Source of the DNA: an uncultured Planctomycetota bacterium
GTDB taxonomy: Bacteria; Planctomycetota; Planctomycetia; Isosphaerales; Isosphaeraceae
DNA: 64,000 nt
Direction of reading: 5' to 3'
Assembly: GCA_963823665.1 (NCBI GenBank)
Contig: CAWGMQ010000008.1
Location: forward strand, 352,001 to 416,000
Part shown: positions 1-64,000 of the stretch, in pieces
Position numbering within the stretch: position 1 is the first letter of the stretch
How the letters are laid out: the number at the start of each line of letters is the position of its first letter
Made by a program: the position numbers and the translations under genes
The notes under the pieces: generated by a model
Told to the model about the DNA's origin: nothing
The model's database searches: none
The model's input: the letters and a program-made list of their open reading frames with translations, nothing else

Positions 1-282
1 GTCGCGAACCGCCGAGCCGCGGGCCGCTTCGTCCTCTAACGCCAGAACGTGCAGGTGCGTGGCCGCGTGGTTCCGGGCGCATTGACGCTTCGGGTGTTCT
101 GGTAATTCGCGTGCGAAACTTCGGACCTCGCCGATGCAGATCGCCTTCCAACCGCCGTCGTCCTTGGTCTGTCTGGCAAAGATGTAGACCCCGCCCCGAT
201 CGTCGAGTGGACCGTCGAGCGGTTGGGGAGTGAACGAATACGCGGCGCCCGAACGGCCGTTCCAGTTGGCAGGGCTCTGCAT
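1..282 (-). CDS. Small hypothetical protein, GIY-YIG-like (runs off the window edge)
   Basis: Not in ORF track. ATG at 282 after AAGGAAAGGA; reads MQSPANWNGRSGAAYSF...GGVYIFAR...WKAICIGE, a GVY/xIG pattern, open to base 1. Confidence 0.6.
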   Translation of the reverse strand, partial: MQSPANWNGRSGAAYSFTPQPLDGPLDDRGGVYIFARQTKDDGGWKAICIGEVRSFARELPEHPKRQCARNHAATHLHVLALEDEAARGSAVRD

Positions 283-570
283 CGGATGCTAGTCCTTTCC
301 TTATTTCAATCTATTTGACCCATTGATCGACGCTCAGCGCCCTTAGCACTTCGCAAGTACTACGTGAAGGTTCTCGACGCGTGTCGGCCATGAAGGCGGA
401 CCGAGCTCTGCGCGTTGACGTGAAGCATCGAGCTCAAATCGATGCCCGTTCGCGCTTGACGACCGGACCCGGCGCCACCTTGCGGCGGGGAGAGAACGGA
501 GGCGGTATACTCCCGTTCGTGAAGCATTTCGATCCGAGCTCACGCGGCCCTCGAAAGAAGGGAACACCCA

Positions 571-2509
571 ATGGGCGGCTTCTACGGCTCCGTTCAGATT
601 CGTGGTATAGACCGCGTCGAGCTGAATGACGTGCTCGAGAAGCTCTCGCGCAAGCTAAAGACACGTTTTCTTCTGGGACCGCTGCTGGGCGATTGGGTCG
701 GTGTCTACCCGGAGGGCAGCGGCCAGGAAACGGGCATCGGCACCCAGATCGCGCGAAACTCAAGTGCGAGCTGTTTCACATCCTGGTCCACGACGACGAC
801 TTTCTCGTCTATGAGTATTACCGCGACGGAAAACTCGTCGATCAGTACAATTCTCGCCCCGAGTATTTTGCCCCGGTCGCCCCACGAAAACGTGAAAAGC
901 TGCGTGGGCGGCCCGAATTGTTCGCCCACCTCGTGGGGAATTCCGAGGCCGTTGCGAGTCTGAAAACGAAGCTTGCGGAGGCGGACGCCGAGCCGTTTGC
1001 CTACGTGGCCTTGCAGGCCTTCGCCCTGGCGCTCGGAATTCGCAATGCGGTCACGAGCTACGAATACCTTCGCAACGGTGAAACGGACGAGATTGACGAC
1101 TGGGACCAGTTCGTCCACATTCCCGACCTGGCAAGTGAGGAAGCCAAGCAGCGAGAGGCCGAGGCCGGCGTGCGCGCGAAGAAAACGGGCTTGATGAAGG
1201 ACGGGCTGCTTTTGAAGGAGATTGGCGGCCTGCGCGGGATGGAAAAACCGTCGCCGTGGTGTTGCCGTGCGCCCGAGCCCTCCAGCTTCCTGATTGCTTG
1301 GAGCGGTCACACGATGGACGAGGAGAAAGCTTGCGAGCTGGAGCGATATGGGCCGCCGTGGGAGGCAAGCCCGACGCCGTTTTCGATGTCGATCGACGGC
1401 CACATCTACAACATGTCTCTGAGCCCGAGTGGCCGGTATCTCGCCGTGGGCCACGCGGCGGGCGATTGGAAAGCGACTCTGTGGGACCTGGTTGAAAAAC
1501 GACGCATCGTCGAATCGCCTCAAGTGCGAGCGGTGAGCTGGGCGGGATTCACGCCCGATGAACGCGCGATGATTTCTGTCAGCAACGACGGCCAGGAGGG
1601 CAGAGTGGTGATTCAGCCTGTCGACGGGTCAGAGTCGAGGGCCCTGCCGCTCAAGCACGCGAGCCGCGCAGCGTGCCATCCCGGTGGTCGAAAGCTAGCC
1701 GTCATGGACAAGCGGCTTTCGGTGGTGGATCTCGACACTCTGCAGATCGAGAGCGCCAGCTTTGTGGGCGGGCGGCGGGTCACCGGGCGCTCGAGCAGAG
1801 CATGATCGCGCAGATCAAGGCGTCGGTGGCCAACATCGACTATGAGAAGGTTGAGCAGATGATTCGAAAGCAGCACGCGCAAATCTTGCGTTCGCTGGAT
1901 CCGAAGCATCTTCCACCGGGCGTCAATTCGATCGAAGAAGTCAAGGAGCAGTTGGAAAAAGGAGTGGCGGAACAACTGAAGAGCATGCGCGAGCAGAATG
2001 AGCGGCTGGGAACGCCCGAGTGGCAGGCAGACCAGGTTTGGGGCTCGGAGGCCGTTTACAGCATGATCTTCGACAAATCGGGCGACCGCCTGTGCCTGGG
2101 TACGCAAAACGGAGTTCGGGTTTATCGATGGGATGAAGTCGTCAGGGCCCACGACGACATGTCGCGGCCGATCATGGCAGTCGATCTCGGGTCGAAGAGC
2201 ATGAAAATGGACAGTCATTCCACGGAGAAAGAACAGTACGTTAACGCACTCGACTACGACGCAGAGCGTGACTGGGTTCTTTTCGCTGGGCTCGAGGGCC
2301 TGGTGCGTTACCTCGATCTCTCGAGCGGCCGTTCTGGCGTGTTGCTCGAGCCGCCCGAAGACTGGCCGATCCTACAAATCGAGCTTTCGATCGACCGATC
2401 GGCGCTGGCGGTCCGGTACGGGCCCGATTTCTTCTCACAGAAACTCGACAAGCGCGGCATCGCAGTGCAGTTCTGGAATTACCGGGCGCTGTGCGAGCGG
2501 ATCTCGTAA
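571..2509 (+). CDS. WD40/beta-propeller-containing protein, split over three frames by apparent indels (~757, ~1790)
   Basis: ORFs 571-963, 693-1805 and 1673-2509 join into one protein. WD-like motifs SLSPSGRYLAVG..ATLWDL, GFTPDE, ALDYD...VRYLDL, VQFWNY. Confidence 0.65.
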
Positions 2510-2587
2510 ACGTGAAGTTGGATTTTGACCACATACATTCGGGCGTGTGATCGTGCGGCGTATGATTCCATTGGACACGCAGGAGTG

Positions 2588-2942
2588 ATGCCACAGGGGC
2601 AAGAACGATCTCATCGGGCACGAGAGACTGCCCCGACTGCGCGGTGGAGTCGACCCGATGCCTGGCCGAGAACTCGAGGGGCTGCCCCCCTTTCCCCAGC
2701 CGCCGCCGGGCACGCCTCGGATGGAACACCGGCCGACCGTCGAGGCGAGCATCCGCTACTGGGAGGCCGTCCGCGACCGGGCGATCAGCGCGCGGGACCA
2801 CGCACGGGAACGCACCGCGATGAGTCTGCGGCGCTCGTACGAGGCTGTGCTCGCGGCGTTAACAAAGGCGAAGCCGCGGCCGGCGGGGTCCGGAGACCAA
2901 CCAAGTCAAAAAAAACGGCCGCCGCGGACGAGTGGAACGTGA
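2588..2942 (+). CDS. Hypothetical protein (probable frameshift near 2655)
   Basis: AGGAG then ATG at 2588; plausible helical body in ORF 2658-2942. Confidence 0.35.
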
Positions 2943-2999
2943 ATTTGCCGCAGGCGAGACCATCTCGGACGACTGAATGCGCGCGTGTCTCAAGAGAAA

Positions 3000-3164
3000 T
3001 CAGCCGCTTTTGGGCTTCGGCTTCTTGGGTTTGGCAACCTTGACCGTTTCCAAGAAAGTGGTCTTGGGATGCTTCTTGGCGAAGTCCTTGGATTTGAACT
3101 GGCCGTCGTCGGCGCTCTTGATGACCTTGCGGGTTGTCTTCTTGACGGTTTTTTTGGTCGCCAT
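3000..3164 (-). CDS. 54-aa lysine-rich small basic protein
   Basis: Below ORF-track cutoff. AAAGGA RBS, ATG 3164, TGA 3000-3002; MATKKTVKKTTRKVIKSADDGQFKSKDFAKKHPKTTFLETVKVAKPKKPKPKSG. Confidence 0.75.
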   Translation of the reverse strand: MATKKTVKKTTRKVIKSADDGQFKSKDFAKKHPKTTFLETVKVAKPKKPKPKSG

Positions 3165-3303
3165 GATGCACGTCCTTTCGAGATGCGACAGCCTCGGACC
3201 GGCTCGACGACCAATCGGGCTGCTCGCCGAGCTAGACTAACCGGATGATAACTCTCCGGATTGCGAACGTCAAAGTGACCTGGACACGCCAGCGCGTCCG
3301 AAA

Positions 3304-3736
3304 TCACGGTAATCGAGGTCTCCGCAGCCTTCGCATGAGGTCTGCGGGCACCGTGAATGACCACGCCTTGCCCACCTTTCGCTTCTTCAGGAGACCAAGG
3401 CTCGCCAGTTCAAGCAGGTCGCGCCTCGCGGTCTCGTAGACGATCTTGTTGGCATGCTGATGATACGCCACGGAATAGACTTGATCGGGGTGTTTTAGCG
3501 CGTGCCTGATGAGATCGCGCTGGCGGTGATTCAAGCGGACCTGGCTCGTCAATTCCGCGCTGACGGCCGCAATCTCCTGCGCGACGATCCGTGAAGCTGC
3601 GGAAATCCTCGATCGCCTTGAGAACGATGTCTGCATGATAGTGCAAGAAATAGGTCAGATCGTTTTCATCGTTCTCGCTGTAAAGAAACGCCATGCCGTA
3701 TCGAGCCGGGGCCTTCAATATGATTTTCGATATGCT
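3304..3736 (-). pseudogene. C-terminal remnant of a Fic-family protein with winged-helix tail
   Basis: SISKIILKAPARYGMAFLYSENDENDLTYFL...LNHRQ...YETARRDLLELASLGLL resembles Fic C-termini. The catalytic HPFxDGNGR part is absent. Confidence 0.65.
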
Positions 3737-3854
3737 TCTGGCCCGTCGCGAACTTCCACCTCAGCGTGGTGTCGTCCCCGGCCGCCGACCTGACCGCCGC
3801 AAGCAACATGACGACCAAGCAAGTGAAACACACGCTGTACCTTGAGCTCTTCAT
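3737..3854 (-). pseudogene. N-terminal fragment of a secreted protein (signal peptide + LRWKF), fused by deletion to the Fic remnant
   Basis: MKSSRYSVCFTCLVVMLLAAVRSAAGDDTTLRWKFATGQK runs directly into Fic-derived DNA at ~3736. Confidence 0.5.
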
Positions 3855-3952
3855 CGCGAGATCCTCGATGGCACGGTTGACGAGGCTGTCGGCGTGGTGA
3901 ATGCCGCCATCAGCCGTAAGCGAGGCTAAGTCCCGCGCTGGCCTCGCTGCGG

Positions 3953-4228
3953 CTACGGTTTGGGAGCCGCGTTCGTACCGGCTTTCGGAGTCCCCCTGGG
4001 AGCAGCTCTGGGAGCAAAAAAATACATCCACGCGAAGGCCGCGACAAATAGGCAGACGAAGAACAGAGTGAAGTTCATCCGCCGCCGACAGCGCGGACAG
4101 TACGAAGTAAGAATCTCGTTCCCAACCGGCCAGACGAACAGGATTGGGAGAGCCAGTAACCGCAGAAGCCCTGCCGGAGGGCGAAGCTCCGCGGCGGCGA
4201 ACTCCTTCGTGCAACGCGGGCACTGCAT
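3953..4228 (-). CDS. Small membrane protein with split zinc knuckle (CPRC-hydrophobic-CPRC-TM)
   Basis: ATG 4228: MQCPRC...LLRLLALPILFVW...YCPRCRRR...FTLFFVCLFVAAFAWMYFF. Confidence 0.55.
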   Translation of the reverse strand: MQCPRCTKEFAAAELRPPAGLLRLLALPILFVWPVGNEILTSYCPRCRRRMNFTLFFVCLFVAAFAWMYFFAPRAAPRGTPKAGTNAAPKP

Positions 4229-4469
4229 ACCGTTTCTTCCCCCGCCAGAAGGAATAGCTCGGCCGACCTGGCCGACCAGCACGAAAGGGGGATGCCGATT
4301 CGGAACGCTCGCACTGTTCGATCGCCGACCCGCATCCCGACTTTGGACTGGCAAATTGCCAGATCGCTGTCGCCAATAGTAGTCGAATGGCCGACGACGA
4401 GCAACGAACCGGACGCATCAGTGACGCGGCGTGGATAATGCGTCGTGCCCACCGTACACTTGTCAAAGG

Positions 4470-4565
4470 GACCCGAACCTGACCGGCGTCATCGAGGCAT
4501 GGGATCGACTGCCCGAGGCCGTCCGGGCGGGAATCGTGGCGATGGTGAAATCCGCGTCGAATTGA
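4470..4565 (+). other. Start-less conserved peptide segment DPNLTGVIEAWDRLPEAVRAGIVAMVKSASN* (copy 1)
   Basis: Homologous to 8020-8115, with mostly synonymous differences and a stop at the same codon position. Confidence 0.7.
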
Positions 4566-4673
4566 GTCGGTGGATCGAAATGGTGACCGGATCTACCAGC
4601 CCTACAATCGCGTCGGGACGGAAGATATACTGATCCCATTGAACGAAGCAGTAGCCGATATCGAAATGCGAGC

Positions 4674-5330
4674 ATGACCGACCCTGCCAAGCCCGTCTCA
4701 CGCTCCTGGCGAAGATTCCTGCGCTTCAGCGTGCGGGGGCTGATCGTTGTTGTGCTTGTGATTGGCGGCTGGGTTGGCTGGATCGTGCGGAGCGCGCAAA
4801 TTCAGCGCGAGGCCGTGGCGGCAATCGCGAACGCCGGAGGCATCGTCAGTTACGATTGGGAGTGGTATGACGGAAAGCCCAAACCGGGAAGAAAACCCTG
4901 GGCACCACAGTGGCTCGTCGATCTTATCGGGGTCAATTATTTCGGGCACATCACCGAGGTTTGGATCTTCCGCGAGAAGGTGTCGAATGAGACGAATGTT
5001 CAGATCGGGAAACTCAAGCGGTTGCAACGGTTATTCCTTCGCGGGTGTTCGATCGACGATGCGGAGCTAGCTCATTTGACGGGCCTCTCCAGGCTTGACA
5101 AGCTCAGCCTCGCCGACAACCCGGTCACCGACGCCGGGCTGGTGCATTTGAAGGCACTGACGAATCTCTCCACCCTCTGGCTCACCGAAACTCAGGTCAG
5201 CGACGCCGGGCTGGTGCATTTGAAGGCACTGACGAATCTCTCCACCCTCGGTCTCCGGGACACTCAGGTCACGGACGCCGGAGTGAAAGACCTACAGCAA
5301 GCGCTGCCGAGGTTGAAGATCATCCGCTGA
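4674..5330 (+). CDS. Membrane-anchored leucine-rich repeat protein
   Basis: RFSVRGLIVVVLV N-terminal anchor; 24-aa LRRs LxxLxLxxTxVTDAGLxHL; identical 49-bp DNA repeat at 5129-5177 and 5201-5249 (72-bp period). Confidence 0.85.
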   Translation: MTDPAKPVSRSWRRFLRFSVRGLIVVVLVIGGWVGWIVRSAQIQREAVAAIANAGGIVSYDWEWYDGKPKPGRKPWAPQWLVDLIGVNYFGHITEVWIFREKVSNETNVQIGKLKRLQRLFLRGCSIDDAELAHLTGLSRLDKLSLADNPVTDAGLVHLKALTNLSTLWLTETQVSDAGLVHLKALTNLSTLGLRDTQVTDAGVKDLQQALPRLKIIR

Positions 5331-5604
5331 CTTTCCACCTCTCCGCCCGGCGCAAAATCATCCCTGTCGCAGCGCCAGGAGGCGGGACGTCGTCGTTCAA
5401 AAGTGAATCCGTTCGCGTCAGTTGGCCGAAAGCAGGCCCCGGGTATCGAGCCCTTGCCTGCCTCGTGACTAACGATTGCATTTGCGCGAAGTGAGCCCAG
5501 AATCGGACGCAATCAGACCGGCATTGCCAATCTGACTACAGTTGTGGCTAGAATTGGTAGACTCGGGGTGATGATAAAGCCCGCGGTTCCGGGAGAGTCA
5601 GGCT

Positions 5605-5866
5605 ATGATCAGTGACAAACAACTCGAAGCGAACCGCCAGAATGCTCTTCAGTCGACGGGCCGACAACTGTGGAAGGGGTGGACGCGGTCAAGCTGAATG
5701 CCCTTCGGCATGGTCTTCGGTCGGTTCAGACCGTGGTTCCCGGAGAAGACCCGGACGCTTGGGAGGACCATCGCGCCGCTGTGGTTGCAGACGTGAAACC
5801 GGTCGGCGCGCTCGAGCTGGCCCTGGCCGAACAAATTGCGGTCAAGCTTTGGCGACTTGGGCGTGA
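5605..5866 (+). pseudogene. Truncated, frameshifted hypothetical of the SxKQxEANRxNA..STGP..NAxxHGL family
   Basis: MISDKQLEANRQNA / STGPTTVEG / NALRHGL...LPGEDP-like..ALELALAEQIAVKLWRL; similarity ends ~70 bp before the degenerate att. Confidence 0.55.
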
Positions 5867-5938
5867 CTTGTTGTTCGAGGCGTATGCAGATGCCGACAAT
5901 TCGCCGGTCGGTTTTGCCATGTGTCACATTCTCGATCG

Positions 5939-5986
5939 CCGGGGAGGCGACTCGAAGCCTGACCTGCGGATGATGCGACCGCCGCT
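5939..5986. repeat. Degenerate att remnant (tRNA-CAT 3' half)
   Basis: ccggggaggcgactcgaa-gcctgacctgcggatgatgcgaccgccgct versus the tRNA sequence: 1 deletion and 2 substitutions. Confidence 0.85.
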
Positions 5987-6058
5987 GTTGTGTCGGCACG
6001 AACACGTGGAAGAGTCATGTGTGATCGGAAATTAAGAGGTTTCCCGGTCGTTGGCCAA

Positions 6059-7222
6059 TCAGGAATCCTCGATCACCCGGAAATTACGCGGTTCGGTCAG
6101 CTCGTACTCCCGCACCTTGACCTCATTGCGAATAATTCCAGTTACGGCGACTCGTTTCCGGTCAGGGAGCGCATCGCAGGCCTGTCTGAATTCCTCGGCG
6201 GCGAGATCGACCTTGACCTTGGCAGGCCGGCCTGCAACTACAGAAGCGATGATGATTCTACCAACCAGGTCCGGCGTGAAGGGACGATGGACGAATTCCG
6301 TCCGGAGCAGTTCACCCTTGTATTCCTCGGGCTTTGCAAACGCCCGGCGGCGGAGTCCCCTGGCCGCCTCCTCGATGAATGAGAATGACTCTTGGGGGAA
6401 GGAGACAGACTGTGGCACTCGCTCAGGGACATGATGTCGGGTCCGAGCCCAACTGACGGAGATCTCGAGCCTCGACTGGTCACCGGAGGGTTCTCATCAC
6501 TCGCAGGGCATCGCAGAGATTCGCGCTGACGCCACGTTCGATTCCGTCGAGGATTTGACCGGGGTTGCCTGTGCGGATCGCATCAGAGACAAAGCCAAGA
6601 GTCGACATCAAGCGACTCGTGACCCGACGCGAATAGGGCTCCTGACTCAATCGCAAATCCTCATCAACGAAATCCATCAGCGTCTGAATCTCAGGCGGCA
6701 CGGGAGCGATGATGGTCGCTACGAAACTTCCTCGTTCTGTCTGACCCAAACGACAAGTCTTCAAGAATCTACTGACTTCCCTATTTACCTTCAGAGGATG
6801 AAGTGGTTGAGGGTGTACCGCGCTGCAAGCGGCCGCCAGAAGCAGGTCCCGGCCGCCGCGCAGCAATTCGATGCCCTCATCGAGCGGCAGGTTTCCCAGC
6901 GTGGCGTCAGCGGCTTCGACGCGAAATCGGAACACGTCGCCTGACGGTACCGAGAGATCTTTGAGAATCTCCCACGGGGAGCGGTCCTCGATCGTGGCAA
7001 GAGCGACAACGACGTCGGCCATGCGGAGAACGAAGTCCCTCATCTCACGCTTGAGCGGGAGCAACAGCTCCACCGCTTTGTGCGAGGTATGCCGGAATTC
7101 CAGGGCGTTGCTTGAGCGACCGTTTGGCGTAGAAACCCAGCCATGGGTCGTCAGGTAGAGTCGGACGTCCCCGGGCGCAACGCTTCGATCTGATCTCTCG
7201 GCAATTTCAAGGGGGACTTCAT
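6059..7222 (-). CDS. Hypothetical protein coupled to the DUF4365 gene (broken by indels/stop)
   Basis: ATG 7222 overlaps the upstream stop. MKSPLKLPRDQIEALRPG joins DVRLYLTTHGW after a 1-nt shift in a G-run, then continues in ORFs 6480-7073 (LGQTERGSFV) and 6059-6418. Confidence 0.6.
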
Positions 7223-7503
7223 ATCGGTTCCTTACGGGCGGTCTGTTTCATCAGATCATCGTAATTCTTTCGCTTCAAGTGGTAAACGAGGTGCTCGCCC
7301 CGCATGACTCTGGCGCTGGTGCACTTCACCTGAAGTTCGATCCGCGGTGGTCGGGGGATTTCTTCGCCGACACGCCCGGCGATCCAGAGGTCGATGCTGT
7401 CGTCATCGACTGGGGGTTCAGCGACCATATTCCCTGCGAGGGTCGCAACAGCTCGAACATAAGCGAAACTGAATTGCTCCTTTCGTTGGCTGTTATCCAT
7501 CAT
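7219..7503 (-). pseudogene. DUF4365-like (PD-(D/E)xK-type) protein, apparently internally deleted
   Basis: KEQFSFAYVRAVA..DDDSIDL..RIELQVKCT..KNYDDL, then only 10 more residues; 94 aa, shorter than usual for this family. Confidence 0.6.
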
Positions 7504-7885
7504 GCCGCAGCCTCGATCAGGCACTCGCTTCCTGCCGTGTTGGTGCTCACGACGGCGCCGGCTATGCGGTGTGGTGCTCTACGGCGCGATCGCCAACTTC
7601 GCGGGACCACAGTCTAACGATCATGAGCGGTTCGGCAACCCCCGACAAAGCGAGGCTTTCTTCAGCCTGGCGCGTAATTTGGCCCTGGAGGTGTAGCGAT
7701 AACGCGTGTAGTACGTTCACTGTCGATCTTGGAGTTTTCGGCGCTGCTGCCTTCCGCCGGATGGCGGAATCGCACTGGTTTCCGAGATCAGATATATCGT
7801 CCCGCAGATCCCAGCGTCGCGGCAAGTACGCAGCCGGCTCGTGGGTTTCGTTCGGGATTCGGCTTTGGCTAGCCATCCGATCGAT

Positions 7886-7937
7886 TACCGGGGAGGCGAC
7901 TCGAACGCCTGACCTGCGGATTATGAGACCGCCGCTC
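7886..7937. repeat. Distal att site: 52-bp perfect direct repeat of the tRNA 3' portion
   Basis: taccggggaggcgactcgaacgcctgacctgcggattatgagaccgccgctc is identical to 22005-22056. Confidence 0.97.
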
Positions 7938-8019
7938 GCGAACCGCAAAGATATCAAATCAAACGACTTGCGTCAACACACACCCGAGGCGACAGCGCAG
8001 GGACAGCGCGGCGTCGAAT

Positions 8020-8115
8020 GACCCCGGTTTGACCGCCGTCATCGAGGCATGGGATCGACTGCCCGAGGCCGTCCGCGCTGGCATCGTGGCGATGGTAAAG
8101 GCCGCGGCGAAGTAA
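8020..8115 (+). other. Start-less conserved peptide segment DPGLTAVIEAWDRLPEAVRAGIVAMVKAAAK* (copy 2)
   Basis: Begins 82 bp inside the distal att; homologous to 4470-4565. Confidence 0.7.
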
Positions 8116-8201
8116 GTGCGTCCATTCCCGTCTCGTGCTGAGAACCGGTGCAAGTGAATTCGGAAGCCGCGATGTAGTAAAATCTCCCGGAGTGGATCGC
8201 G

Positions 8202-9102
8202 ATGGCGCTGGTTCATATTAACGGACGTCTTTATTACACCAAGTCAGTGCGACGGGGCGCAAGGGTCACATCCCAGTGTCTGGGAACCGGAGAAGACGCT
8301 GTATTGTTTGCCCAAATGGACGCGTTGCTCCGAGAGGAAGTGCGCGTGCAGGCGAAGCCAGGAATGGGAATGGAAGCGCGAACAGGCCAAGGCGCATCGA
8401 GCCCGGAAAGAGGAAAGAAAGGCCCTTCAAGATCAACTCAAGTCCACCGACCGCGCCATGGCAATGCACTTCCGGACGGTCGGCAAGACTGTCGAGACCC
8501 TGTTGATGGCGCTGGGGTTCCATCGACACGAACGCGGGGAATGGCGACGGAGGCGCAAGGCCATGAGCACCGAACTGGCTGAGACGGATGTTCAAGAACT
8601 GGTCAAGTTAGCTCGTGAAGGTGATCAGATCGCACTGGGCGAGCTGGCCTATCATGCCAGTCGCGCGCTTAAGCCGATCGATCCCTACTCAGGCGATCTG
8701 GCCCGGGCCGTCGTAGAGCCGATGCTGATTGATCTCGTTGCAGAGAAATATGACCCGTTGCGAGACGCCGTGGCCGCCAAACTTGAAGCGCTTCGCCGCG
8801 AATTGGCCCCCCGCGGTTCCTCGATGGCTGAGCGCCTGTTGGCTGAGCGCGCGGCATTCTGCTGGCTTCACGTGCTACTGCTGGAGAGGGACCGGGCCGA
8901 ATTGTTCCAGAACTTTGAGGCCGGTCACGATGTTGACTATCGCAAGATCACGATGGTTGACCAAAGTCTCTCCCGCGCGCAGGTCCGGTTAGAGCGATCT
9001 CTTGTCGCTCTGGCCAAGGTCCGACGACTGAAACTCCCGACCGTCATCAATCAGGTCAACGTCGGCGCGCAGGTCAACGGCGCCGTCCTATCCGAAATCT
9101 GA
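8202..9102 (+). CDS. Hypothetical protein, fused form of the two-gene module at 11757-12495 (one frameshift ~8350)
   Basis: MALVHINGRLYYTKSVRRGARVTS..G.G; GFHRHERGEWRRRR; ERLLAERAAFCWL..LAKVRRLKLP..NQVNVG. Confidence 0.7.
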
Positions 9103-9262
9103 AGCGCCGTATGGCTGGCTCGCCGATTGTTCCGGGCCGTTTGGGCCGGCATCGTGCTCATGGTCTGCGCCGCTGGTTCTCGAATCGAAGGATGATGCAC
9201 GTTAGACTTCGGTTTGCACGGCTATCGTGCAGCCCGACGTCTTTTTCGGTCCGGGGGGAGAA

Positions 9263-9820
9263 ATGTCCAACCGCTTTCAAGAGGGACGCTGGCGAGATTG
9301 GTACGAGGCCAACGCGATGGAGCTGTCGGCTTTCTGTCTCGCACGTGGTCGGTACGAGGTGGCTCACGAACTGCACGCCATTGGAACAGATTCGTACGAG
9401 CGAGAAGTGGTTAACAAGGCATATCCCGGCGATACCGCCGCTGAACGAGAACACTACCGCCAAGTCCTTCGAGAATACAAGGAACGCCTTGCCGAGTTTC
9501 CATTGCTGGTGTCCACCCGATCCCGATTCCTTGAGAGCCTGAGTGCGAATGCAGGGGGGATCGACCGAGACAAATTCAAGACCAAGGTAAACCATGAGGG
9601 CTCGACCGCCTTCGGGGTGATCTGCAATCAACTCGCACGAGGGGGATGGCTTCGCCAGGAGAAGACGTGAAAGAAGTACACGCTTTACCCCGCAGAAACC
9701 CCTCCGCCTAGCGATGAAGTTTTCGTGAGAAAGGAAATGCCTACACCGGAAGAGTTGGACGCCAAAGCTGCCTCGGCCCGCCCGATCGCATCGTTCAACG
9801 CGAATCTTCCGCTAGAATAG
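9263..9820 (+). CDS. Hypothetical protein with winged-helix-like segment; in-frame TGA at 9668-9670
   Basis: GGAG RBS, ATG 9263; QLARGGWLRQEKT*KKYTLYP, and the frame stays open for 49 more codons to TAG at 9820. Confidence 0.5.
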
Positions 9821-10220
9821 CGATCTGGATGTCTGCCAAGATTCTTTGCATTGATCATGGTCGTTCTTACTCTGATCTGGGGTTGCCGATGACCGAAGTA
9901 ATAACCCCCTGCGATAACTCGACGCCAGCCCGCCTCGGCTCGGATTGGGGGAGACTGAACGGGGCGCGATGAGCCGCGCCGTTATCAACGCCGCCAGAGC
10001 GCCCACGCTGACGAATGCATGGCGATCGGCCACGCGGAAGTCTTTTGCATCGACAGAGGCCCTTCGCGCCCGCATCGGGGCGACGATACGCGCGCCGGGA
10101 TGAGTGTGATTCGAGTCTCACTCGGATAATTGATTTGAACCAATGCGAGTTTTTTAATTGCGAACCTCAGACAGATGGGATACCCTCCAGAATCCGCTGG
10201 TTCAATGAAAGGAGAAGGCG

Positions 10221-11399
10221 ATGGCTGCCAAGACTCGTCTCACATGTCCGAAATGCAACCGAAAATCTTCAACACCTAGTGAAATGAAGGAAGGGACGAA
10301 AGTCCGCTGTCCTTCGTGCCAAGAAGTTTTCAAATACGTCCCCGAGGTCGAAGCGATAGACCTGGCTGAAATCGCTGAAATCGAGGTATTGCCGCCAACG
10401 GGAACGGGACGTCTCAAGCCGAACGTCGTCAGAGCGGAGATAGTCCCGCCCCCCGTGCCGGTCCAGCCTACGCCTGTTCATTCCGTGCAGATGGTGAATG
10501 TCAATCTTCCCGCTACGAGAAAGGGGAATTCGCTAGCTGTTGCGGCGCTCGTGCTTGGAATCATCGCCGCCCTAATTTGCTGGGTTCCATTTCTTGGGCT
10601 CCTTGCTATTCCTGTCGCGTTGTTAGGGGCGTTTCTTGGGTTCATCGGATTGGCAATAGCACTGATCGGACGACGATCCGGCCTTTCCTCATCATTGGTC
10701 GGCACGGCGATTAGCTTGGGATCGATCGTGCTCTCGATCGTGATCACAGGGAAGACGTCTAAGTCGATTGCTGATGCGATGGAAAAAAGCTCAAGGGAAG
10801 AGCGTGCGGTTGCAAAAGCGGTCGATAATCCTGGCCAGCCGGTCGCTATTCCTACCAAAACGAAACCCAACGGAGCTGCTGAACCACAGCGATCGCCTGT
10901 CCAGAACGGCGAGGGCATTCCGGCAATCAAGGGTCGAGAGGAATGGGTCACCGCTCCGACTCCTGCAAAGCTCGGAGATGTGATTGTGATAGTTCGCACT
11001 GCCAAAATTGATCGAGTTCCTCTCAAGGTAATTCAAGGGGAAGGCCAATCCGAAGAGCCGATGTTGATGGTCAACTTGGAGATAACGAACACAAACCCGA
11101 ATCGAAAAATCGACTACAAGAGTTGGGCCGGACAAAGTATTTCATTCCAGCGCGACTTCGCCACCCTAAAAGACAACAATGGGAATAATTATAAAAGAAT
11201 ATCGTTTGGACTTTCCGAGCGGCCAATTGGAAGATCTGATTCTGACTCCATCTATCCAGAGAAAGCCCTCGGAGACGTCCTGGTCTTTGAGATGCCATTG
11301 AAGACCGCCGAGACTTTGGACCTTGAGTTGCCCGCCGCGAATGTTGGTGAGAAGGGCTCTTTTAGAATCCGCATTCCTGCTGCCATGATCGAAAGGTGA
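10221..11399 (+). CDS. Zinc-ribbon + DUF4190-like TM helices + extracytoplasmic beta-rich domain protein
   Basis: AAGGAG RBS; CPKC...CPSC; LAVAALVLGIIAALICWVPFLG TM pattern; LKDNNGNNY...LVFE C-terminal domain. Confidence 0.7.
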   Translation: MAAKTRLTCPKCNRKSSTPSEMKEGTKVRCPSCQEVFKYVPEVEAIDLAEIAEIEVLPPTGTGRLKPNVVRAEIVPPPVPVQPTPVHSVQMVNVNLPATRKGNSLAVAALVLGIIAALICWVPFLGLLAIPVALLGAFLGFIGLAIALIGRRSGLSSSLVGTAISLGSIVLSIVITGKTSKSIADAMEKSSREERAVAKAVDNPGQPVAIPTKTKPNGAAEPQRSPVQNGEGIPAIKGREEWVTAPTPAKLGDVIVIVRTAKIDRVPLKVIQGEGQSEEPMLMVNLEITNTNPNRKIDYKSWAGQSISFQRDFATLKDNNGNNYKRISFGLSERPIGRSDSDSIYPEKALGDVLVFEMPLKTAETLDLELPAANVGEKGSFRIRIPAAMIER

Positions 11400-11756
11400 G
11401 TGCGTCGAGTGGATTCGGAACACCCGGCGATGTCCGGCTAATAGGTGCATGACTCATGCACGTACGCTTGGGGGGGCGATCAGACACCTGGCGGTCAGTC
11501 TTTTTCAACCGCAGATGGCCAAACGCGCGCATTTCGTCAAAATTGGAGCCGTTTGAATCGAGCCGATTCCGGCCCGGAATCATCGCAACGCTACAATAGA
11601 ACCGGCCCCCGGGGGATAGGGGGTTGATTTGCTGGGGGTTTCAACTGCGGGATCGTAGTCGACCCCGCGCACATTTATTCGCGCACTTTTCGCATTTTGT
11701 GATAGCATGCACTTGCCGACAGACTGAAGCGGCGCAAAGGGGAGACCGTAGTACAC

Positions 11757-12155
11757 ATGGCCCTGGTTCATCGCAACGGCCGAACCTACATCTACCGATC
11801 CGTTAGGCGGAATGGTAGGGTGACCTCGGAATATGGCGGAAGCGGCATCGACGCCTTCCTAATCAGCCGAATGGAGGCGATCGATCGCGACGAACGGGAC
11901 TACAATCGACGGCTGGAAAGTGAAGACCGCCGGAAACTCGACGAAATTGAGAAAGCCCTCGACGAGCTTACTGCACAAGCCCGAGCCCTCGCACGCGACG
12001 CCCTGACCGCCGCCGGGTATCATCAGCATTGTCGGGGCAAATGGAGGAAACGACGTGGAAACCACCGTGGTGGGCGCGAACGACCGCGAGCGAATGATGG
12101 ACAATTGGGTGGTCAAAGAGCTGGTCAACTGGACCGCCGGCAAGAGGGGCAATGA
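11757..12155 (+). CDS. Hypothetical basic protein (module gene 1)
   Basis: MALVHRNGRTYIYRSVRRNGRVTSEYGGSG...AGYHQHCRGKWRKRR; paralogous to the N-half of 8202-9102. Confidence 0.7.
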   Translation: MALVHRNGRTYIYRSVRRNGRVTSEYGGSGIDAFLISRMEAIDRDERDYNRRLESEDRRKLDEIEKALDELTAQARALARDALTAAGYHQHCRGKWRKRRGNHRGGRERPRANDGQLGGQRAGQLDRRQEGQ

Positions 12156-12495
12156 GCAGACAAAAGAGAAATTGCGGCAAGATTTGCGGAACATCGTCGC
12201 CGACCTTGTCGGCCCCAATCCAAGCCCCGCTGAGCTAGTGCTTGCCGAGACTGCCGCGATCAATTGGTTCGCCCTCCGCATGTTTGAGGCCCGCTATTCG
12301 GGATCGGCGACCTCCGATGAAGGGCTAACACTGGGTCAATCCGAGCATCAGCAACGTCGGATCGACCGGACACACCGACGGTTTTTGGACACCATCAAGA
12401 CCCTGGCAACGGTGCGCCGTCTCGCCCTGCCCGCCGTTCAGATCAACGTCGCCCGCCAGCAAGTCAATCAAGTGAACGTCGGAGAGTCGGCATGA
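12055..12495 (+). CDS. Hypothetical helical protein (module gene 2)
   Basis: GGAGG before GTG; GPNPSPAELVLAE..INW..RRIDRTHRRFLDTIKTLATVRRLALPAVQINV..QVNVG; paralogous to the C-half of 8202-9102. Confidence 0.7.
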   Translation: METTVVGANDRERMMDNWVVKELVNWTAGKRGNEQTKEKLRQDLRNIVADLVGPNPSPAELVLAETAAINWFALRMFEARYSGSATSDEGLTLGQSEHQQRRIDRTHRRFLDTIKTLATVRRLALPAVQINVARQQVNQVNVGESA

Positions 12496-12776
12496 GACGA
12501 CGAAAAGCGCTCAATCGGGGTGGCCGCCCATCCAAGTTCACGACCGCCGCCGTGGTGAGGATCACGTCCAGGTTGCTCGATGGAGAGACACTGGACGCCG
12601 CCGCCCGTGCTGCTGGCGTGGGACCCTCGACGCTCTACCGATGGATGGCCCAGGCCAAGGCCGGGGACCCTCGGTTCGGACCGATCAACGCCGTCGTGAG
12701 GCAAACCAAGCACGCGAAGCAACTCGGTGCTGCTCTTGGCTTCTTCCTACCAAAACTGATCAAGGCCGGTTTTTAG
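12492..12776 (+). CDS. HTH protein (GRPSK + HTH; terminase-small-subunit-like or transposase-like HTH)
   Basis: GGRPSKFT...LDAAARAAGVGPSTLYRW; ATGA overlap with the preceding gene. Confidence 0.65.
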   Translation: MRRRKALNRGGRPSKFTTAAVVRITSRLLDGETLDAAARAAGVGPSTLYRWMAQAKAGDPRFGPINAVVRQTKHAKQLGAALGFFLPKLIKAGF

Positions 12777-13009
12777 AAATCGTTTCGCTGGTTGCAGTGA
12801 AATAGCAGCGAAGGAATCTCCCAAAACCGACCCCGAAGGATGGCGGTGATTTTGAGAATCGCTTAAGTCGACAAATGAAGCCGGCCCTTGTGCGCGTTGA
12901 AAACTCTTGGCAATATTGACACCAGTGGCGTCCAAGTAACAAAAATGAAGGAAGTGCGCAAGATGGGTCAGATGGGATGCACTGTGACCTTTGAGAGTCG
13001 TCTTTTGAA

Positions 13010-13555
13010 ATGTTTGAAGCCGCAAGATTGCTCGGACCGACAACACGAAGTATCGTTTTGCAGACCCATCTTGGCAACAAGATCGTAAATGAGATCGCCC
13101 TAGCACCGGACGAGGGGAGTATAAGAAAGTACGAGCGCTTACTTGCGAATCATCCGCACTGGTCTAAGCGCAGGCCACCTTATGGCATTTGCAACTGCGT
13201 CGGGCATGTATGGGCAAGCAGGCGGACTGCTGTATACGAGAATCTTGACAGCCAAGTAATCAGAGTTTTTGACGACGATGGCTACACGGCGTTGGACTGG
13301 CCTAGAGAGAGTTTGTGGTTAGGCGACCTGGTTACCTATTGGGATTCGGCGAAACGACACAAGGGGTTTTTCCACGTCGGCATTGTGTTTGAAATTAGGA
13401 GTCTACCCGACGGAACTCAGCAGATACCTTGGATACTCAGTAAGTGGGATGACAGTTCAGGGGAAGTCCTGCATCACTACAAGGAAGTGCCTTTCTCGGA
13501 CGACATAGAAGCGGAGTTCTGGACGGACCGTGCACTAGGAAGGACTGGGCGATGA
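13010..13555 (+). CDS. Putative papain-like/NlpC-type cysteine hydrolase
   Basis: NCVGHVWASRR, DDGY, GDLVTY, HVGIV, SKW..GEVLHH: Cys/His dyad layout. Confidence 0.55.
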   Translation: MFEAARLLGPTTRSIVLQTHLGNKIVNEIALAPDEGSIRKYERLLANHPHWSKRRPPYGICNCVGHVWASRRTAVYENLDSQVIRVFDDDGYTALDWPRESLWLGDLVTYWDSAKRHKGFFHVGIVFEIRSLPDGTQQIPWILSKWDDSSGEVLHHYKEVPFSDDIEAEFWTDRALGRTGR

Positions 13556-14061
13556 CTGCGCTCGCGCTGCTGAAAACCGACGAGTTTAACTTCTCCATCG
13601 GATTTCATCATACGCCCGCCGTTGTCAGGCGCAGGCTGCTCATGTCTCCCATCGTGCGACACGTAGCAGCCGCTCTGCGGTTCGGCGCTATCACAGAAGC
13701 GATGCTGCGGGAGTTCGTCGGATCGATCATGTCAGAGTTCACCGCGGGGCGCCGCCTCCCAAATGATCTGGCGCTGGCTGCCGTTGCAGTCGTGCTTGAA
13801 TTACGCCCAACCGACTTCGCAGGCGAGTACCTTCATGATTTGGCGCGCCTTCGGTTATCCGAGATGACAGTCAGCATTTTCGTCGCCCGCGAATGTCTGA
13901 AGAATCGGTGTTCGGTTCCGAAACACCAGACTAAGACATTTGTTTTCCCGTCGGCCAGTAGACCCCCAAGGGAGTTGCGCGTGTCGATGCAACGACGACG
14001 AGTGTTCACCATGTCCCCGCGCTTGGTCGCGTCGTATTCCGCATATATAGAGACCGCGTAA
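13552..14061 (+). CDS. Hypothetical protein
   Basis: 169-aa ORF with ATGA overlap upstream and TAATG overlap downstream. Confidence 0.65.
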   Translation: MTALALLKTDEFNFSIGFHHTPAVVRRRLLMSPIVRHVAAALRFGAITEAMLREFVGSIMSEFTAGRRLPNDLALAAVAVVLELRPTDFAGEYLHDLARLRLSEMTVSIFVARECLKNRCSVPKHQTKTFVFPSASRPPRELRVSMQRRRVFTMSPRLVASYSAYIETA

Positions 14062-14498
14062 TGGCAAGGCTCGAATACTTCATTGTCTGCGAATCTTGCT
14101 CCGTCGATGCGGAGAAAAATAGTGTCAGTTTTTTCCATGTGCTGGAAGACATATTCCCAGATAAATTCCCGTATGAGATCTCAACAGTAGACGCCGTGAG
14201 CCTCTGGAATCTGGACCCCGCTGACCGAGATACCGATTTCCAGGCGACGGTCGTGATCAGTGTTCCCGGTTCCACACGTGGCGTCGAAGTCCCTATGAAC
14301 CTGTCGCGGGGCCACATGAGACACAGGGCAGCCGTGACCATCACGGGCATTCCGATAATTTGTCCCGGGGAACTCCTGTTCGAGGTGAAGCTGAATGGCC
14401 TTCATGGGGCGAATCACATCGTATATATCCATGATACTCCGGCTCTAAAAGCCGCGGAGAGGTTGACAACAGATACGACCACTACGTCACTTGACTGA
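14061..14498 (+). CDS. DUF6941-like beta-sandwich protein
   Basis: YFIVCESCSVD..NSVSFFHVLEDI...PG.LLFEVKLNG pattern. Confidence 0.55.
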   Translation: MARLEYFIVCESCSVDAEKNSVSFFHVLEDIFPDKFPYEISTVDAVSLWNLDPADRDTDFQATVVISVPGSTRGVEVPMNLSRGHMRHRAAVTITGIPIICPGELLFEVKLNGLHGANHIVYIHDTPALKAAERLTTDTTTTSLD

Positions 14499-14766
14499 TA
14501 TGTGGACACTGACAACCTCGCGGTTGCGTGTCTGCGACGTCGAAAGACGAGCCCGCGCGTCTGCTCAAACACTTCGCCGGGTATCGGAGAGGCGTAAGTA
14601 GATCTCACGGCCGCCTCGCGGTGACCTGGAATCGAACGCGCCCGCGACGCTACACTGAGCGGGGGATGGTTTGATCGGTGGCCACTGGTCAGGCCCAACG
14701 CGGACCCGGCATCACGCTCCCCTGTGCGTGCGCTGCCGGGTCCGGCCCGTTCACAGGAGACGCGAG

Positions 14767-16326
14767 ATGTCGAGCCGGGATGACTTTGAGGCCGCGCGCA
14801 AGGCCGCGATTGACTGCGCTACCGCCTCGGGGTGGTTGCTTCAGGTTGCCACCGGGAAAGCCCGGCTTACGCCAACCCAAGAGCGGGAGATTGCGAAGGT
14901 TCTCGATGAACAGGCAGGGGACGACCGACCGCTCGAAATGCCCGATCCGATGCCGATCTTTCTCCCGAACGCCATCGGCGCGTTGTGCCAGGCGTTGGCG
15001 AGCGGCTGGGGTGTCATCTCGAAGGTGGAGGATGACTTGACCCTGGCGGCCCCCGCCTCTGCGACCGCCGGGGGGATGACGCGCGCGAGCGCGCATCGGC
15101 TGGCCTGGGACTTTGGCCGCCACCTATGGGCGTCTATTCGCAATCTCGACCACCGCCTTGACCCTCAGTGGCAGTGTTCCGGTACTATCGACGCAAGCCG
15201 ATTCGACCTGGATGGGGCGTCTGTCAAAGAGAACCTGCCTGCCATTGTGGCTGAGCTGACCGCGAAACCGCCTTTCGATGGTGGCCGCGTCGTTGCTCTT
15301 ATCAAACAGGAATTTGTCCGCGCGATTGAGCGCTTGGAATCGACCCGGGCCGAGCCGTCCCGAGAAACCGACCGGCGCATCCCCTCTCTCGAAGAACTGA
15401 ACTTAATCGCGCACGCCCTTCGCGATTTTCTGGCCACAGTCGAGAAGTACAAGCTCTTGCTTCGTGAGCCCGACTCATCGAATGTAATGGCCGTTCAAAT
15501 GCCCCGTTTTGCGGTGCTCGAATCACTCTGCCGGCTGGAGAATCTGCTTAACCTTTCACGATTGCCCTACAATTCGGCGCCTGGCGCCAACTACGCTGTA
15601 CGTTTCTGGCCCTACGACGTCATGATCGCTCTGCCGACATTGAGAGCGCACGTATATGAACTCATCAAGCGATGGGACATACCCGAAGTCTGTAACGATG
15701 GCAAGATTTTGCGGAGTTATCCTGCCGGCATCTTCCCACCATCTTTCACTTTGACGCCCGCCGAACGCGATGGGCTGGGATTGGCGTTGTCGTTGCTCCT
15801 CGGAGTCTTGCAGCCGAGCCCAGCCAGCCCGCAGCCACCGCTACCCAATCCGGAGACGCTGGGCGCTGTACAGAAGCCGCCGGCTCACTCACATGGGGAG
15901 GCGCCTGGCGGGGTGATATTCCTGCCGCCAATTCACGACCCTACGCTATTAGCCGCCCCTCTCTACTTGATTGATCCGAACGCGCGTACGATCAGGAGAG
16001 TTGAGCCTGGCGCGGCGCCCTCGGCAACCGAAGCCGATGGTCAAGGGACCGCTGAACAGGGGAGACCGCCCGCCGCAGGGACCGTGACGCCCGAGGCCCC
16101 CGCCGAGCTGCCCGACCTTGTGACTTTGGATCAGGCCGCCGCGGCTGTCCACAAGAGCAAGCGCGCCCTGGAATACCATAAGAGCAAGGGTACGTTGCCA
16201 GCCCCGTTTGTCGAAGGGGGAGCCGGCAAGGCGTCTCTGTACGACTGGAAGTTGATCGGCCCTTGGCTGGCCAGGGAGTTCGGCATCCCACAGCCCGAGA
16301 AATTCCCGCGACCTCGGGAGAGCTGA
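14767..16326 (+). CDS. Large hypothetical protein with C-terminal MerR/Xis-like winged helix
   Basis: AGGAGA RBS, ATG 14767; Pro/Ala linker, then LVTLDQAAAAVHKSKRALEY..LPAP..LYDW..PWL. Confidence 0.65.
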   Translation: MSSRDDFEAARKAAIDCATASGWLLQVATGKARLTPTQEREIAKVLDEQAGDDRPLEMPDPMPIFLPNAIGALCQALASGWGVISKVEDDLTLAAPASATAGGMTRASAHRLAWDFGRHLWASIRNLDHRLDPQWQCSGTIDASRFDLDGASVKENLPAIVAELTAKPPFDGGRVVALIKQEFVRAIERLESTRAEPSRETDRRIPSLEELNLIAHALRDFLATVEKYKLLLREPDSSNVMAVQMPRFAVLESLCRLENLLNLSRLPYNSAPGANYAVRFWPYDVMIALPTLRAHVYELIKRWDIPEVCNDGKILRSYPAGIFPPSFTLTPAERDGLGLALSLLLGVLQPSPASPQPPLPNPETLGAVQKPPAHSHGEAPGGVIFLPPIHDPTLLAAPLYLIDPNARTIRRVEPGAAPSATEADGQGTAEQGRPPAAGTVTPEAPAELPDLVTLDQAAAAVHKSKRALEYHKSKGTLPAPFVEGGAGKASLYDWKLIGPWLAREFGIPQPEKFPRPRES

Positions 16327-16354
16327 CCGCAATGCATAAGAGTTCGCCAACCGA

Positions 16355-16381
16355 AAACCGCCACAAACCGCACTAAACCGC
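16355..16381 (+). promoter_or_regulatory. Three AAACCGC direct repeats at exact 10-bp period
   Basis: Copies start at 16355, 16365 and 16375, upstream of the replication operon. Confidence 0.6.
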
Positions 16382-16440
16382 CCCCCTGCCTGATACGGTC
16401 ATTCGCGTGGTTCCCATTTCTCCATTTTGGAGACACGCGA

Positions 16441-16674
16441 ATGATCGAGCCTGTGCTGATCGAGCCCGGGGCGCTCTACGATGACGGATCGCTCCGCCAA
16501 GCCCTCGGGTTGACTGACGCCGCCCTCGCGAACGCCCGCCGCGCGGGGGTACTCCGCTACACACGGCAGGGGAAGCGGACCCTGTACTTGGGAAAGTGGA
16601 TTCTGGCTTGGCTGGAGAGCCAGGCCGCCCCCCAGACCGAGGCCGCCCGGCCCGAGGGGGTTGCCCGTGCCTAA
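16441..16674 (+). CDS. Small excisionase-like HTH protein
   Basis: LRQALGLTDAALANARRAGVLRYTRQGKRTLYLGKWILAWL; GGAGA RBS. Confidence 0.7.
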   Translation: MIEPVLIEPGALYDDGSLRQALGLTDAALANARRAGVLRYTRQGKRTLYLGKWILAWLESQAAPQTEAARPEGVARA

Positions 16675-16942
16675 ACACGAACGCCCCCAGCCCGAGGCCG
16701 GAGGCGCTGTGGATGATCCGCGACAAGATCATCCTACCGCGCAACCGCCCGCTGTCTCAATCCACGACAAGCTGACCTGGGGATGGGACGACGTCGCCGC
16801 CCTGACCGGACTGTCCCGTCGGTTGCTTGAGCGCCAACTCTCTGCCGGCAAGATGCCGCTGCCTGACTTAAGGATTGGCCGACGTGTTCTCTGGCGACCC
16901 GAGACTATCCGCCGATGGATTGGGGAGGGTGGCCGCCAATGA
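16661..16942 (+). CDS. AlpA/excisionase-family DNA-binding protein
   Basis: DDVAALTGLSRRLLER..GKMPLPDLRIGRRVLWRPETIRRWI; start may be GTG 16667. Confidence 0.8.
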   Translation: MPVPKHERPQPEAGGAVDDPRQDHPTAQPPAVSIHDKLTWGWDDVAALTGLSRRLLERQLSAGKMPLPDLRIGRRVLWRPETIRRWIGEGGRQ

Positions 16943-18633
16943 GCTTGCCAACCTCCTATGAAGCTTGGACGCTTGCGCGCGTCGCTTGCGGGATGCCCCT
17001 TAATGGTGAGCTGCACAAACTGTCCGAGCCGTGGCGATCGCTGGCCGAAGCGATGGCAGGCGCGCTCAAGGACAAGCGGCAATCCATTCTCGACGGATTC
17101 CTGGCCGGCCGCCCCGATCGAGACGCCATCATCAAGGCCATAGCCGACGCCGATCCTAATGGACCGCCGCCGCCCTCCGAGGCAATCCCGTCGCGCGATG
17201 CGTGGCCGCCCTTGCGCCTCGACGAGCTGCCTTCTGTTGAAGCATTTCCGGCCGACGTTCTACCGCCGATCGCTGCTCAACTTGTAATCGAGGGAGCGGA
17301 CGCGATCGGTTGCGCGCCGGATTTCCTCGGGCTCACGATGCTGGCCGTTGCAGGGGGAACAATCGGCCGATCGGTGAGCTTGCTGTTGAAGCCGAATTAC
17401 TTCGTCAGTGCGACGCTCTACTCGGGTTGCATCGGACCGCCCTCGGACGGGAAGACGCCTGCCCTTAAGGCCGCCGCCGCCCCGGTTCGTTCGATTGACG
17501 ACGAGCTGGCCGCCGAACACGCCGCCGCGATGGAACGATGGCGAGCGGACCAAATCGGCCCCGATGGCAAGGAGAAGAGAACCAAGCCCCCCGCGCCGCC
17601 GAGACCCCGGAGGATCGATATCGATGACGCCACGATGGAAGTTTTGCCTCTTATCCTGGCGGACAACCCGCGGGGACTGATCATGATTCGGGATGAGCTG
17701 AGCGCATTCGTCCTCGGGATGAATCAGTTCAAGGGAGGAAAGGGCAATGATCGATCCAACGCGCTCAAGATCTGGTCAGGCGACCGAATTATCAAGGATC
17801 GCGTGAACCACGAAGGCGGAACGCCGATCCGTTGCACGCATCCTGCGCTCAGTATCGTCGGTGGGTTGACGCCGGACCTGCTCGGGGAACTGACCGACCC
17901 GAAGGGAAGCGCCGACGGGTTCATCGACCGGTTCTTGCTGGCATATCCTGACCCCCGGCCCGTGCCCGATTGGTCGGATCGCGGGATTCCCGAGGTTCTC
18001 CTCGACGACTGGCGATCTCTGGTCGCCCGTTTGTGGATGAGACCCCTCGACGTCAAGGAAGGCAAGGAAGTCCCCCATGTCATGCGATTCACGCCCGAGG
18101 GAAAGGCCCGCTGGCAAAAACGCTATGACGAGCATTCCGCGGAGATGAACGCAACAGATTTCCCGCCGTTCCTACGTGGACCCTGGGGTAAATTTCGCGA
18201 GTACGCTGGTCGCCTGACCCTCATTGTGACTCTGACGCATCACGCTGCGGACCCGACCGCGGACGCCTTGGCCCTGCCCGATGTTGGTCCGCGACAGGTT
18301 GACGCTGCGTGGCGATTGGTCAGTTACTTCAAGAGCCACGCAAGGCGAATCCGCGCTGTCATCGCGTCCGGACCCGGAACCGGTGAAACTCGCGCTGCGA
18401 AAGCCATCGTGGATTGGGTGCGATCCAGAGACCTATCAAGCTTCACCGAGAAAGACATCAAACAGGCGCGACGATGGATCAATCACAGCGACCTGCTCGA
18501 CGCCCTCGACTATCTAATCGACCGGGGTGCAATTCGGCCCCGTCAAGCACCGACGCCAACCGCCAAGGGTGGCCGGCCGCCGTCTCCAGCCTACGACGTT
18601 AATCCTGAGTTGCTGGCTACTGCAAACCCTTAG
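16939..18633 (+). CDS. DUF3987/YfjI-family P-loop replication protein (helicase-like)
   Basis: FPADVLP, Walker A GPPSDGKT, RDELS, DGFIDRFL, C-terminal winged helix ..GGRP. Confidence 0.85.
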   Translation: MSLPTSYEAWTLARVACGMPLNGELHKLSEPWRSLAEAMAGALKDKRQSILDGFLAGRPDRDAIIKAIADADPNGPPPPSEAIPSRDAWPPLRLDELPSVEAFPADVLPPIAAQLVIEGADAIGCAPDFLGLTMLAVAGGTIGRSVSLLLKPNYFVSATLYSGCIGPPSDGKTPALKAAAAPVRSIDDELAAEHAAAMERWRADQIGPDGKEKRTKPPAPPRPRRIDIDDATMEVLPLILADNPRGLIMIRDELSAFVLGMNQFKGGKGNDRSNALKIWSGDRIIKDRVNHEGGTPIRCTHPALSIVGGLTPDLLGELTDPKGSADGFIDRFLLAYPDPRPVPDWSDRGIPEVLLDDWRSLVARLWMRPLDVKEGKEVPHVMRFTPEGKARWQKRYDEHSAEMNATDFPPFLRGPWGKFREYAGRLTLIVTLTHHAADPTADALALPDVGPRQVDAAWRLVSYFKSHARRIRAVIASGPGTGETRAAKAIVDWVRSRDLSSFTEKDIKQARRWINHSDLLDALDYLIDRGAIRPRQAPTPTAKGGRPPSPAYDVNPELLATANP

Positions 18634-18695
18634 AACCCTAGAAACCGACGCCCCAAGCGGTTGCCCGCGACCGGTTCTTAGGGTTCTTAGGGTTT
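18624..18695. repeat. Inverted arrays of 9-bp iterons (AACCCTAAG-like); candidate replication origin
   Basis: aaacccttagaaccctagaaacc (18624-18646) and ggttcttagggttcttagggttt (18673-18695): 20/23 complementary, 26-bp spacer. Confidence 0.7.
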
Positions 18696-18757
18696 CTAGC
18701 AACAAGTATCGGGTGCATGCGATGGGAATGGGCGCGTCTGTCGAGAACCCCTGGATC

Positions 18758-20206
18758 ATGGTTGCTGGAAGTGATCGGATCGACTGGGCGGATGTCCGCG
18801 ACCGGGTTAACCTGGCCGCCATCGCGACCGCCTTGCTTGGCCCCGCCGCCGGCCGCCGCGGGGAGGGTGGCCGCCGCCTCTGGTGGCCCTGCCCGTTCCA
18901 TGCTGACCGGAATCCGTCTTTCGCCGTCGAGCCTGGCAAGCCCTGGTGGCGATGCTACGGGTGCGGAGAGCACGGGGATGCCCCCGCGCTGGTGATGAAG
19001 GTTCAGGCAGTTACTTTCCCCGAGGCCGTTCGCTGGCTTGCCGAGCAATCCGGAATCGCGACGTCATCGAGCCGCCCCTGGCGCCCCTCGGGGAGAGAGC
19101 CGATCCGCCGGAGGCCCCCGGACGCTGGCCCCCTCAAAGCCCCTGAGAGGCCCGCCAAGCAGCCCTCGGGATTGCCCCTGGCCGATGCGTTGAAGCTAGT
19201 CGAAGATGCCGCCGAACGAATCTGGAGGCCCGAGGGACTGGTGGCCCTGGAATATCTCCGACGCCGTGGACTGACCGATGAGACAATACGTCAGGCCCGC
19301 CTCGGGTGGGCGCCCGATGTTTCCATTCCGGTGAAGGATGGAATCCGATACTGGCGAGTCTCTGGCATCGTCATTCCCTGGGTGGACCGTGGCCGCCTGG
19401 CGATGGTGAAGATCCGCCGACGCACGGGACAAGAGCCGAAGTATGCGGAAGCGTTTCGCGACCGCCCTTCGATCTTTCCGACCCCCGAGGCCGTTCGCCC
19501 TGGGAAGCCGCTGGTGATCGTGGAAGGGGAGTTTGACGCCCTCTTACTGGGTCAGGCCCTCGGGGAGCTGGCCGCCGTTGTGACCCTCGGTTCGGCATCG
19601 GCCCGCCCCGAGGGATCGACCTATCTGGCGATGCTTCCCGCCCCTGTCTGGTATCTGGCGACCGACGCCGACCCCGCTGGGGACACGGCCGCCGAAGGGT
19701 GGCCGGCCCGAGCGGTTCGCGTCGAGCCCCCCTCGGGGAAGGATTGGACCGAGGCCGCCCAAGCCGGGGTGGACCTGCGCCAATGGTGGACCGACCGCCT
19801 CGGGGGACTCGAGACCGCCCCGCCTGACCCGGCCCCCTGGAAGGTGTCGTCCTCGGGGGACGTCGAGCGAGACACGCAATCGCCCTCGGGGTCCGAGGCC
19901 CCCGCCGCCTCGACGCCCTGGCCGCCCCGCCCCGATGAGCTGGCAAGCTGGCCCCTTGAGTGGCGCGAACGCTGGGGAGCGCTGGCGAACGACCTGGAAG
20001 CCCGAGGGGTGTCGTTCCCCGAATCCGAGGCCGAAGCGTTCCGACTAGTCAAACGCGAGATGGAAGCCGGCCCCGTCGAGCTGTCTCGCCCGCCCGAGGC
20101 GTCGAGCCGCGCGGCGGAGGCCCATTTCGCGCAGGCGACGCTGTTCACTAGAAGTAGTGTACAAGATTCCGGTTTACGGGGGGGGGTACACTATAATGTT
20201 CACTAA
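18758..20206 (+). CDS. CHC2 zinc-finger/TOPRIM DNA primase-like protein (start uncertain)
   Basis: CPFHADRNPSF..CYGC, YLRRRGL, IVEGEFDAL, ATDADPAG, KDWTE. Confidence 0.88.
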   Translation: MVAGSDRIDWADVRDRVNLAAIATALLGPAAGRRGEGGRRLWWPCPFHADRNPSFAVEPGKPWWRCYGCGEHGDAPALVMKVQAVTFPEAVRWLAEQSGIATSSSRPWRPSGREPIRRRPPDAGPLKAPERPAKQPSGLPLADALKLVEDAAERIWRPEGLVALEYLRRRGLTDETIRQARLGWAPDVSIPVKDGIRYWRVSGIVIPWVDRGRLAMVKIRRRTGQEPKYAEAFRDRPSIFPTPEAVRPGKPLVIVEGEFDALLLGQALGELAAVVTLGSASARPEGSTYLAMLPAPVWYLATDADPAGDTAAEGWPARAVRVEPPSGKDWTEAAQAGVDLRQWWTDRLGGLETAPPDPAPWKVSSSGDVERDTQSPSGSEAPAASTPWPPRPDELASWPLEWRERWGALANDLEARGVSFPESEAEAFRLVKREMEAGPVELSRPPEASSRAAEAHFAQATLFTRSSVQDSGLRGGVHYNVH

Positions 20207-20230
20207 CAAAGTGTGATGACATGTTCACTA
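20142..20230. repeat. Cluster of TGT(T/A)CACTA repeats in both orientations
   Basis: tgttcacta at 20142, 20197 and 20222; inverted tagtgtaca at 20155; gtacacta at 20186; locally AT-rich. Confidence 0.65.
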
Positions 20231-20271
20231 AGTGAAATTGATGCGAATTGTGGCGAATTTCTTCCGACCAC

Positions 20272-20310
20272 ATACTTGCGTCGAGTCGAAGTATCTGGTA
20301 TCTTCGAGCC
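20272..20310 (+). promoter_or_regulatory. Sigma70-like promoter, probably leaderless, with overlapping inverted-repeat operator
   Basis: TTGCGT(20276)-17 bp-TATCTT(20299)-6 bp-ATG(20311); ATACTT...AAGTAT at 20272 and 20289. Confidence 0.6.
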
Positions 20311-20526
20311 ATGAGATACGCAAAGCTGAGTGACGAAATCAGGGAAGCGGTGAACGCCTCGGGGATGAGCCGTTACGCGATCGCCAAGGCCCTCGGGATT
20401 GCCGAATCCACGATGAGCCGATTCGCGAACGGCAAAGGCGGACTATCGATGGACATCCTCGACCGGCTGGCCGAACTGCTGGGATTACACATCGTCGTGA
20501 AGCGCACGAAGAAACATGGGAGCTGA
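20311..20526 (+). CDS. XRE-family HTH regulator
   Basis: SGMSRYAIAKALGIAESTMSRFANGKGGLSMDILDRLAELLGL. Confidence 0.9.
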   Translation: MRYAKLSDEIREAVNASGMSRYAIAKALGIAESTMSRFANGKGGLSMDILDRLAELLGLHIVVKRTKKHGS

Positions 20527-20529
20527 CCA

Positions 20530-22059
20530 ATGGCATCGTTTCGGAAGCATGGCAAGGTTTGGTATTACCGGTTCGTCGATGGGGACGGAAAGAAGCTTGA
20601 GCGGAAGGGTTGCTCCGACCGCCGGATGACTGAGGACATCGCCCGCGCCGCGGAATCCGAAGCCGCCAGTATCCGCGGTGGCTTGGCCAACCCGAAGGAA
20701 CTGGGCTATCGCGACCACGCAACCCTTTCAATCTCGGATCATACTACCGCGTGGGTGGAATCCCTCGAAGCTAAGGGCGCGACGCCCAAGCATGTCGAGC
20801 TGTTCACTCGACGCGCCCGGAGGGTTTTCGCGTTAGTCAGGGGAGCTAAGCTGGCCGAAATCGAGCCCGCGAAAAACGCAACGCGAGCGGACATCAAGAA
20901 AGCCGAGGAGAGTCTCAAGACGTGGGTAGAACCGGCGCGGCTGGCCGACCTGACCGAAGAGCGGGTTCAGAAAGCTCTGGCGACGCTGAAGGCGGAAGGA
21001 CGCTCGCATCAAACTTGTAATCATCATCGAGCCGCGGCCCGTGCATTCGCGAAATGGTGCCACGACACGCATCGGACACGCGATAACGCCCTTCGAGCGG
21101 TGAAGGGCTACAACATCAAGGAAGACCGCCGACACGACCGCCGGACGATTTCTCTCGATGAGCTACACAAGCTCATTCAGGCCGCGGACCGCGGACCCAC
21201 AGTGTTGGGAATTCCCGGCCCCGTTCGGGCACTGTGTTACCGGCTGGCCGTGGCGACCGGCTTGCGCTATGGCGAGATTAGCAGCATCACGCCCGAGTCA
21301 TTCAACTGGGATGCCCCGAGCGTCACTGTAACGGCCGCCTATACGAAGAACGGCGACCCCGCGACGCTTCCTCTTCCGGAAGACTTGGCGGACGACCTGG
21401 CCGCATTTGTAGCATCGGTTCCCGCTGGGGAGGCTATCTTCGCGTTGCCAAACGAAAAGGGCGCGGAAATGCTTCGGGTGGACCTGGAAGCCGCTGGCAT
21501 CGACTATCAAGACGCCTCGGGGTTGTTCTTCGACTTTCATTCCCTCCGATGCCAGACGGCGACTCTGGCCGACGCTGCCGGGGTTTCCCCGAGGGTTGTT
21601 CAGCGTCTCATGCGACATTCGACCCTCGAACTGACCGGCCGCTACACCCGCCCGCGAGCGGTCGACATCGAGGCCGCCGCCTCGATGCTGCCGAGCCTTA
21701 AGCCCGAGGGAAGCCGGCCCGATTCCCTGGCCGCGACCGGGACAGACGGCGGGGTTTCCCACCGACCTGCGTCCGAGGGAAGCGGAACGCCCTCGGCAAT
21801 CGCTTGCGAAATAGGCGTCGAAGACCGACGCATAAACGAAGCCCTTTCCCACCATTTTCCCAACGCAGAGCCCGGATCGGTGCGGAAACACGCGGACACT
21901 GGCGCGATGGAGGGTTTCGCCGTCGATTCGTCGAAGAAGCGCCGCACGCTAGAAAGGAAGGGGTTTGACGCACGCCGCGGCACACTGGCGGGTTCTGTCG
22001 GAAATACCGGGGAGGCGACTCGAACGCCTGACCTGCGGATTATGAGACCGCCGCTCTAA
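20530..22059 (+). CDS. Tyrosine recombinase/phage integrase
   Basis: Arm-binding N-terminus WYYRFVDGDGK; catalytic TGLR, TKNG, FHSLR, MRHS, RYT; ORF extends through the att/tRNA antisense. Confidence 0.95.
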   Translation: MASFRKHGKVWYYRFVDGDGKKLERKGCSDRRMTEDIARAAESEAASIRGGLANPKELGYRDHATLSISDHTTAWVESLEAKGATPKHVELFTRRARRVFALVRGAKLAEIEPAKNATRADIKKAEESLKTWVEPARLADLTEERVQKALATLKAEGRSHQTCNHHRAAARAFAKWCHDTHRTRDNALRAVKGYNIKEDRRHDRRTISLDELHKLIQAADRGPTVLGIPGPVRALCYRLAVATGLRYGEISSITPESFNWDAPSVTVTAAYTKNGDPATLPLPEDLADDLAAFVASVPAGEAIFALPNEKGAEMLRVDLEAAGIDYQDASGLFFDFHSLRCQTATLADAAGVSPRVVQRLMRHSTLELTGRYTRPRAVDIEAAASMLPSLKPEGSRPDSLAATGTDGGVSHRPASEGSGTPSAIACEIGVEDRRINEALSHHFPNAEPGSVRKHADTGAMEGFAVDSSKKRRTLERKGFDARRGTLAGSVGNTGEATRTPDLRIMRPPL

Positions 22060-22078
22060 CCAGCTGAGCTACCCCGGC
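22005..22078 (-). tRNA. tRNA with CAT anticodon (elongator Met or Ile2); CCA not encoded
   Basis: GCCGGGGTAGCTCAGCTGGTTAGAGCGGCGGTCTCATAATCCGCAGGTCAGGCGTTCGAGTCGCCTCCCCGGTA folds as a cloverleaf; lacks initiator hallmarks. Confidence 0.95.
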
Positions 22079-22088
22079 ATTGACTGAG

Positions 22089-22123
22089 AACGCCCTCGGA
22101 GCGAATCGATCTCCGAGGGCGTT
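22089..22123. repeat. Perfect 13-bp stem hairpin between integrase stop and tRNA leader
   Basis: aacgccctcggag-9 nt-ctccgagggcgtt; no clear U-tract. Confidence 0.7.
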
Positions 22124-22308
22124 ACCATTGACTGGTTCAAACTAACAGATCGATTGCTTGGCCGCAACTTCTCCACTGGACATCTGAGGTTCCGGCGGGT
22201 TTGGAGCGACGCGATCGTCTTCGCGGCTCTTCGCAATAGCGAGACGGCGAGCGAACGGGGGGTGCACGCCCACAAAGCCAGTGCCGTCCATCCGACACTC
22301 TCAGCGGT

Positions 22309-22332
22309 CGGCACACGGAGTGTGCCTGCTAC
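22309..22332 (-). repeat. GTAG-type REP-like palindrome, family C (GTAGCAGGCACACTCCGTGTGCCG)
   Basis: GTAG plus GGCACAC/GTGTGCC palindrome; single copy in the window. Confidence 0.55.
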
Positions 22333-22718
22333 ACAGCCCGACGCTCGCTCGCGCTCCAACTTCGAAATCGTCCGTCAACTTCCGCACAATCGACAACGAC
22401 CAACCACTTGGCGCCCGTCATGAACCGAGTTCCGATTCTTCGTGCGCCACACGCAACGAGAAAACCCGCGTGGAGTTGTGTCGATTCCGTGCGCGCCCGA
22501 TTATTCCTGCGCCACACGTAAGTCCAAGGCCCGCAAGGCCGTGGCGCATGTGGCGCAGAAATGAGGGGCTCGCAAATGTTTTCTCGAGGGCTCTTCTCAG
22601 CGAAACGCCCTGAACATTACCCTGGAAGGTTCGGAACGGCACTCGCCTGGCGCGAGTTGGCGCCGTGAACAAGTGCGACAGAGCTTCACGCTATCCGGGA
22701 TCAACCGAGCGAGACGAT

Positions 22719-24392
22719 ATGCCCCCGCAATACATCATGACCATCGAAAACCTCTCCAAGGCCTACGCCAAGAAGGAGGTCCTTCAGAATATCTGGCTCT
22801 CGTTCTACCCGGCAGCCAAGATCGGCGTCATCGGCGGGAACGGATCCGGCAAGAGCACGCTCTTGCGTATCATGGCGGGAATCGAGACGGACTTTCACGG
22901 GTCGGTGCGGCACGCGAACGGGATCACCATCGGGTACCTGTCCCAGGAACCCATGCTCGAGCCCGATCTCGACGTGCGCGGGAATGTGGAAACGGCCGTG
23001 GCGCCCATCCGCGCGCTGCTGGCGCGGTTTGAAGAGATCAACACCCGCATGGGCGAAGGGCCCGACGTCGACGAGATGGACCGGCTGCTCGACGAACAGG
23101 CCAACGTGCAGGCCGGGATCGAAACGGCCGACGCGTGGGACCTCGATCGCCGCATCGAAATTGCCATGGACGCCATGCGGCTGCCGCCGGGCGACGCGAA
23201 GGTCAGCACGCTCTCGGGCGGCGAACGCCGGCGGGTCGCACTCTGCAAAATCCTGCTCGAACGGCCGGACCTGCTGCTGCTCGACGAACCCACCAACCAC
23301 CTCGACGCCGAAAGCGTTGCCTGGCTCGAACGGACCCTTCAGGAATATGACGGCACCGTCGTGCTCGTCACCCACGACCGCTACTTCCTCGACAACGTCG
23401 CCAAGTGGATCCTGGAACTGGACCGCGGAAAAGGGATCCCGTGGGAAGGTAACTACTCGTCCTGGCTCGAACAGAAACAGGCGCGGCTGGCGCTCGAAGA
23501 GAAACAGGAGAGCTCGCGACGGAAACAGCTCGCCCGCGAGCTGGAATGGGTGCGCATGTCGCCGCGGGCCCGCGTGGCCAAGAACCGGGCGAGATTGCAG
23601 CGATACGAGCAGCTCGCGAGTCAGGATGCGGATAAGCGCGATGAGGCGATCGTGCTTCAAATCCCCCCGGGGCCGCACCTGGGTACGCTCGTCGTCGAGG
23701 CGAAGGACCTCGCCAAGGCGTATGGCGACAACCTCCTTTTTGAGGAGATGAACTTCCGGCTGCCGCCGGGCGCGATCGTCGGCGTGATCGGACCCAATGG
23801 TGCGGGCAAGACCACGCTGTTTCGCATGATCACCGGGCAAGAGACTCCCGATCGCGGCGAGCTTCGAATCGGCGATTCGGTGATGATCTCGTATGTCGAT
23901 CAGAACCGTGACGCCCTCACGGCGGAGAACACGGTGTTTCAGGAAATCACCGGCGGCCAAGATCCGGTTGTGCTCGGCAAGCGGAGAGTGCCGCCGCGTG
24001 CGTATGTCGCTCAGTTCAACTTCAAGGGGCCCGACCAGGAGAAGAGGGTTGGCAATCTCTCGGGCGGCGAACGGAACCGCGTGCATCTCGCCAAGCTGCT
24101 CAAGAGCGGCGGGAACTTGCTGCTGCTGGACGAGCCGACCAATGACCTCGATGTCGAGATGCTGCGGGCACTCGAGGAAGGCCTGGTCGACTTCGGCGGC
24201 TGCGCCGTCGTCATCAGCCACGACCGGTGGTTCCTGGACCGGATCGCAACCCATATTCTCGCCTTCGAGGGGGACAGCAAGGTTGTCTGGTGCGACGGCA
24301 ACTACCAGACTTATGAGGAACAGCGGCACGAGAGGCTCGGACTCGAGGCCGATCAGCCGCACCGGCTGAGATACAAGTCACTCACACGCTGA
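22719..24392 (+). CDS. ettA: Energy-dependent translational throttle ABC-F protein EttA
   Basis: [19 protein letters not shown], two ABC domains ([13 protein letters not shown]), ELEWVR linker, C-terminal PHRLRYK. Confidence 0.95.
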
Positions 24393-24419
24393 ACCATTCC
24401 TCGAAAAGGGAATCACTGC

Positions 24420-25146
24420 ATGTCACCGGAATTGATAGCGACGTATGCGATGCTGCTCGGACTGCTCGGCGCCCCTCCGGCCGGCGAGCCGAACGTCAAC
24501 ATGCCCACAGAGCTGATTCTCAAGCAGGGGGGCCAGATCGTCGCCATCGGCGACTCGATTACACAGGCCGGGGGTTACCTGCGGGATGTCGATGCCGTTC
24601 TCGCCAAGGCGTACCCGGCGCTCAGACTACCGCCCATTCACAACGTGGGAATCAGCGGGCAAAAAGCCGAAGACCTCGTCAAGCGATTCCAGAAGGATGT
24701 GGTGGACAAGAAGCCGGCGGTTGTCACGATCAGCGTGGGGATCAATGACGTCTGGCACCGAGTCGGCAATCCCCATGATCCGGGCGTGCTCGCCCAGTAC
24801 TGGACCAACGTATTCAAGATGGTGCAGATGGCTCAACAGGCTGGAATCAAGGTGATCTTGCTGGCGCCAACGGTGATTGGCGAGAACGCCGAGGAGGCTG
24901 CGAACAAGCGGCTGCGGATTTACGTCGAGGCCGAGAAACAGGTTGCGCGGGAAAGGAACTGCACGCTCATCGATCTGCACAACCTGTTCCTGACGGCGAT
25001 CGCCAAGCGGCCGAGCGACCTGGGGCGAGGCGACAAGTGGCTCACTTCGGATGGGGTGCACATGAGCCCGGCCGGCGATGCGCTCGATGGCGATCGGCAT
25101 GCTGCGAGCGCTGGGGGTTCCGGATCGGGAGATCGCGGGAAAGTGA
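24420..25146 (+). CDS. SGNH/GDSL hydrolase (indel near 25086)
   Basis: GDSIT, GISG, GIND, DGVH motifs. Confidence 0.9.
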
Positions 25147-25253
25147 TTCTTCGGTAGAATGAGGGGAGATCGCACCGACGTGCGAGGCACATGTTCCCCG
25201 TCTGAACCACGGTCTCACGACCGTGGTCACGTCCCTCTCGTGGACCAATCGTC

Positions 25254-25647
25254 ATGCCGGATCTTTCGGTCGAGCAGGAGGCGGTTGAAACTCTGTCGCC
25301 GTATCTGGACCGGCTGCTGGATGCGTATGCGGATGAGTTGAACGAATCGACGCGAAAGCGGAAGGCGTTTTTTGTCTTTCTGTTCGGTGGAATCAGCGGG
25401 TTGGCCGTCGAGCGCGGGCTGACTGCGGAGCAGGCGCAAGCGGTTGCCATCAGTTTGTTTTACCAGGAGCTGTCTATCCCGCCGATGGACGGGCTACGGG
25501 TGGTGGAATTCGGAGTTGAGGCTACGGCGGGCGAGACGCCTTGGTCGTACGCGGCGCAGGCGGGGGTGGATGAGTTCTTCTCGTTTCAGGCTGACCCGGC
25601 GCGTATGCACCGAGCGGACTGCGCTCGGTGCTCGACCGGGCGCCTGA
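25254..25647 (+). CDS. Hypothetical protein (3' end uncertain)
   Basis: Protein-like N-terminal ~120 aa of ORF 25254-25802, degenerating after ~25610. Confidence 0.5.
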
Positions 25648-25711
25648 GGTTGATCGGCCGGAGCCGACAAGCTGAACGGCCATTTGGCATTGGTAGTGAT
25701 CGAAGGTGCAC

Positions 25712-26179
25712 ATGTCCTTTGGGATGCGGAAGACAAGATGGGGTCTGCTCGCCGCACTGGTGCTGGCTTGCGGCGCGGGAATTGCGGTGTGGCAGGTCTT
25801 GATTCGGTCGAGCCTACGCGGGGCCGTTCCTGCCAACGCGATCATGGTGATCGCCCCTTACTGGTACAACGGTACGTGGGTATTCGACGATCCGGCGGTC
25901 GGGCTGAAGCGCGAGCCGTTTGTCGCGGGTGTACCGGCCATGATCGATCTGCTGGTAAAGGATATTCCGAATGCCAAGGAAGGGTTTCGGCTGACGTTTT
26001 CGGCGAATCCCTTTCCCGGACATCAGAAGAAGCTGACATGGCTGCGCGGGGATTCCGGTGGAAACTTTTACAAGCTGAATGACCCGCCGGTTGAAGGATG
26101 GATCTGCCCGGCGATGTTCAAATATTACAAAACGCCGCCGCCCAATCTTTACGTGCAGGCGGATCCGATCAGGCGGTGA
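25712..26179 (+). CDS. DUF6717-like protein with N-terminal TM
   Basis: NAIMVIAPYWYNGTWVFDD..GLKREPFVAG..FSANPFPG..GWICPAMFKY. Confidence 0.75.
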   Translation: MSFGMRKTRWGLLAALVLACGAGIAVWQVLIRSSLRGAVPANAIMVIAPYWYNGTWVFDDPAVGLKREPFVAGVPAMIDLLVKDIPNAKEGFRLTFSANPFPGHQKKLTWLRGDSGGNFYKLNDPPVEGWICPAMFKYYKTPPPNLYVQADPIRR

Positions 26180-26201
26180 ACGATGGATTCGGGAGACGCC
26201 C

Positions 26202-26909
26202 ATGACGGCAACTTTGGGTGACGCGTACCAGCAAGCGCTTGCACGCCGGCGCGCGGAAGAATCGACCGAACTTGCGACGATCAAAATCGAGCCCACGGAA
26301 ACTGTGGGGAACGAGTCCGATTTCGTCGGCATCGCGATCATGGACGAGTGCTCGCACAGCGACATGTACCATGGCCGAAGCACCGAGTTTCGTGTTGAGG
26401 CCGGAGAGCATCTGGTGACGGTGCATTTTGGGAGGCGGTATCGGGTCGCTGGGTATCTGGGACGGGCCAGGGTATCGCTCGCGGTGGTGGTTAAGCCGGG
26501 TGAGCAGCTTGACCTTGTTTATGGCGTTTCGCGCGATTGGATGTCCCCGCAGAGTACGCGGGATTTCTGGCCCCCGTTCTTGTGGGTCACAGGCGGCGTT
26601 CTGGCATTCGGAATCGGGTGGAACGTTTCTCCGCTCTTGCGGGAGGTCATCGCATCGACGACCGCGGCGCTGGGAATACGGCAACCGTGGCGATCTCTCT
26701 TTGGCTTCTTCGTTTCAACGAGAGAGGCAACGGCATTCGCCGCCATGTACGCCTGGCTGATCGTTGGGACAATCGTCCTGAGGATATTCGCGCGGCGGCT
26801 ACGTTTGCGGATGATGAGCGTCGAGAGTCCGTACGTTTTGATGCGCCGGTGCGATCTCGGAAGAGCATTGGCCCGGTCCGAAAAACCATACGTGGACCCC
26901 TTCGAATGA
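26202..26909 (+). CDS. Hypothetical membrane protein
   Basis: GGAG RBS; two hydrophobic segments; ATGA overlap with the next gene. Confidence 0.6.
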
Positions 26910-27679
26910 GCGATACCCTTCTTGTCGAATCCGAGGGCGGCATTGTCCGGTTGACGCTCAACCGCCCCGAGAAACGAAATGCGCTTTCGCTAGAATTGCT
27001 CACACGGCTCGAAGGCGCGATTGAACGGATCGCGGCCGATCCGGACGCGCGGGTGGTCGTGCTGGGATCGCGCGGGCCGGTGTTCTGCTCGGGGCATGAC
27101 CTGGCCGAGATGGTCGGGCGGAGCGAGCAAGACTATCGGGGGCTGTTCGACCTTTGCACGCGGGTGATGCTGGGATTGCGGCGGCTGCCGCAGCCGGTGA
27201 TCGCGCGGGTGCAGGGAATTGCAACGGCCGCCGGATGCCAGCTCGTGGCGGCTTGCGACCTGGTCGTTGCTGCCCAGGAGGCAACGTTTGCGACCCCCGG
27301 CGTCAAGATCGGGCTGTTTTGCACCACGCCGATGGTGCCGCTCGTCCGCGCAGTGCCGGCGAAAGCCGCGATGGAAATGCTCCTGACGGGCGAGGCGATC
27401 CCGGCGGGGCGTGCGCTGGAGCTAGGGCTGGTGAATCGCGTGGTTCCGAGCGGTGAACTGGATGCGGTCATCGCGCAATGGACCAAGGTGATCCTGTCGA
27501 ACAGCCCGCTCGTCGTCCGGACTGGAAAACACGCGTTTTACGCAATTGAGGGGCTCGACGAGGCGGCTGCGTATGATTGCGCGGTGCCGATCATGACGAG
27601 CAACGCGCTCTACTCCGATGCCCAGGAGGGGATCTCGGCATTTTTGCAGAAGCGGTCGCCGCGGTGGACCAATTCATGA
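26906..27679 (+). CDS. Enoyl-CoA hydratase/isomerase family protein
   Basis: [40 protein letters not shown]. Confidence 0.93.
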
Positions 27680-27727
27680 TGGGACGCGGATCGCGGCGGG
27701 ATGCGTGTAGCGAGGGACCACGATTCC

Positions 27728-27753
27728 GGACGGTCCGCAACGGCGGACCCTAC
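27728..27753 (-). repeat. GTAG-type REP family B (GTAGGGTCCGC-N4-GCGGACC); other copies 31654-31679, 37236-37262, degenerate 34788-34811 and 39768-39790
   Basis: Five intergenic copies; GGTCCGC/GCGGACC palindrome next to GTAG. Confidence 0.8.
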
Positions 27754-27885
27754 GACTTGGGGGGGTTGCGACAAATTGACGGGGTGCACGCGTGACTTTG
27801 ATTTCGAAATAACTCAATTGCGGGCCAGGGTTTTGTTATAATCGCGTGCATCGAGGTTCTGCTGCTTATTGATGCGGGGGCAGCC

Positions 27886-28530
27886 ATGCGTACCGTGGAC
27901 GCGTTTCTCGATTTTTGCGATCTGGTCAATACGCAGGACTATCATGAATGCTGGTCCATAACGTGGCTCGACACCCTGCGGAACGGGAGATCTCTCGCGT
28001 TGCGCCTGGGTGTGCACACGGGGCTGGACGATATGCCGGACCAGGTCTGGGAAGTGGGCACGCGGTATACGCGCGTGTTCTCGCTGGTCGACTTTGAGTT
28101 CACGGCGTGGACCATCTCAGACGACCACGTGTTGCTCTGGGACGATCAGGAGCCGTTCAACCAGCTTAATTTCCGTGGTCCGGCGTCGAGCCACGGCGAG
28201 ATTCTCTGGGATTTGTTCGAGCGTCATCGGGAGATTGCCGGTCACTGGATTCCGTTCGAGCGGTATATCAATCCCGCGTTTCTCGAGAACCGGCTTTCCG
28301 GCGGGTGCGGAGTTCTCGCCGACGGCCCGGACCGTCTGCTGCGCGAGTATTCGGCGGTGCTCAAGGAAAGCGACCTCGAGCCGTATTTTCCCTATTCACC
28401 GCGTCCGCCTCACTGGTGGGACGATGAGAACCGGCGCTGGGAAGACGGCGACCAGAACCTCTCGGTGCTGATCCTGGGCAGCTCGTCGTATATCGTGGGT
28501 ACCGAGTTCTTCGCGAATCGACTCGAATAA
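27886..28530 (+). CDS. Hypothetical protein
   Basis: 214-aa ORF with globular composition; TTATAAT-like -10 upstream. Confidence 0.7.
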   Translation: MRTVDAFLDFCDLVNTQDYHECWSITWLDTLRNGRSLALRLGVHTGLDDMPDQVWEVGTRYTRVFSLVDFEFTAWTISDDHVLLWDDQEPFNQLNFRGPASSHGEILWDLFERHREIAGHWIPFERYINPAFLENRLSGGCGVLADGPDRLLREYSAVLKESDLEPYFPYSPRPPHWWDDENRRWEDGDQNLSVLILGSSSYIVGTEFFANRLE

Positions 28531-28549
28531 TCGCCGAGCGCTCGACGTC

Positions 28550-29499
28550 ATGCCGATCGACCGATTCGAAGAGCTATATCGTACGGCAGATTCACGCCTT
28601 GGGCCTGAGCCGATTGCTGTTGCCGGCGCAGAGGATGCAACTGTCTTGCAGGCGATGGCCGCAGCGACGCTCGCGGATGGGTGCGACCGATACTGGTTGG
28701 CCCGGAAGCGCGGATTCGATTCGTCGCGTCGGTCGAACAGGTCAACCTGGAGCGTTTCGAGATTCGTGACGCGGAGGGCCCGGCCGTTGCCGCGCAGGCC
28801 GTTGCCGAAGTTCGGTCGGGCGCGGCGCGAGCGCTCATGAAGGGGCAGATTCCGACCCCCGAACTGATGAAAGCGGTGTTGGACTCCAAGGATGGTCTGC
28901 GTACAAACCAGGTGATCTGCCAGATCGTGCTGATGCAAGTGAGGCGAGACAATTGCACCCGCGCGTTTTTGCTGGCCGATACGGGCATCTGTGTGCAGCC
29001 CGGCCTCGACGACCGGATCGACATTCTGGGCAGCGCGGTGGACGTTGCCAGAATGCTCGGCGCAAAGAAGCCCAAGGTGGCGCTCATGGCCGCGACCGAG
29101 ACCGTGAAGGCCTCGATGCCGGAGACGGTGGAGTGGGCCGAGTTGACGCGCCGCGGACGGCTCGGTGAGTTTGGCGATTGTGTGGTTGAAGGGCCGCTTT
29201 CGTTTGATCTGGCTTTCGCGGTGGATGCGGGAGCGAAGAAGCACGTCGAGAGCGAGGTTGGCGGCGCGGCGGACGTCATGCTCTTTCCGAATTTGCTTTC
29301 CGCGAACCTGACCGTGAAGGCGATCATGTACACGGCGGAGTGCCGGTTTGGCGGAGTGCTTCGCGGAACCAGTGCGCCTGTCGTTTTCATGTCGCGCGCG
29401 GACACGACCGAAACACGGCTCAACTCGCTCGCGTTTACCTTGCGCATCCTCGATGAAGAGCGGAGGCGAGTTCATCTCGCGGGCAAAGCTTTGACGTAA
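28550..29499 (+). CDS. Phosphate acetyl/butyryltransferase family (indel ~28670)
   Basis: IAVAGAED, LMKG, ADTG, EGPLSFDLA, ADVMLFPNL, APVVFMSRAD. Confidence 0.88.
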
Positions 29500-29511
29500 A
29501 GGGGGCAGGCG

Positions 29512-31650
29512 ATGCGAGTGCAGCAAGTGGCGACGTGGCTCGTTCTCGTCCTGGGCGCGGTTCGGGCGATCGGAGGCCGGGACGTCATCGCTGCCTCCGA
29601 TGAAGGTGCCGCAAACGTAGCAAGTGCCGTTGAGCCGGCGCCTTCGGACACACTCAAGCGCTACCTGCTCGCCCAGGCGAAGGTCCACTTTGACGCCCGG
29701 CGCAAGGCGATCGCAGCCATCAAGACACCGGCGGACGTGGACCGGCGGAAGCAGGAGCTGCGGGCATTCTTTCTCAAGTCACTTGGCGACCTGCCCGAGC
29801 GAACGCCACTGAATCCACAAGTCGTGGGGAAGCTCGAGCGCGATGGCTACCGGGTGGAAAAAGTCATTTTTGAGAGCCGCCCGCGGCACCACGTCACGGC
29901 CAATCTGTACGTGCCGCAAGGGCAGGGGCCTTTCGCTGGCGTGCTGGTTCCCTGCGGGCATAGCGACAATGGCAAGGCGGGTGAGACGTATCAGCGAATC
30001 TGCATTCTTCTGGCGAAGCACGGAATGGTGGTGCTCTGTTACGATCCGATCGGGCAGGGCGAGCGATTCCAGATGCTGGACTCAAGCGGCAAGCCGGTGA
30101 TCCGGGGCACGACCGAGCACACGATGGCGGGCATCGGCGCGCTCTTGATCGGCCGGGAACTCGCGAGCTATCGGATCTGGGACGGCTTCCGCGCACTCGA
30201 TTACCTGGCGAGCCGGCCCGAGGTTGATCCCAAACGACTGGGCTGCACGGGCAACTCCGGGGGCGGCACGATGACCGCGTACTTGATGGCGCTTGATGAC
30301 CGGATCCGCGTGGCGGCGCCCTCGTGCTACATCACGACGCTCGAGCGACTTTTCGAGACGATCGGTCCGCAGGACGCCGAGCAGAATATCACCGGCCAGG
30401 TTGCGGCGGGTATGGAGCATGCCGACTTTATCACGATGCGGGCGCCCGAGCCGACGCTCTTGTCGGTTGGCACTCGCGACTTCTTTGACATCCGCGGGAG
30501 CTGGGATACCTATCGCGAGGTGAAGCTGATTTTCGGGCGGATGGGGTATGGGGAACGCGTCGATCTATTTGAGTCGGATGAGGAGCATGGATTCACCAAA
30601 CCACGGCGCGTCGCGGCCGCGCGCTGGATGAGCCGCTGGCTGCTCAAGCGCGACGAGGCATTTGACGAGCCGGAGTTTCCGATTTCGACCGACCAGGAGC
30701 TTCAATGCACGCGGAGCGGGCAGGTGCTTACGGATTTCCACGGGCTATCGGTGTTTGATCTCAATCGGGAGCGGGAGCATGAGCTGCGGAAGGTGCGGGA
30801 GGCGGCTGGTGCCAAGCGAACGCTGGCGGAATTCCGGGCGGAGGTGAAGAAGAGATTGGGGCTTGGTGAGTGGAGGGCGAGGCGGTTGCCGATGAAAGTT
30901 TCGGAGATGCCGCTCGGGGTCTTCACGCACAGCGGGGTCCTTACGTTTGATGTTGAACCGGGATTCGAGATTCCCGCCGCCGAGTGGAATAACGGAGAGA
31001 TCGCTGCGAATTCGCCGACCGCGATCATTGTTGGCTGGGCGTCGGGCTATCCGAAGGAGCCGCAGACAGAGCTACCGGATTGGCTTGGTGGCAGGGGAAT
31101 CCGACATATTCGATTCGGGACGCTCGGCGAGACACTTGGGACCGCGACAAGAGGCGATCCGCGCCCTGAATCCCCTTTCGGCAAAGACTGGCGGGAGGCG
31201 TTCATGGCGCTTTCCATGGACAAGCCTCTCCTCGGCCAGCGTGTGGCCGATTTGCTGAATATCCTCGAGACGCTCAATGCCGAAGGAGGCGGAAAGAACT
31301 CCGCGGGATTCCATGTTGTGGGACTGGGGCCGCTGGGACCTTTGGTGCTACACGCGGCGCTGCTTGATGAGCGCGGGCTGATCAAGAAAGTGACGATTCA
31401 AGACTCGCTGGTGTCATGGTCGAACATCGTGGAGAAGGGACTCAGCCGCAACCAGATGAGCAACGTTCTGCCGGGGGTGCTCACTTCGTATGATTTGCCT
31501 GACGTGGCGGCAGCGATAGCGCCGTTGCCGCTTGCGATCGTCGACGCGGTCGATAGCGAAGGCAAGAGGCCGGGGGTCCACACGGTGCGAGAGATTTATG
31601 CGGGGTGCTTGCAGAAGTATGGGGCGTCCGGAGCGATTGAGATTCGGTGA
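29512..31650 (+). CDS. Secreted acetylxylan-esterase-like alpha/beta hydrolase
   Basis: FESRP..VTANLY, PCGH, DPIGQGER, GNSGGG nucleophile elbow, second degenerate domain. Confidence 0.85.
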   Translation: MRVQQVATWLVLVLGAVRAIGGRDVIAASDEGAANVASAVEPAPSDTLKRYLLAQAKVHFDARRKAIAAIKTPADVDRRKQELRAFFLKSLGDLPERTPLNPQVVGKLERDGYRVEKVIFESRPRHHVTANLYVPQGQGPFAGVLVPCGHSDNGKAGETYQRICILLAKHGMVVLCYDPIGQGERFQMLDSSGKPVIRGTTEHTMAGIGALLIGRELASYRIWDGFRALDYLASRPEVDPKRLGCTGNSGGGTMTAYLMALDDRIRVAAPSCYITTLERLFETIGPQDAEQNITGQVAAGMEHADFITMRAPEPTLLSVGTRDFFDIRGSWDTYREVKLIFGRMGYGERVDLFESDEEHGFTKPRRVAAARWMSRWLLKRDEAFDEPEFPISTDQELQCTRSGQVLTDFHGLSVFDLNREREHELRKVREAAGAKRTLAEFRAEVKKRLGLGEWRARRLPMKVSEMPLGVFTHSGVLTFDVEPGFEIPAAEWNNGEIAANSPTAIIVGWASGYPKEPQTELPDWLGGRGIRHIRFGTLGETLGTATRGDPRPESPFGKDWREAFMALSMDKPLLGQRVADLLNILETLNAEGGGKNSAGFHVVGLGPLGPLVLHAALLDERGLIKKVTIQDSLVSWSNIVEKGLSRNQMSNVLPGVLTSYDLPDVAAAIAPLPLAIVDAVDSEGKRPGVHTVREIYAGCLQKYGASGAIEIR

Positions 31651-31694
31651 GAGGGACGGTCCGCAATAGCGGACCCTACGAACCGGGAGGCAGC

Positions 31695-32516
31695 ATGAAC
31701 CGTTCTGGGATGGGCGCGCTCGGGGTGATCCGGATGGGGCTCGGGCGAGCTGCACTCGCACTCGTGTCGTGCGCGATCTTGTTCGGCATGGTGAATGGGG
31801 CCGCGGCTCGGGGGTTTTGGCAGCAGCCGGCCACGATCGATTTTCGGCAGCCTGAGCGGCAATATGAGGGTGTGAAGCTGGTGGATGCCAAGTACGGGGA
31901 AGTGACCGTTTCGGTCGAGAAACAACTGAAAGCCGAGGCCCCTGCCGTTTCCAAGCGCGCGCTGGCGCGGCTCAAGACCATGCGGGCGAAGGCGCTCGAG
32001 GCAGCACCCAAACACGCGCGAGAGCGGCTGGCGAAGGTCCCGTATTTCCTCATGTACGGCCCGAAAGCGAGAAATGGCGGGAAGCCGAGCGGGCTTGACT
32101 ACATTCAGAAGAATGGGCCTGAGCATCATCCCGAGCTCGACCCGCGGTGGGGTGACGCCATTGTGATCTACTGTGCCAAGAATTATCTGGACATCACGGA
32201 TCTCTGGGCGCTCAAAGCACTCTTCCATGAACTTGGCCACGCCTATCAACTCGAGCAGTGGCCCGAGAAACAGCCGGACATTCTCGCGGCCTGGGAGCAC
32301 GCCCGGGACAACAATCTGTACTTGAACGTGCGTGACGTCGAAACCGGCAAGAGACTGCCCGAGGCGTATGCACTCACGAATCAGCTTGAATTCTTCGCCG
32401 AACTCTCGTGTATGTATTTTGTTCGATGCAACTACGAGCCGTCGAATCAAAAACAGCTCAAGGCTTACGATCCGGTGGGGTACGCGATGATCCGGAAGAT
32501 GTGGAAGGTCGAGTGA
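31695..32516 (+). CDS. Secreted zinc metallopeptidase (HExxH; MtfA/lethal-factor-like)
   Basis: HELGH, YALTNQLEFFAE, LKAYDP. Confidence 0.8.
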   Translation: MNRSGMGALGVIRMGLGRAALALVSCAILFGMVNGAAARGFWQQPATIDFRQPERQYEGVKLVDAKYGEVTVSVEKQLKAEAPAVSKRALARLKTMRAKALEAAPKHARERLAKVPYFLMYGPKARNGGKPSGLDYIQKNGPEHHPELDPRWGDAIVIYCAKNYLDITDLWALKALFHELGHAYQLEQWPEKQPDILAAWEHARDNNLYLNVRDVETGKRLPEAYALTNQLEFFAELSCMYFVRCNYEPSNQKQLKAYDPVGYAMIRKMWKVE

Positions 32517-34767
32517 CGGGCGATTTTGGCCCGTCGGTCAGGAATTCGGTGGGGTTCAACATCACTTCGTCGCCGCTCTCGATTCCTTGCTTGATCTCGA
32601 CGAGCTTGTCGCTGGAGAGACCAAGGCTCACCTCGCGCAGCTCGATAGCACCGCCGGGCTTCTGCACCGCCACGTGGGCTTTTTGGGTGTTGGGATCGTA
32701 ACGAAGGATCGCCTCGACGGGAACGGCTAACGCGTTTTCGCGATGAGCGAGCAGGAACTCGACGTGGGTTGCCATGCCGGGGCGAAGCTCCGGGATGGCG
32801 TTGTCGACCGTGACTTTGGTCGTGTAGAACTTGGCGCCGCCCTGGGTCAACGCCGGCGCGTCTGGCAGGGGCGCGATTTCGACGACCGTGCCATCGAACG
32901 ACTGGCTGTGAAAGCTGTCGACGCGAATCGTGGCGTGCATCCCTCGTCGAAGCTTATCGACGTGCGATTCGCGCACTTTCGCGATCACCAGCTTCGGTCC
33001 CTTTGGGTCGATCACGCTGAGGATCTTCTGCCGTTCGCGGACCTGCGCACCTTCCTCGATTTGAGGGATCGGGGGTTGGTTTGCGCGGCTGCGTGGTGGG
33101 TTTGCGTAAACGATCGTGCCGTCTCCGGGCGCGATGATCTTGCATGCGGCGATTTGCCTCTCCAGCTTCCTCTGCTTACTCTGCTCGAGCTGCCACCTGG
33201 CCTGTTTGGCGAGCTCGTCCAGCCGCTTTTGTTCGACGTCAACTGTCAGCGCCTTGATCGTCTTTTCTTTGGTGTACTTCTCAAGAAGCTCCCGCCTCGA
33301 CTTCGCCAGCTCAAGTGCGGCCTTCTCACGTTCGATGGTTTGTTCGCTTACGTCGACGCGGTCTTCAATTTCGAGCTCCGTCAGTACGTCCGAGGGCGCC
33401 GCGGCACCGTTCCTGGCTGCCGCCAGCTCGGCGAGTCGCTGGCGAGCGCGCCGGGCTCGATCGAGCCGGTGTTCGGCTTTCTGGATGGCTGATTCGGCGA
33501 GAGTCACGTCTCTCTGCACTGCGCTCAACTCGTGCTTGTAAGTGCCCTCGATAAACTCCCGCACAGCGAGCTCAGTGACCTCCCGGGCAGCGGTGGCGGT
33601 TTGATATTCGGCATTTGCGCTCGCGACCGTGATCTGGGCGTTCGTCAGTCGATCGCGAAGCGAAGCCGAGTCGAGCTCACAGATCGTCTCTCCCTTCTTG
33701 ACGAACTTGCCGTCAGGAACGATCTGGATGATCGTCGTTCCTCCCTCAACGCTGCTGTAAACGTCCTGATGCCGCGCCGAGTCAAGCTGGCCCCGCTCGA
33801 CGATGGTGAGGTCGAGCTTGCCTGGCGTGACGCGAAGCGTGAGGGGGCCGTCGCCGCGGGTTGTGTGGGCGCCGTCTGCGGTGTTCGTTCGCGCCGCGGG
33901 GGCCTGCCTTTGTGCGTAGATGCCGGCGCCCGAGACGGTCGCTCCTAACACGAATAGAACGGAGCCGGTCTTCAACCATCGGGCGAGTGACATGGCTTTC
34001 GTAACCTCCTGCGCGAGCGAGAGAGTCGACGCTTTGACGGCGGTCTGGCAGGTGACAAATTGAACGATTGAGCGGGTGGTGGATTCGACCAGGGCAGGCG
34101 GGACAACCGGATTGGCAGCGGTGAAAACGGAGCCGCTGCCGAGCAACGCAACGTTCGGTGTGACACCTTGCCGTCGAAGCCGATCGCGGAGTTTTTCGCG
34201 GCCCCGCGCCTGTCGGCTTTTCACGGTGCCGACCGGCCAGCCCAGATGCCTTGCCGCCTGCTGGTGGCTGCATCCCTCGAGATCGCAGAGAATAACGGGC
34301 GTCCGATAACGCTCGGGGAGCCTTTCGATCTCTTGGTGGAGCAAATTGTCGAGATCGGCGGTTTTCACGGTGTGTGCCTCCGGCCGGGTTGCGGCCACGC
34401 GCTCTTCATGCTTCCGCCGCCGGGCAGCGGCGAGTCGGGCGCACGACGCGGTGCGAAAGGCAACCTGATGGAGCCACGGGCCGAGCGAGTCGCGAACCCA
34501 CAATCCGCGCGCCTTCTGGACCAAGACCAGGAATGTGGCCTGGAACGCGTCGTCGACTTCGAGGCCACCGGAGAGCGTGCTTCGGCAGACGCGGAGAACC
34601 ATCGGCCCATGGCGCTCAACAAGCACGGCGAAGGCCAGCTCGGCTGCCTCGCTGCGGTCAGTGGCAAACCGCTCGAGGAGTTGACCGTCGGTCAGGTCGC
34701 GGACCACTCCGATGTTGAAGAGCGTTTTGAGCTCGTGGACCAGGGCCGCGCTTTGGTCGCATTCCAT
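32458..34767 (-). CDS. ECF sigma factor fused via a TM helix to an efflux membrane-fusion (HlyD/MacA-like) domain, copy 1
   Basis: TDGQLLERF..RHGPMV..DAFQATF (sigma2), LPERYR..LGWPVGTVKSR (sigma4), TM, biotinyl-like/coiled coil, IAPGDG, LRPGM, V.LGLS. Confidence 0.88.
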   Translation of the reverse strand: MECDQSAALVHELKTLFNIGVVRDLTDGQLLERFATDRSEAAELAFAVLVERHGPMVLRVCRSTLSGGLEVDDAFQATFLVLVQKARGLWVRDSLGPWLHQVAFRTASCARLAAARRRKHEERVAATRPEAHTVKTADLDNLLHQEIERLPERYRTPVILCDLEGCSHQQAARHLGWPVGTVKSRQARGREKLRDRLRRQGVTPNVALLGSGSVFTAANPVVPPALVESTTRSIVQFVTCQTAVKASTLSLAQEVTKAMSLARWLKTGSVLFVLGATVSGAGIYAQRQAPAARTNTADGAHTTRGDGPLTLRVTPGKLDLTIVERGQLDSARHQDVYSSVEGGTTIIQIVPDGKFVKKGETICELDSASLRDRLTNAQITVASANAEYQTATAAREVTELAVREFIEGTYKHELSAVQRDVTLAESAIQKAEHRLDRARRARQRLAELAAARNGAAAPSDVLTELEIEDRVDVSEQTIEREKAALELAKSRRELLEKYTKEKTIKALTVDVEQKRLDELAKQARWQLEQSKQRKLERQIAACKIIAPGDGTIVYANPPRSRANQPPIPQIEEGAQVRERQKILSVIDPKGPKLVIAKVRESHVDKLRRGMHATIRVDSFHSQSFDGTVVEIAPLPDAPALTQGGAKFYTTKVTVDNAIPELRPGMATHVEFLLAHRENALAVPVEAILRYDPNTQKAHVAVQKPGGAIELREVSLGLSSDKLVEIKQGIESGDEVMLNPTEFLTDGPKSPVTRPSTSSGSSRTPPDRKP

Positions 34768-34853
34768 TGGTGGGGATTCTCCGTCGCGGGGATGGTCGAG
34801 GCGGACCCTACGAGAGCGTGTGTCGGCGGCGGACGCGGTTGGCCCCGCCACAG

Positions 34854-34889
34854 GTAATGTACCGCGGGGCGCTCAGAGTTCCGAGATTC
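34854..34889 (-). promoter_or_regulatory. ECF-type promoter GAATCTCGGAACTC-N9-CGCGGTACATTAC; also 37305-37340 and 39829-39864
   Basis: Boxes identical in all three copies while the 9-nt spacer varies; GGAACT resembles ECF -35 elements. Confidence 0.75.
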
Positions 34890-34918
34890 TGGGGATTCGC
34901 AGTCGAATCAAAGCGGAC

Positions 34919-37214
34919 TCACGGCTTACGATCCGGTGGGGTAGGCGATGATCCGGAAGATGTGGAGGGTTGAGTGAGGGGTGATGTTGTCTTTCCGCTC
35001 AACGTGGCAGTGGGATTCAGGATCACGTCGTCGCCGCTTTTCAATCCTTGCGTGATCTCGACAACCTTCTCGCTGGAAAGGCCCACGCTCACGGCGCGGA
35101 GCTCGCTCTTGCCGCCGGCCTTTCGCACGGCTACGTGGGGCTTTCCTTCGTGATGGAGTATTGCCTGAACGGGCACAGCCATCGCGTTCTCTCGATTGGC
35201 GAGTAAGAACTCGACCTCGGTCGACATGCCGGGGCGCAGGCCGGGGATGGCGCCGTTGATGAGCACCTTGGTGGTGTAAACACTCGCGCCCGAGTCTGAG
35301 GGAAGCGAGTCCGGCAGGGGCGCAATGTCGGTGACGACGCCGTTGAATAACTGTTCGGGGAAGGCGTGAACGCGAACCTTGGCTTTCATGCCGCGCCGAA
35401 TGCCGGCGACCTGCGACTCGCTCACCTTGGTGGCAACCTGCATTCTCGATAGGTCTGGAATCGATAGGATTTTCTGCCTCTCCCGAACCTGCGCGCCTTC
35501 CTCGATATATGGGAATGGCGGGCGGTTTGTCCCGACCCGTGGCGGTTTGGCATAGACCAGCAGTCCGTCCGTGGGCGCTACGAGCGTGCACGCCGCAATT
35601 TGTCGCTCGAGGCTCTTCGCTTTGCTCTGCTCAAGCTGCCATCGCTCTTGTTTCGCGCGCTCTTCGGGACGAGCTCGCTCGACCTCAAGTGCGAGCGCTT
35701 TGAGCGTTCTGTCTCGCGTAAATTTCTCGAGGATCTCCTGTCTGGACTTTGCGCGGTCGAGCGCGGCCTTTTCGCGCAACAGGGATTGTTCGCTTTCATC
35801 GAGCCGGTCTTCGATGTCAAGCTCGGCTACGATATCCGAAGCCGCGACGACTCCGTTCTTGCCAGCCAGTAAGTCGGCGAGCCGCTGACGAGCTTTGCGG
35901 GCTCGATCGCGCCGGCGCTCGGATTGCTGGATGGCCGATTCGGCCAGGGCCACGTCCGCCTTGGCGGAATTCAGCTCTTGCGTGAATGTGCCATCGACGA
36001 ATTCCGCGACCGCACTTTCGGCGAGCTCACGGGCGACCCTGGCATTTTGAAAATCGACCTCGGCGTTCTTGATCGCGATCTGGGCGTTGACCAGTTGATC
36101 CCTTAGCGACGCTGAATCGAGCTCACAGACGACCTCGCCTTTTGTGACCCGAGTTCCTTCGGGCTTGATCATGATGATGGACGTTGTACCCTTGACGTTA
36201 CTGAACATGTCTTGATTCCTCGCCGATTCGAGCGAACCTCGCTCAACATAGGTGAGCTCGAAGGCACCCGGCTTGACCTGGAATGTGATCGGCTCGTCGC
36301 TAAGGGCGGTTTCGGTATCAGTTCGGGCCGGAGGCGGAGGCGCAGGCGCTCGACCGTGGGTAACCAGCCCGGCGCCCGAGACAGTCGCGCTGATCACGAA
36401 AAGTACGGAAGCGGCCTTCGACCATCGCGATAGCGACATGGCTTTGACAACCTCTTGCGCGAGTGAGAGAGTCGATGCTTTGACCGCGGTCTGGCATGTG
36501 ACAAATTGAACGACGCAGCGAATGGTTGATTCGACGAGCACCGCCGAGACCACGGGTTGGGGACCCATCGAGAGAGAGCCGCTGCCGAGCAAAGCAACGT
36601 TCGGCACGACGCCCTGGCGGCGGAGCCGGTCGCGGAGTTTTTCCCGTCCCCGTGCCTGCCGACTTTTGACCGTGCCGACTGGCCAGCCCAGATGCCGCGC
36701 CGCCTGCTGGTGGGTGCATCCTTCGAGATCGCAGAGCACAACGGGCGAGCGATAACGCTCGGGCAACCTTTCGATCTCGGCGTGGAGTAAACCGTCAAGA
36801 TCATCATTTTTCACAGTCTGTGCCTCCGGCCGAGTGGCCGCCAAGCGCTCTTCGTGCTTCCGCCGGCGGGCGGCGGCCAGGCGGGCGCGCGACGCGGTGC
36901 GAAAGGCAACCTGATGGAGCCATGGGCCGAGGGAGTCGCGAACCCACAGGCCGCGCGCCTTCTGGACCAGGACGAGGAACGTGGCCTGGAACGCGTCGTC
37001 GACTTCGAGCCCGCCGGAGAGTACGCTTCGGCAGACGCGGAGGACCATTGGTCCGTGGCGCTCGACGAGGATCGCAAACGCGAGCTCGGCGGCCTCGCCG
37101 CGGTCGGTGGCGAAGCGCTCCAGGAGCTGACCGTCGGTCAGGTCGCGGACGACGCCGATGTTGAAGAGTGTTTTGAGGCTCATGAGCCAGGGCCGTGCTT
37201 TGGTCGCATTCCAT
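34919..37214 (-). CDS. ECF sigma::membrane-fusion protein, copy 2 (indel ~37180)
   Basis: MECDQS start at 37214; same architecture as copy 1. Confidence 0.85.
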
Positions 37215-37369
37215 TGGTGGGGATTCTCCGCGGCGGGGATGGTCCGCAATGGCGGACCCTACGGTAGCGTGTGTCCGCGGGTGAGTCGGTTGGCCCCGCT
37301 ACAGGTAATGTACCGCGAAGCGGTGGGAGTTCCGAGATTCTGGAGATTCGCCGTCGAATCGAAACGGGC

Positions 37370-39746
37370 TCAGGCTTACGATCCGGTGAATCGCGATGAT
37401 TCGGACGATGTGGAAGGTGGAGTGACGGGCGATTTGGGCCGGTCACTCAGGAATGCGGAGGGATTCAAGATCACGTCGTCGCCGCTCACGATGCCTTGCG
37501 TGATCTCGATGAGCTTGTCGCTCGAGTGGCCGACGCTCACCTCGCGAAGCTCGACGATCGCCTCCGGGCTTTCTTACGGCTACGTGGGGCTTGCCCTCGT
37601 AACGAAGAATCGCCTGGACGGGCACCGCGAACGCGTTGTCGCGATTGGCGAGGAGGAACTCGACTTCTGCCACGATGCCCGGACGCAGGCCGGGGACTTC
37701 GTTGTCCAACAGGAGGTGGGTCGTGTAGACCTTCGAGCCTCCCTGGGTGATGGCCGCCGCGTCTGGCAAGGCAGAAACTGCATCGACCGTGCCGTTGAAC
37801 GACTGGCCCGGGAAGCCGTCGATGCGAATCCGGGCTTTCATGCCGCGCTTGATGTGATTGACCCTCGCTTCACGCACTTTGGCCGTCACCCGTTTCTGGG
37901 CGTTCGGGTCGATCACACTGAATATCTTCTGGCGTTCGCGGAGCTGCGCGCCTTCCTCGATTTGATCCGCGGGGCCCTGATTTCCGCTTGGGACGGCGAG
38001 GCCGGCTCGTTCCAACCGGTGACGTTCCTCGATTTGAGCCGCGGACCCCTGATTTCCACGGCCGCGCGGAGGAGGGGCGTAGACCACGGTGCCGTCTGCC
38101 GGCGCTTTGATACTACACGCCGCGACCTGCCGCTCGAGCTTATCCGCGTTGCTCCGCTCGATCTGCCAGGTAACGCGTTTGGCAATCTCTTCGGTGCGCT
38201 TCCGATCAACCTCGAGTGCCAGTGCCTTGAGCGTCTTGTCGCGGGTGTATTTACTCGAGGATCTCCTGTTTGGTTTTCGCCTGCTCAAGGGCTGCCTTTT
38301 CGCGAGCGATGGTTTGCTCGCTCGCGTCGATCCGGTCTTCAATGTCGAGCTTGGCCAGGATGTCCGCGGGCGCGGCTACACCCTTTCTTGAAGCCATCAA
38401 ATCGCCGAGCTGGTCGCGTGCCTGCCGCGCACGATCTCGCCGCCGCTCGGCATGCTGGAACGCTGACTCCGCCAATGCAACATCGGCTCTGGCGGAATTC
38501 AACTCGTACTTGAAAGTTCCATCAACAAACTCGGCGACGGCGCTTTCGGCGAGTTCCCGCGCGATCCTGGCGTTTTTATGCATCGACGCTCCGCGGTCTG
38601 CACAATGATCTGGGCGTTCGTCAGTCGATCGCGAAGCTCCGCCGAGTCAAGTTCACAGACCAGCTCACCCTTCTTCACGAACGCACCCTCCGGCTTGATC
38701 ATGATGATCGACGTCCCTCCTTCGATGTTGCAGAAAGCGTCGTTCGTGCGGGCCATTTCGAGCCGGGCCGGCGAGACGATCGTGAGGTCGAGCCGGCCGG
38801 GCTTGACCCGGAGCGTGAGCGGCTCGTCGGCACGGGTTGTGGCTGCTACGCTGGTTCCGGCATTGAGCCGCGCCGCGGGCGTCTGCCTCTGCGCGTAAAT
38901 GCCGGCGCCCGAGACGGTCGCTCCTAACACGAACAGGATGGAACCCGTCTTTAACCATCGTGTCATCGACATAGCCTTGAGAACCCCCTGCGCGAGTGAG
39001 AGAGTCGACGCGTTGACGGCGGTCTGGCATGTGACAAATTGAACGACCGAGCGAATGGTTGATTCGACGAGCGCCGGCGAGACAACGGGATTGGGGCCCA
39101 TCGAGAGAGAACCGCTGCCGAGCAAGGCAACGTTTGGTACGACGCCCTGACGGCGAAGACGGTCGCGGAGCTTTTCCCGCCCCCGTGCCTGGCGGCTCTT
39201 GACGGTGCCGACCGGCCAGCCAAGATGCCTTGCTGCCTGCTGGTGGCTGCATCCTTCGAGATCGCAGAGGACCACGGGTGCGCGGAAACGCTCGGGGAGC
39301 TTTTCGATCTCGGCGTGAAGGAAACAATCGGGAGCCTCATTTTTCACGGTGTGTGCCTCGGCCCGGTTGGCAGCCGCGCGCTCTTCATGCTTTCGCCGGC
39401 GGGCGGCGGCCAGGCGGGCGCGCGACGCGGCGCGAAAGGCAACCTGATGGAGCCACGGGCCTAGCGAATCCCGAACCCACAGGCCGCGTGCCTTCTGGAC
39501 GAGGACCAGGAACGTGGCCTGGAACGCATCGTCGGAATCGAATTCGCCACCCAGTACGGTTCGGCAGACTCGGAGAACCATCGGGCCGTGGCGCTCGACC
39601 AGCACGGCAAACGCCAGCTCGGCGGCCTCGCCGCGGTCAGTGGCGAAGCGCTCCAGGAGCTGGCCGTCGGTCAGTTCGCGGATCACCCCGATGTTGAAGA
39701 GCGTTTTGAGCTCGTGCACCAGGGCCGCGCTTTGGTCGCATTCCAT
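37370..39746 (-). CDS. ECF sigma::membrane-fusion protein, copy 3 (several indels)
   Basis: ORFs 38499-39746, 38251-38583 and 37443-38342 tile the same architecture; small internal duplication GNQGxAxQIEE. Confidence 0.8.
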
Positions 39747-39954
39747 GTGTGGGGATTCTCCGCGCGGGGGATGGTCGAGGCGGACCCTACGAGGGAGGCG
39801 GCGGGTGAGTCAATCGGGCCCGATACATGTAATGTACCGCGGGGTGCTCGGAGTTCCGAGATTCTCGAGAATCGGGGCGCGCGGCGGCGCAAGGCCTTCG
39901 ACCACGCTCGTGAGACCGTGGTCACGGCGTGGAGGGTCGAGACAAGGATTTTTA

Positions 39955-41765
39955 TCAGTCTTCTCGGTAGGGCTGCTTTTCGCGGTAGAGTTTGAGCCGC
40001 TCGTCGCCCTTCTTTTTGTCTTCGGCGTCGGAATAGAGTGCATTCGCCTTGAATTGCCACTTCACGGCCGCGTCGAATTCGCCTGCCTCAGCTTGGGCCG
40101 CGGCGAGTGTGCCGATGGAACAAGCTTCCGTGTATTGGGTCAGCTCGCATGCCTTGGTCGCTGACTCAAGCGCCTTTTTGGGATCGCGATACTTCGCATC
40201 CGGGCAGGTCGCCCAGAGCCATGCGTGGCCGCAGTAGGCAGAGGAGTTATCTGGATCAAGCCGGATGGCTACCTCGTAATCGACGATTGCTTTGTCGTAT
40301 TGCTTCTGGTAGCACCAAGCATCCGCACGATACACGTAAGCCAAGGAGTATTTAGGGTCGACGCGGATGGCTTCGCTGAAACCGGCGATTGCTTTGTCGT
40401 AGTCCTTCTTGTCGTACCAGACGTCGGCGCGGTACAGGTAAGCCCTTGCGTATTTGGGATCGAGGCGAATGGCTTCGTCAAAATCGGCGGTGGCCTGCGT
40501 GTAATCCCTCTTCACGTACCAGACTTCGCCACGGTGGCAGTAAGCGAGCGCATCGTTGGGATCAAGGCGGATGGCTTCGCTAAAATCGGGAATTGCCCGG
40601 GAGTAATCCTTCTTCGCGCACAAGCCTCGCCACGATTGAAATAAGCCCCGGCGAGGGCGGGATCGAGACGGATCGCGTTGTCGCAGTCGGCAATCGCCTT
40701 GAGGTAGTCTTTCTTGCGAAGCCAGCAGGCGCCGCGGTTGATGAAGGCGAGCGCCAACTGCGAATCGAGGCGGATCGCCTGGCTCAGGTCGGCAAGTGCG
40801 CGATCGAGGTCCCCTTTGTGCAAAAGTGCGGCGCCGCGGTTGTTGTAGTACATAGCGTGGTGCGGATCGAGCGGGATTGCCTCGTTGAAATCGGCAATCG
40901 CACGGTCGTAGTCTTTCTTCAAGAAGAAAGCGCCACCACGACCGCCGTACGCTTTTGCAAGCTTCGAATCGAGCTGAATCGCATTGGTAAAATCAGCGAT
41001 CGCGCGATCGTAATCCTTCATGCGATCGAATGTAATGCCACGGTTGAGGTAGGCTTTGGCGTACGTGGGCTTGAGCCTGATTGCCTCATTGTAATCGGCA
41101 ATCGCGCTCCGGTAGTCGTTCTTGCCCCACCATGCGAGGCCCCGGTCATAGTAGGCGACGGCGTCATTCGGCTCGAGCCGGAGGGCTTGGTTGAAATCGG
41201 CAATCGCCTTGTCGTATTCCTTTGCGTCGGACCAGAACAGGCCTCGATTGCAATAGAGGTAAGCTTTTGCCGGAGCGAGACGAATCGCTTGATCGTAGTC
41301 GCTCAGGGCGCGGTCGGTCTCGTGCATCATGTCGTGCCGGATGATCGCCCGCCCCGAATACGCAAAGCTATCGCCCGGATTGGACCGGATGCATTCGGTG
41401 AAGAACGCGTCGGCTTGGTCCATCGAGACAACGGAATCCGCGAGCGCCCATCCGCTTGGACCGCCTTCTTCGGGTTCCAGCCAGAGCCAATTGCCGTTGA
41501 CGTGCTGGACTCGATAGGCGGTTGAGACCATCGGGTGGAAGACCTGGTGCTCGATCTTCAAATGGAAGCCGCGGCGACTCGCCACGACTCGCTTGCCGAG
41601 CCAGCCGCCCGAAGGCTGAGCGGCGTGGGTTGGCGGTGGGCCGATGGTATTCAGAAGGAGGAGCGAGGGTAATAGAAATAGCGCCGGAAAGATGCGGAGC
41701 GCTCCGGCCCGAGTCCGTGCCGCGAGTTTGGATGATCTGCACGCCTGCGCGATACCGTATGGCAT
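39955..41765 (-). CDS. Secreted TPR-repeat protein (indel ~40620)
   Basis: Signal-like hydrophobic stretch, GWLGKRVV..WLWL domain, many AIADxxEAIRLDP repeats, ATCPDAKYRD C-terminus. Confidence 0.88.
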
Positions 41766-41974
41766 GGCTTGCCGCTCCCTCCGTGAGCTGTGGCGGCGCT
41801 CCCGCGGTTCGCGTTTTGTCGATGGGAACCGCGACAATTGGATCACTGGCGCGCGGCGTTGGTTGCGCACGGAACCATCGAGCGCATACCAATCCTATCG
41901 GCGGCGAGCGCGGGGATTCTTGAAAACTCACGACCAGGGCGCGACATGCTTCGGTTATCGAAAGGGCCGGGATC

Positions 41975-42020
41975 GGCTGAAGCCTGACGTACTCAATCGT
42001 CAGGCTGAAGCCTGACCTAC
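41975..42020 (-). repeat. GTAG-type REP family A (GTAGGTCAGGCTTCAGCCTGAC), tandem pair; also 47308-47330 and pair 47932-47984
   Basis: GTCAGGCT/AGCCTGAC palindrome, five copies, all intergenic. Confidence 0.85.
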
Positions 42021-42191
42021 TAGTCCGTCTATCGCTGGGTGGCTGGCTTTCCCTCGTCGTGGGGTTGTTGGTACTCGTCCAGGACCTCCTCCATACGGGC
42101 GACGAACCGGGGCCTGTCTTTCTCCGAGATGCAGAACCGCTCGATGCGCCAAGGCTGGAGCGCGTTTGCCTGACAAAGAGTCGTGGATGGA

Positions 42192-45067
42192 CTACGACTT
42201 TGGGTGGTCGATGCGATCGAGAAGCACCTTGAACTCGGCCTCGGAGAGAACCTGCGTGAAGTCGGGCTCGGCGCGGATCGGGGTGGGATCGCGGTAGCCG
42301 CCATCGACCGCGCGGGCCAGTGCATCGTGCGCGAGTGCTCGCGCGCGGCGACCTTCATCATCGTTAGCACGGGCGGCGCAGACCGCGAAACAGCGGGCGA
42401 GGGGAAGGAGGATGGGCGTTCGATCCGCGTTCGACTTGAGCAAGTCTTCGGCCTTTTTCAGTGCCTCGTCGCGACGACCTGAATGCGCCAGCGCAAGGGC
42501 GAATGCCGCTTGCATCGGCAAGTTGTGGGGCTCGAGCTGCGCGAGATCGGTGCGAATCTCGAGGGCATTACGCCAGAGTCGCTCTGCGTCCGCGGGCTTG
42601 CCGTGCTTGGATGTTAGCGCGGCCAGCAACTCGCTGTCGGCGGCGGTCACTTGTCGCTGGAACGTGTCTTCGGCGTCGTGAGCCAGCACTTCGCGTGCGT
42701 AGGCAAGCGATTGGTTCAGGGCGCTCTCCGCTTCGGCATCCTGGCCGCTTCGCGCCAGCATGGCGCCATATTCGCCTTGAATTGTGGCCAGGTCACCCCG
42801 GAACGGCATGTGCTGCGGGTGCTGGGTGATGAGCAAGGTGCAGATCTGGAGCGCCTGATCAAAGTGGCTGCGTGCGTCTGGCCAGTCGCCGAGCTGACTG
42901 CTGGCGACGCCCAGCCAGAGCTCGGCTTCCGATGCGTAGCTTTTTGCGTTCCCATTGCGGGGCTCGAGCTTGATCCAGGCGCGTCTCAGTTCGAGCGATT
43001 TCTGGAACCGCTCGCGCGCAAGTGACGCGTGGCCCAGGGCGAGCTCGGCGGTCCCCTGTTTGATCGCGATGCCGGAAAGGATTCGATCGTTGTCCGCAGC
43101 GGTGTAGTTGCCGCTCTTGGGGTGCAGCGAGATTTCTTCCTGGACCTTCCAGGCGCGGGCGAACTCGTCGCGAGCGCGGGCGGCATCGCCGGTTTGATCG
43201 AGAGCCGTCTCGCCCAGGCGGACCAGCATGACACCCAGGTTGGCGCGCGCCACGTCGTTGGTGGGCTGATCGTTCGCCACCCGAGCGATCCGGTCGTAGC
43301 CTTGTTGATATTCCCGGCGCGCGTCGTCGACTTGACCGAGCTTTCGAAGCATGTCACCCAATCGCTGATGAAGCGTTGCAAATGCGAACGGGCTGACTCC
43401 CTGGCCCTCGATCCGCTCGGCCAGGGGAACCATCTCTTTCTGGAGCATGGTCAAGAGGTCGGTGCGGAGGCGGAGCCATTCCGCCTCGGCGCGCGCGGGA
43501 TCGTGCTGGGCCTTGAGGCGGACCATCACCTGCTCGCCCAGGTGGATCATCTGCACGATGGCATCCTGAGCAATTCCCTTGGCGGCCGTTTCCTGGCTGC
43601 GGGCGCGGGCTTCGTTGGCGCTGGCCCGCTTGGCATTGGCAAGCGCCTCCTCGGCCTTTGAGTGGGCCTCTTGGGCGTTGTGCTGGGCGAGCGCCGCGTT
43701 ATTCCTGGCAGCACGGGCATTGGCGAGCGCATTGCGCTCATTGGTGAGCGCCAGCCGATAGAGAAACGTCGAGGTCGCCGCCCAGGCGAGGACCAGGAGC
43801 GCCACGACCGCGCTCAGGCCCGCGACCCAGGGATTGCGCCGGCACCAGCGCCAGAGCCATTCGGCGCTGCTCACGGGTCGGGCCAGAATCGCTTCGCCCG
43901 AGAGGAAGCGGCGGAGATCTTCCTCGAGTGCGTCTGCGGAGGCGTAGCGCCTGGCGGGATCCTTCTGCAAGCACTTCAGGCAAATTGTTTCGAGATCACG
44001 CGGTATCTTGGGCTGAAACTGCGAAGGCGGAATCGGCTCCTGGGTGCGCACTTGCAGAAGCGTGTCCAGGACCGACGCGGCGCGAAACGGCGGGCGCCCG
44101 GTCATGAGCTCGTATAGGATGCCGCCGAGCGCATAGATGTCTGTGGACGGGCCGATATCCTTGATTCTTCCCTCAGCCTGCTCGGGGGCCATGTAGCTGG
44201 GGGTGCCCAGGATCGAGCCGGACTGGGTTTGGCCGGCGTCGTCTTCGAGGCGCTTGACCAGGCCGAAATCGCTGACCTTGGGCTCACCGGATTCGGTCAG
44301 AAGGACATTCGCGGGCTTCAAGTCGCGATGCACGATGCCGCGCTCGTGGGCGTAATGCATGCCGCCGGCGAGCGTTTTGACCAGTTGTGCGGCGTCGCGC
44401 GGCGGGAACGGAGTGCCGGCTATCTTCCTGGCGAGGCTGCCGCCGGCGACATATTCCAGCGAGAAGAAAGGCTGGCCGTTGTCTTCGCCGACCTCGTAGA
44501 TCTGGACAATGTTGGGATGCTGCAAATCGGCAACGGCCATGGCCTCGCTGCGAAACCGCGCCAGGTCTTCCGGGGCGTGATGTCCCACGGCGCTGATCAT
44601 CTTGAGCGCGACGATTCGCTTGAGCCCGCGCTGACGGGCCTTGTAAACGACGCCCATTCCTCCCTGGCCCAGCACCTTGAGGATCTTGTAGCCGGCAACC
44701 TGGTCGAGGCGGGGTGGCGGCACGGCCGCGGCGGAGTCCGAGTCGGAGCTGGCATCGGATGGGTCGCGGGCTGGGAGCTGGAATGTCGCGGAGTCGGTGC
44801 TGTCGACGGGCGAGCTGACGGCAGAGCCTGCGAGCGTCGGGGCGAGTATTTCGCGCGGTGGCGCTCGGGATCGTCTGCCAACGTCGAGCCGGCTTCGTGG
44901 GGGGTGTGACGATGCGATTCGGGAGCGGGCTCCGGACTGATCGCGTGCGGGGCGCCTTCGACGCGTGTGGTGTTCATCGGGAACGTATCACGCGACGGTT
45001 CCTCGCCCGAGGCTCCGGACGGATTCTGATTGACCGTTTCCTGAGTGGGTCTGGGAGAATCATTCAT
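42192..45067 (-). CDS. Ser/Thr protein kinase with TM and TPR-like C-terminus (indels in N-terminal linker)
   Basis: LGQGGMGVVY, VALK, HRDLKPAN, DFG, GTPSYMAPE; start probably MNDSP at 45067. Confidence 0.92.
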
Positions 45068-45165
45068 GGGACTCAACGGAGTTCGACATTGCGAGTGGTC
45101 TCGTCGGCGGATGTGCTTGCCTTCAAAGATACCGCGTCTCTTGATTCCCTGCACTATTGATCAAG

Positions 45166-47082
45166 TCAGGGCTCGCGGTAGGGCTTCTTCTCTCTGAAGA
45201 GCTTGAGCTTCTCTTCGCCCTTCTGTTTGTCTTCGGCGTCGGTGTAAAGTGCATTCGCCTTGGTCTGCCATTCCACCGCCGCTTCGAAGTCGCCCGCCTC
45301 GGCGTGGGCTGCGGCGAGACTGCCGAGGGAGCAGCCATCCTTCCATTCCGTCAGCTCACAGGCTGTCGTCGCTGAATCAACAGCCATCTTGCCCATGCGG
45401 TAATTGGCGTCGGGGCAGGTGGCCTGGAGCCAGGCTCGGCCGCAGTAGGCGCTCGCGTATTTGGGATCGAGACGGATGGCTTCGGTGTAATCGGCCATCG
45501 CTTTGTCGGGTTGCTTCTTGGCGTCGCGGGCATCGCCACGCCAGACGTAGGCCTTCACGTACTTGGGGTCGAGACGGATGGCCTCGGTGTAATCGGGAAT
45601 TGCCTTGTCGTACTCTTTCTTGGCGTACCAGGCGTCTCCGCGGTAGCAGTAGGCCGAAGCGTACGCCGGATCGAGACGGATGGCCTCGGTGTAATCGGGA
45701 ATTGCCTTGTCGTACTCTCTCTTGGCGTACCACGCATCCCCGCGGTAGCAGTAGGCCAAAGCGTACGCCGGATCGAGACGGATGGCTTCGGTGTAATCGG
45801 CAATGGCCCGGTCGTAGTCTTTCTTTTCGTACCACGCGTTACCGCGGTTCTCATACGCGCGGGTGTAGTTCGGATCGAGACGAATCGCGTCGTTGTAATC
45901 GGCTATCGCTCGGTCGCGATCGTTCTTTTCGGACCATGCGCTACCGCGGTTACTGTGCGCAATCGCGTATTTCGGATTGATTCGGATCGCCTCGGAGTAA
46001 TCGGCAATCGCCCGGTCGTGATCCTTCTTGCCGTACCACGCGTTGCCGCGGTTATTGAAACGGCTGGCGCGGCTCGGATCGAGCCGGATCGCCTCGGAGT
46101 AATCGGCAATCGCCCGATCGTAGTCGTTCTTGCCGTACCACGCCTCGCCGCGATTGTTGTACGCAGCGCCGGCCGTCGGGTCGAGACGGATCGCTTCGTC
46201 GTAATCGGCGATAGCCCGGTTGAAATCCCTCTTGGCGATCCAGGCATTTCCGCGGTTGATGTACTGGCGTGCGTCCTTCCGGTCGAGCTGGATCGCCTCG
46301 TTGTAAGCGGCGATCGCCCGGTCATAGTCCTTCTTCGCGGACCAGGCATCACCTCGGGCGACGAACGAGGGAGCGTGCGTCGGATCGAGCCGGATCGCCT
46401 CGTTGTAATCGGCAATCGCCCGGTCATAGTCCTTCTTGCCGCACCATGCATTGCCGCGGTTGTGGTACGTTGCCGCGTCCTTCGTGCCAAGTTCGATCGC
46501 CACGCTGTAATCGGCAATCGCCCGGTCGTACTCCTTCTTGTCGGACCAGGCCAGGCCGCGATTGTAGAAGAGACACGCTCTCGCAGGGTCGAGCCGAACT
46601 GCTTCATTGTAATGGGCGAAGGCGCTTTCGAAGTCGTGTTGCTCCGCACGCAGAATGCTCGCTCGCATTGTGTATGAAAAAACGTCGCCTGGATTGGACC
46701 GGATGCAATCGCTGAAGAATGCGATGGCCGCGTCGAGGGGGACAACTCGATCGGCGAGCGCCCAACCGCTCAACTCCCGCTCCTCCGACTTGAGCCAGAG
46801 CCAGGGACCGTTCACCTGTTCGACCCGGTAGATCGCGATTTCATCCCTGCGATCGATTAGCTGGTTTTGGATCTTGAGTTCGAAGTGGGCGAGTTTCTGC
46901 ACGACCCGCTTGCCGATCCAGCCGTTATCGGGCCCGGCGGAGCGAGCGATTGGCGGGGCCGCCGAGATGAGCAACACAACGGCCGCCAGCAGGATTGGCC
47001 TGGCGAAGGAGCCGAAAGGCGCCGGGTTTCGCAACACATGGCAACCCGGCAATTCGTGGTCAGCCGCGATGTGCAACGTCAT
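45166..47082 (-). CDS. Secreted TPR-repeat protein, paralog of 39955-41765
   Basis: Same N- and C-terminal domains; near-identical 102-bp TPR duplication at ~45570-45790. Confidence 0.9.
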   Translation of the reverse strand: MTLHIAADHELPGCHVLRNPAPFGSFARPILLAAVVLLISAAPPIARSAGPDNGWIGKRVVQKLAHFELKIQNQLIDRRDEIAIYRVEQVNGPWLWLKSEERELSGWALADRVVPLDAAIAFFSDCIRSNPGDVFSYTMRASILRAEQHDFESAFAHYNEAVRLDPARACLFYNRGLAWSDKKEYDRAIADYSVAIELGTKDAATYHNRGNAWCGKKDYDRAIADYNEAIRLDPTHAPSFVARGDAWSAKKDYDRAIAAYNEAIQLDRKDARQYINRGNAWIAKRDFNRAIADYDEAIRLDPTAGAAYNNRGEAWYGKNDYDRAIADYSEAIRLDPSRASRFNNRGNAWYGKKDHDRAIADYSEAIRINPKYAIAHSNRGSAWSEKNDRDRAIADYNDAIRLDPNYTRAYENRGNAWYEKKDYDRAIADYTEAIRLDPAYALAYCYRGDAWYAKREYDKAIPDYTEAIRLDPAYASAYCYRGDAWYAKKEYDKAIPDYTEAIRLDPKYVKAYVWRGDARDAKKQPDKAMADYTEAIRLDPKYASAYCGRAWLQATCPDANYRMGKMAVDSATTACELTEWKDGCSLGSLAAAHAEAGDFEAAVEWQTKANALYTDAEDKQKGEEKLKLFREKKPYREP

Positions 47083-47336
47083 GGCTCACCGTTCCCTCCG
47101 TGTGCTGCGCCGGCATCTGCGCCCGTGTGCGCGGCAAATGCGGCCGCGACGATACGAGTGTCGAACCGGCGGGTCAAGAGCAACCGATGCGGTCGCGCAT
47201 CCAACAATATCGGCGGAAATGGGGAGGGATCTTCACGATGGCTCAATGCTCGACGGACCCATCGTTCGATTCGCCGACGACAGGATTGGGCTTGAGTCAC
47301 GAAAAATCGTCAGGCTGAAGCCTGACCTACGGGCGC

Positions 47337-47906
47337 TCACGAGATCGGATCGGGGGAATCGCCGGCGAGCAGCCGCTGGGGGACTTGTTTGAAGGAATAG
47401 GATTTTGACGATCGATCGAGGTCGAAAACCCAGACGATGTCAAAGCGATGGGCCGGCCAGGACTGCGGAACCGTGGTGCTGTTGCCCACGATCGCGTTGG
47501 CGATGGTCGGGATGTCTTCGTGCTGCCAACTGATGAGGGCGACTTCGCCGCAGGTCATGGCGTCCTCTGCGAGTTTGTCGATGGCGTTTTTCTTGTGCGT
47601 CTTGGGAGTCAAGCCGAGCTTGCTTGCGAGCGGGGTGATCGTCTCGACGGGCCGCTTGCTGCCGCCGCCGCTTTTCGACTCGGCGGCGAAGAGGAACGTT
47701 GGCGTTGCGAGCTGGGCGTCTTGCAAGGGGCCGCGCGAGGGGGCGAACAGGCAGGCGAGGGCACCGGCGCGCTGCCAGCCCTCGATGATCAGCGACTCTT
47801 CATCTTGAACCCCGTCGGCGGTGACGCCGAACGGCTGGCCGGAGGCCGGCGGTTTTTCCGCGTGGCGGATGATCATGATCTTGGTGGTTGTGGGCGATTG
47901 TGCCAT
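47337..47906 (-). CDS. Histidine-phosphatase superfamily-like protein
   Basis: IIRHAEKP, RP.ETI.P, SWQHE.IP. Confidence 0.75.
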   Translation of the reverse strand: MAQSPTTTKIMIIRHAEKPPASGQPFGVTADGVQDEESLIIEGWQRAGALACLFAPSRGPLQDAQLATPTFLFAAESKSGGGSKRPVETITPLASKLGLTPKTHKKNAIDKLAEDAMTCGEVALISWQHEDIPTIANAIVGNSTTVPQSWPAHRFDIVWVFDLDRSSKSYSFKQVPQRLLAGDSPDPIS

Positions 47907-47989
47907 GAGCAGGCTTCCTTGGGAGGGTGAACGTCAGGCTGAAGCCTGGCCTACTTCGGATGTCAGGCTGAAAGCCTGACGTACAGGGG

Positions 47990-50395
47990 TCAGGGTTTTA
48001 TGCCCAGGCGTTGCCTCAAGCGGATAAATTTGTCGTGGAGGACCGTTCCCCCCAGCTCAGGGCGGAGGATCGAGGTTGAGTCAATCAACTGGGCTGCTTC
48101 GCGGATCTTGCCGGTGTGGAAGTAGGCCAGAGCGAGCGCGTAGCGAGCGTCAAACCAGGGGAGGGAGCCGGGCGGGTTGTTCTTCATTCGCAGGCGCTCG
48201 ACGTCAATTGCGTGCGAGTGAATCTGGAGGCGGTTGTAGGTGTCGCCCAGCTCGCGCAACAAACGGTCGCTCGAGGTGAACGTATCGAGGTCTTTCCATG
48301 CCGAGAGGGAGAGGCGAGCCTCGCGATCGGCACCGGTGAAGAGCAGGGCCCTGGTCTCGCGGAACGCCAGCTCGCTGCGCTTCTCGGGCGGCATCTCCTC
48401 GTCGCTCTTGAGCACGGGCTCGACGAGCAGCCTGAGCACCAAGCCGAACCGGCGCGCGCCGCAGGTCGGATTCGGCGGTGGAAGCGCACTGGTCGAGCAG
48501 GCGGATCGCATCGAAGTAGACGTCGAGCTCGGTGGGGATTCTCCAGGAATGATGGCTCTGTGCTTCGCGCTCGGCTTCGATGTAGCGGCGCCAGCTCGAC
48601 CTGTGCGACCAGACGAAGCAGCCGGGCGCGGTAGAGCTGGACCGGGATGCTCGGCAACCGCGCGACCTGATCGCAGAGTTCGCGTGCGGTTTCCGGTGAG
48701 GCGGAGCCTGGAGAGAGGTCGAGCCGCGCTCGCGCGAGCAGCAGCTCGGCCTTTTCCGACTCGGTGCGCGCGCGCTTGTAGCTCTCGATGGCGAAATTCC
48801 GAGCGCGGGCCAGGATCTCGGCCACGCGCTTGCGATCGGGGCTGATGTCATCGATCGAGAGCTGATCGCGGTCGAGGGCGAGGATGGCCAGGCGGGATTC
48901 GAGCCAGTGTGGGGAGCGCGGGTCGATGGCGGACCAGAGCTTTTCGGCACGCTCGCGCTCGGCGCTTGCGATGGCCGCCTTGCCGAGCAGCCAGCGAGCT
49001 TCGTCGGTGGAAGAATCCTTGGGAAAATCGCGAATCTGCCGCTCGAGTGCAGCGATGTACGTGGCGGTCGAGGCACCCGGGAGATGCAGCGCGGCCGATC
49101 GACCGCGGGCCACGGCACGCAGCATGCCGGCCCGCGCGCGCGGGACTCCGGGCCTGGGGAATCGGCGACCTCAGAAAGCACCGAATCGGCTTCCGCGAAC
49201 TTGCCTGCCTGAAACAGAAAACCGCCGGCTTTGAGGCGAAAAGACGCCGCGGCGTCGGTTTGCCCGAGCGCCGCAGCACGGTTGGCGGCGAGCGTCATCT
49301 GGGACCCGGCAGTCGACGGGTCTCCTCGGGCGCTGTAGGCCGCGGCGAGCGTCTCCCAGACTTCAGGAGGATGGGCCGCGTCCGGGCTGAGCCTGCTTGC
49401 GGCCAGCTCGAGCAGGGCCGCTCGCGATTCGGGTGACGGTTTTTTTCGCAGCTCGCCCACGGCACGAAACAAGTCGGTCTCCGCGGCCATTCGAGCGGCC
49501 CCCGAGGGTAGGCCGGCAACCTCGGCCAGGCGAGTGCGCACGATCCAGAGCTCCTCGTGCGGGCGGATCGACGTGAGCCGTCTTCAGGAACTCGATGGCC
49601 TCGGGGTATTTCTTGCGGTCGAGCAAGAGCGGGAGCTTGACCTCGGCGACTTGGCTTGCGGGGGGGGCAGAGGGTGACTTGACGGCCGCGTTGAGCTGGG
49701 TTTCGGCCTCCTCGGGCTTGCCCAGGCGGCGGAGCAAGTCGGCCTTGAGCAGGAGCCAAAAGCCGGTGAGTGCCGAGGAATCGCCCGGGGTCTGGGCGAG
49801 CAAATCGACCGCTTCGGACTCGCGAGAGCGCCGGCCGGGAGAATCGACGGGCTCAAGGCTGGCGCGGTCGGCGAGCGATTCGGCCAGGCGGAAGCGAAGA
49901 TTCTCGGCCAGGGCCGGTTTATCGCCCAGCGGATCCCACTGCTCGAAAACGAGCGATCGCGTCATCGAGCGCGGCGATGGCCTCCTTGGGCGGCCGGGGA
50001 TCGTCGGGCGAAGCCTGGCCGGAGGAGATCCAGCTCTGCGCCTGGGCCCAGCGATAGACGCCGGCCTGAAAGCGCATTTCGCTGGCATGGGGCGGCTCGA
50101 CATTCTCGTTGAGAAATGTGTCGAAGAGCTCGATGGCCTGTGTCCAGCGAAGGCGCCGCTTCTCGGCGGAGGCGGCAGCCTGGGCGGCCCGGTCGAGCGT
50201 GGCGGCCATGTCGAGCAGCAAGTCTTCGCGGCGGGAGAGCTCGAGGAACTTGCCGGTGATCTGTTCGCGGACGGTGGACAGATGACGGTCGAGCTCGGCG
50301 TCCGAAACCGAGTCCTGCATGCTGGCGGCGGCGGGCGCGGCAGCGGCGGCGCACGCCGCGAGAACGATCAGCAAAGCCCACGTCTTAGTTGACAA
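47990..50395 (-). CDS. Large secreted TPR-like helical protein (multiple indels)
   Basis: ORFs 49919-50395, 49363-50103, 48204-49541, 48184-49125 and 47990-48511 tile one protein with a signal peptide. Confidence 0.6.
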
Positions 50396-51673
50396 GAACG
50401 GGAACCTCTTCGGGGACGGGCTCCTTGGCTGGGGGGTGGAAGAAAACCCATAGGATCGCCGTCGAGATCAGCCCGAGCACGAGGGGAACCGGAATAACAT
50501 CGGATAGTCGATGCTAATCTTACCGTCGACCTTTGTCGAGAACGCCGCCTCGAGTCCCTTCCAGAGGAAGCCGCCAACGAACGGCCCCAACCCCAGAATC
50601 AGCAGATTGAACAGGCTCTGGGCACTGGTGCGAACGTCTTTCGGGAAGTTCTCGTCGACGAAAATGTAAACCGTGGCGAAGAAGAATGCGTACGCAAAGC
50701 CATGCACGACATTGCTGAGAACGATCAACCCCAGCCAGAGCTGTCCGCCGTAGTAGCCACCCAGGGCGTAGATTCCGAACCGCACCACGTGGCCCAAGAC
50801 ACCGATGATCATGGTGGTGCGCCAGCCAAGTCGCTTCAGGAAGAAGCCAAGGGTCGCCATGGTCGCGATCTCGGCGATCTGTCCAATACTCATCGCCGCG
50901 GAGATCCACCGCTCGGGCAGGCCAAGTTTCTCATAAAAGGGGCCGCTCGTGATGAAATAACAGTTATGCACAAGCGAATCGATAAATGTCACGATGAAGA
51001 GCACGAGAATTGTGGGGACAGCGAGCAGGCGGAAGGCCTTGAACGGGGCAAACGCCGCGCCCTCGCTCTTGACCGGTGGCGTGCTGGGAAGCGTGAGGCA
51101 GTATGCGGCGGTGACGAGCGCCGCAACTCCCGCTACCGTGAACAAATTGTGAATAGGCAGGAGGATGAAGGGCCAGGCGGCTGCAATCCATCCCAGGGTT
51201 CCGCCGACACGAACGAGCCCGAACTCCTTCTGCGCGTCCTTGAGATTGGCGAACGCAATTGCATTTGTGACCGACAGCGTCGGCACGTAGAAGAAGCTGT
51301 AAAGCATCATCAGACCGAAAAAGAGCCAAAATGTCGATGCGAGGGCCGGCGCAGCTTCGAGACCGGGAGCGGCACCTGTCGCACCGGCTGAGATGCCGAC
51401 CGCGCTGAGTCCGAGCAACGAAAGCCCGCTCACCAGGAGGCTGAAGGCCAGGAATTTCTCTTGAGAAAAATAACGATCGGCAAGCTGGCCACCGAAGAAG
51501 ATCGCAGTCAGCGACATGATGGCGAACGCGTCGTTGACCAGGGCAGCCTGCAGCCAATCAAAGTTCAAGTACTTGGGGCCAAGATAGTTATTCAAAAGTG
51601 GGAACCACGCTCCCCAGATCAAATACTCCAGGAACATCATGACGATGAGCTTGTAGCGGATCACGGAGTTCAT
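50385..51673 (-). CDS. MFS transporter, nucleoside:H+ symporter (NupG/YegT-like); indel near 3' end
   Basis: MMFLEYLIWGAW, GQLADRYF, RVGGTLGWI, MSIGQIAE, RTSAQSLF. Confidence 0.88.
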
Positions 51674-51776
51674 CGCGGGGGACTCGCGGGCGAAGTTGCG
51701 GGAGGAAGAATCGAGCACACACACGAGCTGCCCGGTGTGCGGTCGAATTCCGAGTGCCGAAAACGCGGTTTCGACT

Positions 51777-53053
51777 CTACCGACTGGCGCGGCTGGTTGC
51801 CATTGGCTGCCGGTCAGAAGATCGCGAAGGTCTCGGAGCTAGCGACGCCTCGACGAGATCCAGGATCCGTTCGACCATTCCGTGGCAGGTGTTGGCCAGC
51901 GCATATGCGTGCCGCAGGCCGGCGCGGCCGTCATCCGAGCGACGGGCCAGGATCTCGCGCACCGCCGCGGCGAATTCGTCGTCGCTCGTCGACGACGTGG
52001 AAACGCTCGGCATGCAGACGGCACTCGGGAATGGCCGTGGCGACGATCGGGCGGCCCGAGCCCATCGCGTCCATGATCTTGGTCGGGTTGCACGCTCGGT
52101 TGAACGGATGGTCGATCTGGTAGGGAATCAGGCAGACGTCGAACGCCTGATAATATCGCGCGATCTCCGCCTGCGGGCGCCAGCCCAGTGCGTGGACATT
52201 CGGCCGCGCAAGGAAGCGCGAACACGCCTCCCACCACGGCTCGGACGTCGCGTCGCGGACCCGGCCGACAACCACGATCGAGGCTTCCGGAAAGTCGCGG
52301 CTCAGTTTCCCCAGAAGCTCCCAGTCCACCCGATCCTCGAGGGAGCCGACATAACCGAGATAGGGACGCGAAAGCCTGGCCAGGTCAGCGGGCGGCTGAG
52401 CCGGACGCTCGAGCGGCGCGTCGGCCAGAAACGGCGTCGGGGCGCCATGGGGCACGTGGTGAATTCGCTCGGCGGCTTCCGGGATCGTGGCGATGAGCTC
52501 GTCGCGCGCAGAGCGCGAGACACAGACCGTCACATCGGCGGCGAGAACGGCCGCGCGCTCGAGCTCCCGCACCTCTTCAGCCGACTTCGGGCCAGTAGAG
52601 CGTGTAGTCGTCGATGTTGTAGTAAACCAGGACGTCGGGGCGGAGCATCGCACTCAGGTAGAGATAGTGAGGATAGGTCATCACCAGCCCGCGGCGCCGG
52701 TCCGCCGGCTGTGACTGCCACCAGCGCCGGATCGTGCGGGCCACCGGGCGCATTCCCAGCCGCGGATAGCGCTTCATCCATCCGGAGGGGAGCACAAACT
52801 CGCGTTCCCAGAAGGCGGGGTTGCTGTGGCGCAGCCGGCACTCACTGGACCAGGGGTAAAGCCCGCGCCGCCAACCATTTAGGTAATCGTGGCATTTGAG
52901 CAACAAGACCGAAACGCCTTCGCGGTCGATTTCGCGGAAGAGGTTTTCGGTGTTGAACCAGCCGACGTCGGCCACGGCCAGCGCCAGGCCGCGCCGTCCT
53001 CCGGCATTTGCCGCAGTGAAAGAGCGGCTCTCGCGGGTTGTCGCGCTCGGCAT
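51777..53053 (-). CDS. GT-B glycosyltransferase (indels)
   Basis: VYYNIDDY, ADVTVCVS, GYVGSLEDRVD, FDVCLIPY, PTKIMDAMGSGRPIVAT. Confidence 0.8.
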
Positions 53054-53208
53054 GTTGCTCGTTCCCAGCCGCCGCGCAAGGGGCGATCCGATGGCTGTCT
53101 CGCTAGAGTCCCTGCGGCGATATCCTGTTCCGGCGGACCGATCTATAGCGGAGATCGGCAAGATCGTCAACCGACGATCAGGGGACCCGGCTCCGATGGC
53201 GGTCCTTT

Positions 53209-54226
53209 TCACTGCGAGCTCAAGATGGTCGCGAACGCTTTGATCTTGGCCGGCGGCTCGTCCTTCAAGTCGCTTTCGACCTCGAGTATCGCGTGAAACG
53301 GGCCTGAGAGGTCCGTGGGGGCTTTGAGGGTGATGTTCACCGTGTGCTCGGCCGAGGAACCGGGCTTCTCCTCGGCGGCGGTGAGCGACGGCTGGCTGCC
53401 GGAGAGCGCTTTGATCGCGAATGGAGAGGACGACCGCACGCGGACGATTTTTTGGGCGGATTGCCCGGGTTTGAGCGGTCCGAAGTTGATGATCGAGGGG
53501 GTCACCGAGACGGCGCCTTGCACGTTGGCCACGACCGAGATCGGAATGGTCTGTGGTGGCGTGTCGTTGGTGATGATCGAGATTTCGTCTCTGAAGAAGC
53601 CGTTGGGAAGCCCGGGCTCGAGGGTTGCGGTGAGGTGCCACTGAATCCGCCCGTCGGCGGTTCGCCCGAGCTCCTTGGCGACGGCCTTGACGCTCGAGGA
53701 CTGGGTCTTCATGTCGGCGATCTCCCAGCCCGCGCGGCCACCGGCGTAGTTGAGGGTCAGGGCCGTCGCGGCACCCTTCTGGGACGGGCGAACGACGCCG
53801 AAATCGACAAATCCCGGTGTGAGGGTGATGTCGGCCCGGATGAAGCAGTTCATGTTGAGATCGACGGCGGTCGAGACTGGGCGGTCCAGAAAGAGAGTGA
53901 GGCCCGACGCCTTGGTACCGGTAAAGCGAGTGGTGTCGATCGTGGCCTCGATCGTCGTCTGGGTGCCGGGGGGAATCACTTTCGAGCCGACGCGCACGTC
54001 CGTACACCCGCACTTGGGCTTCCACTCGACGATACGGACTTCCATGTCGGTGCGATTGATCACGGGGAACGTGTAGCGCACCTGCGAGCCCTTGGCGACG
54101 ACGCCGAAGTCGTGGGTGCGCTCGGGAAAGACCTGTGAAATCCAGTCGGGCTGCGCCGCGCGGCACGGGGAACCCGTAGAAGAAGGTGGTTGCAACCAAG
54201 GCAGCCCAGACGACAAACCGCCGCAT
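53209..54226 (-). CDS. DUF1573 domain protein (indel in signal peptide)
   Basis: AAGGAG RBS; HDFGVV, CGCT, IPPG, repeated Ig-like xxFG motifs. Confidence 0.85.
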
Positions 54227-54483
54227 CGAGGTAACTCCTTCCATGACCGACCGTGGCGACCTTAGATGCCTCCGTTTCCGTCGATCATTCCTTTATCAAT
54301 CGGATGATGCAATCCCATTACTGTTCCGTTGGAGAGCTGCACTTCGAGCGGCGGGGGCCGAATGCGCTGATTTTGACGAGCTTACGCCGCGGGCTCGCGC
54401 GACCGGCTTGCCGGTTCGGGGTTGCGGTGCGATACTCAAGACTCGCCCAATTTCGCCCGATTTTTCGACCCGGCGACAGGTGA

Positions 54484-54978
54484 TTGATGTTGAAGCCCGC
54501 GCTCGAGACCCACAATGTCGACGGAATCCTGGTTGCGGAGTTCTGGGATTGTATGCGGCTGGACCCCGCACCGGTCCAGGATCTCCGAGCCGTGTACGAG
54601 AAGCACGTGAAGAGTGGGGGGCGGCCCGAAGTGGCGGTGGACTTGAGCGGAGTCGGCTTCGCCGGCTCGGCTGCTCTGGGCAATTTTGTGGCCCTGCATC
54701 GAGCCGCGCGGGGGCGCGGCGGCCGGCTGGTGCTTTGCAACGTTGACCCGACGGTGAGAGAAGTGCTGCGCGCGAGCAAGCTCGATGTGTTCTTCGAGTT
54801 TGCCGGTGACCGCGCCGACGCTCTCCGCGTCATCAAGGAAACGACTCCGGGCCCGGCCTCCGACGGCGATCCGAGCGCGGCGACAGGAGCCGCTGCCCCG
54901 CGCGAAAGGCCTGCTCTTGCGCCACGGACCGGGCCGGCGCCATTGCGTCGACGATCGCGAGGCCCTGAATCCACGTGA
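54484..54978 (+). CDS. STAS domain anti-sigma factor antagonist
   Basis: VDLSGVGFAGSAALG..GGRLVLCNV. Confidence 0.85.
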   Translation: MMLKPALETHNVDGILVAEFWDCMRLDPAPVQDLRAVYEKHVKSGGRPEVAVDLSGVGFAGSAALGNFVALHRAARGRGGRLVLCNVDPTVREVLRASKLDVFFEFAGDRADALRVIKETTPGPASDGDPSAATGAAAPRERPALAPRTGPAPLRRRSRGPEST

Positions 54979-55159
54979 CGGGAGCGAAGTTTGGGGCGCG
55001 CACGAGCAAGCACCGGGGCCGCTGCCGAGAAAAGAGGTGTCCGAAGGCGTCACACTCTCGTTGTTCCTAGTCGAATTCTCTACAATTTAAGCGCCTGAGC
55101 CGGACCGACGTAAGAAGCTGGGTGCAAATGGATTGATTGCAACTCATATCGGGGTGTCG

Positions 55160-55522
55160 ATGATGTCCGCTACAACCAGGATTCAGATCAACGATTCCGA
55201 GGGGATCAAGGTTGTCCGTTTTCAAGATCATCAGCTTTTCGACGAGCGAACGGTCCGCGAGATCGCCGATCAGATCGCCGAAGCGCTTCCGAACGACGGC
55301 AGCCCGATCCGGCTGGTGGTTGACTTCTCGGACGTGAGCTTGATCTCGAGCACGTTCCTCTCCAAGCTCATCCTGCTCCAGCGCCGCATCGACGCGACTC
55401 GCGGTAAGCTTCGCCTGTGCGAAATGACGCCGATCATCCAGCAGGTATTCCGCACCTCGAACCTTGACCGTCTGTTCAAAATCGACCGCGATCAGAGGAC
55501 CGCGATCGAATCGTTTCATTGA
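55160..55522 (+). CDS. STAS domain anti-sigma factor antagonist
   Basis: VVDFSDVSLISSTFL..GKLRLC..VF...LDRLF. Confidence 0.88.
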   Translation: MMSATTRIQINDSEGIKVVRFQDHQLFDERTVREIADQIAEALPNDGSPIRLVVDFSDVSLISSTFLSKLILLQRRIDATRGKLRLCEMTPIIQQVFRTSNLDRLFKIDRDQRTAIESFH

Positions 55523-55531
55523 GGTGAATCA

Positions 55532-56932
55532 TTGAAGTTTCTCGGGCAAGCCAAGAAGTTCTTCAACGTGCTCGCGACCGAGCCCGAGACGAAGGCGGAG
55601 CATTTCAACGTCAGGTGCGTTGCGGGCCACCGCGTTCGCGGCGAACGGACGGAGGGCTATCAGGCCTTGCGCTGCCCGGCTTGCGGCGAGGGGGTGTTCG
55701 TCCTGCCTCGAAGCCCCCTGCCCATGCCGACGGCACCGAAGCGCTCGGAGATGCCGAGATCCCGGCAGATGATGGGCGAACGGCTGGTCGACGAGGGACC
55801 GGTCGAGCTGTCTGATCCGGCGAGCGTTTCGGTTGATCTGGGTGGCGACGACCACGGTGCCGTGGATGCCGATATCATCTGGGATGACGCGCTGCCTGAG
55901 GCCGCTCCGCCGGTGGCGCCCAAGAAGCTCGTGCGATCGCTGGACGAGTCAGTCGATCTGGGCGTAGCCGGGCCACCGGCTGCCGCGGGGGCAACCCCGA
56001 AAGCCAGGTCGACGCCAGGCGGCGGGGCGTCACGGGGACAACGTGCCAGAGAGCGGACGCATCCGCGTGCGGCGGGCGGGCGAGAGACGCGAACCGCGCC
56101 GGGAGACGATCGACTATCGCGGCCACGACCTGAGACGGCCGTGGCCGCTGCGCCGGGCCAAGCCGAGCAGGTGCACGAGATCAAGCCCCTTTCCCGGAAG
56201 CGGTTGCTGAACCGCGTGCTGATCGTGCTCGTGCCGGTTCTGGTGCTCGCAACGGTCGCGTGGACGTACCGGCAAAACGTCCGGCAGGGGTTACCGCTCG
56301 TGGCCGAGAAAGGCCGCACCGAGGGAATCGCGGCGCTTGAAGCGGGCGAGTTCGACAAAGCCAACGAGCTACTTTCCAAGGCCAAAGCGGCCGTTGATGA
56401 CCTGGGAGGGGCCGTTCAAGACGCCGACAAGATCCGTCAAGCCGCCGACGAGACCGCGATTTTCCTGAAGCTGATCTCCGAAGACCTGGGCAAGTTGCTG
56501 GGCGATCTAAGCAGCATGAGCCCGTCAGAGCGAGCAAACACGTTCGACACACTCTACAAGGGGCGGTCGATCATTCTCGACACCACCATTACTGCCGCGC
56601 CCGACGGAACGGCTGCGTCGAAGTACGAGCTGGCGTTTCGCATTCTGCCGTGGGGTGAATCCAACAAGCGCGACGGCAGCCCGGACCGGAGTGGCGTGTT
56701 TGATCTGACAGGCTTTCAGTTATTCGAGCAGGTGCCACGTAAAGTGGGCGACCAGGTGATCTTCGGCGCCCGGCTCCAGTCGCTGGAGTTCGACGCAGAT
56801 ATGAATTTATATCTCGTTCGGTTCATGCCGAAGTCCGGTGTCTATATCACGCATACCAAGGCGCTTGAGTCGCTGCACTGGGGAGCCGAGCCGATCGCAA
56901 TTCGTGAGGAGCCGGAGGAGGGGCGTCCATGA
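55532..56932 (+). CDS. Hypothetical bitopic membrane protein with N-terminal zinc ribbon
   Basis: CVAGH..CPACG, low-complexity linker, one TM. Confidence 0.7.
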   Translation: MKFLGQAKKFFNVLATEPETKAEHFNVRCVAGHRVRGERTEGYQALRCPACGEGVFVLPRSPLPMPTAPKRSEMPRSRQMMGERLVDEGPVELSDPASVSVDLGGDDHGAVDADIIWDDALPEAAPPVAPKKLVRSLDESVDLGVAGPPAAAGATPKARSTPGGGASRGQRARERTHPRAAGGRETRTAPGDDRLSRPRPETAVAAAPGQAEQVHEIKPLSRKRLLNRVLIVLVPVLVLATVAWTYRQNVRQGLPLVAEKGRTEGIAALEAGEFDKANELLSKAKAAVDDLGGAVQDADKIRQAADETAIFLKLISEDLGKLLGDLSSMSPSERANTFDTLYKGRSIILDTTITAAPDGTAASKYELAFRILPWGESNKRDGSPDRSGVFDLTGFQLFEQVPRKVGDQVIFGARLQSLEFDADMNLYLVRFMPKSGVYITHTKALESLHWGAEPIAIREEPEEGRP

Positions 56933-58508
56933 GCCATCGCTTCTGGGGGTCAGGCTGCGCTTGCGTTGTGTTCGCGGTGAGCGCGGCTTTCGGCGCCCTT
57001 CAGGACGAGGAAACCGCGGTCGAACCAGGCGAGCTGGCGCGGCGAGATGAACTGATCGGCAAAAAGGTGGTTGTGGACGACCACGTGAGGTTTTTCGTCA
57101 AGCGGCCCGGCAAGGAGCCGGACGAACTGCAATTGCGCCGCACGAATGTCACTTTCCTGGTTCCGGGGAAGCTTCCATGGAAGAGCAAGCCGGCCGCGGC
57201 GCTCGTGCATGGCGTGCTCCGGCGCGATGGGGGGCGTCTGGTCTGCGACGTGACCGAAGTGAAAGCGATGGCAGGCGATCTCGACCGGCTGGAGAATGGA
57301 GTGAAGGGCTTGAGCGCACGCGATGCCCAGACGCGTCAAGCGTGGGCGCGGTGGGCCTCGAAACGTGCGCGGGAATTCAAGGACGAGGCCTTGCTCAAAC
57401 GGGCGCGTGAAGTGGAAGCCGAAGCGTTCCGGATCGAGACGGCGATGAAACGGCTGGGGGTGGACGCTCCGTCGGAATGGCTGGCGATGGCGAAAGACGC
57501 GCGGCGGCGACGAGTGCCTGAGCCCGAGCCGGCGGCACTGGCGCACCGTGCGCTGCGGGCGAAGCTCAAGGCGGCGACGGAGGTTGCCGAGGCTCGAGGA
57601 GACCGTACAAGAGATCGAGAAATTCTTTCCGGCGGCCGCGAACGAGCCGGGGCGGCCCGAGCGAACGTGGCGCGGTGGGACGAGCTGTACGCGAAGGACC
57701 CGGCCGGGGCGTATCGCGACGCGCCCGAGAACGCGCGAAAGGCCTTCGATCGCCGGTTGTGGGCGGACGCCAACGAACGGCTGATCGACACCCAGACGAC
57801 GGGCGATCTTGGTGCGGCACTGGCCCGTGCGGAGCGTGCCACAACGCTGCTACCGGAAAAGAAGGAGCTCGCGAGTCGATTGATCGAGAAGGCCGTCGGC
57901 CTGGCCAGAAAGAACCTGGCCATGCTGCGCCAGCCCGAGTTGAAAGAGCTGGCCGAGGTGATGCGAAGCAAACTCAATCGGCCGGACGAGGCCGTAGCGG
58001 TGACGCGTGAATGGCTGGAATTCCGAAAGAATCGATTGAGCGACACGGACGCACTCGCGACGCTCTCCCTGGCCATGCATTATGAGGAAATGCTTGGAGA
58101 CACGGTCACAGCCGTGGAGTTACTGCGTAGAGCCTGGCGAATCGACCCGAATTCGAAGGAGATAGCGGAGGCCTTCCGAAGTCGTGGATATCGGAAGGTC
58201 GAGAACGAATGGGTCGAGTCGGCGCCGGCGGTGACGGCGCTGGAAAAGAAGGCAGACCGGAGCTTGGCCGATCGAAAGGGCTGCTGGGCATGACGCCTGA
58301 GGAGGTACGGCAGCGAATGGGTGGCAAACCGAACCGGGTGTGCTACCTGGGCTCGCAGGGACAGTCGATCGAGCAGTGGATCTATCTTGACACGCAGGGG
58401 GTGCGTTATGTAAACCTTCTGCACAGTCCTGGCGAATCGAAACCGAGAGTCGTGGCTTTTTACACCCTTCCGCTCAAGGTGAAGGGAGGCCTCGGCCAAT
58501 CACGATGA
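56929..58508 (+). CDS. Hypothetical secreted helical protein (indels ~57590-57650, ~58270)
   Basis: ATGA overlap with the upstream gene; C-terminal GMTPEEV..GGKP..EQWIY in shifted ORF 58209-58508. Confidence 0.6.
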
Positions 58509-59027
58509 TCCGCAACTCGCTCTTCCGCCTCGCCTCCAGGGCCTATTCGAGCGAATGCGGGCTCGAAGCCCTGACTGCCCGCCAACGGCCTCACCCCGCC
58601 ACCATCGATCTTGCGATCGTCGCGGCTCGAACCAGGCCAATCCTGACGGGAATGGACGCGCCGTCTCCTGGAATCCCTACTGACCGAGCACCGAGACGTT
58701 TTTTTTCCAAATTCCGGCAACCCGTTTGCCAAACGGAACGTAATATTCCTGTTGAGCGGAGGAAAACGGGCTCCGCCACTTGTCGATGGCGCATAATGTG
58801 CTAGACCCCTTGTGTAGGAGCGATGTGTTTTCGCTCCGGGCCCAGCGCGTCGCGACGAGCAGCCGAAGACGGGATTGATCTCTTCACCCAGTCCGAGCCA
58901 TCATCAATTTGAATTGAACCATCATTCGATTCCATTTGTCGACTGGGACACGGTCAGACCGGAATTGGCGGCCCGACACCGACGAACACAAACATTACAC
59001 GCGAAGTTCGACACCAGGAGGTGTTTT

Positions 59028-59512
59028 ATGGCCCGCAAAGACGCCTTACTAAGATTGACGCAGCGATTAATGGCACGACGCGATGCGCTGCGGAAGGCCC
59101 TGAACGGCGATCTCGACAGTTTTCGTAAGTTTTCGGAGCTGAACGCGGTTGGCGATAATGTCGATGCGGCGGTTGATTGTGCGAATGACGAGATTTGCTC
59201 GCAGCTCGTCGAAATCGAGAGCCGGGAGCTGGGCCAGATCGAGCACGCGCTGGCAGCGTATTGCCGGCGGGGTTTACGGCCGTTGCGAATACTGTGGTGG
59301 CAAGATCGCCGAACCGCGGTTGAACGCGTTGCCTTACACGAATAGCTGCATCGATTGTCAGCGCGAGAACGAGCGATCGGGGCAGTCGCGTGTCGCTCGA
59401 ACCCGAATCGAAGCGGTGGGCAAAGGTTTACGATAAACCTGAAGACGCCGAAGGCGATTCGAAGATCAACCTGAGTGACTTCGAAATGGACTTCAGCGAG
59501 ACCGGCCGCTGA
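59028..59512 (+). CDS. TraR/DksA C4-type zinc-finger protein (indels)
   Basis: AGGAGG RBS; GDNVDAA, ELGQIEHAL, YGRCEYCG..RLNALPY..CIDCQ. Confidence 0.85.
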
Positions 59513-59565
59513 GAGGTCTTCGCGTCGGGGGTTTTCCGCTCGATGCGACTTTTTCTTTGCCGACG

Positions 59566-59599
59566 AGCCGCCGGATCCATTCCGGCGGCTGTTTTGTTT
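59566..59599 (+). terminator. Probable intrinsic terminator
   Basis: agccgccgga-tccat-tccggcggct followed by gttttgttt. Confidence 0.65.
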
Positions 59600-59889
59600 G
59601 GTGTTCTGAGTGGGCGTCATTCCCGACCCGGATGACGAACGCGGGGAGCGTGGATGAACTCGCCGCTGCTTTGAAAGATTGTCGGTCGGCTGTCACCCCT
59701 TTTTTCAAATGCGTGCGTGCAGGATAATGCTGTCGACGATGGAGACCGCGCGAAGAGGATCGATCTTTGACATGGTCGCGCACAAGGCAGTATATTAGGG
59801 TGAAACTGCACGTGAGAGAAAGATGGATCTTGAATGTGTAGCCGTTGCTCCCCGCGCCTCCTTCCCGCCGCGGGAGTGGAGAACGATTG

Positions 59890-61455
59890 ATGCTATCGCG
59901 ATCTTCCGCGGTCATTGTCTCGGTGACATCGCTGATCATGGGAATCGTGCTGGGGATCTTCCTGGCCCGAGGCGGGCCCGTGGTTTCCGCGCAGGTGGCC
60001 GGAGCGGAGCAGCGGAGACGATGGCATCGCCCCGAAGGGGCGGGCCGTTCAGCAGCAAGCAGACGACGCGATTTATGACGACACTGGCGAAGCAGTACGA
60101 CCAGTTCGAGCAGGTCAATCGCACGTTCGAGCTGGTGGCGAAGGCAGTCTCGCCGGCAGTGGTGCACATCGTTGCCGAGAAGGTGTCTCGACCTGAGTTT
60201 GAAGACTCTCGGCGCACGCGGCGTTTCGAAGAAACGGGCTCGGGCGTGATCATCCGCAGCATCCGGGGCCCGGGGCTTTACGTACTGACGAATCATCACG
60301 TTGTCGACGGTGCCAAGATTTCGAGCATCCGGGTGTTCCTGCACGACGGGCGCTCGATCTTTCCGGTGAAGGTCTGGAATGACGCTCAGGCCGACGTCGC
60401 GGTGCTGCAACTTGACCGAGACGACCTGCCCGCCGCGCGGCTGGGGAACAGCGATGAGACCCGGGTTGGCACGTGGGTGATGGCGCTGGGCAGTCCGTTC
60501 GGCTTGATGCACTCGGTCAGCCAGGGGATCATCAGCGCTCGCGGGCGCCAGATGGACGAGCTTCCCGACGTCATCAACCAGGACTTTCTGCAGACCGACG
60601 CCGCGATCAACCCCGGCAACTCGGGCGGGCCGCTCGTGAATATGAAGGGCGAGGTGATCGGCATCAACAACTCGATCGCATCGAACGGCGGAGGGAACGA
60701 GGGGGTCGGTTTCAGCATCCCGATCAATCTGGCCCGATGGATCATGGACGAGCTGATCGCTCACGGGTATGTCACGCGGGGCGCCCTCGGTGTCGATCTG
60801 CAACTCGCCGTTCCTCGAGAAGGACGCGATCGCCCTGGGCATGGACAAGCCAAGAGGGGCGTGGATCGGCCGGGTTCACGTGTCCTCGCCGGCTGCGAAG
60901 GCCGGCATTCGCGACGGCGATGTCGTGCTGCGATTCGCCGGGGTTGACATCATCGATCTGAACCACCTGATCAATCTGGTCTCGATGACGGCGGTGGGTC
61001 AAACCGCCGACGTCGTTGTCTGGCGAGACCGGCGCGAGCACAAACTGACGGTGACTGTCGGCGAACGGGACCGGACGCTGAATCAAACGTCCGCCGCCCC
61101 CGTGGCTGGGCGTGATCAGCAGTCCGGGCTGCTCAAGCGGCCGAATCGGCCCGACGCGCTCTCAAGCTACGTCCTGGGGCTGGAGCTGGCGACACTCAAT
61201 CCTGAGCTGGCGAAGCGCATCGAGTTCCCGGAGACGTGGCGTGGTGCGCTGGTCCTTTCCGTCGACAGCCAGAGCCCGCTGGCACGGCTGGTAAAGCGGG
61301 GGGACGTGATCTCGGCGATCGACGACGAAGTGATCCAGACGGCCGAGCAGACGGTGAAGATCTTGAACGGCCGAGCGGACCACCGCCAGCTCGTCATGGG
61401 GCTCGACCGCATGAACCAAGGCAAGATGGAACGACACACCGTCCGGGTGCCTTGA
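59890..61455 (+). CDS. HtrA/DegP-like trypsin protease with PDZ domains (indels)
   Basis: GSGV, LTNHHVV, DVAV, QTDAAINPGNSGGPL, PDZ SPAAKAGI. Confidence 0.92.
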
Positions 61456-62492
61456 TGAGCGTCCTCACTCGAGCGCTCGAGCGGTTGAGGGCGACAATGG
61501 CGCTCTCCGCGGATGAAACGCAGGGCGCAGTCGGGGCCCTGCTCGACGGCGAAGGCGACGACCCACTTGCGAGTGGATTTCTCACAGCCTGGCGCGAGAA
61601 GGGTGTAACGGCGAACGAGCTTGAAGGGACCATTCGCGCGGTGCGAGAGCGGATGAGGGCGTGGGACGGCGGAATCGCGAGCGACCGCCTGCTCGACACA
61701 TGCGGAACCGGCGGAGACGGTGCGGGAACGATCAACATCTCCACGGCGGCGGCCATCGTCGCCGCTGCGTGCAAGGTTCCAGTCGTGAAGCATGGAAACC
61801 GCGCGGCAACGGGCCGCGCCGGCAGCGCGGACGTACTGGCGGCCCTGGGTGTCGCGTTCGATCCGGAGCCTCTCGTATCCAGACACTGCCTGGCCGAGGC
61901 CTCACTGGCCTTCTTGTTTGCGCCCAGGTACCACCCCGGGCTGGCGCGGCTTGCAGCGGTGAGGCGCAGTCTGCCGTTTCGCACCGTATTTAACATGATC
62001 GGGCCGTTGTGCAATCCTGCGAGCCCCGGGCACCAGCTTATTGGCGTGCCGGACCACGGCAGCGCCGATCTTCTGGCCGAGGCTCTCTCACGGCAATCCC
62101 ACATCCGGCGCGCGATCGTCGCATCGGGCAGCGACGGTCTGGACGAGATCACGCTCGACGGACCGACCCTGGTCCGACTGGTCGAGCCGGGGCGGGTCGA
62201 GCACTCGCGCTGGGTCCCGGAGGATTTCGGGCTTTCGGCGCAGGGAATAAGCTCACTCATCGTGCGCGATGCAGCCGAGAGCGCGGAGAAGCTGACGCGA
62301 ATTCTCGACGGAGAGCGCGGCGCTCTGCGCGACTACGTGATCGCCAACACGGCGGCGGCCCTCTTGACGGCTCTGGGCTGCACGCTGCGCGAGGGGGCGG
62401 AGCTCGCCGCCGCTGCGATCGACTCCGGATCTGCGCTCGGCGTGCCGGAGCGCTACCGAGAGATTGCGCCCGGGATCCAGAGATCTTCGTAG
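61455..62492 (+). CDS. trpD: Anthranilate phosphoribosyltransferase
   Basis: DTCGTGGDG, NIST, KHGNR, GSAD, RTVFN, DGLDE. Confidence 0.95.
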   Translation: MSVLTRALERLRATMALSADETQGAVGALLDGEGDDPLASGFLTAWREKGVTANELEGTIRAVRERMRAWDGGIASDRLLDTCGTGGDGAGTINISTAAAIVAAACKVPVVKHGNRAATGRAGSADVLAALGVAFDPEPLVSRHCLAEASLAFLFAPRYHPGLARLAAVRRSLPFRTVFNMIGPLCNPASPGHQLIGVPDHGSADLLAEALSRQSHIRRAIVASGSDGLDEITLDGPTLVRLVEPGRVEHSRWVPEDFGLSAQGISSLIVRDAAESAEKLTRILDGERGALRDYVIANTAAALLTALGCTLREGAELAAAAIDSGSALGVPERYREIAPGIQRSS

Positions 62493-62950
62493 ACAGAATA
62501 CCCGCCGGGCTTCATCCCGAGAGCCTGGTAGGTCAGTTGAGCGCGGCGATTGGCGTCTTCGACGTAGAGGCGCAGGCCGATGACTTCGGGCTGCGAGCGC
62601 GCGACAGCGTGGATGTGGCGATAGAGGGAGCGGAAGATTCCGTGGCGACGAAACGGCTGGGCGACGTAGACGCTCTGGAGCCACCAGATCCAGCCGTTGC
62701 GCCAGTCGCTCCACTCCCTGGTGATTGCAGCCTGGCCAGCGGCGACAGGGGAGTCGGCGGTGGTGGCGACCCAGTAGCGAATGCGATCGGGATCGGCGAT
62801 CGCCTTTGATACGCCACGAGCAAGGACTTCGGGGTCGAGCGCTTTGGATTCGGTTTCAAGGGCGAGGAGGCGATTGAACTCGACGATCGCGGGGAGATCG
62901 CCGGGCAGGGCCTCGCGGATGGAGAGCGAAAGAGCTGGATCATCGCTCAC
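62453..62950 (-). CDS. GNAT family N-acetyltransferase
   Basis: GTG 62950; EWSDWRNG.IWWLQSVYV..RRHGIF..LRLYV..N..AQ.TY..LGM. Confidence 0.9.
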   Translation of the reverse strand: MSDDPALSLSIREALPGDLPAIVEFNRLLALETESKALDPEVLARGVSKAIADPDRIRYWVATTADSPVAAGQAAITREWSDWRNGWIWWLQSVYVAQPFRRHGIFRSLYRHIHAVARSQPEVIGLRLYVEDANRRAQLTYQALGMKPGGYSVYEDLWIPGAISR

Positions 62951-63876
62951 GGCCGGTCGCTCCGCTTGATTCGCGCGCGGCGGCTGGCTTCCTGAAGCAC
63001 CCTGAGCTCTTCCTCGGTCAGGCCGGCGCGGCCTTCGCGGGCGATCTTGGCTAGCACTTCGTCCAGGCGTGCGTCGAGTTGTTCCTCGGGAAGCACGGAG
63101 ACGGACGGGGCCCGTGGGGAGCCACCGACGCTGGCCGCGGAGCGAGACGGGCTCGACGAGCGAGACCGGCTGGGCTCGCGCGGGACCGGCGTAAAAATGC
63201 GCAACCGCGGCCGGGAGAGCCGCCCGGAAACAAGACGCGACCACCGAAGGTCGAACTGTTTGAAGAGGAATCCGAAACCGGCACCGGCCAGGTGAGCCTC
63301 GATTGCCACGTTCGTGCTGCCGCCGCTCAAGAGGTTCAACAGGGGAAGGACGAGGAAGATCGTCAGCACCATCCACATCTGCATCGGGATCATGAACATG
63401 AAGAGGATTTCGCGCCTGGGGTGGTACAAGGTGAAGAGAGTGACGACTGCGGTGACGGCCCCCGAGGCACCGATCATCGGCAAAGGCTGATGTGAGAGGA
63501 CCGCGAAGAGGAGCCAGATCGCGCTCGAGAAGATTCCCGCGCCGAGATAGAAGGCCAGAAAGTCGCGGCTGCCGTAGAGGGGCTCCATGTCCCGCGCCAC
63601 CATCCAGAAGAACCACATGTTCATGATCAGATGCCAGATATTGGCATGGAAGAACGTGGCGGTCAGTAGCTGCCAGAACTTGTAGTGGTGGAAGGTCTCC
63701 TGGACCGACACCGCGAAATGCAAGTTGATAAAATCGTGGTCGAGCTTGGCGAGATTCTGAAACAGGAATACGGCGACGTTGATCCCGACGAGCCAATTGC
63801 AGACCGGGGATACTCCGCTGAACCAGGCGGAGCCTTGCGTTTCGCCACGGTAGTATTCGCGGTCGTAGATGCCCAT
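62947..63876 (-). CDS. Rhomboid family intramembrane serine protease with C-terminal DUF6576-like tail
   Basis: WQLLT..FH, HLIMNM, GASGA, AHLAG, LDEVLAKI..G..LT.EE. Confidence 0.92.
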   Translation of the reverse strand: MGIYDREYYRGETQGSAWFSGVSPVCNWLVGINVAVFLFQNLAKLDHDFINLHFAVSVQETFHHYKFWQLLTATFFHANIWHLIMNMWFFWMVARDMEPLYGSRDFLAFYLGAGIFSSAIWLLFAVLSHQPLPMIGASGAVTAVVTLFTLYHPRREILFMFMIPMQMWMVLTIFLVLPLLNLLSGGSTNVAIEAHLAGAGFGFLFKQFDLRWSRLVSGRLSRPRLRIFTPVPREPSRSRSSSPSRSAASVGGSPRAPSVSVLPEEQLDARLDEVLAKIAREGRAGLTEEELRVLQEASRRARIKRSDRP

Positions 63877-64000
63877 GTCGGCCCTGCCCCGGGGGAACCC
63901 GATCAAGCGCCGGCCCTCTAGATCCCGCCCGAAGGAAGCGCTCGAGAAACCCCTGTGTTCATCATCGGACGGGAAGTCGAACCTGTCAACGGCTCGCGCT

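Follow-up and report, generated by a model that had tools for sequence, protein, structure and literature searches.

The window, a stretch of 64,000 nucleotides from an uncultured planctomycete of the Isosphaeraceae (contig CAWGMQ010000008.1), carries a 14.1 kb island inserted at tRNA-Met. A start-less peptide, here called the tail, is encoded twice in the window; its second copy is situated within the island, 82 nt from the left end, and the integrase gene is found at the opposite end. The features are listed below in window coordinates.

4470..4565, + strand: tail copy 1, an orphan remnant preceded by 15 open codons, with no att core upstream
5936..5987, + strand: a third att core, degenerate and with no tail after it
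7886..7937, + strand: left att core of 52 nt with the same sequence as 22005-22056, which corresponds to the 3' part of tRNA-Met on the other strand
7938..8019, + strand: 82-nt left arm that doubles as coding linker, with no stop in the integrase frame before the TGA at 8019-8021
7961..7972, + strand: IHF-like motif in the left arm (motif resemblance)
7991..8009, + strand: 11-nt-period direct repeat, taken as putative arm-type sites for the integrase
8020..8115, + strand: tail copy 2, inside the left end of the island
20311..20526, + strand: small XRE/HTH_3 gene immediately preceding that of the integrase
20530..22059, + strand: tyrosine integrase in its integrated form, 509 aa (PF00589, weak PF02899)
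21797..21862, + strand: right arm within the integrase coding sequence, with an IHF-like motif (21797) and an 11-nt-period repeat (21845)
22004..22079, - strand: tRNA-Met(CAT), the integration target, containing the right att core 22005-22056

The integrase matched PF00589 with an E value of 4.6e-14 and has all of the R, K, H-x-x-R, H and Y motifs, at 244-372. Its reading frame crosses the att core at 22005-22056 and stops at the first codon beyond it; all catalytic motifs precede the core by about 120 codons. We take the motif at 7961..7972 to be similar to a host-factor (IHF) site. The XRE/HTH_3 gene is a candidate for a regulator or directionality factor, and the third core at 5936..5987 points to a previous insertion at tRNA-Met.

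Each tail copy comprises 96 nt, encoding 31 residues and a stop codon, and a repeat finder reported the pair as an 88-nt repeat with 89% identity. Recounting from the window sequence reproduced what the original prediction had stated about the two copies, namely their coordinates and length, their different stop codons (TGA in copy 1, TAA in copy 2), seven synonymous codon differences and a core of 21 codons (codons 7-27) without any amino acid difference; five further codons differ non-synonymously. The suggestion that both copies mark island ends held for copy 2, which is 82 nt from the att core at 7886-7937, but found no support for copy 1, which has no att-like repeat within 400 nt upstream. 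The best match to the att core near copy 1 was no better than shuffled sequences (190 of 500 were as good), and a look-alike att site near 4290 was rejected on the same grounds. That copy 1 once ended an older island, as had also been proposed, is plausible; as it stands, this copy is an orphan for which no att site was detected.

The tail matched 677 clusters (50% identity) at E<=0.001, and the resemblance is therefore not due to chance. In 112 distinct copies, column conservation at codon positions 1, 2 and 3 was 0.77, 0.85 and 0.59, and pN/pS was 0.31 in the peptide frame, compared with 1.1 and 2.7 in the other forward frames. The larger alignment thus shows the codon-position bias and low pN/pS for which the original prediction had proposed to look, and these rule out that the tail is a DNA-level element rather than a protein. 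The same copies agreed with the lack of a convincing ribosome binding site and start. The 147 called proteins had 81 different N-terminal lengths and no common start; an in-frame ATG was present within 40 codons upstream in 31 of the 112 tails, and an SD-like motif accompanied 3 of these, leaving a start codon of the tail's own unsupported.

It is conceivable that, when the island is integrated, a start of the tail's own gives a free small protein, in addition to or in place of the fused form, which could for example poison the oligomers of incoming related integrases. Gene callers do annotate it as a short ORF, and in-frame TTG, GTG and ATG codons concentrate near -8 and -19 codons (18 and 14 of 112). 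However, these positions overlap arm DNA motifs, and in 11 of 32 in-frame cases the IHF-like motif provides TTA, which is no start. Together with the scattered N-terminal lengths and scarce SD-like motifs, this makes a free protein highly improbable.

The DNA ahead of the tails is of a consistent kind. At least 50 stop-free codons preceded the tail in its own frame in 82% of cases (17% and 29% in the other frames). A motif like the tRNA T-loop was found within 300 nt upstream of 81 of the 112 tails (11 in the downstream control) and was missing from the remaining 31. IHF-like motifs occurred within 150 nt upstream in 48 of 112 (controls 5 and 6.6), and a repeat with a period of 11 or 12 in 78 of 112 linkers (11 after shuffling).

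We rebuilt attP for the 23 elements, out of 157 tail hits examined, that had both ends, an end repeat of at least 22 nt and an adjoining integrase hit within the DNA retrieved around the tail. In all of the 23 elements, among them that of the window, the core lies inside the integrase gene, downstream of the catalytic domain. The rebuilt attP gave an in-frame, stop-free continuation from integrase to tail in 17 of the 23, with P~8e-5 at an expectation of one third, a value that is overstated because kin elements are not independent. When the crossover was placed at the 3' end of the repeat throughout, 15 of 23 were in frame; the 5' placement for sense-oriented tRNAs is our presumption. One further element (G225), whose divergent integrase was missed by the HMM, is also in frame and is additional to the 17. 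The targets of the in-frame elements include tRNA-Ala, Asn, Lys, Leu, Cys, Phe, Met, Glu and Arg in both tRNA orientations, and 90-206 nt separate the end of the repeat from the tail. Among the six out-of-frame elements, which include the window, the integrase itself is broken or partial in four (L086, L126, L139, L179), and the other two (the window and L098) combine an intact integrase with a single shift just ahead of the tail.

Contiguous proteins with the order integrase, att, tail also exist in nature. Two of 120 integrase homologues, P0169 and P0222, are of this kind, and in both the frame crosses the tRNA-Met-type core that the window also has. Further contiguous fusions were found in L133, L162, L209 and the viral contigs L227 and L228, the latter two not being counted as free circles because they are classed as linear and circular permutation was not demonstrated. 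In L103, L138 and G215 a neighbour's tail follows the integrase in a different frame; the G215 island itself rebuilds to a 530-aa frame whose hairpin-like end is not picked up by the tail profile, and it was left out of the counts. The long open frames before the tails of L203, L109, L136, L199 and L135 had no Pfam hit and were treated as chance.

The peptide thus very probably forms the last 30 or so residues of a tyrosine integrase that has attP within its own gene and is split there. Right arm, att core, left arm and tail follow one another in the integrase gene, which is therefore whole only on the excised circle. Judged from the sequences, the integrase that remains after integration keeps its whole catalytic body, followed by a few post-core residues; it occupies one island end, and the start-less tail the opposite end. 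The prediction that translation of the tail occurs only on the circle, where it ends the integrase, is strongly supported by the rebuilt elements and natural fusions of the family, but not by the window copy.

In the window, the rebuilt integrase ends at the TGA at 8019-8021, and the peptide is in the +1 frame, the join being 2 nt out. As assembled, this copy is not fused to the integrase. The left-arm linker is 2 nt shorter than in in-frame relatives such as P0006, and the site of the difference is a GC run near 8005-8013. An assembly error has about an even chance of being the cause; real decay or an inherited variant comes out just under even. Inheritance of the shift is suggested by L097, which is from a different genome and has an out-of-phase spacing identical to that of the window. 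Should the out-of-frame join be real in this lineage, +1 recoding at the stop codon 8019-8021 might even yield a tunable fraction of tailed integrase. The equal spacing in the window and L097 would suit this, as would the fact that the integrase frame in the window, L002 and L097 ends in each case at a TGA overlapping the first tail codon. However, such a TGA follows automatically from the N-D codons ahead of the tail after any such shift, and relatives with the same linker are in frame (13 of 150 proteins; examples of such relatives are P0006 and P0143). In addition, the shift site is a GC dinucleotide run, and the assembly also has frame breaks in rpoB, gyrA and rpoC, so that recoding must be considered most improbable. 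Sequence data that might separate an error from a real variant gave no match over the shift: among the contig pieces listed from four runs, none spans 7990-8030; in six soil runs only 5-9% of the sequence words were present, no RNA data set was among the listed carriers, and none of the at least 120 matches listed in a metagenome pattern scan carries the tail.

The arrangement resembles that of the Myxococcus phage Mx8, whose attP is within int, after the catalytic domain (PMC6070905, PMC4383910). Integration of Mx8 exchanges 112 C-terminal residues for 13 and the product is less active, as stated in the review PMC4701971, according to which it is rare for an att site to lie within the gene of its own integrase; Mx8 is the bacterial tyrosine integrase example given there. 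Mx9 is reportedly similar. In both Mx8 and the tail elements, a tyrosine integrase gene crosses attP after the catalytic domain, and a long C-terminus is traded for few residues. The 533-aa Mx8 Int follows the same order as the window family, with a core, a linker, an att-like stretch near residue 415 and about 110 more residues. Its C-terminus is nevertheless unlike the tail, with a best score of -0.3 bits on the tail profile. Furthermore, Mx8 is one phage, whereas the tail is one conserved module of 30 residues, predicted to be folded, that recurs on numerous islands, with nine or more tRNA types as targets and with integrases that have diverged strongly.

Archaeal "suicidal" integrases (SSV1/SSV2, pTN3, pT26-2) likewise have att in the integrase gene, which is whole only in the free element (PMC8371274). 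There, however, Int(N) is separated from the catalytic Int(C), and the fragments are described as inactive; in the tail elements the catalytic body stays intact and the terminal module alone is lost. In mycobacteriophage immunity switches of the BPs type, attP recombination removes a C-terminal segment and changes the state of the protein (PMC3694055). In that case the repressor gene contains attP and a degradation tag is lost, while in the tail elements attP is in int and what is lost is a predicted folded hairpin without an AA end.

The predicted tail fold is a helical hairpin (H2-13 and H16-30) with pLDDT 96. In the model of P0169, the hairpin follows a disordered stretch (411-514), a tether of about 105 residues. 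Because all 51 short tail rows of the underlying alignment (A3) were misaligned, this full-length model was used for domain boundaries only, not for contacts. A four-copy tail prediction gave a self-association score of 0.49, compared with 0.02 for the best control, with at least 68% of contacts agreeing between runs and partner pLDDT of at least 81. Of 30 solved pairs, 20 attained the score mark, as did 1 of 23 single chains; these counts are a rough guide for a four-copy job with a custom alignment. The models suggest that the tail probably self-associates, as a predicted tight dimer able to pair into a tetramer, and the "interaction helix" of the original prediction is supported in this form. 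Small amphipathic hairpins pack readily in predictions.

Foldseek returned no match to the tail model. Against 48,161 chains the best Z was 4.2, for a common arrangement; the nearest shapes include the TP901-1 CI dimerisation domain (6fxa, Z 4.2, rmsd 1.7, 30 aligned), the C-terminal domain of CFAP410 (8r9t/8axo, Z 4.2, rmsd 1.6, 31 aligned) and the CapH CTD (7t5w, Z 3.4, rmsd 1.9, 30 aligned). The first is described as dimerising and the second as tetrameric. Identities to these hairpin oligomerisation domains are 10-17%, a Z of about 4 marks a common arrangement, and no homology is claimed.

The alternative function offered for the tail was that of a degron, which would destabilise the circle-made integrase in the manner of the tagged Rep and Int of mycobacteriophage switches. 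The precedent of a C-terminal tag removed by attP recombination (PMC3694055) and the abundance of Ala speak for it. However, the degron is unlikely because 0 of 111 tails end in AA, as the tmRNA tags of related genomes do; 70 of 111 have K or R among the last two residues, and the length after the core varies. None of 150 proteins ends in AA, so that an ssrA-like C-terminus is lacking. Conservation is internal, in W11, L14, P15 and the hydrophobic faces of the hairpin, not at the terminus. We consider a degradation tag improbable.

Instead, we think it fairly probable that the whole constitutes an Mx8-like switch, with an oligomerisation module present only in the circle-made integrase. Excision would rejoin the tail to the integrase, and integration would sever it, so that the switch would be encoded by the DNA rearrangement itself, as in Mx8. 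Only integrase made from the circle would be pre-oligomerised via its tails, with arm DNA, read as protein, as the tether between catalytic body and hairpin. This may help the integrative (attP x attB) complex to form; that the tail promotes integration seems slightly better than an even bet. The tail-less form made after integration would be weaker or dependent on a directionality factor, which would stabilise the island.

The same anatomy could serve a tail with a different partner, be it the integrase core, a host protein or the HTH protein encoded upstream, or a tail that restrains the circle-made integrase, for instance by arm-site looping that represses int. The self-association score is modest and self-pairing was the sole partner modelled; the nearest shapes include regulator oligomerisation domains such as that of TP901-1 CI, albeit as a weak match of a common arrangement; and the Mx8 review reports that the C-terminal change alters specificity (PMC6070905). 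Against this, integrases sharing the tail barely align (29% over 133 aa, E 1e-4, for the window and L228), and therefore self-association fits better than core-specific contact. We regard another partner or a restraining role as unlikely, though a less distant prospect than a degradation tag.

An extension of the oligomerisation switch is more tentative, with somewhat less than an even chance: a portable tetramerisation module of about 30 residues, common to unalignable integrase lineages and found on islands of most Isosphaeraceae-like genomes and throughout Planctomycetota, would itself be the directionality switch, which excision attaches and integration removes, and the DNA between the domains would serve at once as arm and host-factor sites, tRNA-restoring core and tether. 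If so, tandem arrays would let an island's integrase borrow an adjacent tail, and such integrases as annotated from chromosomes would represent the truncated form.

Searches with the tail gave no profile match below E 0.025 in Pfam, NCBIfam, PHROGs or PDB sequences, and the nearest clusters in the Atlas are unnamed. A tblastn search of 50,697 phage and 72,556 plasmid records found no match, a 31-aa query being weak. A search for tail-bearing proteins of 300-956 aa, with 25 candidates scored, returned the query alone and is insensitive because it missed P0222. The tail is unrelated to the Mx8 C-terminus and matched none of the described families searched. The literature searched, mainly openly available articles, holds no account of the tail or of the layout in Planctomycetota; island databases may list such cases. 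What appears to be new is an Mx8-like layout common in a phylum, with an unrelated and previously undescribed end-piece. Since that piece is small, conserved and foldable, the role of swapped C-termini becomes directly testable.

The earlier suggestion to search for the peptide across the phylum gave a positive result. The tail was found in 66 of 301 genomes sampled from Planctomycetota and in 55 of 74 genomes of the order, indicating that the attP-in-int layout, called rare, is common there; cultured carriers include Tautonia and Aeoliella isolates. Hundreds of short "hypothetical proteins" (the 677 clusters) are thus explained as split-gene ends, the tail flags the ends of islands, and for planctomycete integration vectors based on such integrases the circle form merits testing. 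The tail profile scan comprised the best 80 of 380 matches, and the tail-bearing islands of Planctomycetota are mostly 2-17 kb long.

Direct re-reading of the window bore out the original observation of paired 96-nt copies (copy 1, 4470-4565; copy 2, 8020-8115), each encoding the same type of 31-codon peptide without a start, here called the tail. The copies differ by 7 synonymous and 5 non-synonymous codons, their 21-codon core is unchanged, and their stops are TGA and TAA. The window's genome (G000) contains four matches to the peptide. Copy 2 lies on the same strand as the left att core of an island at tRNA-Met and starts 82 nt past this core. No att repeat was found upstream of copy 1; a look-alike near 4290 was rejected, since it scored no better than shuffles. 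The features of the island are as follows.

22004-22079, minus strand: tRNA-Met (ARAGORN), the sole tRNA found in the window
7886-7937: left att core, 52 nt, exact repeat of the 3' part of tRNA-Met
5936-5987: degenerate att core copy, repeat of the same 52-nt 3' part of tRNA-Met
20530-22059: tyrosine integrase, 509 aa (PF00589 match)

The exact core copies are separated by 14.1 kb, with the integrase at the end of this stretch. Its reading frame crosses the core and stops one codon beyond. When the cores were joined as by excision, the frame continued via the left arm to a TGA at 8019-8021, where copy 2 begins in the +1 frame. Because of this frameshift at the join, there is no integrase-tail fusion in the window as assembled. 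The 1.9 kb between the two left-hand cores (5936-7886), with a DUF4365 fragment and without integrase or tail, is a remnant of an earlier insertion. Cargo genes at 16915-20206 (plus strand) encode a DUF3987 protein and a CHC2-zinc-finger/Toprim primase-like protein, whose sequences suggest a circle able to replicate itself; the scanned ORFs included none for structural proteins or conjugation. A 35-nt inverted repeat with short tandem units in its arms (18613-18706), where these two replication-like genes meet, is possibly an origin or terminator.

Long loci yielded 157 distinct tail hits, and attP was rebuilt for the 23 of them that had an end repeat of at least 22 nt and an integrase hit beside the far repeat copy. 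A stop-free in-frame route from integrase to tail was present in 17 of the 23 elements (15 when the crossover was moved to the repeat's 3' end), and also in G225, an element skipped by the integrase profile. The full products obtained for several elements measured 508-577 aa in one set and mostly 534-587 aa in another, and the tRNA targets were of nine types, in both orientations. Four of the six failing elements had a broken or partial integrase; the other two, the window's and locus L098, had one shift just before the tail. Natural contiguous fusions were found in two of 120 homologues of the window integrase (P0169 and P0222, via the same tRNA-Met-type core) and at loci L133, L162, L209 and L227/L228. 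The L228 integrase hardly aligns with the window's, yet ends in the same tail. The natural fusions, which may be circles or tandem-array junctions, confirm the integrase-tail product at the level of sequence. The integrase gene is split and is complete only at attP. The proposal that the tail forms the end of the integrase on the circle has strong support across the family, but the window's own copy, as assembled, is out of frame.

Two relatives, P0006 and P0143, have the same linker in frame, 2 bases longer at a GC run. The G000 assembly has frame breaks in rpoB, gyrA and rpoC, but none in secA, so that an assembly error at the window's join is plausible. In the regions concerned (C3:1630335-1640168 and C4:1914256-1916714), rpoB and gyrA each fall into pieces in different frames, while a local frame excursion and a TGA occur in rpoC; secA is intact on C5. 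Because the assembly carries such indel errors, frame-based claims in G000 call for caution. Against an error, L097, from another genome, has the window's short spacing, but a decayed att core, and L002, a second close copy in the window's genome, is likewise out of phase.

The peptide matched 677 clusters at E<=0.001. Its position could be located in 147 of the best 150 matching proteins, at most 15 residues from the C-end in 135 of these, and the N-termini before it had 81 different lengths. The suggested profile search across Planctomycetota, with a 30-row profile, found the tail in 55 of 74 genomes of the order and in 66 of 301 sampled across the phylum. Of 380 named hits, the best 80 came nearly all from Planctomycetota. 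The tail had no match in the Pfam, NCBIfam, PHROG and PDB sequence families, matched only unnamed clusters in the Atlas, and was not described in the literature searched. Three tail hits (L153, L162, L181), whose bins carry the labels beta-proteobacterium, Enemella and Ca. Zipacnadia, reflect either misbinning or a range wider than Planctomycetota.

Across 112 distinct copies, third codon positions were the most variable and pN/pS in the peptide frame was 0.31 (170 pairs, not independent), so the protein-level conservation first seen in two copies extends to the larger alignment. As anticipated, no common start or ribosome-binding site preceded these 112 tails; the upstream sequence was open for at least 50 codons in 82% in the peptide frame, compared with 17% and 29% in the other frames. 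A T-loop-like motif was present at most 300 nt upstream of 81 of the 112 tails and downstream of 11, which favors the postulated link to att sites, although not for copy 1. The linker contains an IHF-like motif (48/112 tails) and repeats with an 11/12-nt period (78/112), and both occur in either arm of the window's island. We infer that these are host-factor and arm-type sites, and that the arms are therefore read as both DNA sites and protein. At L102 and L135, two oppositely oriented tails lie by inverted or paired tRNA-derived repeats. In P0001, P0020, P0050 and P0126, the W-x-x-L-P half of the tail is duplicated internally. The P0058 tail (residues 81-110 of 132) follows an ordered-looking N-terminal region unlike the att linker, possibly as a fusion to a non-integrase partner.

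AlphaFold predicted two helices in the tail (2-13 and 16-30, pLDDT 96). In the P0169 model, for which the alignment was flawed in the tail rows, the hairpin follows a normal arm-binding, core-binding and catalytic body and a disordered stretch (411-514). The four-copy prediction gave an association score of 0.49 (best control 0.02), with contact agreement of at least 68% and pLDDT of at least 81. Among solved pairs, 20 of 30 reached the mark, as did 1 of 23 single chains; for this four-copy prediction, these figures are only a rough guide. The clearest contacts join two chains into a bundle via positions 4, 7, 8, 11, 22, 23 and 26, all of them hydrophobic and conserved. Shape matches were weak (Z<=4.2), the top ones being oligomerisation hairpins, among them those of CFAP410 and TP901-1. 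The "interaction helix" first envisaged thus becomes, in these models, a hairpin that is predicted to self-associate and to sit at the end of a long tether. At their extreme C-terminus, the tails vary in sequence, are basic and in no case end in AA, so that the alternative idea of a degron is disfavored.

The integrase of Myxococcus phage Mx8, with attP inside its gene, works in like manner (PMC4701971, PMC6070905, PMC4383910), but the tail has no homology to its C-terminus. For the integrated form of the Mx8 integrase, lower activity is reported (PMC4701971), and the direction of the tail effect is taken from this analogy. Oligomerisation driven by the tail would help the circle-made integrase to assemble the integrative complex, and tail loss upon integration would help to hold the island in place. 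With unchanged anatomy, the tail might instead restrain the integrase or bind another partner, which we regard as less probable, at roughly one chance in several. Unlike in the SSV-type archaeal integrases (PMC8371274), the catalytic body here stays intact, and the arrangement is therefore not an SSV-type split. Nor is the tail a tag of the BPs type, known from mycobacteriophage switches (PMC3694055).

Elsewhere in the window, three tandem paralogues (32458-39767, minus strand) fuse sigma-70 regions 2 and 4 to an HlyD-like domain; their upstream sequences are repeated (D12-D14), and the third paralogue extends across several frames. Between genes, a 37-nt repeat (D20) occurs three times, at 27728-27764, 31654-31690 and 37237-37273.

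Follow-up and report, generated by a model that had tools for sequence, protein, structure and literature searches.

The window, the whole 64,000-nt stretch of DNA that was analysed, carries a 14-kb island inserted in a tRNA-Met gene, with a tyrosine integrase at one end and the displaced 3' fragment of the tRNA at the other. Its features are:

4470..4565, + strand: second, orphan copy of the conserved tail, with 84% amino-acid identity to the first
5936..5987, + strand: third att copy, degenerate, matching at 46 of 49 bases over its best part
7886..7937, + strand: att core, distal copy, which is the displaced tRNA 3' fragment and 100% identical to the integrase-side core
7938..8019, + strand: distal linker half, 82 nt long, against 84 nt at the in-frame tRNA-Met junction L200
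7991..8009, + strand: distal arm-like repeats GACAGCGC, at 7991 and 8002 (11 bp spacing)
8020..8115, + strand: conserved tail of 31 codons, DPxL..V..AW..LPEAVRAGIVAMV, a predicted helical hairpin without its own start
8202..9102, + strand: the 11757-12495 module again, as a frameshifted duplicate
11757..12776, + strand: three-gene module whose last gene is a small-terminase-like HTH
16441..16942, + strand: two small HTH_17 or excisionase-like genes (Pfam and PHROGs-type annotation), candidate directionality factors
16915..20526, + strand: DUF3987 helicase-like gene, CHC2/Toprim primase and Xre-type HTH, immediately 5' of int
20530..22059, + strand: tyrosine integrase, integrated form, 509 aa (from the ORF list and a PF00589 match)
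21755..21864, + strand: integrase-side arm-like repeats TCCCA(C/A)C, at 21757, 21847 and 21858
22005..22056, + strand: att core, integrase-side copy, antisense in the integrase frame and forming the 3' part of the restored tRNA
22004..22079, - strand: tRNA-Met(CAT), the island's target gene, whose 3' part is att

The 509-aa ORF matched PF00589 with E 4.6e-14 (Pfam). Its layout, inferred from the predicted fold of a naturally fused relative (P0018), comprises from N- to C-terminus an arm-binding-type domain, core-binding and catalytic domains, and a linker of about 105 aa running through att. The codon of catalytic Tyr372 lies at 21643, and R244/K273/H337/R340/H363/Y372-type residues are invariant in A1 (numbering +/-2). 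The P0018 model begins with strands at 3-6, 13-18 and 24-28 plus a helix, and its best fold matches are Tn1549 Int and lambda Int. This predicted three-stranded N-terminal domain, together with arm-like repeats flanking the core, places the protein among the arm-binding-domain integrases. The TCCCA(C/A)C repeats, two of which (21847 and 21858) are spaced by 11 bp, are putative arm sites; the distal repeats in the window do not match them.

The two att cores form a 52-bp exact direct repeat whose identity does not extend past either end. The earlier note had proposed that the integrase frame crosses the entire att to a host-supplied stop and that excision rewrites the integrase C-terminus, and its reading of the letters around att was confirmed. 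The integrase ORF runs through all 52 bp to a TAA at 22057-22059, provided by the 5' part of the tRNA-Met, while the bases after the distal core are GCG. Rebuilding the circle junction adds 27 codons to the integrase (stop TGA 8019-8021), and the +1 frame gives 58 codons (7939-8112, TAA 8113-8115). It is this second frame that contains the conserved tail, so that on the window's circle the tail is offset by +1 from the integrase.

Frame conservation was assessed by rebuilding attP in silico for 47 related elements, the window's included. The earlier note had expected homologous islands to keep the integrase in frame with the tail, as opposed to integrases mostly stopping before att or meeting the tail in a random frame, and this expectation held. 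In 42 of 47 elements the integrase frame reaches the att core without a stop (6 and 16 for the other two frames). Rebuilding attP puts integrase and tail in phase in 40, of which 37 also read through without a stop; the junction itself is open in 39, 1 and 4 elements for the three frames. Elements of other families agreed without exception (14/14), ten out of ten in one set plus four out of four in a second, barely related integrase clade that stands apart at SH-aLRT 98 (hhalign E 0.023 between clades). The frame is kept whichever of the many tRNAs is targeted, in either tRNA orientation and despite differing spacer lengths, and through at least four switches of tRNA orientation on the tree, which is a quick version in which Mx8 and L180 sit on long branches and their placement is given no weight. 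All three tRNA frames occur in the two halves of the gene, with the choice in one half offset by that in the other: 24 of 31 elements with antisense tRNA are in phase against a shuffled mean of 12.8, as are 10 of 12 with sense tRNA (shuffled mean 4.4). Since the elements are kin, p-values for this agreement overstate it. Natural fusions point the same way, all three tail-bearing proteins of 299-952 aa being PF00589 integrases, and of eight integrase-att-tail junctions that occur naturally in the loci, five keep the frame as far as the tail. The remaining 10 of 47 elements, including the window's, are out of frame or contain a stop. A further element, in genome G071 and at the tRNA-Met site used in the window, is likewise out of frame, and its integrase frame stops before att. 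The 47 relatives commonly carry xis-like genes (41), a helicase (29) and a primase (29), and four have a terminase-like gene.

The candidate recombination-state switch put forward in the earlier note is partly supported, for the related islands and not for the window's copy as assembled, whose circle yields a 27-aa off-frame end and does not restore the tail in frame. Judged by its sequence, this copy is a member of the island family but defective as assembled; the shifted frame and non-matching arm repeats make it look decayed or chimeric, and its distal end appears to derive from another element inserted at the same tRNA. For the earlier note's remark that indels are common in this assembly, the signs are mixed: broken frames gather near that end (the 8202 module; PDC-M02A/B in pieces), and integrase, helicase and primase each have a long uninterrupted frame. 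The degenerate att copy at 5936..5987 is debris of an older insertion. It is doubtful, though conceivable, that cells carry an intact copy and that the +1 offset arose in assembly; a programmed +1 frameshift in such a copy is less likely still. The 82-nt distal linker half is only 2 nt shorter than L200, with the gap near 8008-8010 in a GC-rich stretch, and elements are in frame in 5 of 10 cases where the integrase is also broken upstream versus 32 of 37 elsewhere, as errors would give. However, an error leaves unexplained the arm mismatch (12/20 for the window's own pair across the core, against medians of 17/20 for cognate pairs and 13/20 between elements), the duplicated module and the cluster of further distal-end breaks. 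Short-read contigs aligned to 4000-23000 (176 records from four runs, with small DNA run shares of 0.08-0.14) list no indel, and 7938-8020 is unbridged by the 32 listed pieces; the attP circle junction was not found among these records, and no RNA run came up among the runs listed for this DNA. A programmed shift is unlikely: none is needed in the 7 of 10 tRNA-Met distal halves that are already in frame, and the N/D-D codons by themselves create the TGA where the tail starts. The window copy is a poor model for the switch because its tail is out of frame.

The tail is predicted to be a helical hairpin of about 30 aa on a disordered linker of about 100 aa, with pLDDT 95.5 for the hairpin and below 50 for the linker (residues 420-515 of the P0018 model). 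The conserved residues form the hydrophobic core of the predicted hairpin. Across 89 tails, pS was 0.55 and pN 0.26 with third positions least conserved, indicating coding constraint, although the tails were chosen with a protein profile and this choice favours pS > pN. Fold matches of the hairpin to oligomerisation hairpins (C-terminal domains of TP901-1 CI, CapH and CFAP410) were weak (Z 4.3-3.5, rmsd 1.8-2.0 over 30-32 residues), with scores within the range of common arrangements. The tail had no match in Pfam, PHROGs, PADLOC, NCBIfam, the named clusters of ESM Atlas or GenBank phages, and no real match among PDB sequences (best E 0.43). Neither integrase nor tail matched the phage collection, and none of six integrase loci on viral contigs had a tail match in range.

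An integrase gene that spans its own att site has a direct precedent in the Myxococcus phages Mx8 and Mx9, which are closer than the SSV1 and BPs systems named in the earlier note (available text of PMC6070905 and PMC4383910). According to the available text on Mx8, the 3' part of int contains attP, and the new 3' end that integration creates leaves the enzyme active (PMC6070905). Like Mx8 (533 aa), the islands show in order a catalytic Tyr, tandem short repeats, an antisense tRNA T-arm, a further repeat and a C-terminal segment. They do not belong to the Mx8 integrase lineage: there is no useful sequence similarity (BLASTP E 0.025, profile E 0.074) and the tails are unrelated (probability 0.3%). 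The islands also differ from the 49.5-kb phage in being satellite-like elements of 2-37 kb, in targeting at least ten tRNA isotypes in both tRNA orientations, and in having one hairpin common to two distant integrase clades. As far as sequence can tell, the islands work like an Mx8-type att-spanning integrase.

SSV integrases are split upstream of the catalytic domain. The available text on SSV1-type fuselloviruses describes an int interrupted by an internal att site and non-canonical active-site residues R..K..R..Y (PMC5861418). In contrast, the islands have an invariant canonical R-K-H-R-H-Y set, including H-x-x-R and H, and a whole catalytic domain from which only the distal tail is cut, which excludes an SSV1-type split integrase. 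In BPs and CyranoPS, as far as the available text of the sources goes, attP lies within a gene, the target is a tRNA and a host base supplies the stop; it is the repressor that is split, what it loses is an ssrA-like tag, and these systems have neither arm sites nor a directionality factor (PMC9262239; 10.64898/2026.10.29.762952). The islands, unlike these, split the integrase itself and have arm-like repeats and xis-like genes. With att in int, the Xre gene (20248-20526) whole and no -AA tags among 93 tails, BPs-type integration-dependent immunity was rejected. The window island also resembles a PICI, set against PICI gene order, in combining int, Xre HTH and other HTH regulators, primase, helicase, xis-like genes and a small-terminase-like HTH in about 14 kb. 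To our knowledge, a split int is not a feature of PICIs.

We consider it likely that this family of satellite-like, tRNA-targeting planctomycete islands uses an Mx8-type recombination-state switch, in which the long integrase is made on the circle. As the sequence shows, the gene on the rebuilt circle reads integrase, disordered linker (with arm repeats and att core inside) and conserved hairpin in that order. Integration splits this gene at att, stranding the hairpin without a start at the island's far end and leaving an integrase that ends in arbitrary host-encoded residues. The long form would then arise only once the island has excised or has entered a new cell, and it may be the form efficient at attP x attB integration, with the short form and xis-like proteins performing excision. 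By analogy with Mx8, from which the direction of the switch is borrowed and whose tail is unrelated, it is plausible that the two forms differ in directionality, and our best guess is that the circle yields a long, integration-competent form, perhaps oligomerised via the hairpin. From its predicted structure, the hairpin most likely serves in oligomerisation or partner binding, as a tethered module. A bolder version, which we put forward tentatively, would make it a portable self-associating integration module and a built-in, circle-only directionality factor that clamps integrase protomers into the integrative complex through the attP-encoded 100-aa tether, was adopted by at least two distant clades across Planctomycetota, survives changes of tRNA target and att orientation, and in some members of the family also ties translation of the first distal gene to the excised state.

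The C-terminal exchange could instead set integrase half-life in each state, with the tail or the host-encoded end acting as a protease tag. Such swaps govern stability in BPs-type phages, by the available text (PMC9262239), and proteases might readily engage a long disordered linker. We regard this as unlikely: the -AA end occurs in 0 of 93 tails, which rules out an ssrA-like degron and leaves the BPs-type tag of the earlier note unsupported, the endings vary (GR 18, RS 8, many singletons), and the conserved residues make up a hydrophobic hairpin core while integrated forms end in unrelated residues. The tail may still hold a folded, adaptor-binding degron. Improbable as the main function is translational coupling, in which ribosomes leaving the long integrase restart on the first distal gene of the circle. 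An ATGA overlap is present in 27 of 70 TGA-ending tails, 20 of these overlaps open an ORF of at least 50 aa and 15 have a Shine-Dalgarno-like stretch, and almost every island gene recognised in the window runs in the direction of int; but 66 of 93 tails, the window's included, lack the overlap, and coupling would not need a conserved amino-acid sequence. Coupling is best seen as an add-on to the integrase-tail fusion. It is very improbable that the tail works by itself, as a small protein or as a conserved DNA element, and is fused only by accidental read-through: tail-like ORFs are annotated as short stand-alone genes (35-227 aa in the best 150 matches) and an in-frame ATG lies between att and tail in 14 of 47 elements, but no start codon is conserved, these ATGs scatter 1-75 codons upstream at about the frequency of other frames (24/94), a Shine-Dalgarno-like site precedes a start in 1 of 47, and chance cannot keep about 110-185 codons open and in phase in both tRNA orientations.

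The integrase group with this proposed switch is found in 99 of 121 genomes of the host family (Isosphaeraceae); of 400 genomes from elsewhere in the phylum, 96 have the tail. Among the listings from searches of open-access texts, none described this layout in Planctomycetota, and the available text on Islander names only Mx8 and SSV as att-spanning integrases (PMC4383910). The family offers many natural pairs of long and short integrases for studying how a C-terminal swap affects recombination direction, and we infer that integrases of this group mined from integrated islands for genome engineering are the tail-less form. A large class of 'hypothetical proteins', with 7,826 clusters matching the tail profile, is explained as orphaned integrase ends. 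The Mx8 arrangement, treated as an exception, is here the rule in this group of planctomycete islands.

We re-derived the repeat, the tRNA and the ORF at the ends of the island, and the coordinates in the earlier note proved correct. The main parts are:

7886-7937 and 22005-22056: att core direct repeat, exact, 52 bp
22004-22079, minus strand: tRNA-Met(CAT), target gene of the island
20530-22059: tyrosine integrase ORF, 509 aa, catalytic Tyr codon at 21643
5936-5987: degenerate att copy, older debris

The 52-bp repeat is the 3' part of tRNA-Met(CAT) and ends just past the anticodon arm. After the catalytic Tyr, the integrase frame runs for 137 further codons, antisense through the entire core and up to a TAA from the host half of the tRNA, as had been proposed. 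On the rebuilt circle, we reproduced both the claimed 27-codon extension of the integrase frame and the +1 frame of 58 codons, which ends in the conserved tail (8020-8115, plus strand).

We then evaluated the arrangement across the family by reconstructing attP in homologous islands. Of 121 genomes of the family, 99 had a match to the integrase profile and 93 to that of the tail. Sixty stretches, mostly with integrase and tail on one contig and strand, were retrieved blind to frame, and GTDB, metagenome and viral loci were added. From 156 scanned sequence sets we kept 47 distinct elements in which a direct repeat of at least 16 bp lay between a catalytic end and a tail upstream of it; a duplicate and another record of an element already included were dropped. 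When the repeat's anticodon-side end was taken as the crossover point, the rebuilt junction was a multiple of three in 40 of the 47 and also stop-free in 37 (38 allowing either repeat end), bearing out the earlier note's expectation that int would be in frame with the tail. The pass rate was 32/37 where the integrase was open for at least 290 codons upstream and 5/10 elsewhere. By frame, the junction was open in 39, 1 and 4 of 47 elements; the nominal p of 3e-13 is overstated because the elements are kin, not independent. The att-spanning integrase layout is real and family-wide.

With phase measured at the tRNA T-loop, the integrase halves fell into all three frames, for which the distal halves compensated. 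Antisense-type elements were in phase in 24 of 31 cases (shuffled mean 12.8) and sense-type elements in 10 of 12 (4.4). In the sense type, the far end of the element holds the entire tRNA, and it is the displaced fragment that int reads in sense. Spacer lengths ranged over 160-418 nt and 119-230 nt. Selection acts on the summed frame of both halves, not on one inherited frame. The tree shows four or more switches of orientation. Three of four sense elements in tRNA-Leu(CAA) faced a host fragment with an in-frame TAA, which is avoided in the copy that the element itself carries. At the window's tRNA-Met site in a same-genus genome (G029:C19), locus L207 had a pair of att copies: an in-frame tail follows one, and an opposite-strand integrase reads the other in sense. 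Both orientation types use this one site.

Among 400 further genomes sampled from the phylum, 96 contained the tail as well. We took 40 of 150 listed tail matches, favouring long contigs. Ten had a window-type integrase beside an att repeat, all in frame and open (10/10; L275 and L288 are close kin), and four had a second-clade integrase barely alignable to the first, likewise in frame and open (4/4). This second clade (L267, L268, L269, L293) carried the motifs GGLRxPSE, SPKT and HNLR with the same tail in frame. Of the remainder, two matches retained pieces of an integrase in the same frame as the tail, four had att without an integrase, one natural junction was out of frame, and 19 gave no usable pair within 20 kb. 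A counter-case came from genome G071, where one more element in the tRNA-Met site of the window was out of frame, its integrase frame ending before att.

The tail is coding. Its identity by codon position was 0.68/0.80/0.51 and pS was 0.55 vs pN 0.26 (89 tails), a pattern that protein-profile selection favours. No conserved start was found: an in-frame ATG occurred in 14/47, scattered, vs 24/94 in other frames. At a cut-off of E 0.001, the tail profile matched 7,826 clusters; the 150 best were ORFs of 35-227 aa with the tail at the end in most. All three tail-bearing proteins of integrase length were integrases whose linker holds a tRNA fragment, and five of eight natural junctions in the examined loci were in frame as far as the tail (in L201 the tail ends early). 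The predicted tail fold was two helices (pLDDT 95.5); in the predicted fold of the natural fusion P0018, disordered residues 420-515 separated the tail from an integrase of three domains that resembles Tn1549 and lambda Int. The best fold matches were oligomerisation hairpins (CFAP410 CTD, Z 4.3; TP901-1 CI dimerisation domain, Z 4.0; CapH CTD, Z 3.5); none of them is strong enough for a function to be assigned. The genome of the window held further tail copies at window 4470-4565, C8:1997962 and C8:186252, the second with the same GACAGCGC arm type and near a broken integrase. Around a second full integrase (C10:1324324-1325478), no tail was found inside the 40 kb examined.

The window's own copy is a defective example of the family. 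Seven of ten tRNA-Met distal halves were in frame with the reading used by its int, and the window was among the other three. Its distal half aligned well to the in-frame natural junction L200 and was 2 nt shorter. Its tail frame hits TGA at the anticodon, and therefore read-through is impossible for any partner integrase. Arm-like repeats matched across att at a median of 17/20 bases and between elements at 13; the window's arms matched at 12 across att, and its integrase side matched other elements' distal arms at 17-18. This mismatch, together with a duplicated, frameshifted module at 8202, points to a composite origin of the island, with a distal end derived from an earlier element. The frame shift itself could come in addition from an assembly error; contigs of four sequencing runs listed no indel, but none of the listed pieces spans the shift site.

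The island's gene content is satellite-like. Almost all recognised genes between the att copies were oriented toward int, and they included a small-terminase-like HTH, two excisionase-like HTH genes, a DUF3987 helicase-like gene, a primase and an Xre HTH. The xis-like gene occurred in 41/47 relatives, and the helicase and the primase in 29/47 each; named relatives were Isosphaeraceae and other Planctomycetota. Host synteny with a same-genus genome ended at ~3285, and left of 7886 lay older debris: the degenerate att, a second tail and a broken defence pair, candidate PDC-M02A (DUF4365) and PDC-M02B (6059-7524, minus), both fragmented, between the degenerate and distal att. An ORF with a NALRHGL motif (5670-6035, plus), interrupted by the degenerate att and matching neither Pfam nor PHROG, is probably left over from an older island. 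Immediately after the orphan tail came a leucine-rich-repeat gene (4674-5330, plus), which has many paralogues in G029. In relatives, other elements occupied the same tRNA-Met. An ABC-F ATPase gene (22665-24392, minus) lay on its host side in 5/5 relatives searched, with the tRNA adjoining in three. Downstream of the tRNA promoter side, segments at 22270-22580, with many copies in G029, are possibly REP-like repeats. Farther on were a ~2.45-kb unit in three tandem copies 65-90% alike, each ended by conserved 67-74-nt segments (32400-39900), and two minus-strand arrays of 102-nt repeats with a 34-codon period (40244-46672), which probably encode TPR proteins.

The order of parts is the same in the record of Myxococcus phage Mx8, although enzyme and tail show no useful similarity, and the principle is already known since Mx8. 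Repeats flanking the Mx8 att core (L236:6370-6590), TGACAGCG, were almost equal to the window's distal arm-like repeat GACAGCGC with unrelated integrases; this likeness may be chance. What is split differs from here in SSV1 (PMC5861418) and in mycobacteriophage BPs (PMC9262239), and Islander handles att-spanning integrases as an exception (PMC4383910). Searches of the open literature returned no description of the arrangement in Planctomycetota.

Integrated integrase forms stopped between 78 codons upstream of the core end and 100 codons downstream of it, in unrelated residues, and two lacked a stop in range. The suggestion that the isoforms differ in stability through a degron found no support, as 0/93 tails ended in -AA. 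An ATG overlapped 27 of 70 TGA tail stops, and translational coupling is likely an add-on in part of the family. The analysis shows a conserved folded module that is gained on excision and lost on integration. As a hydrophobic hairpin held by a long tether, it would fit oligomerisation or partner binding. By analogy with Mx8, the long integrase form would serve integration and the short form excision.
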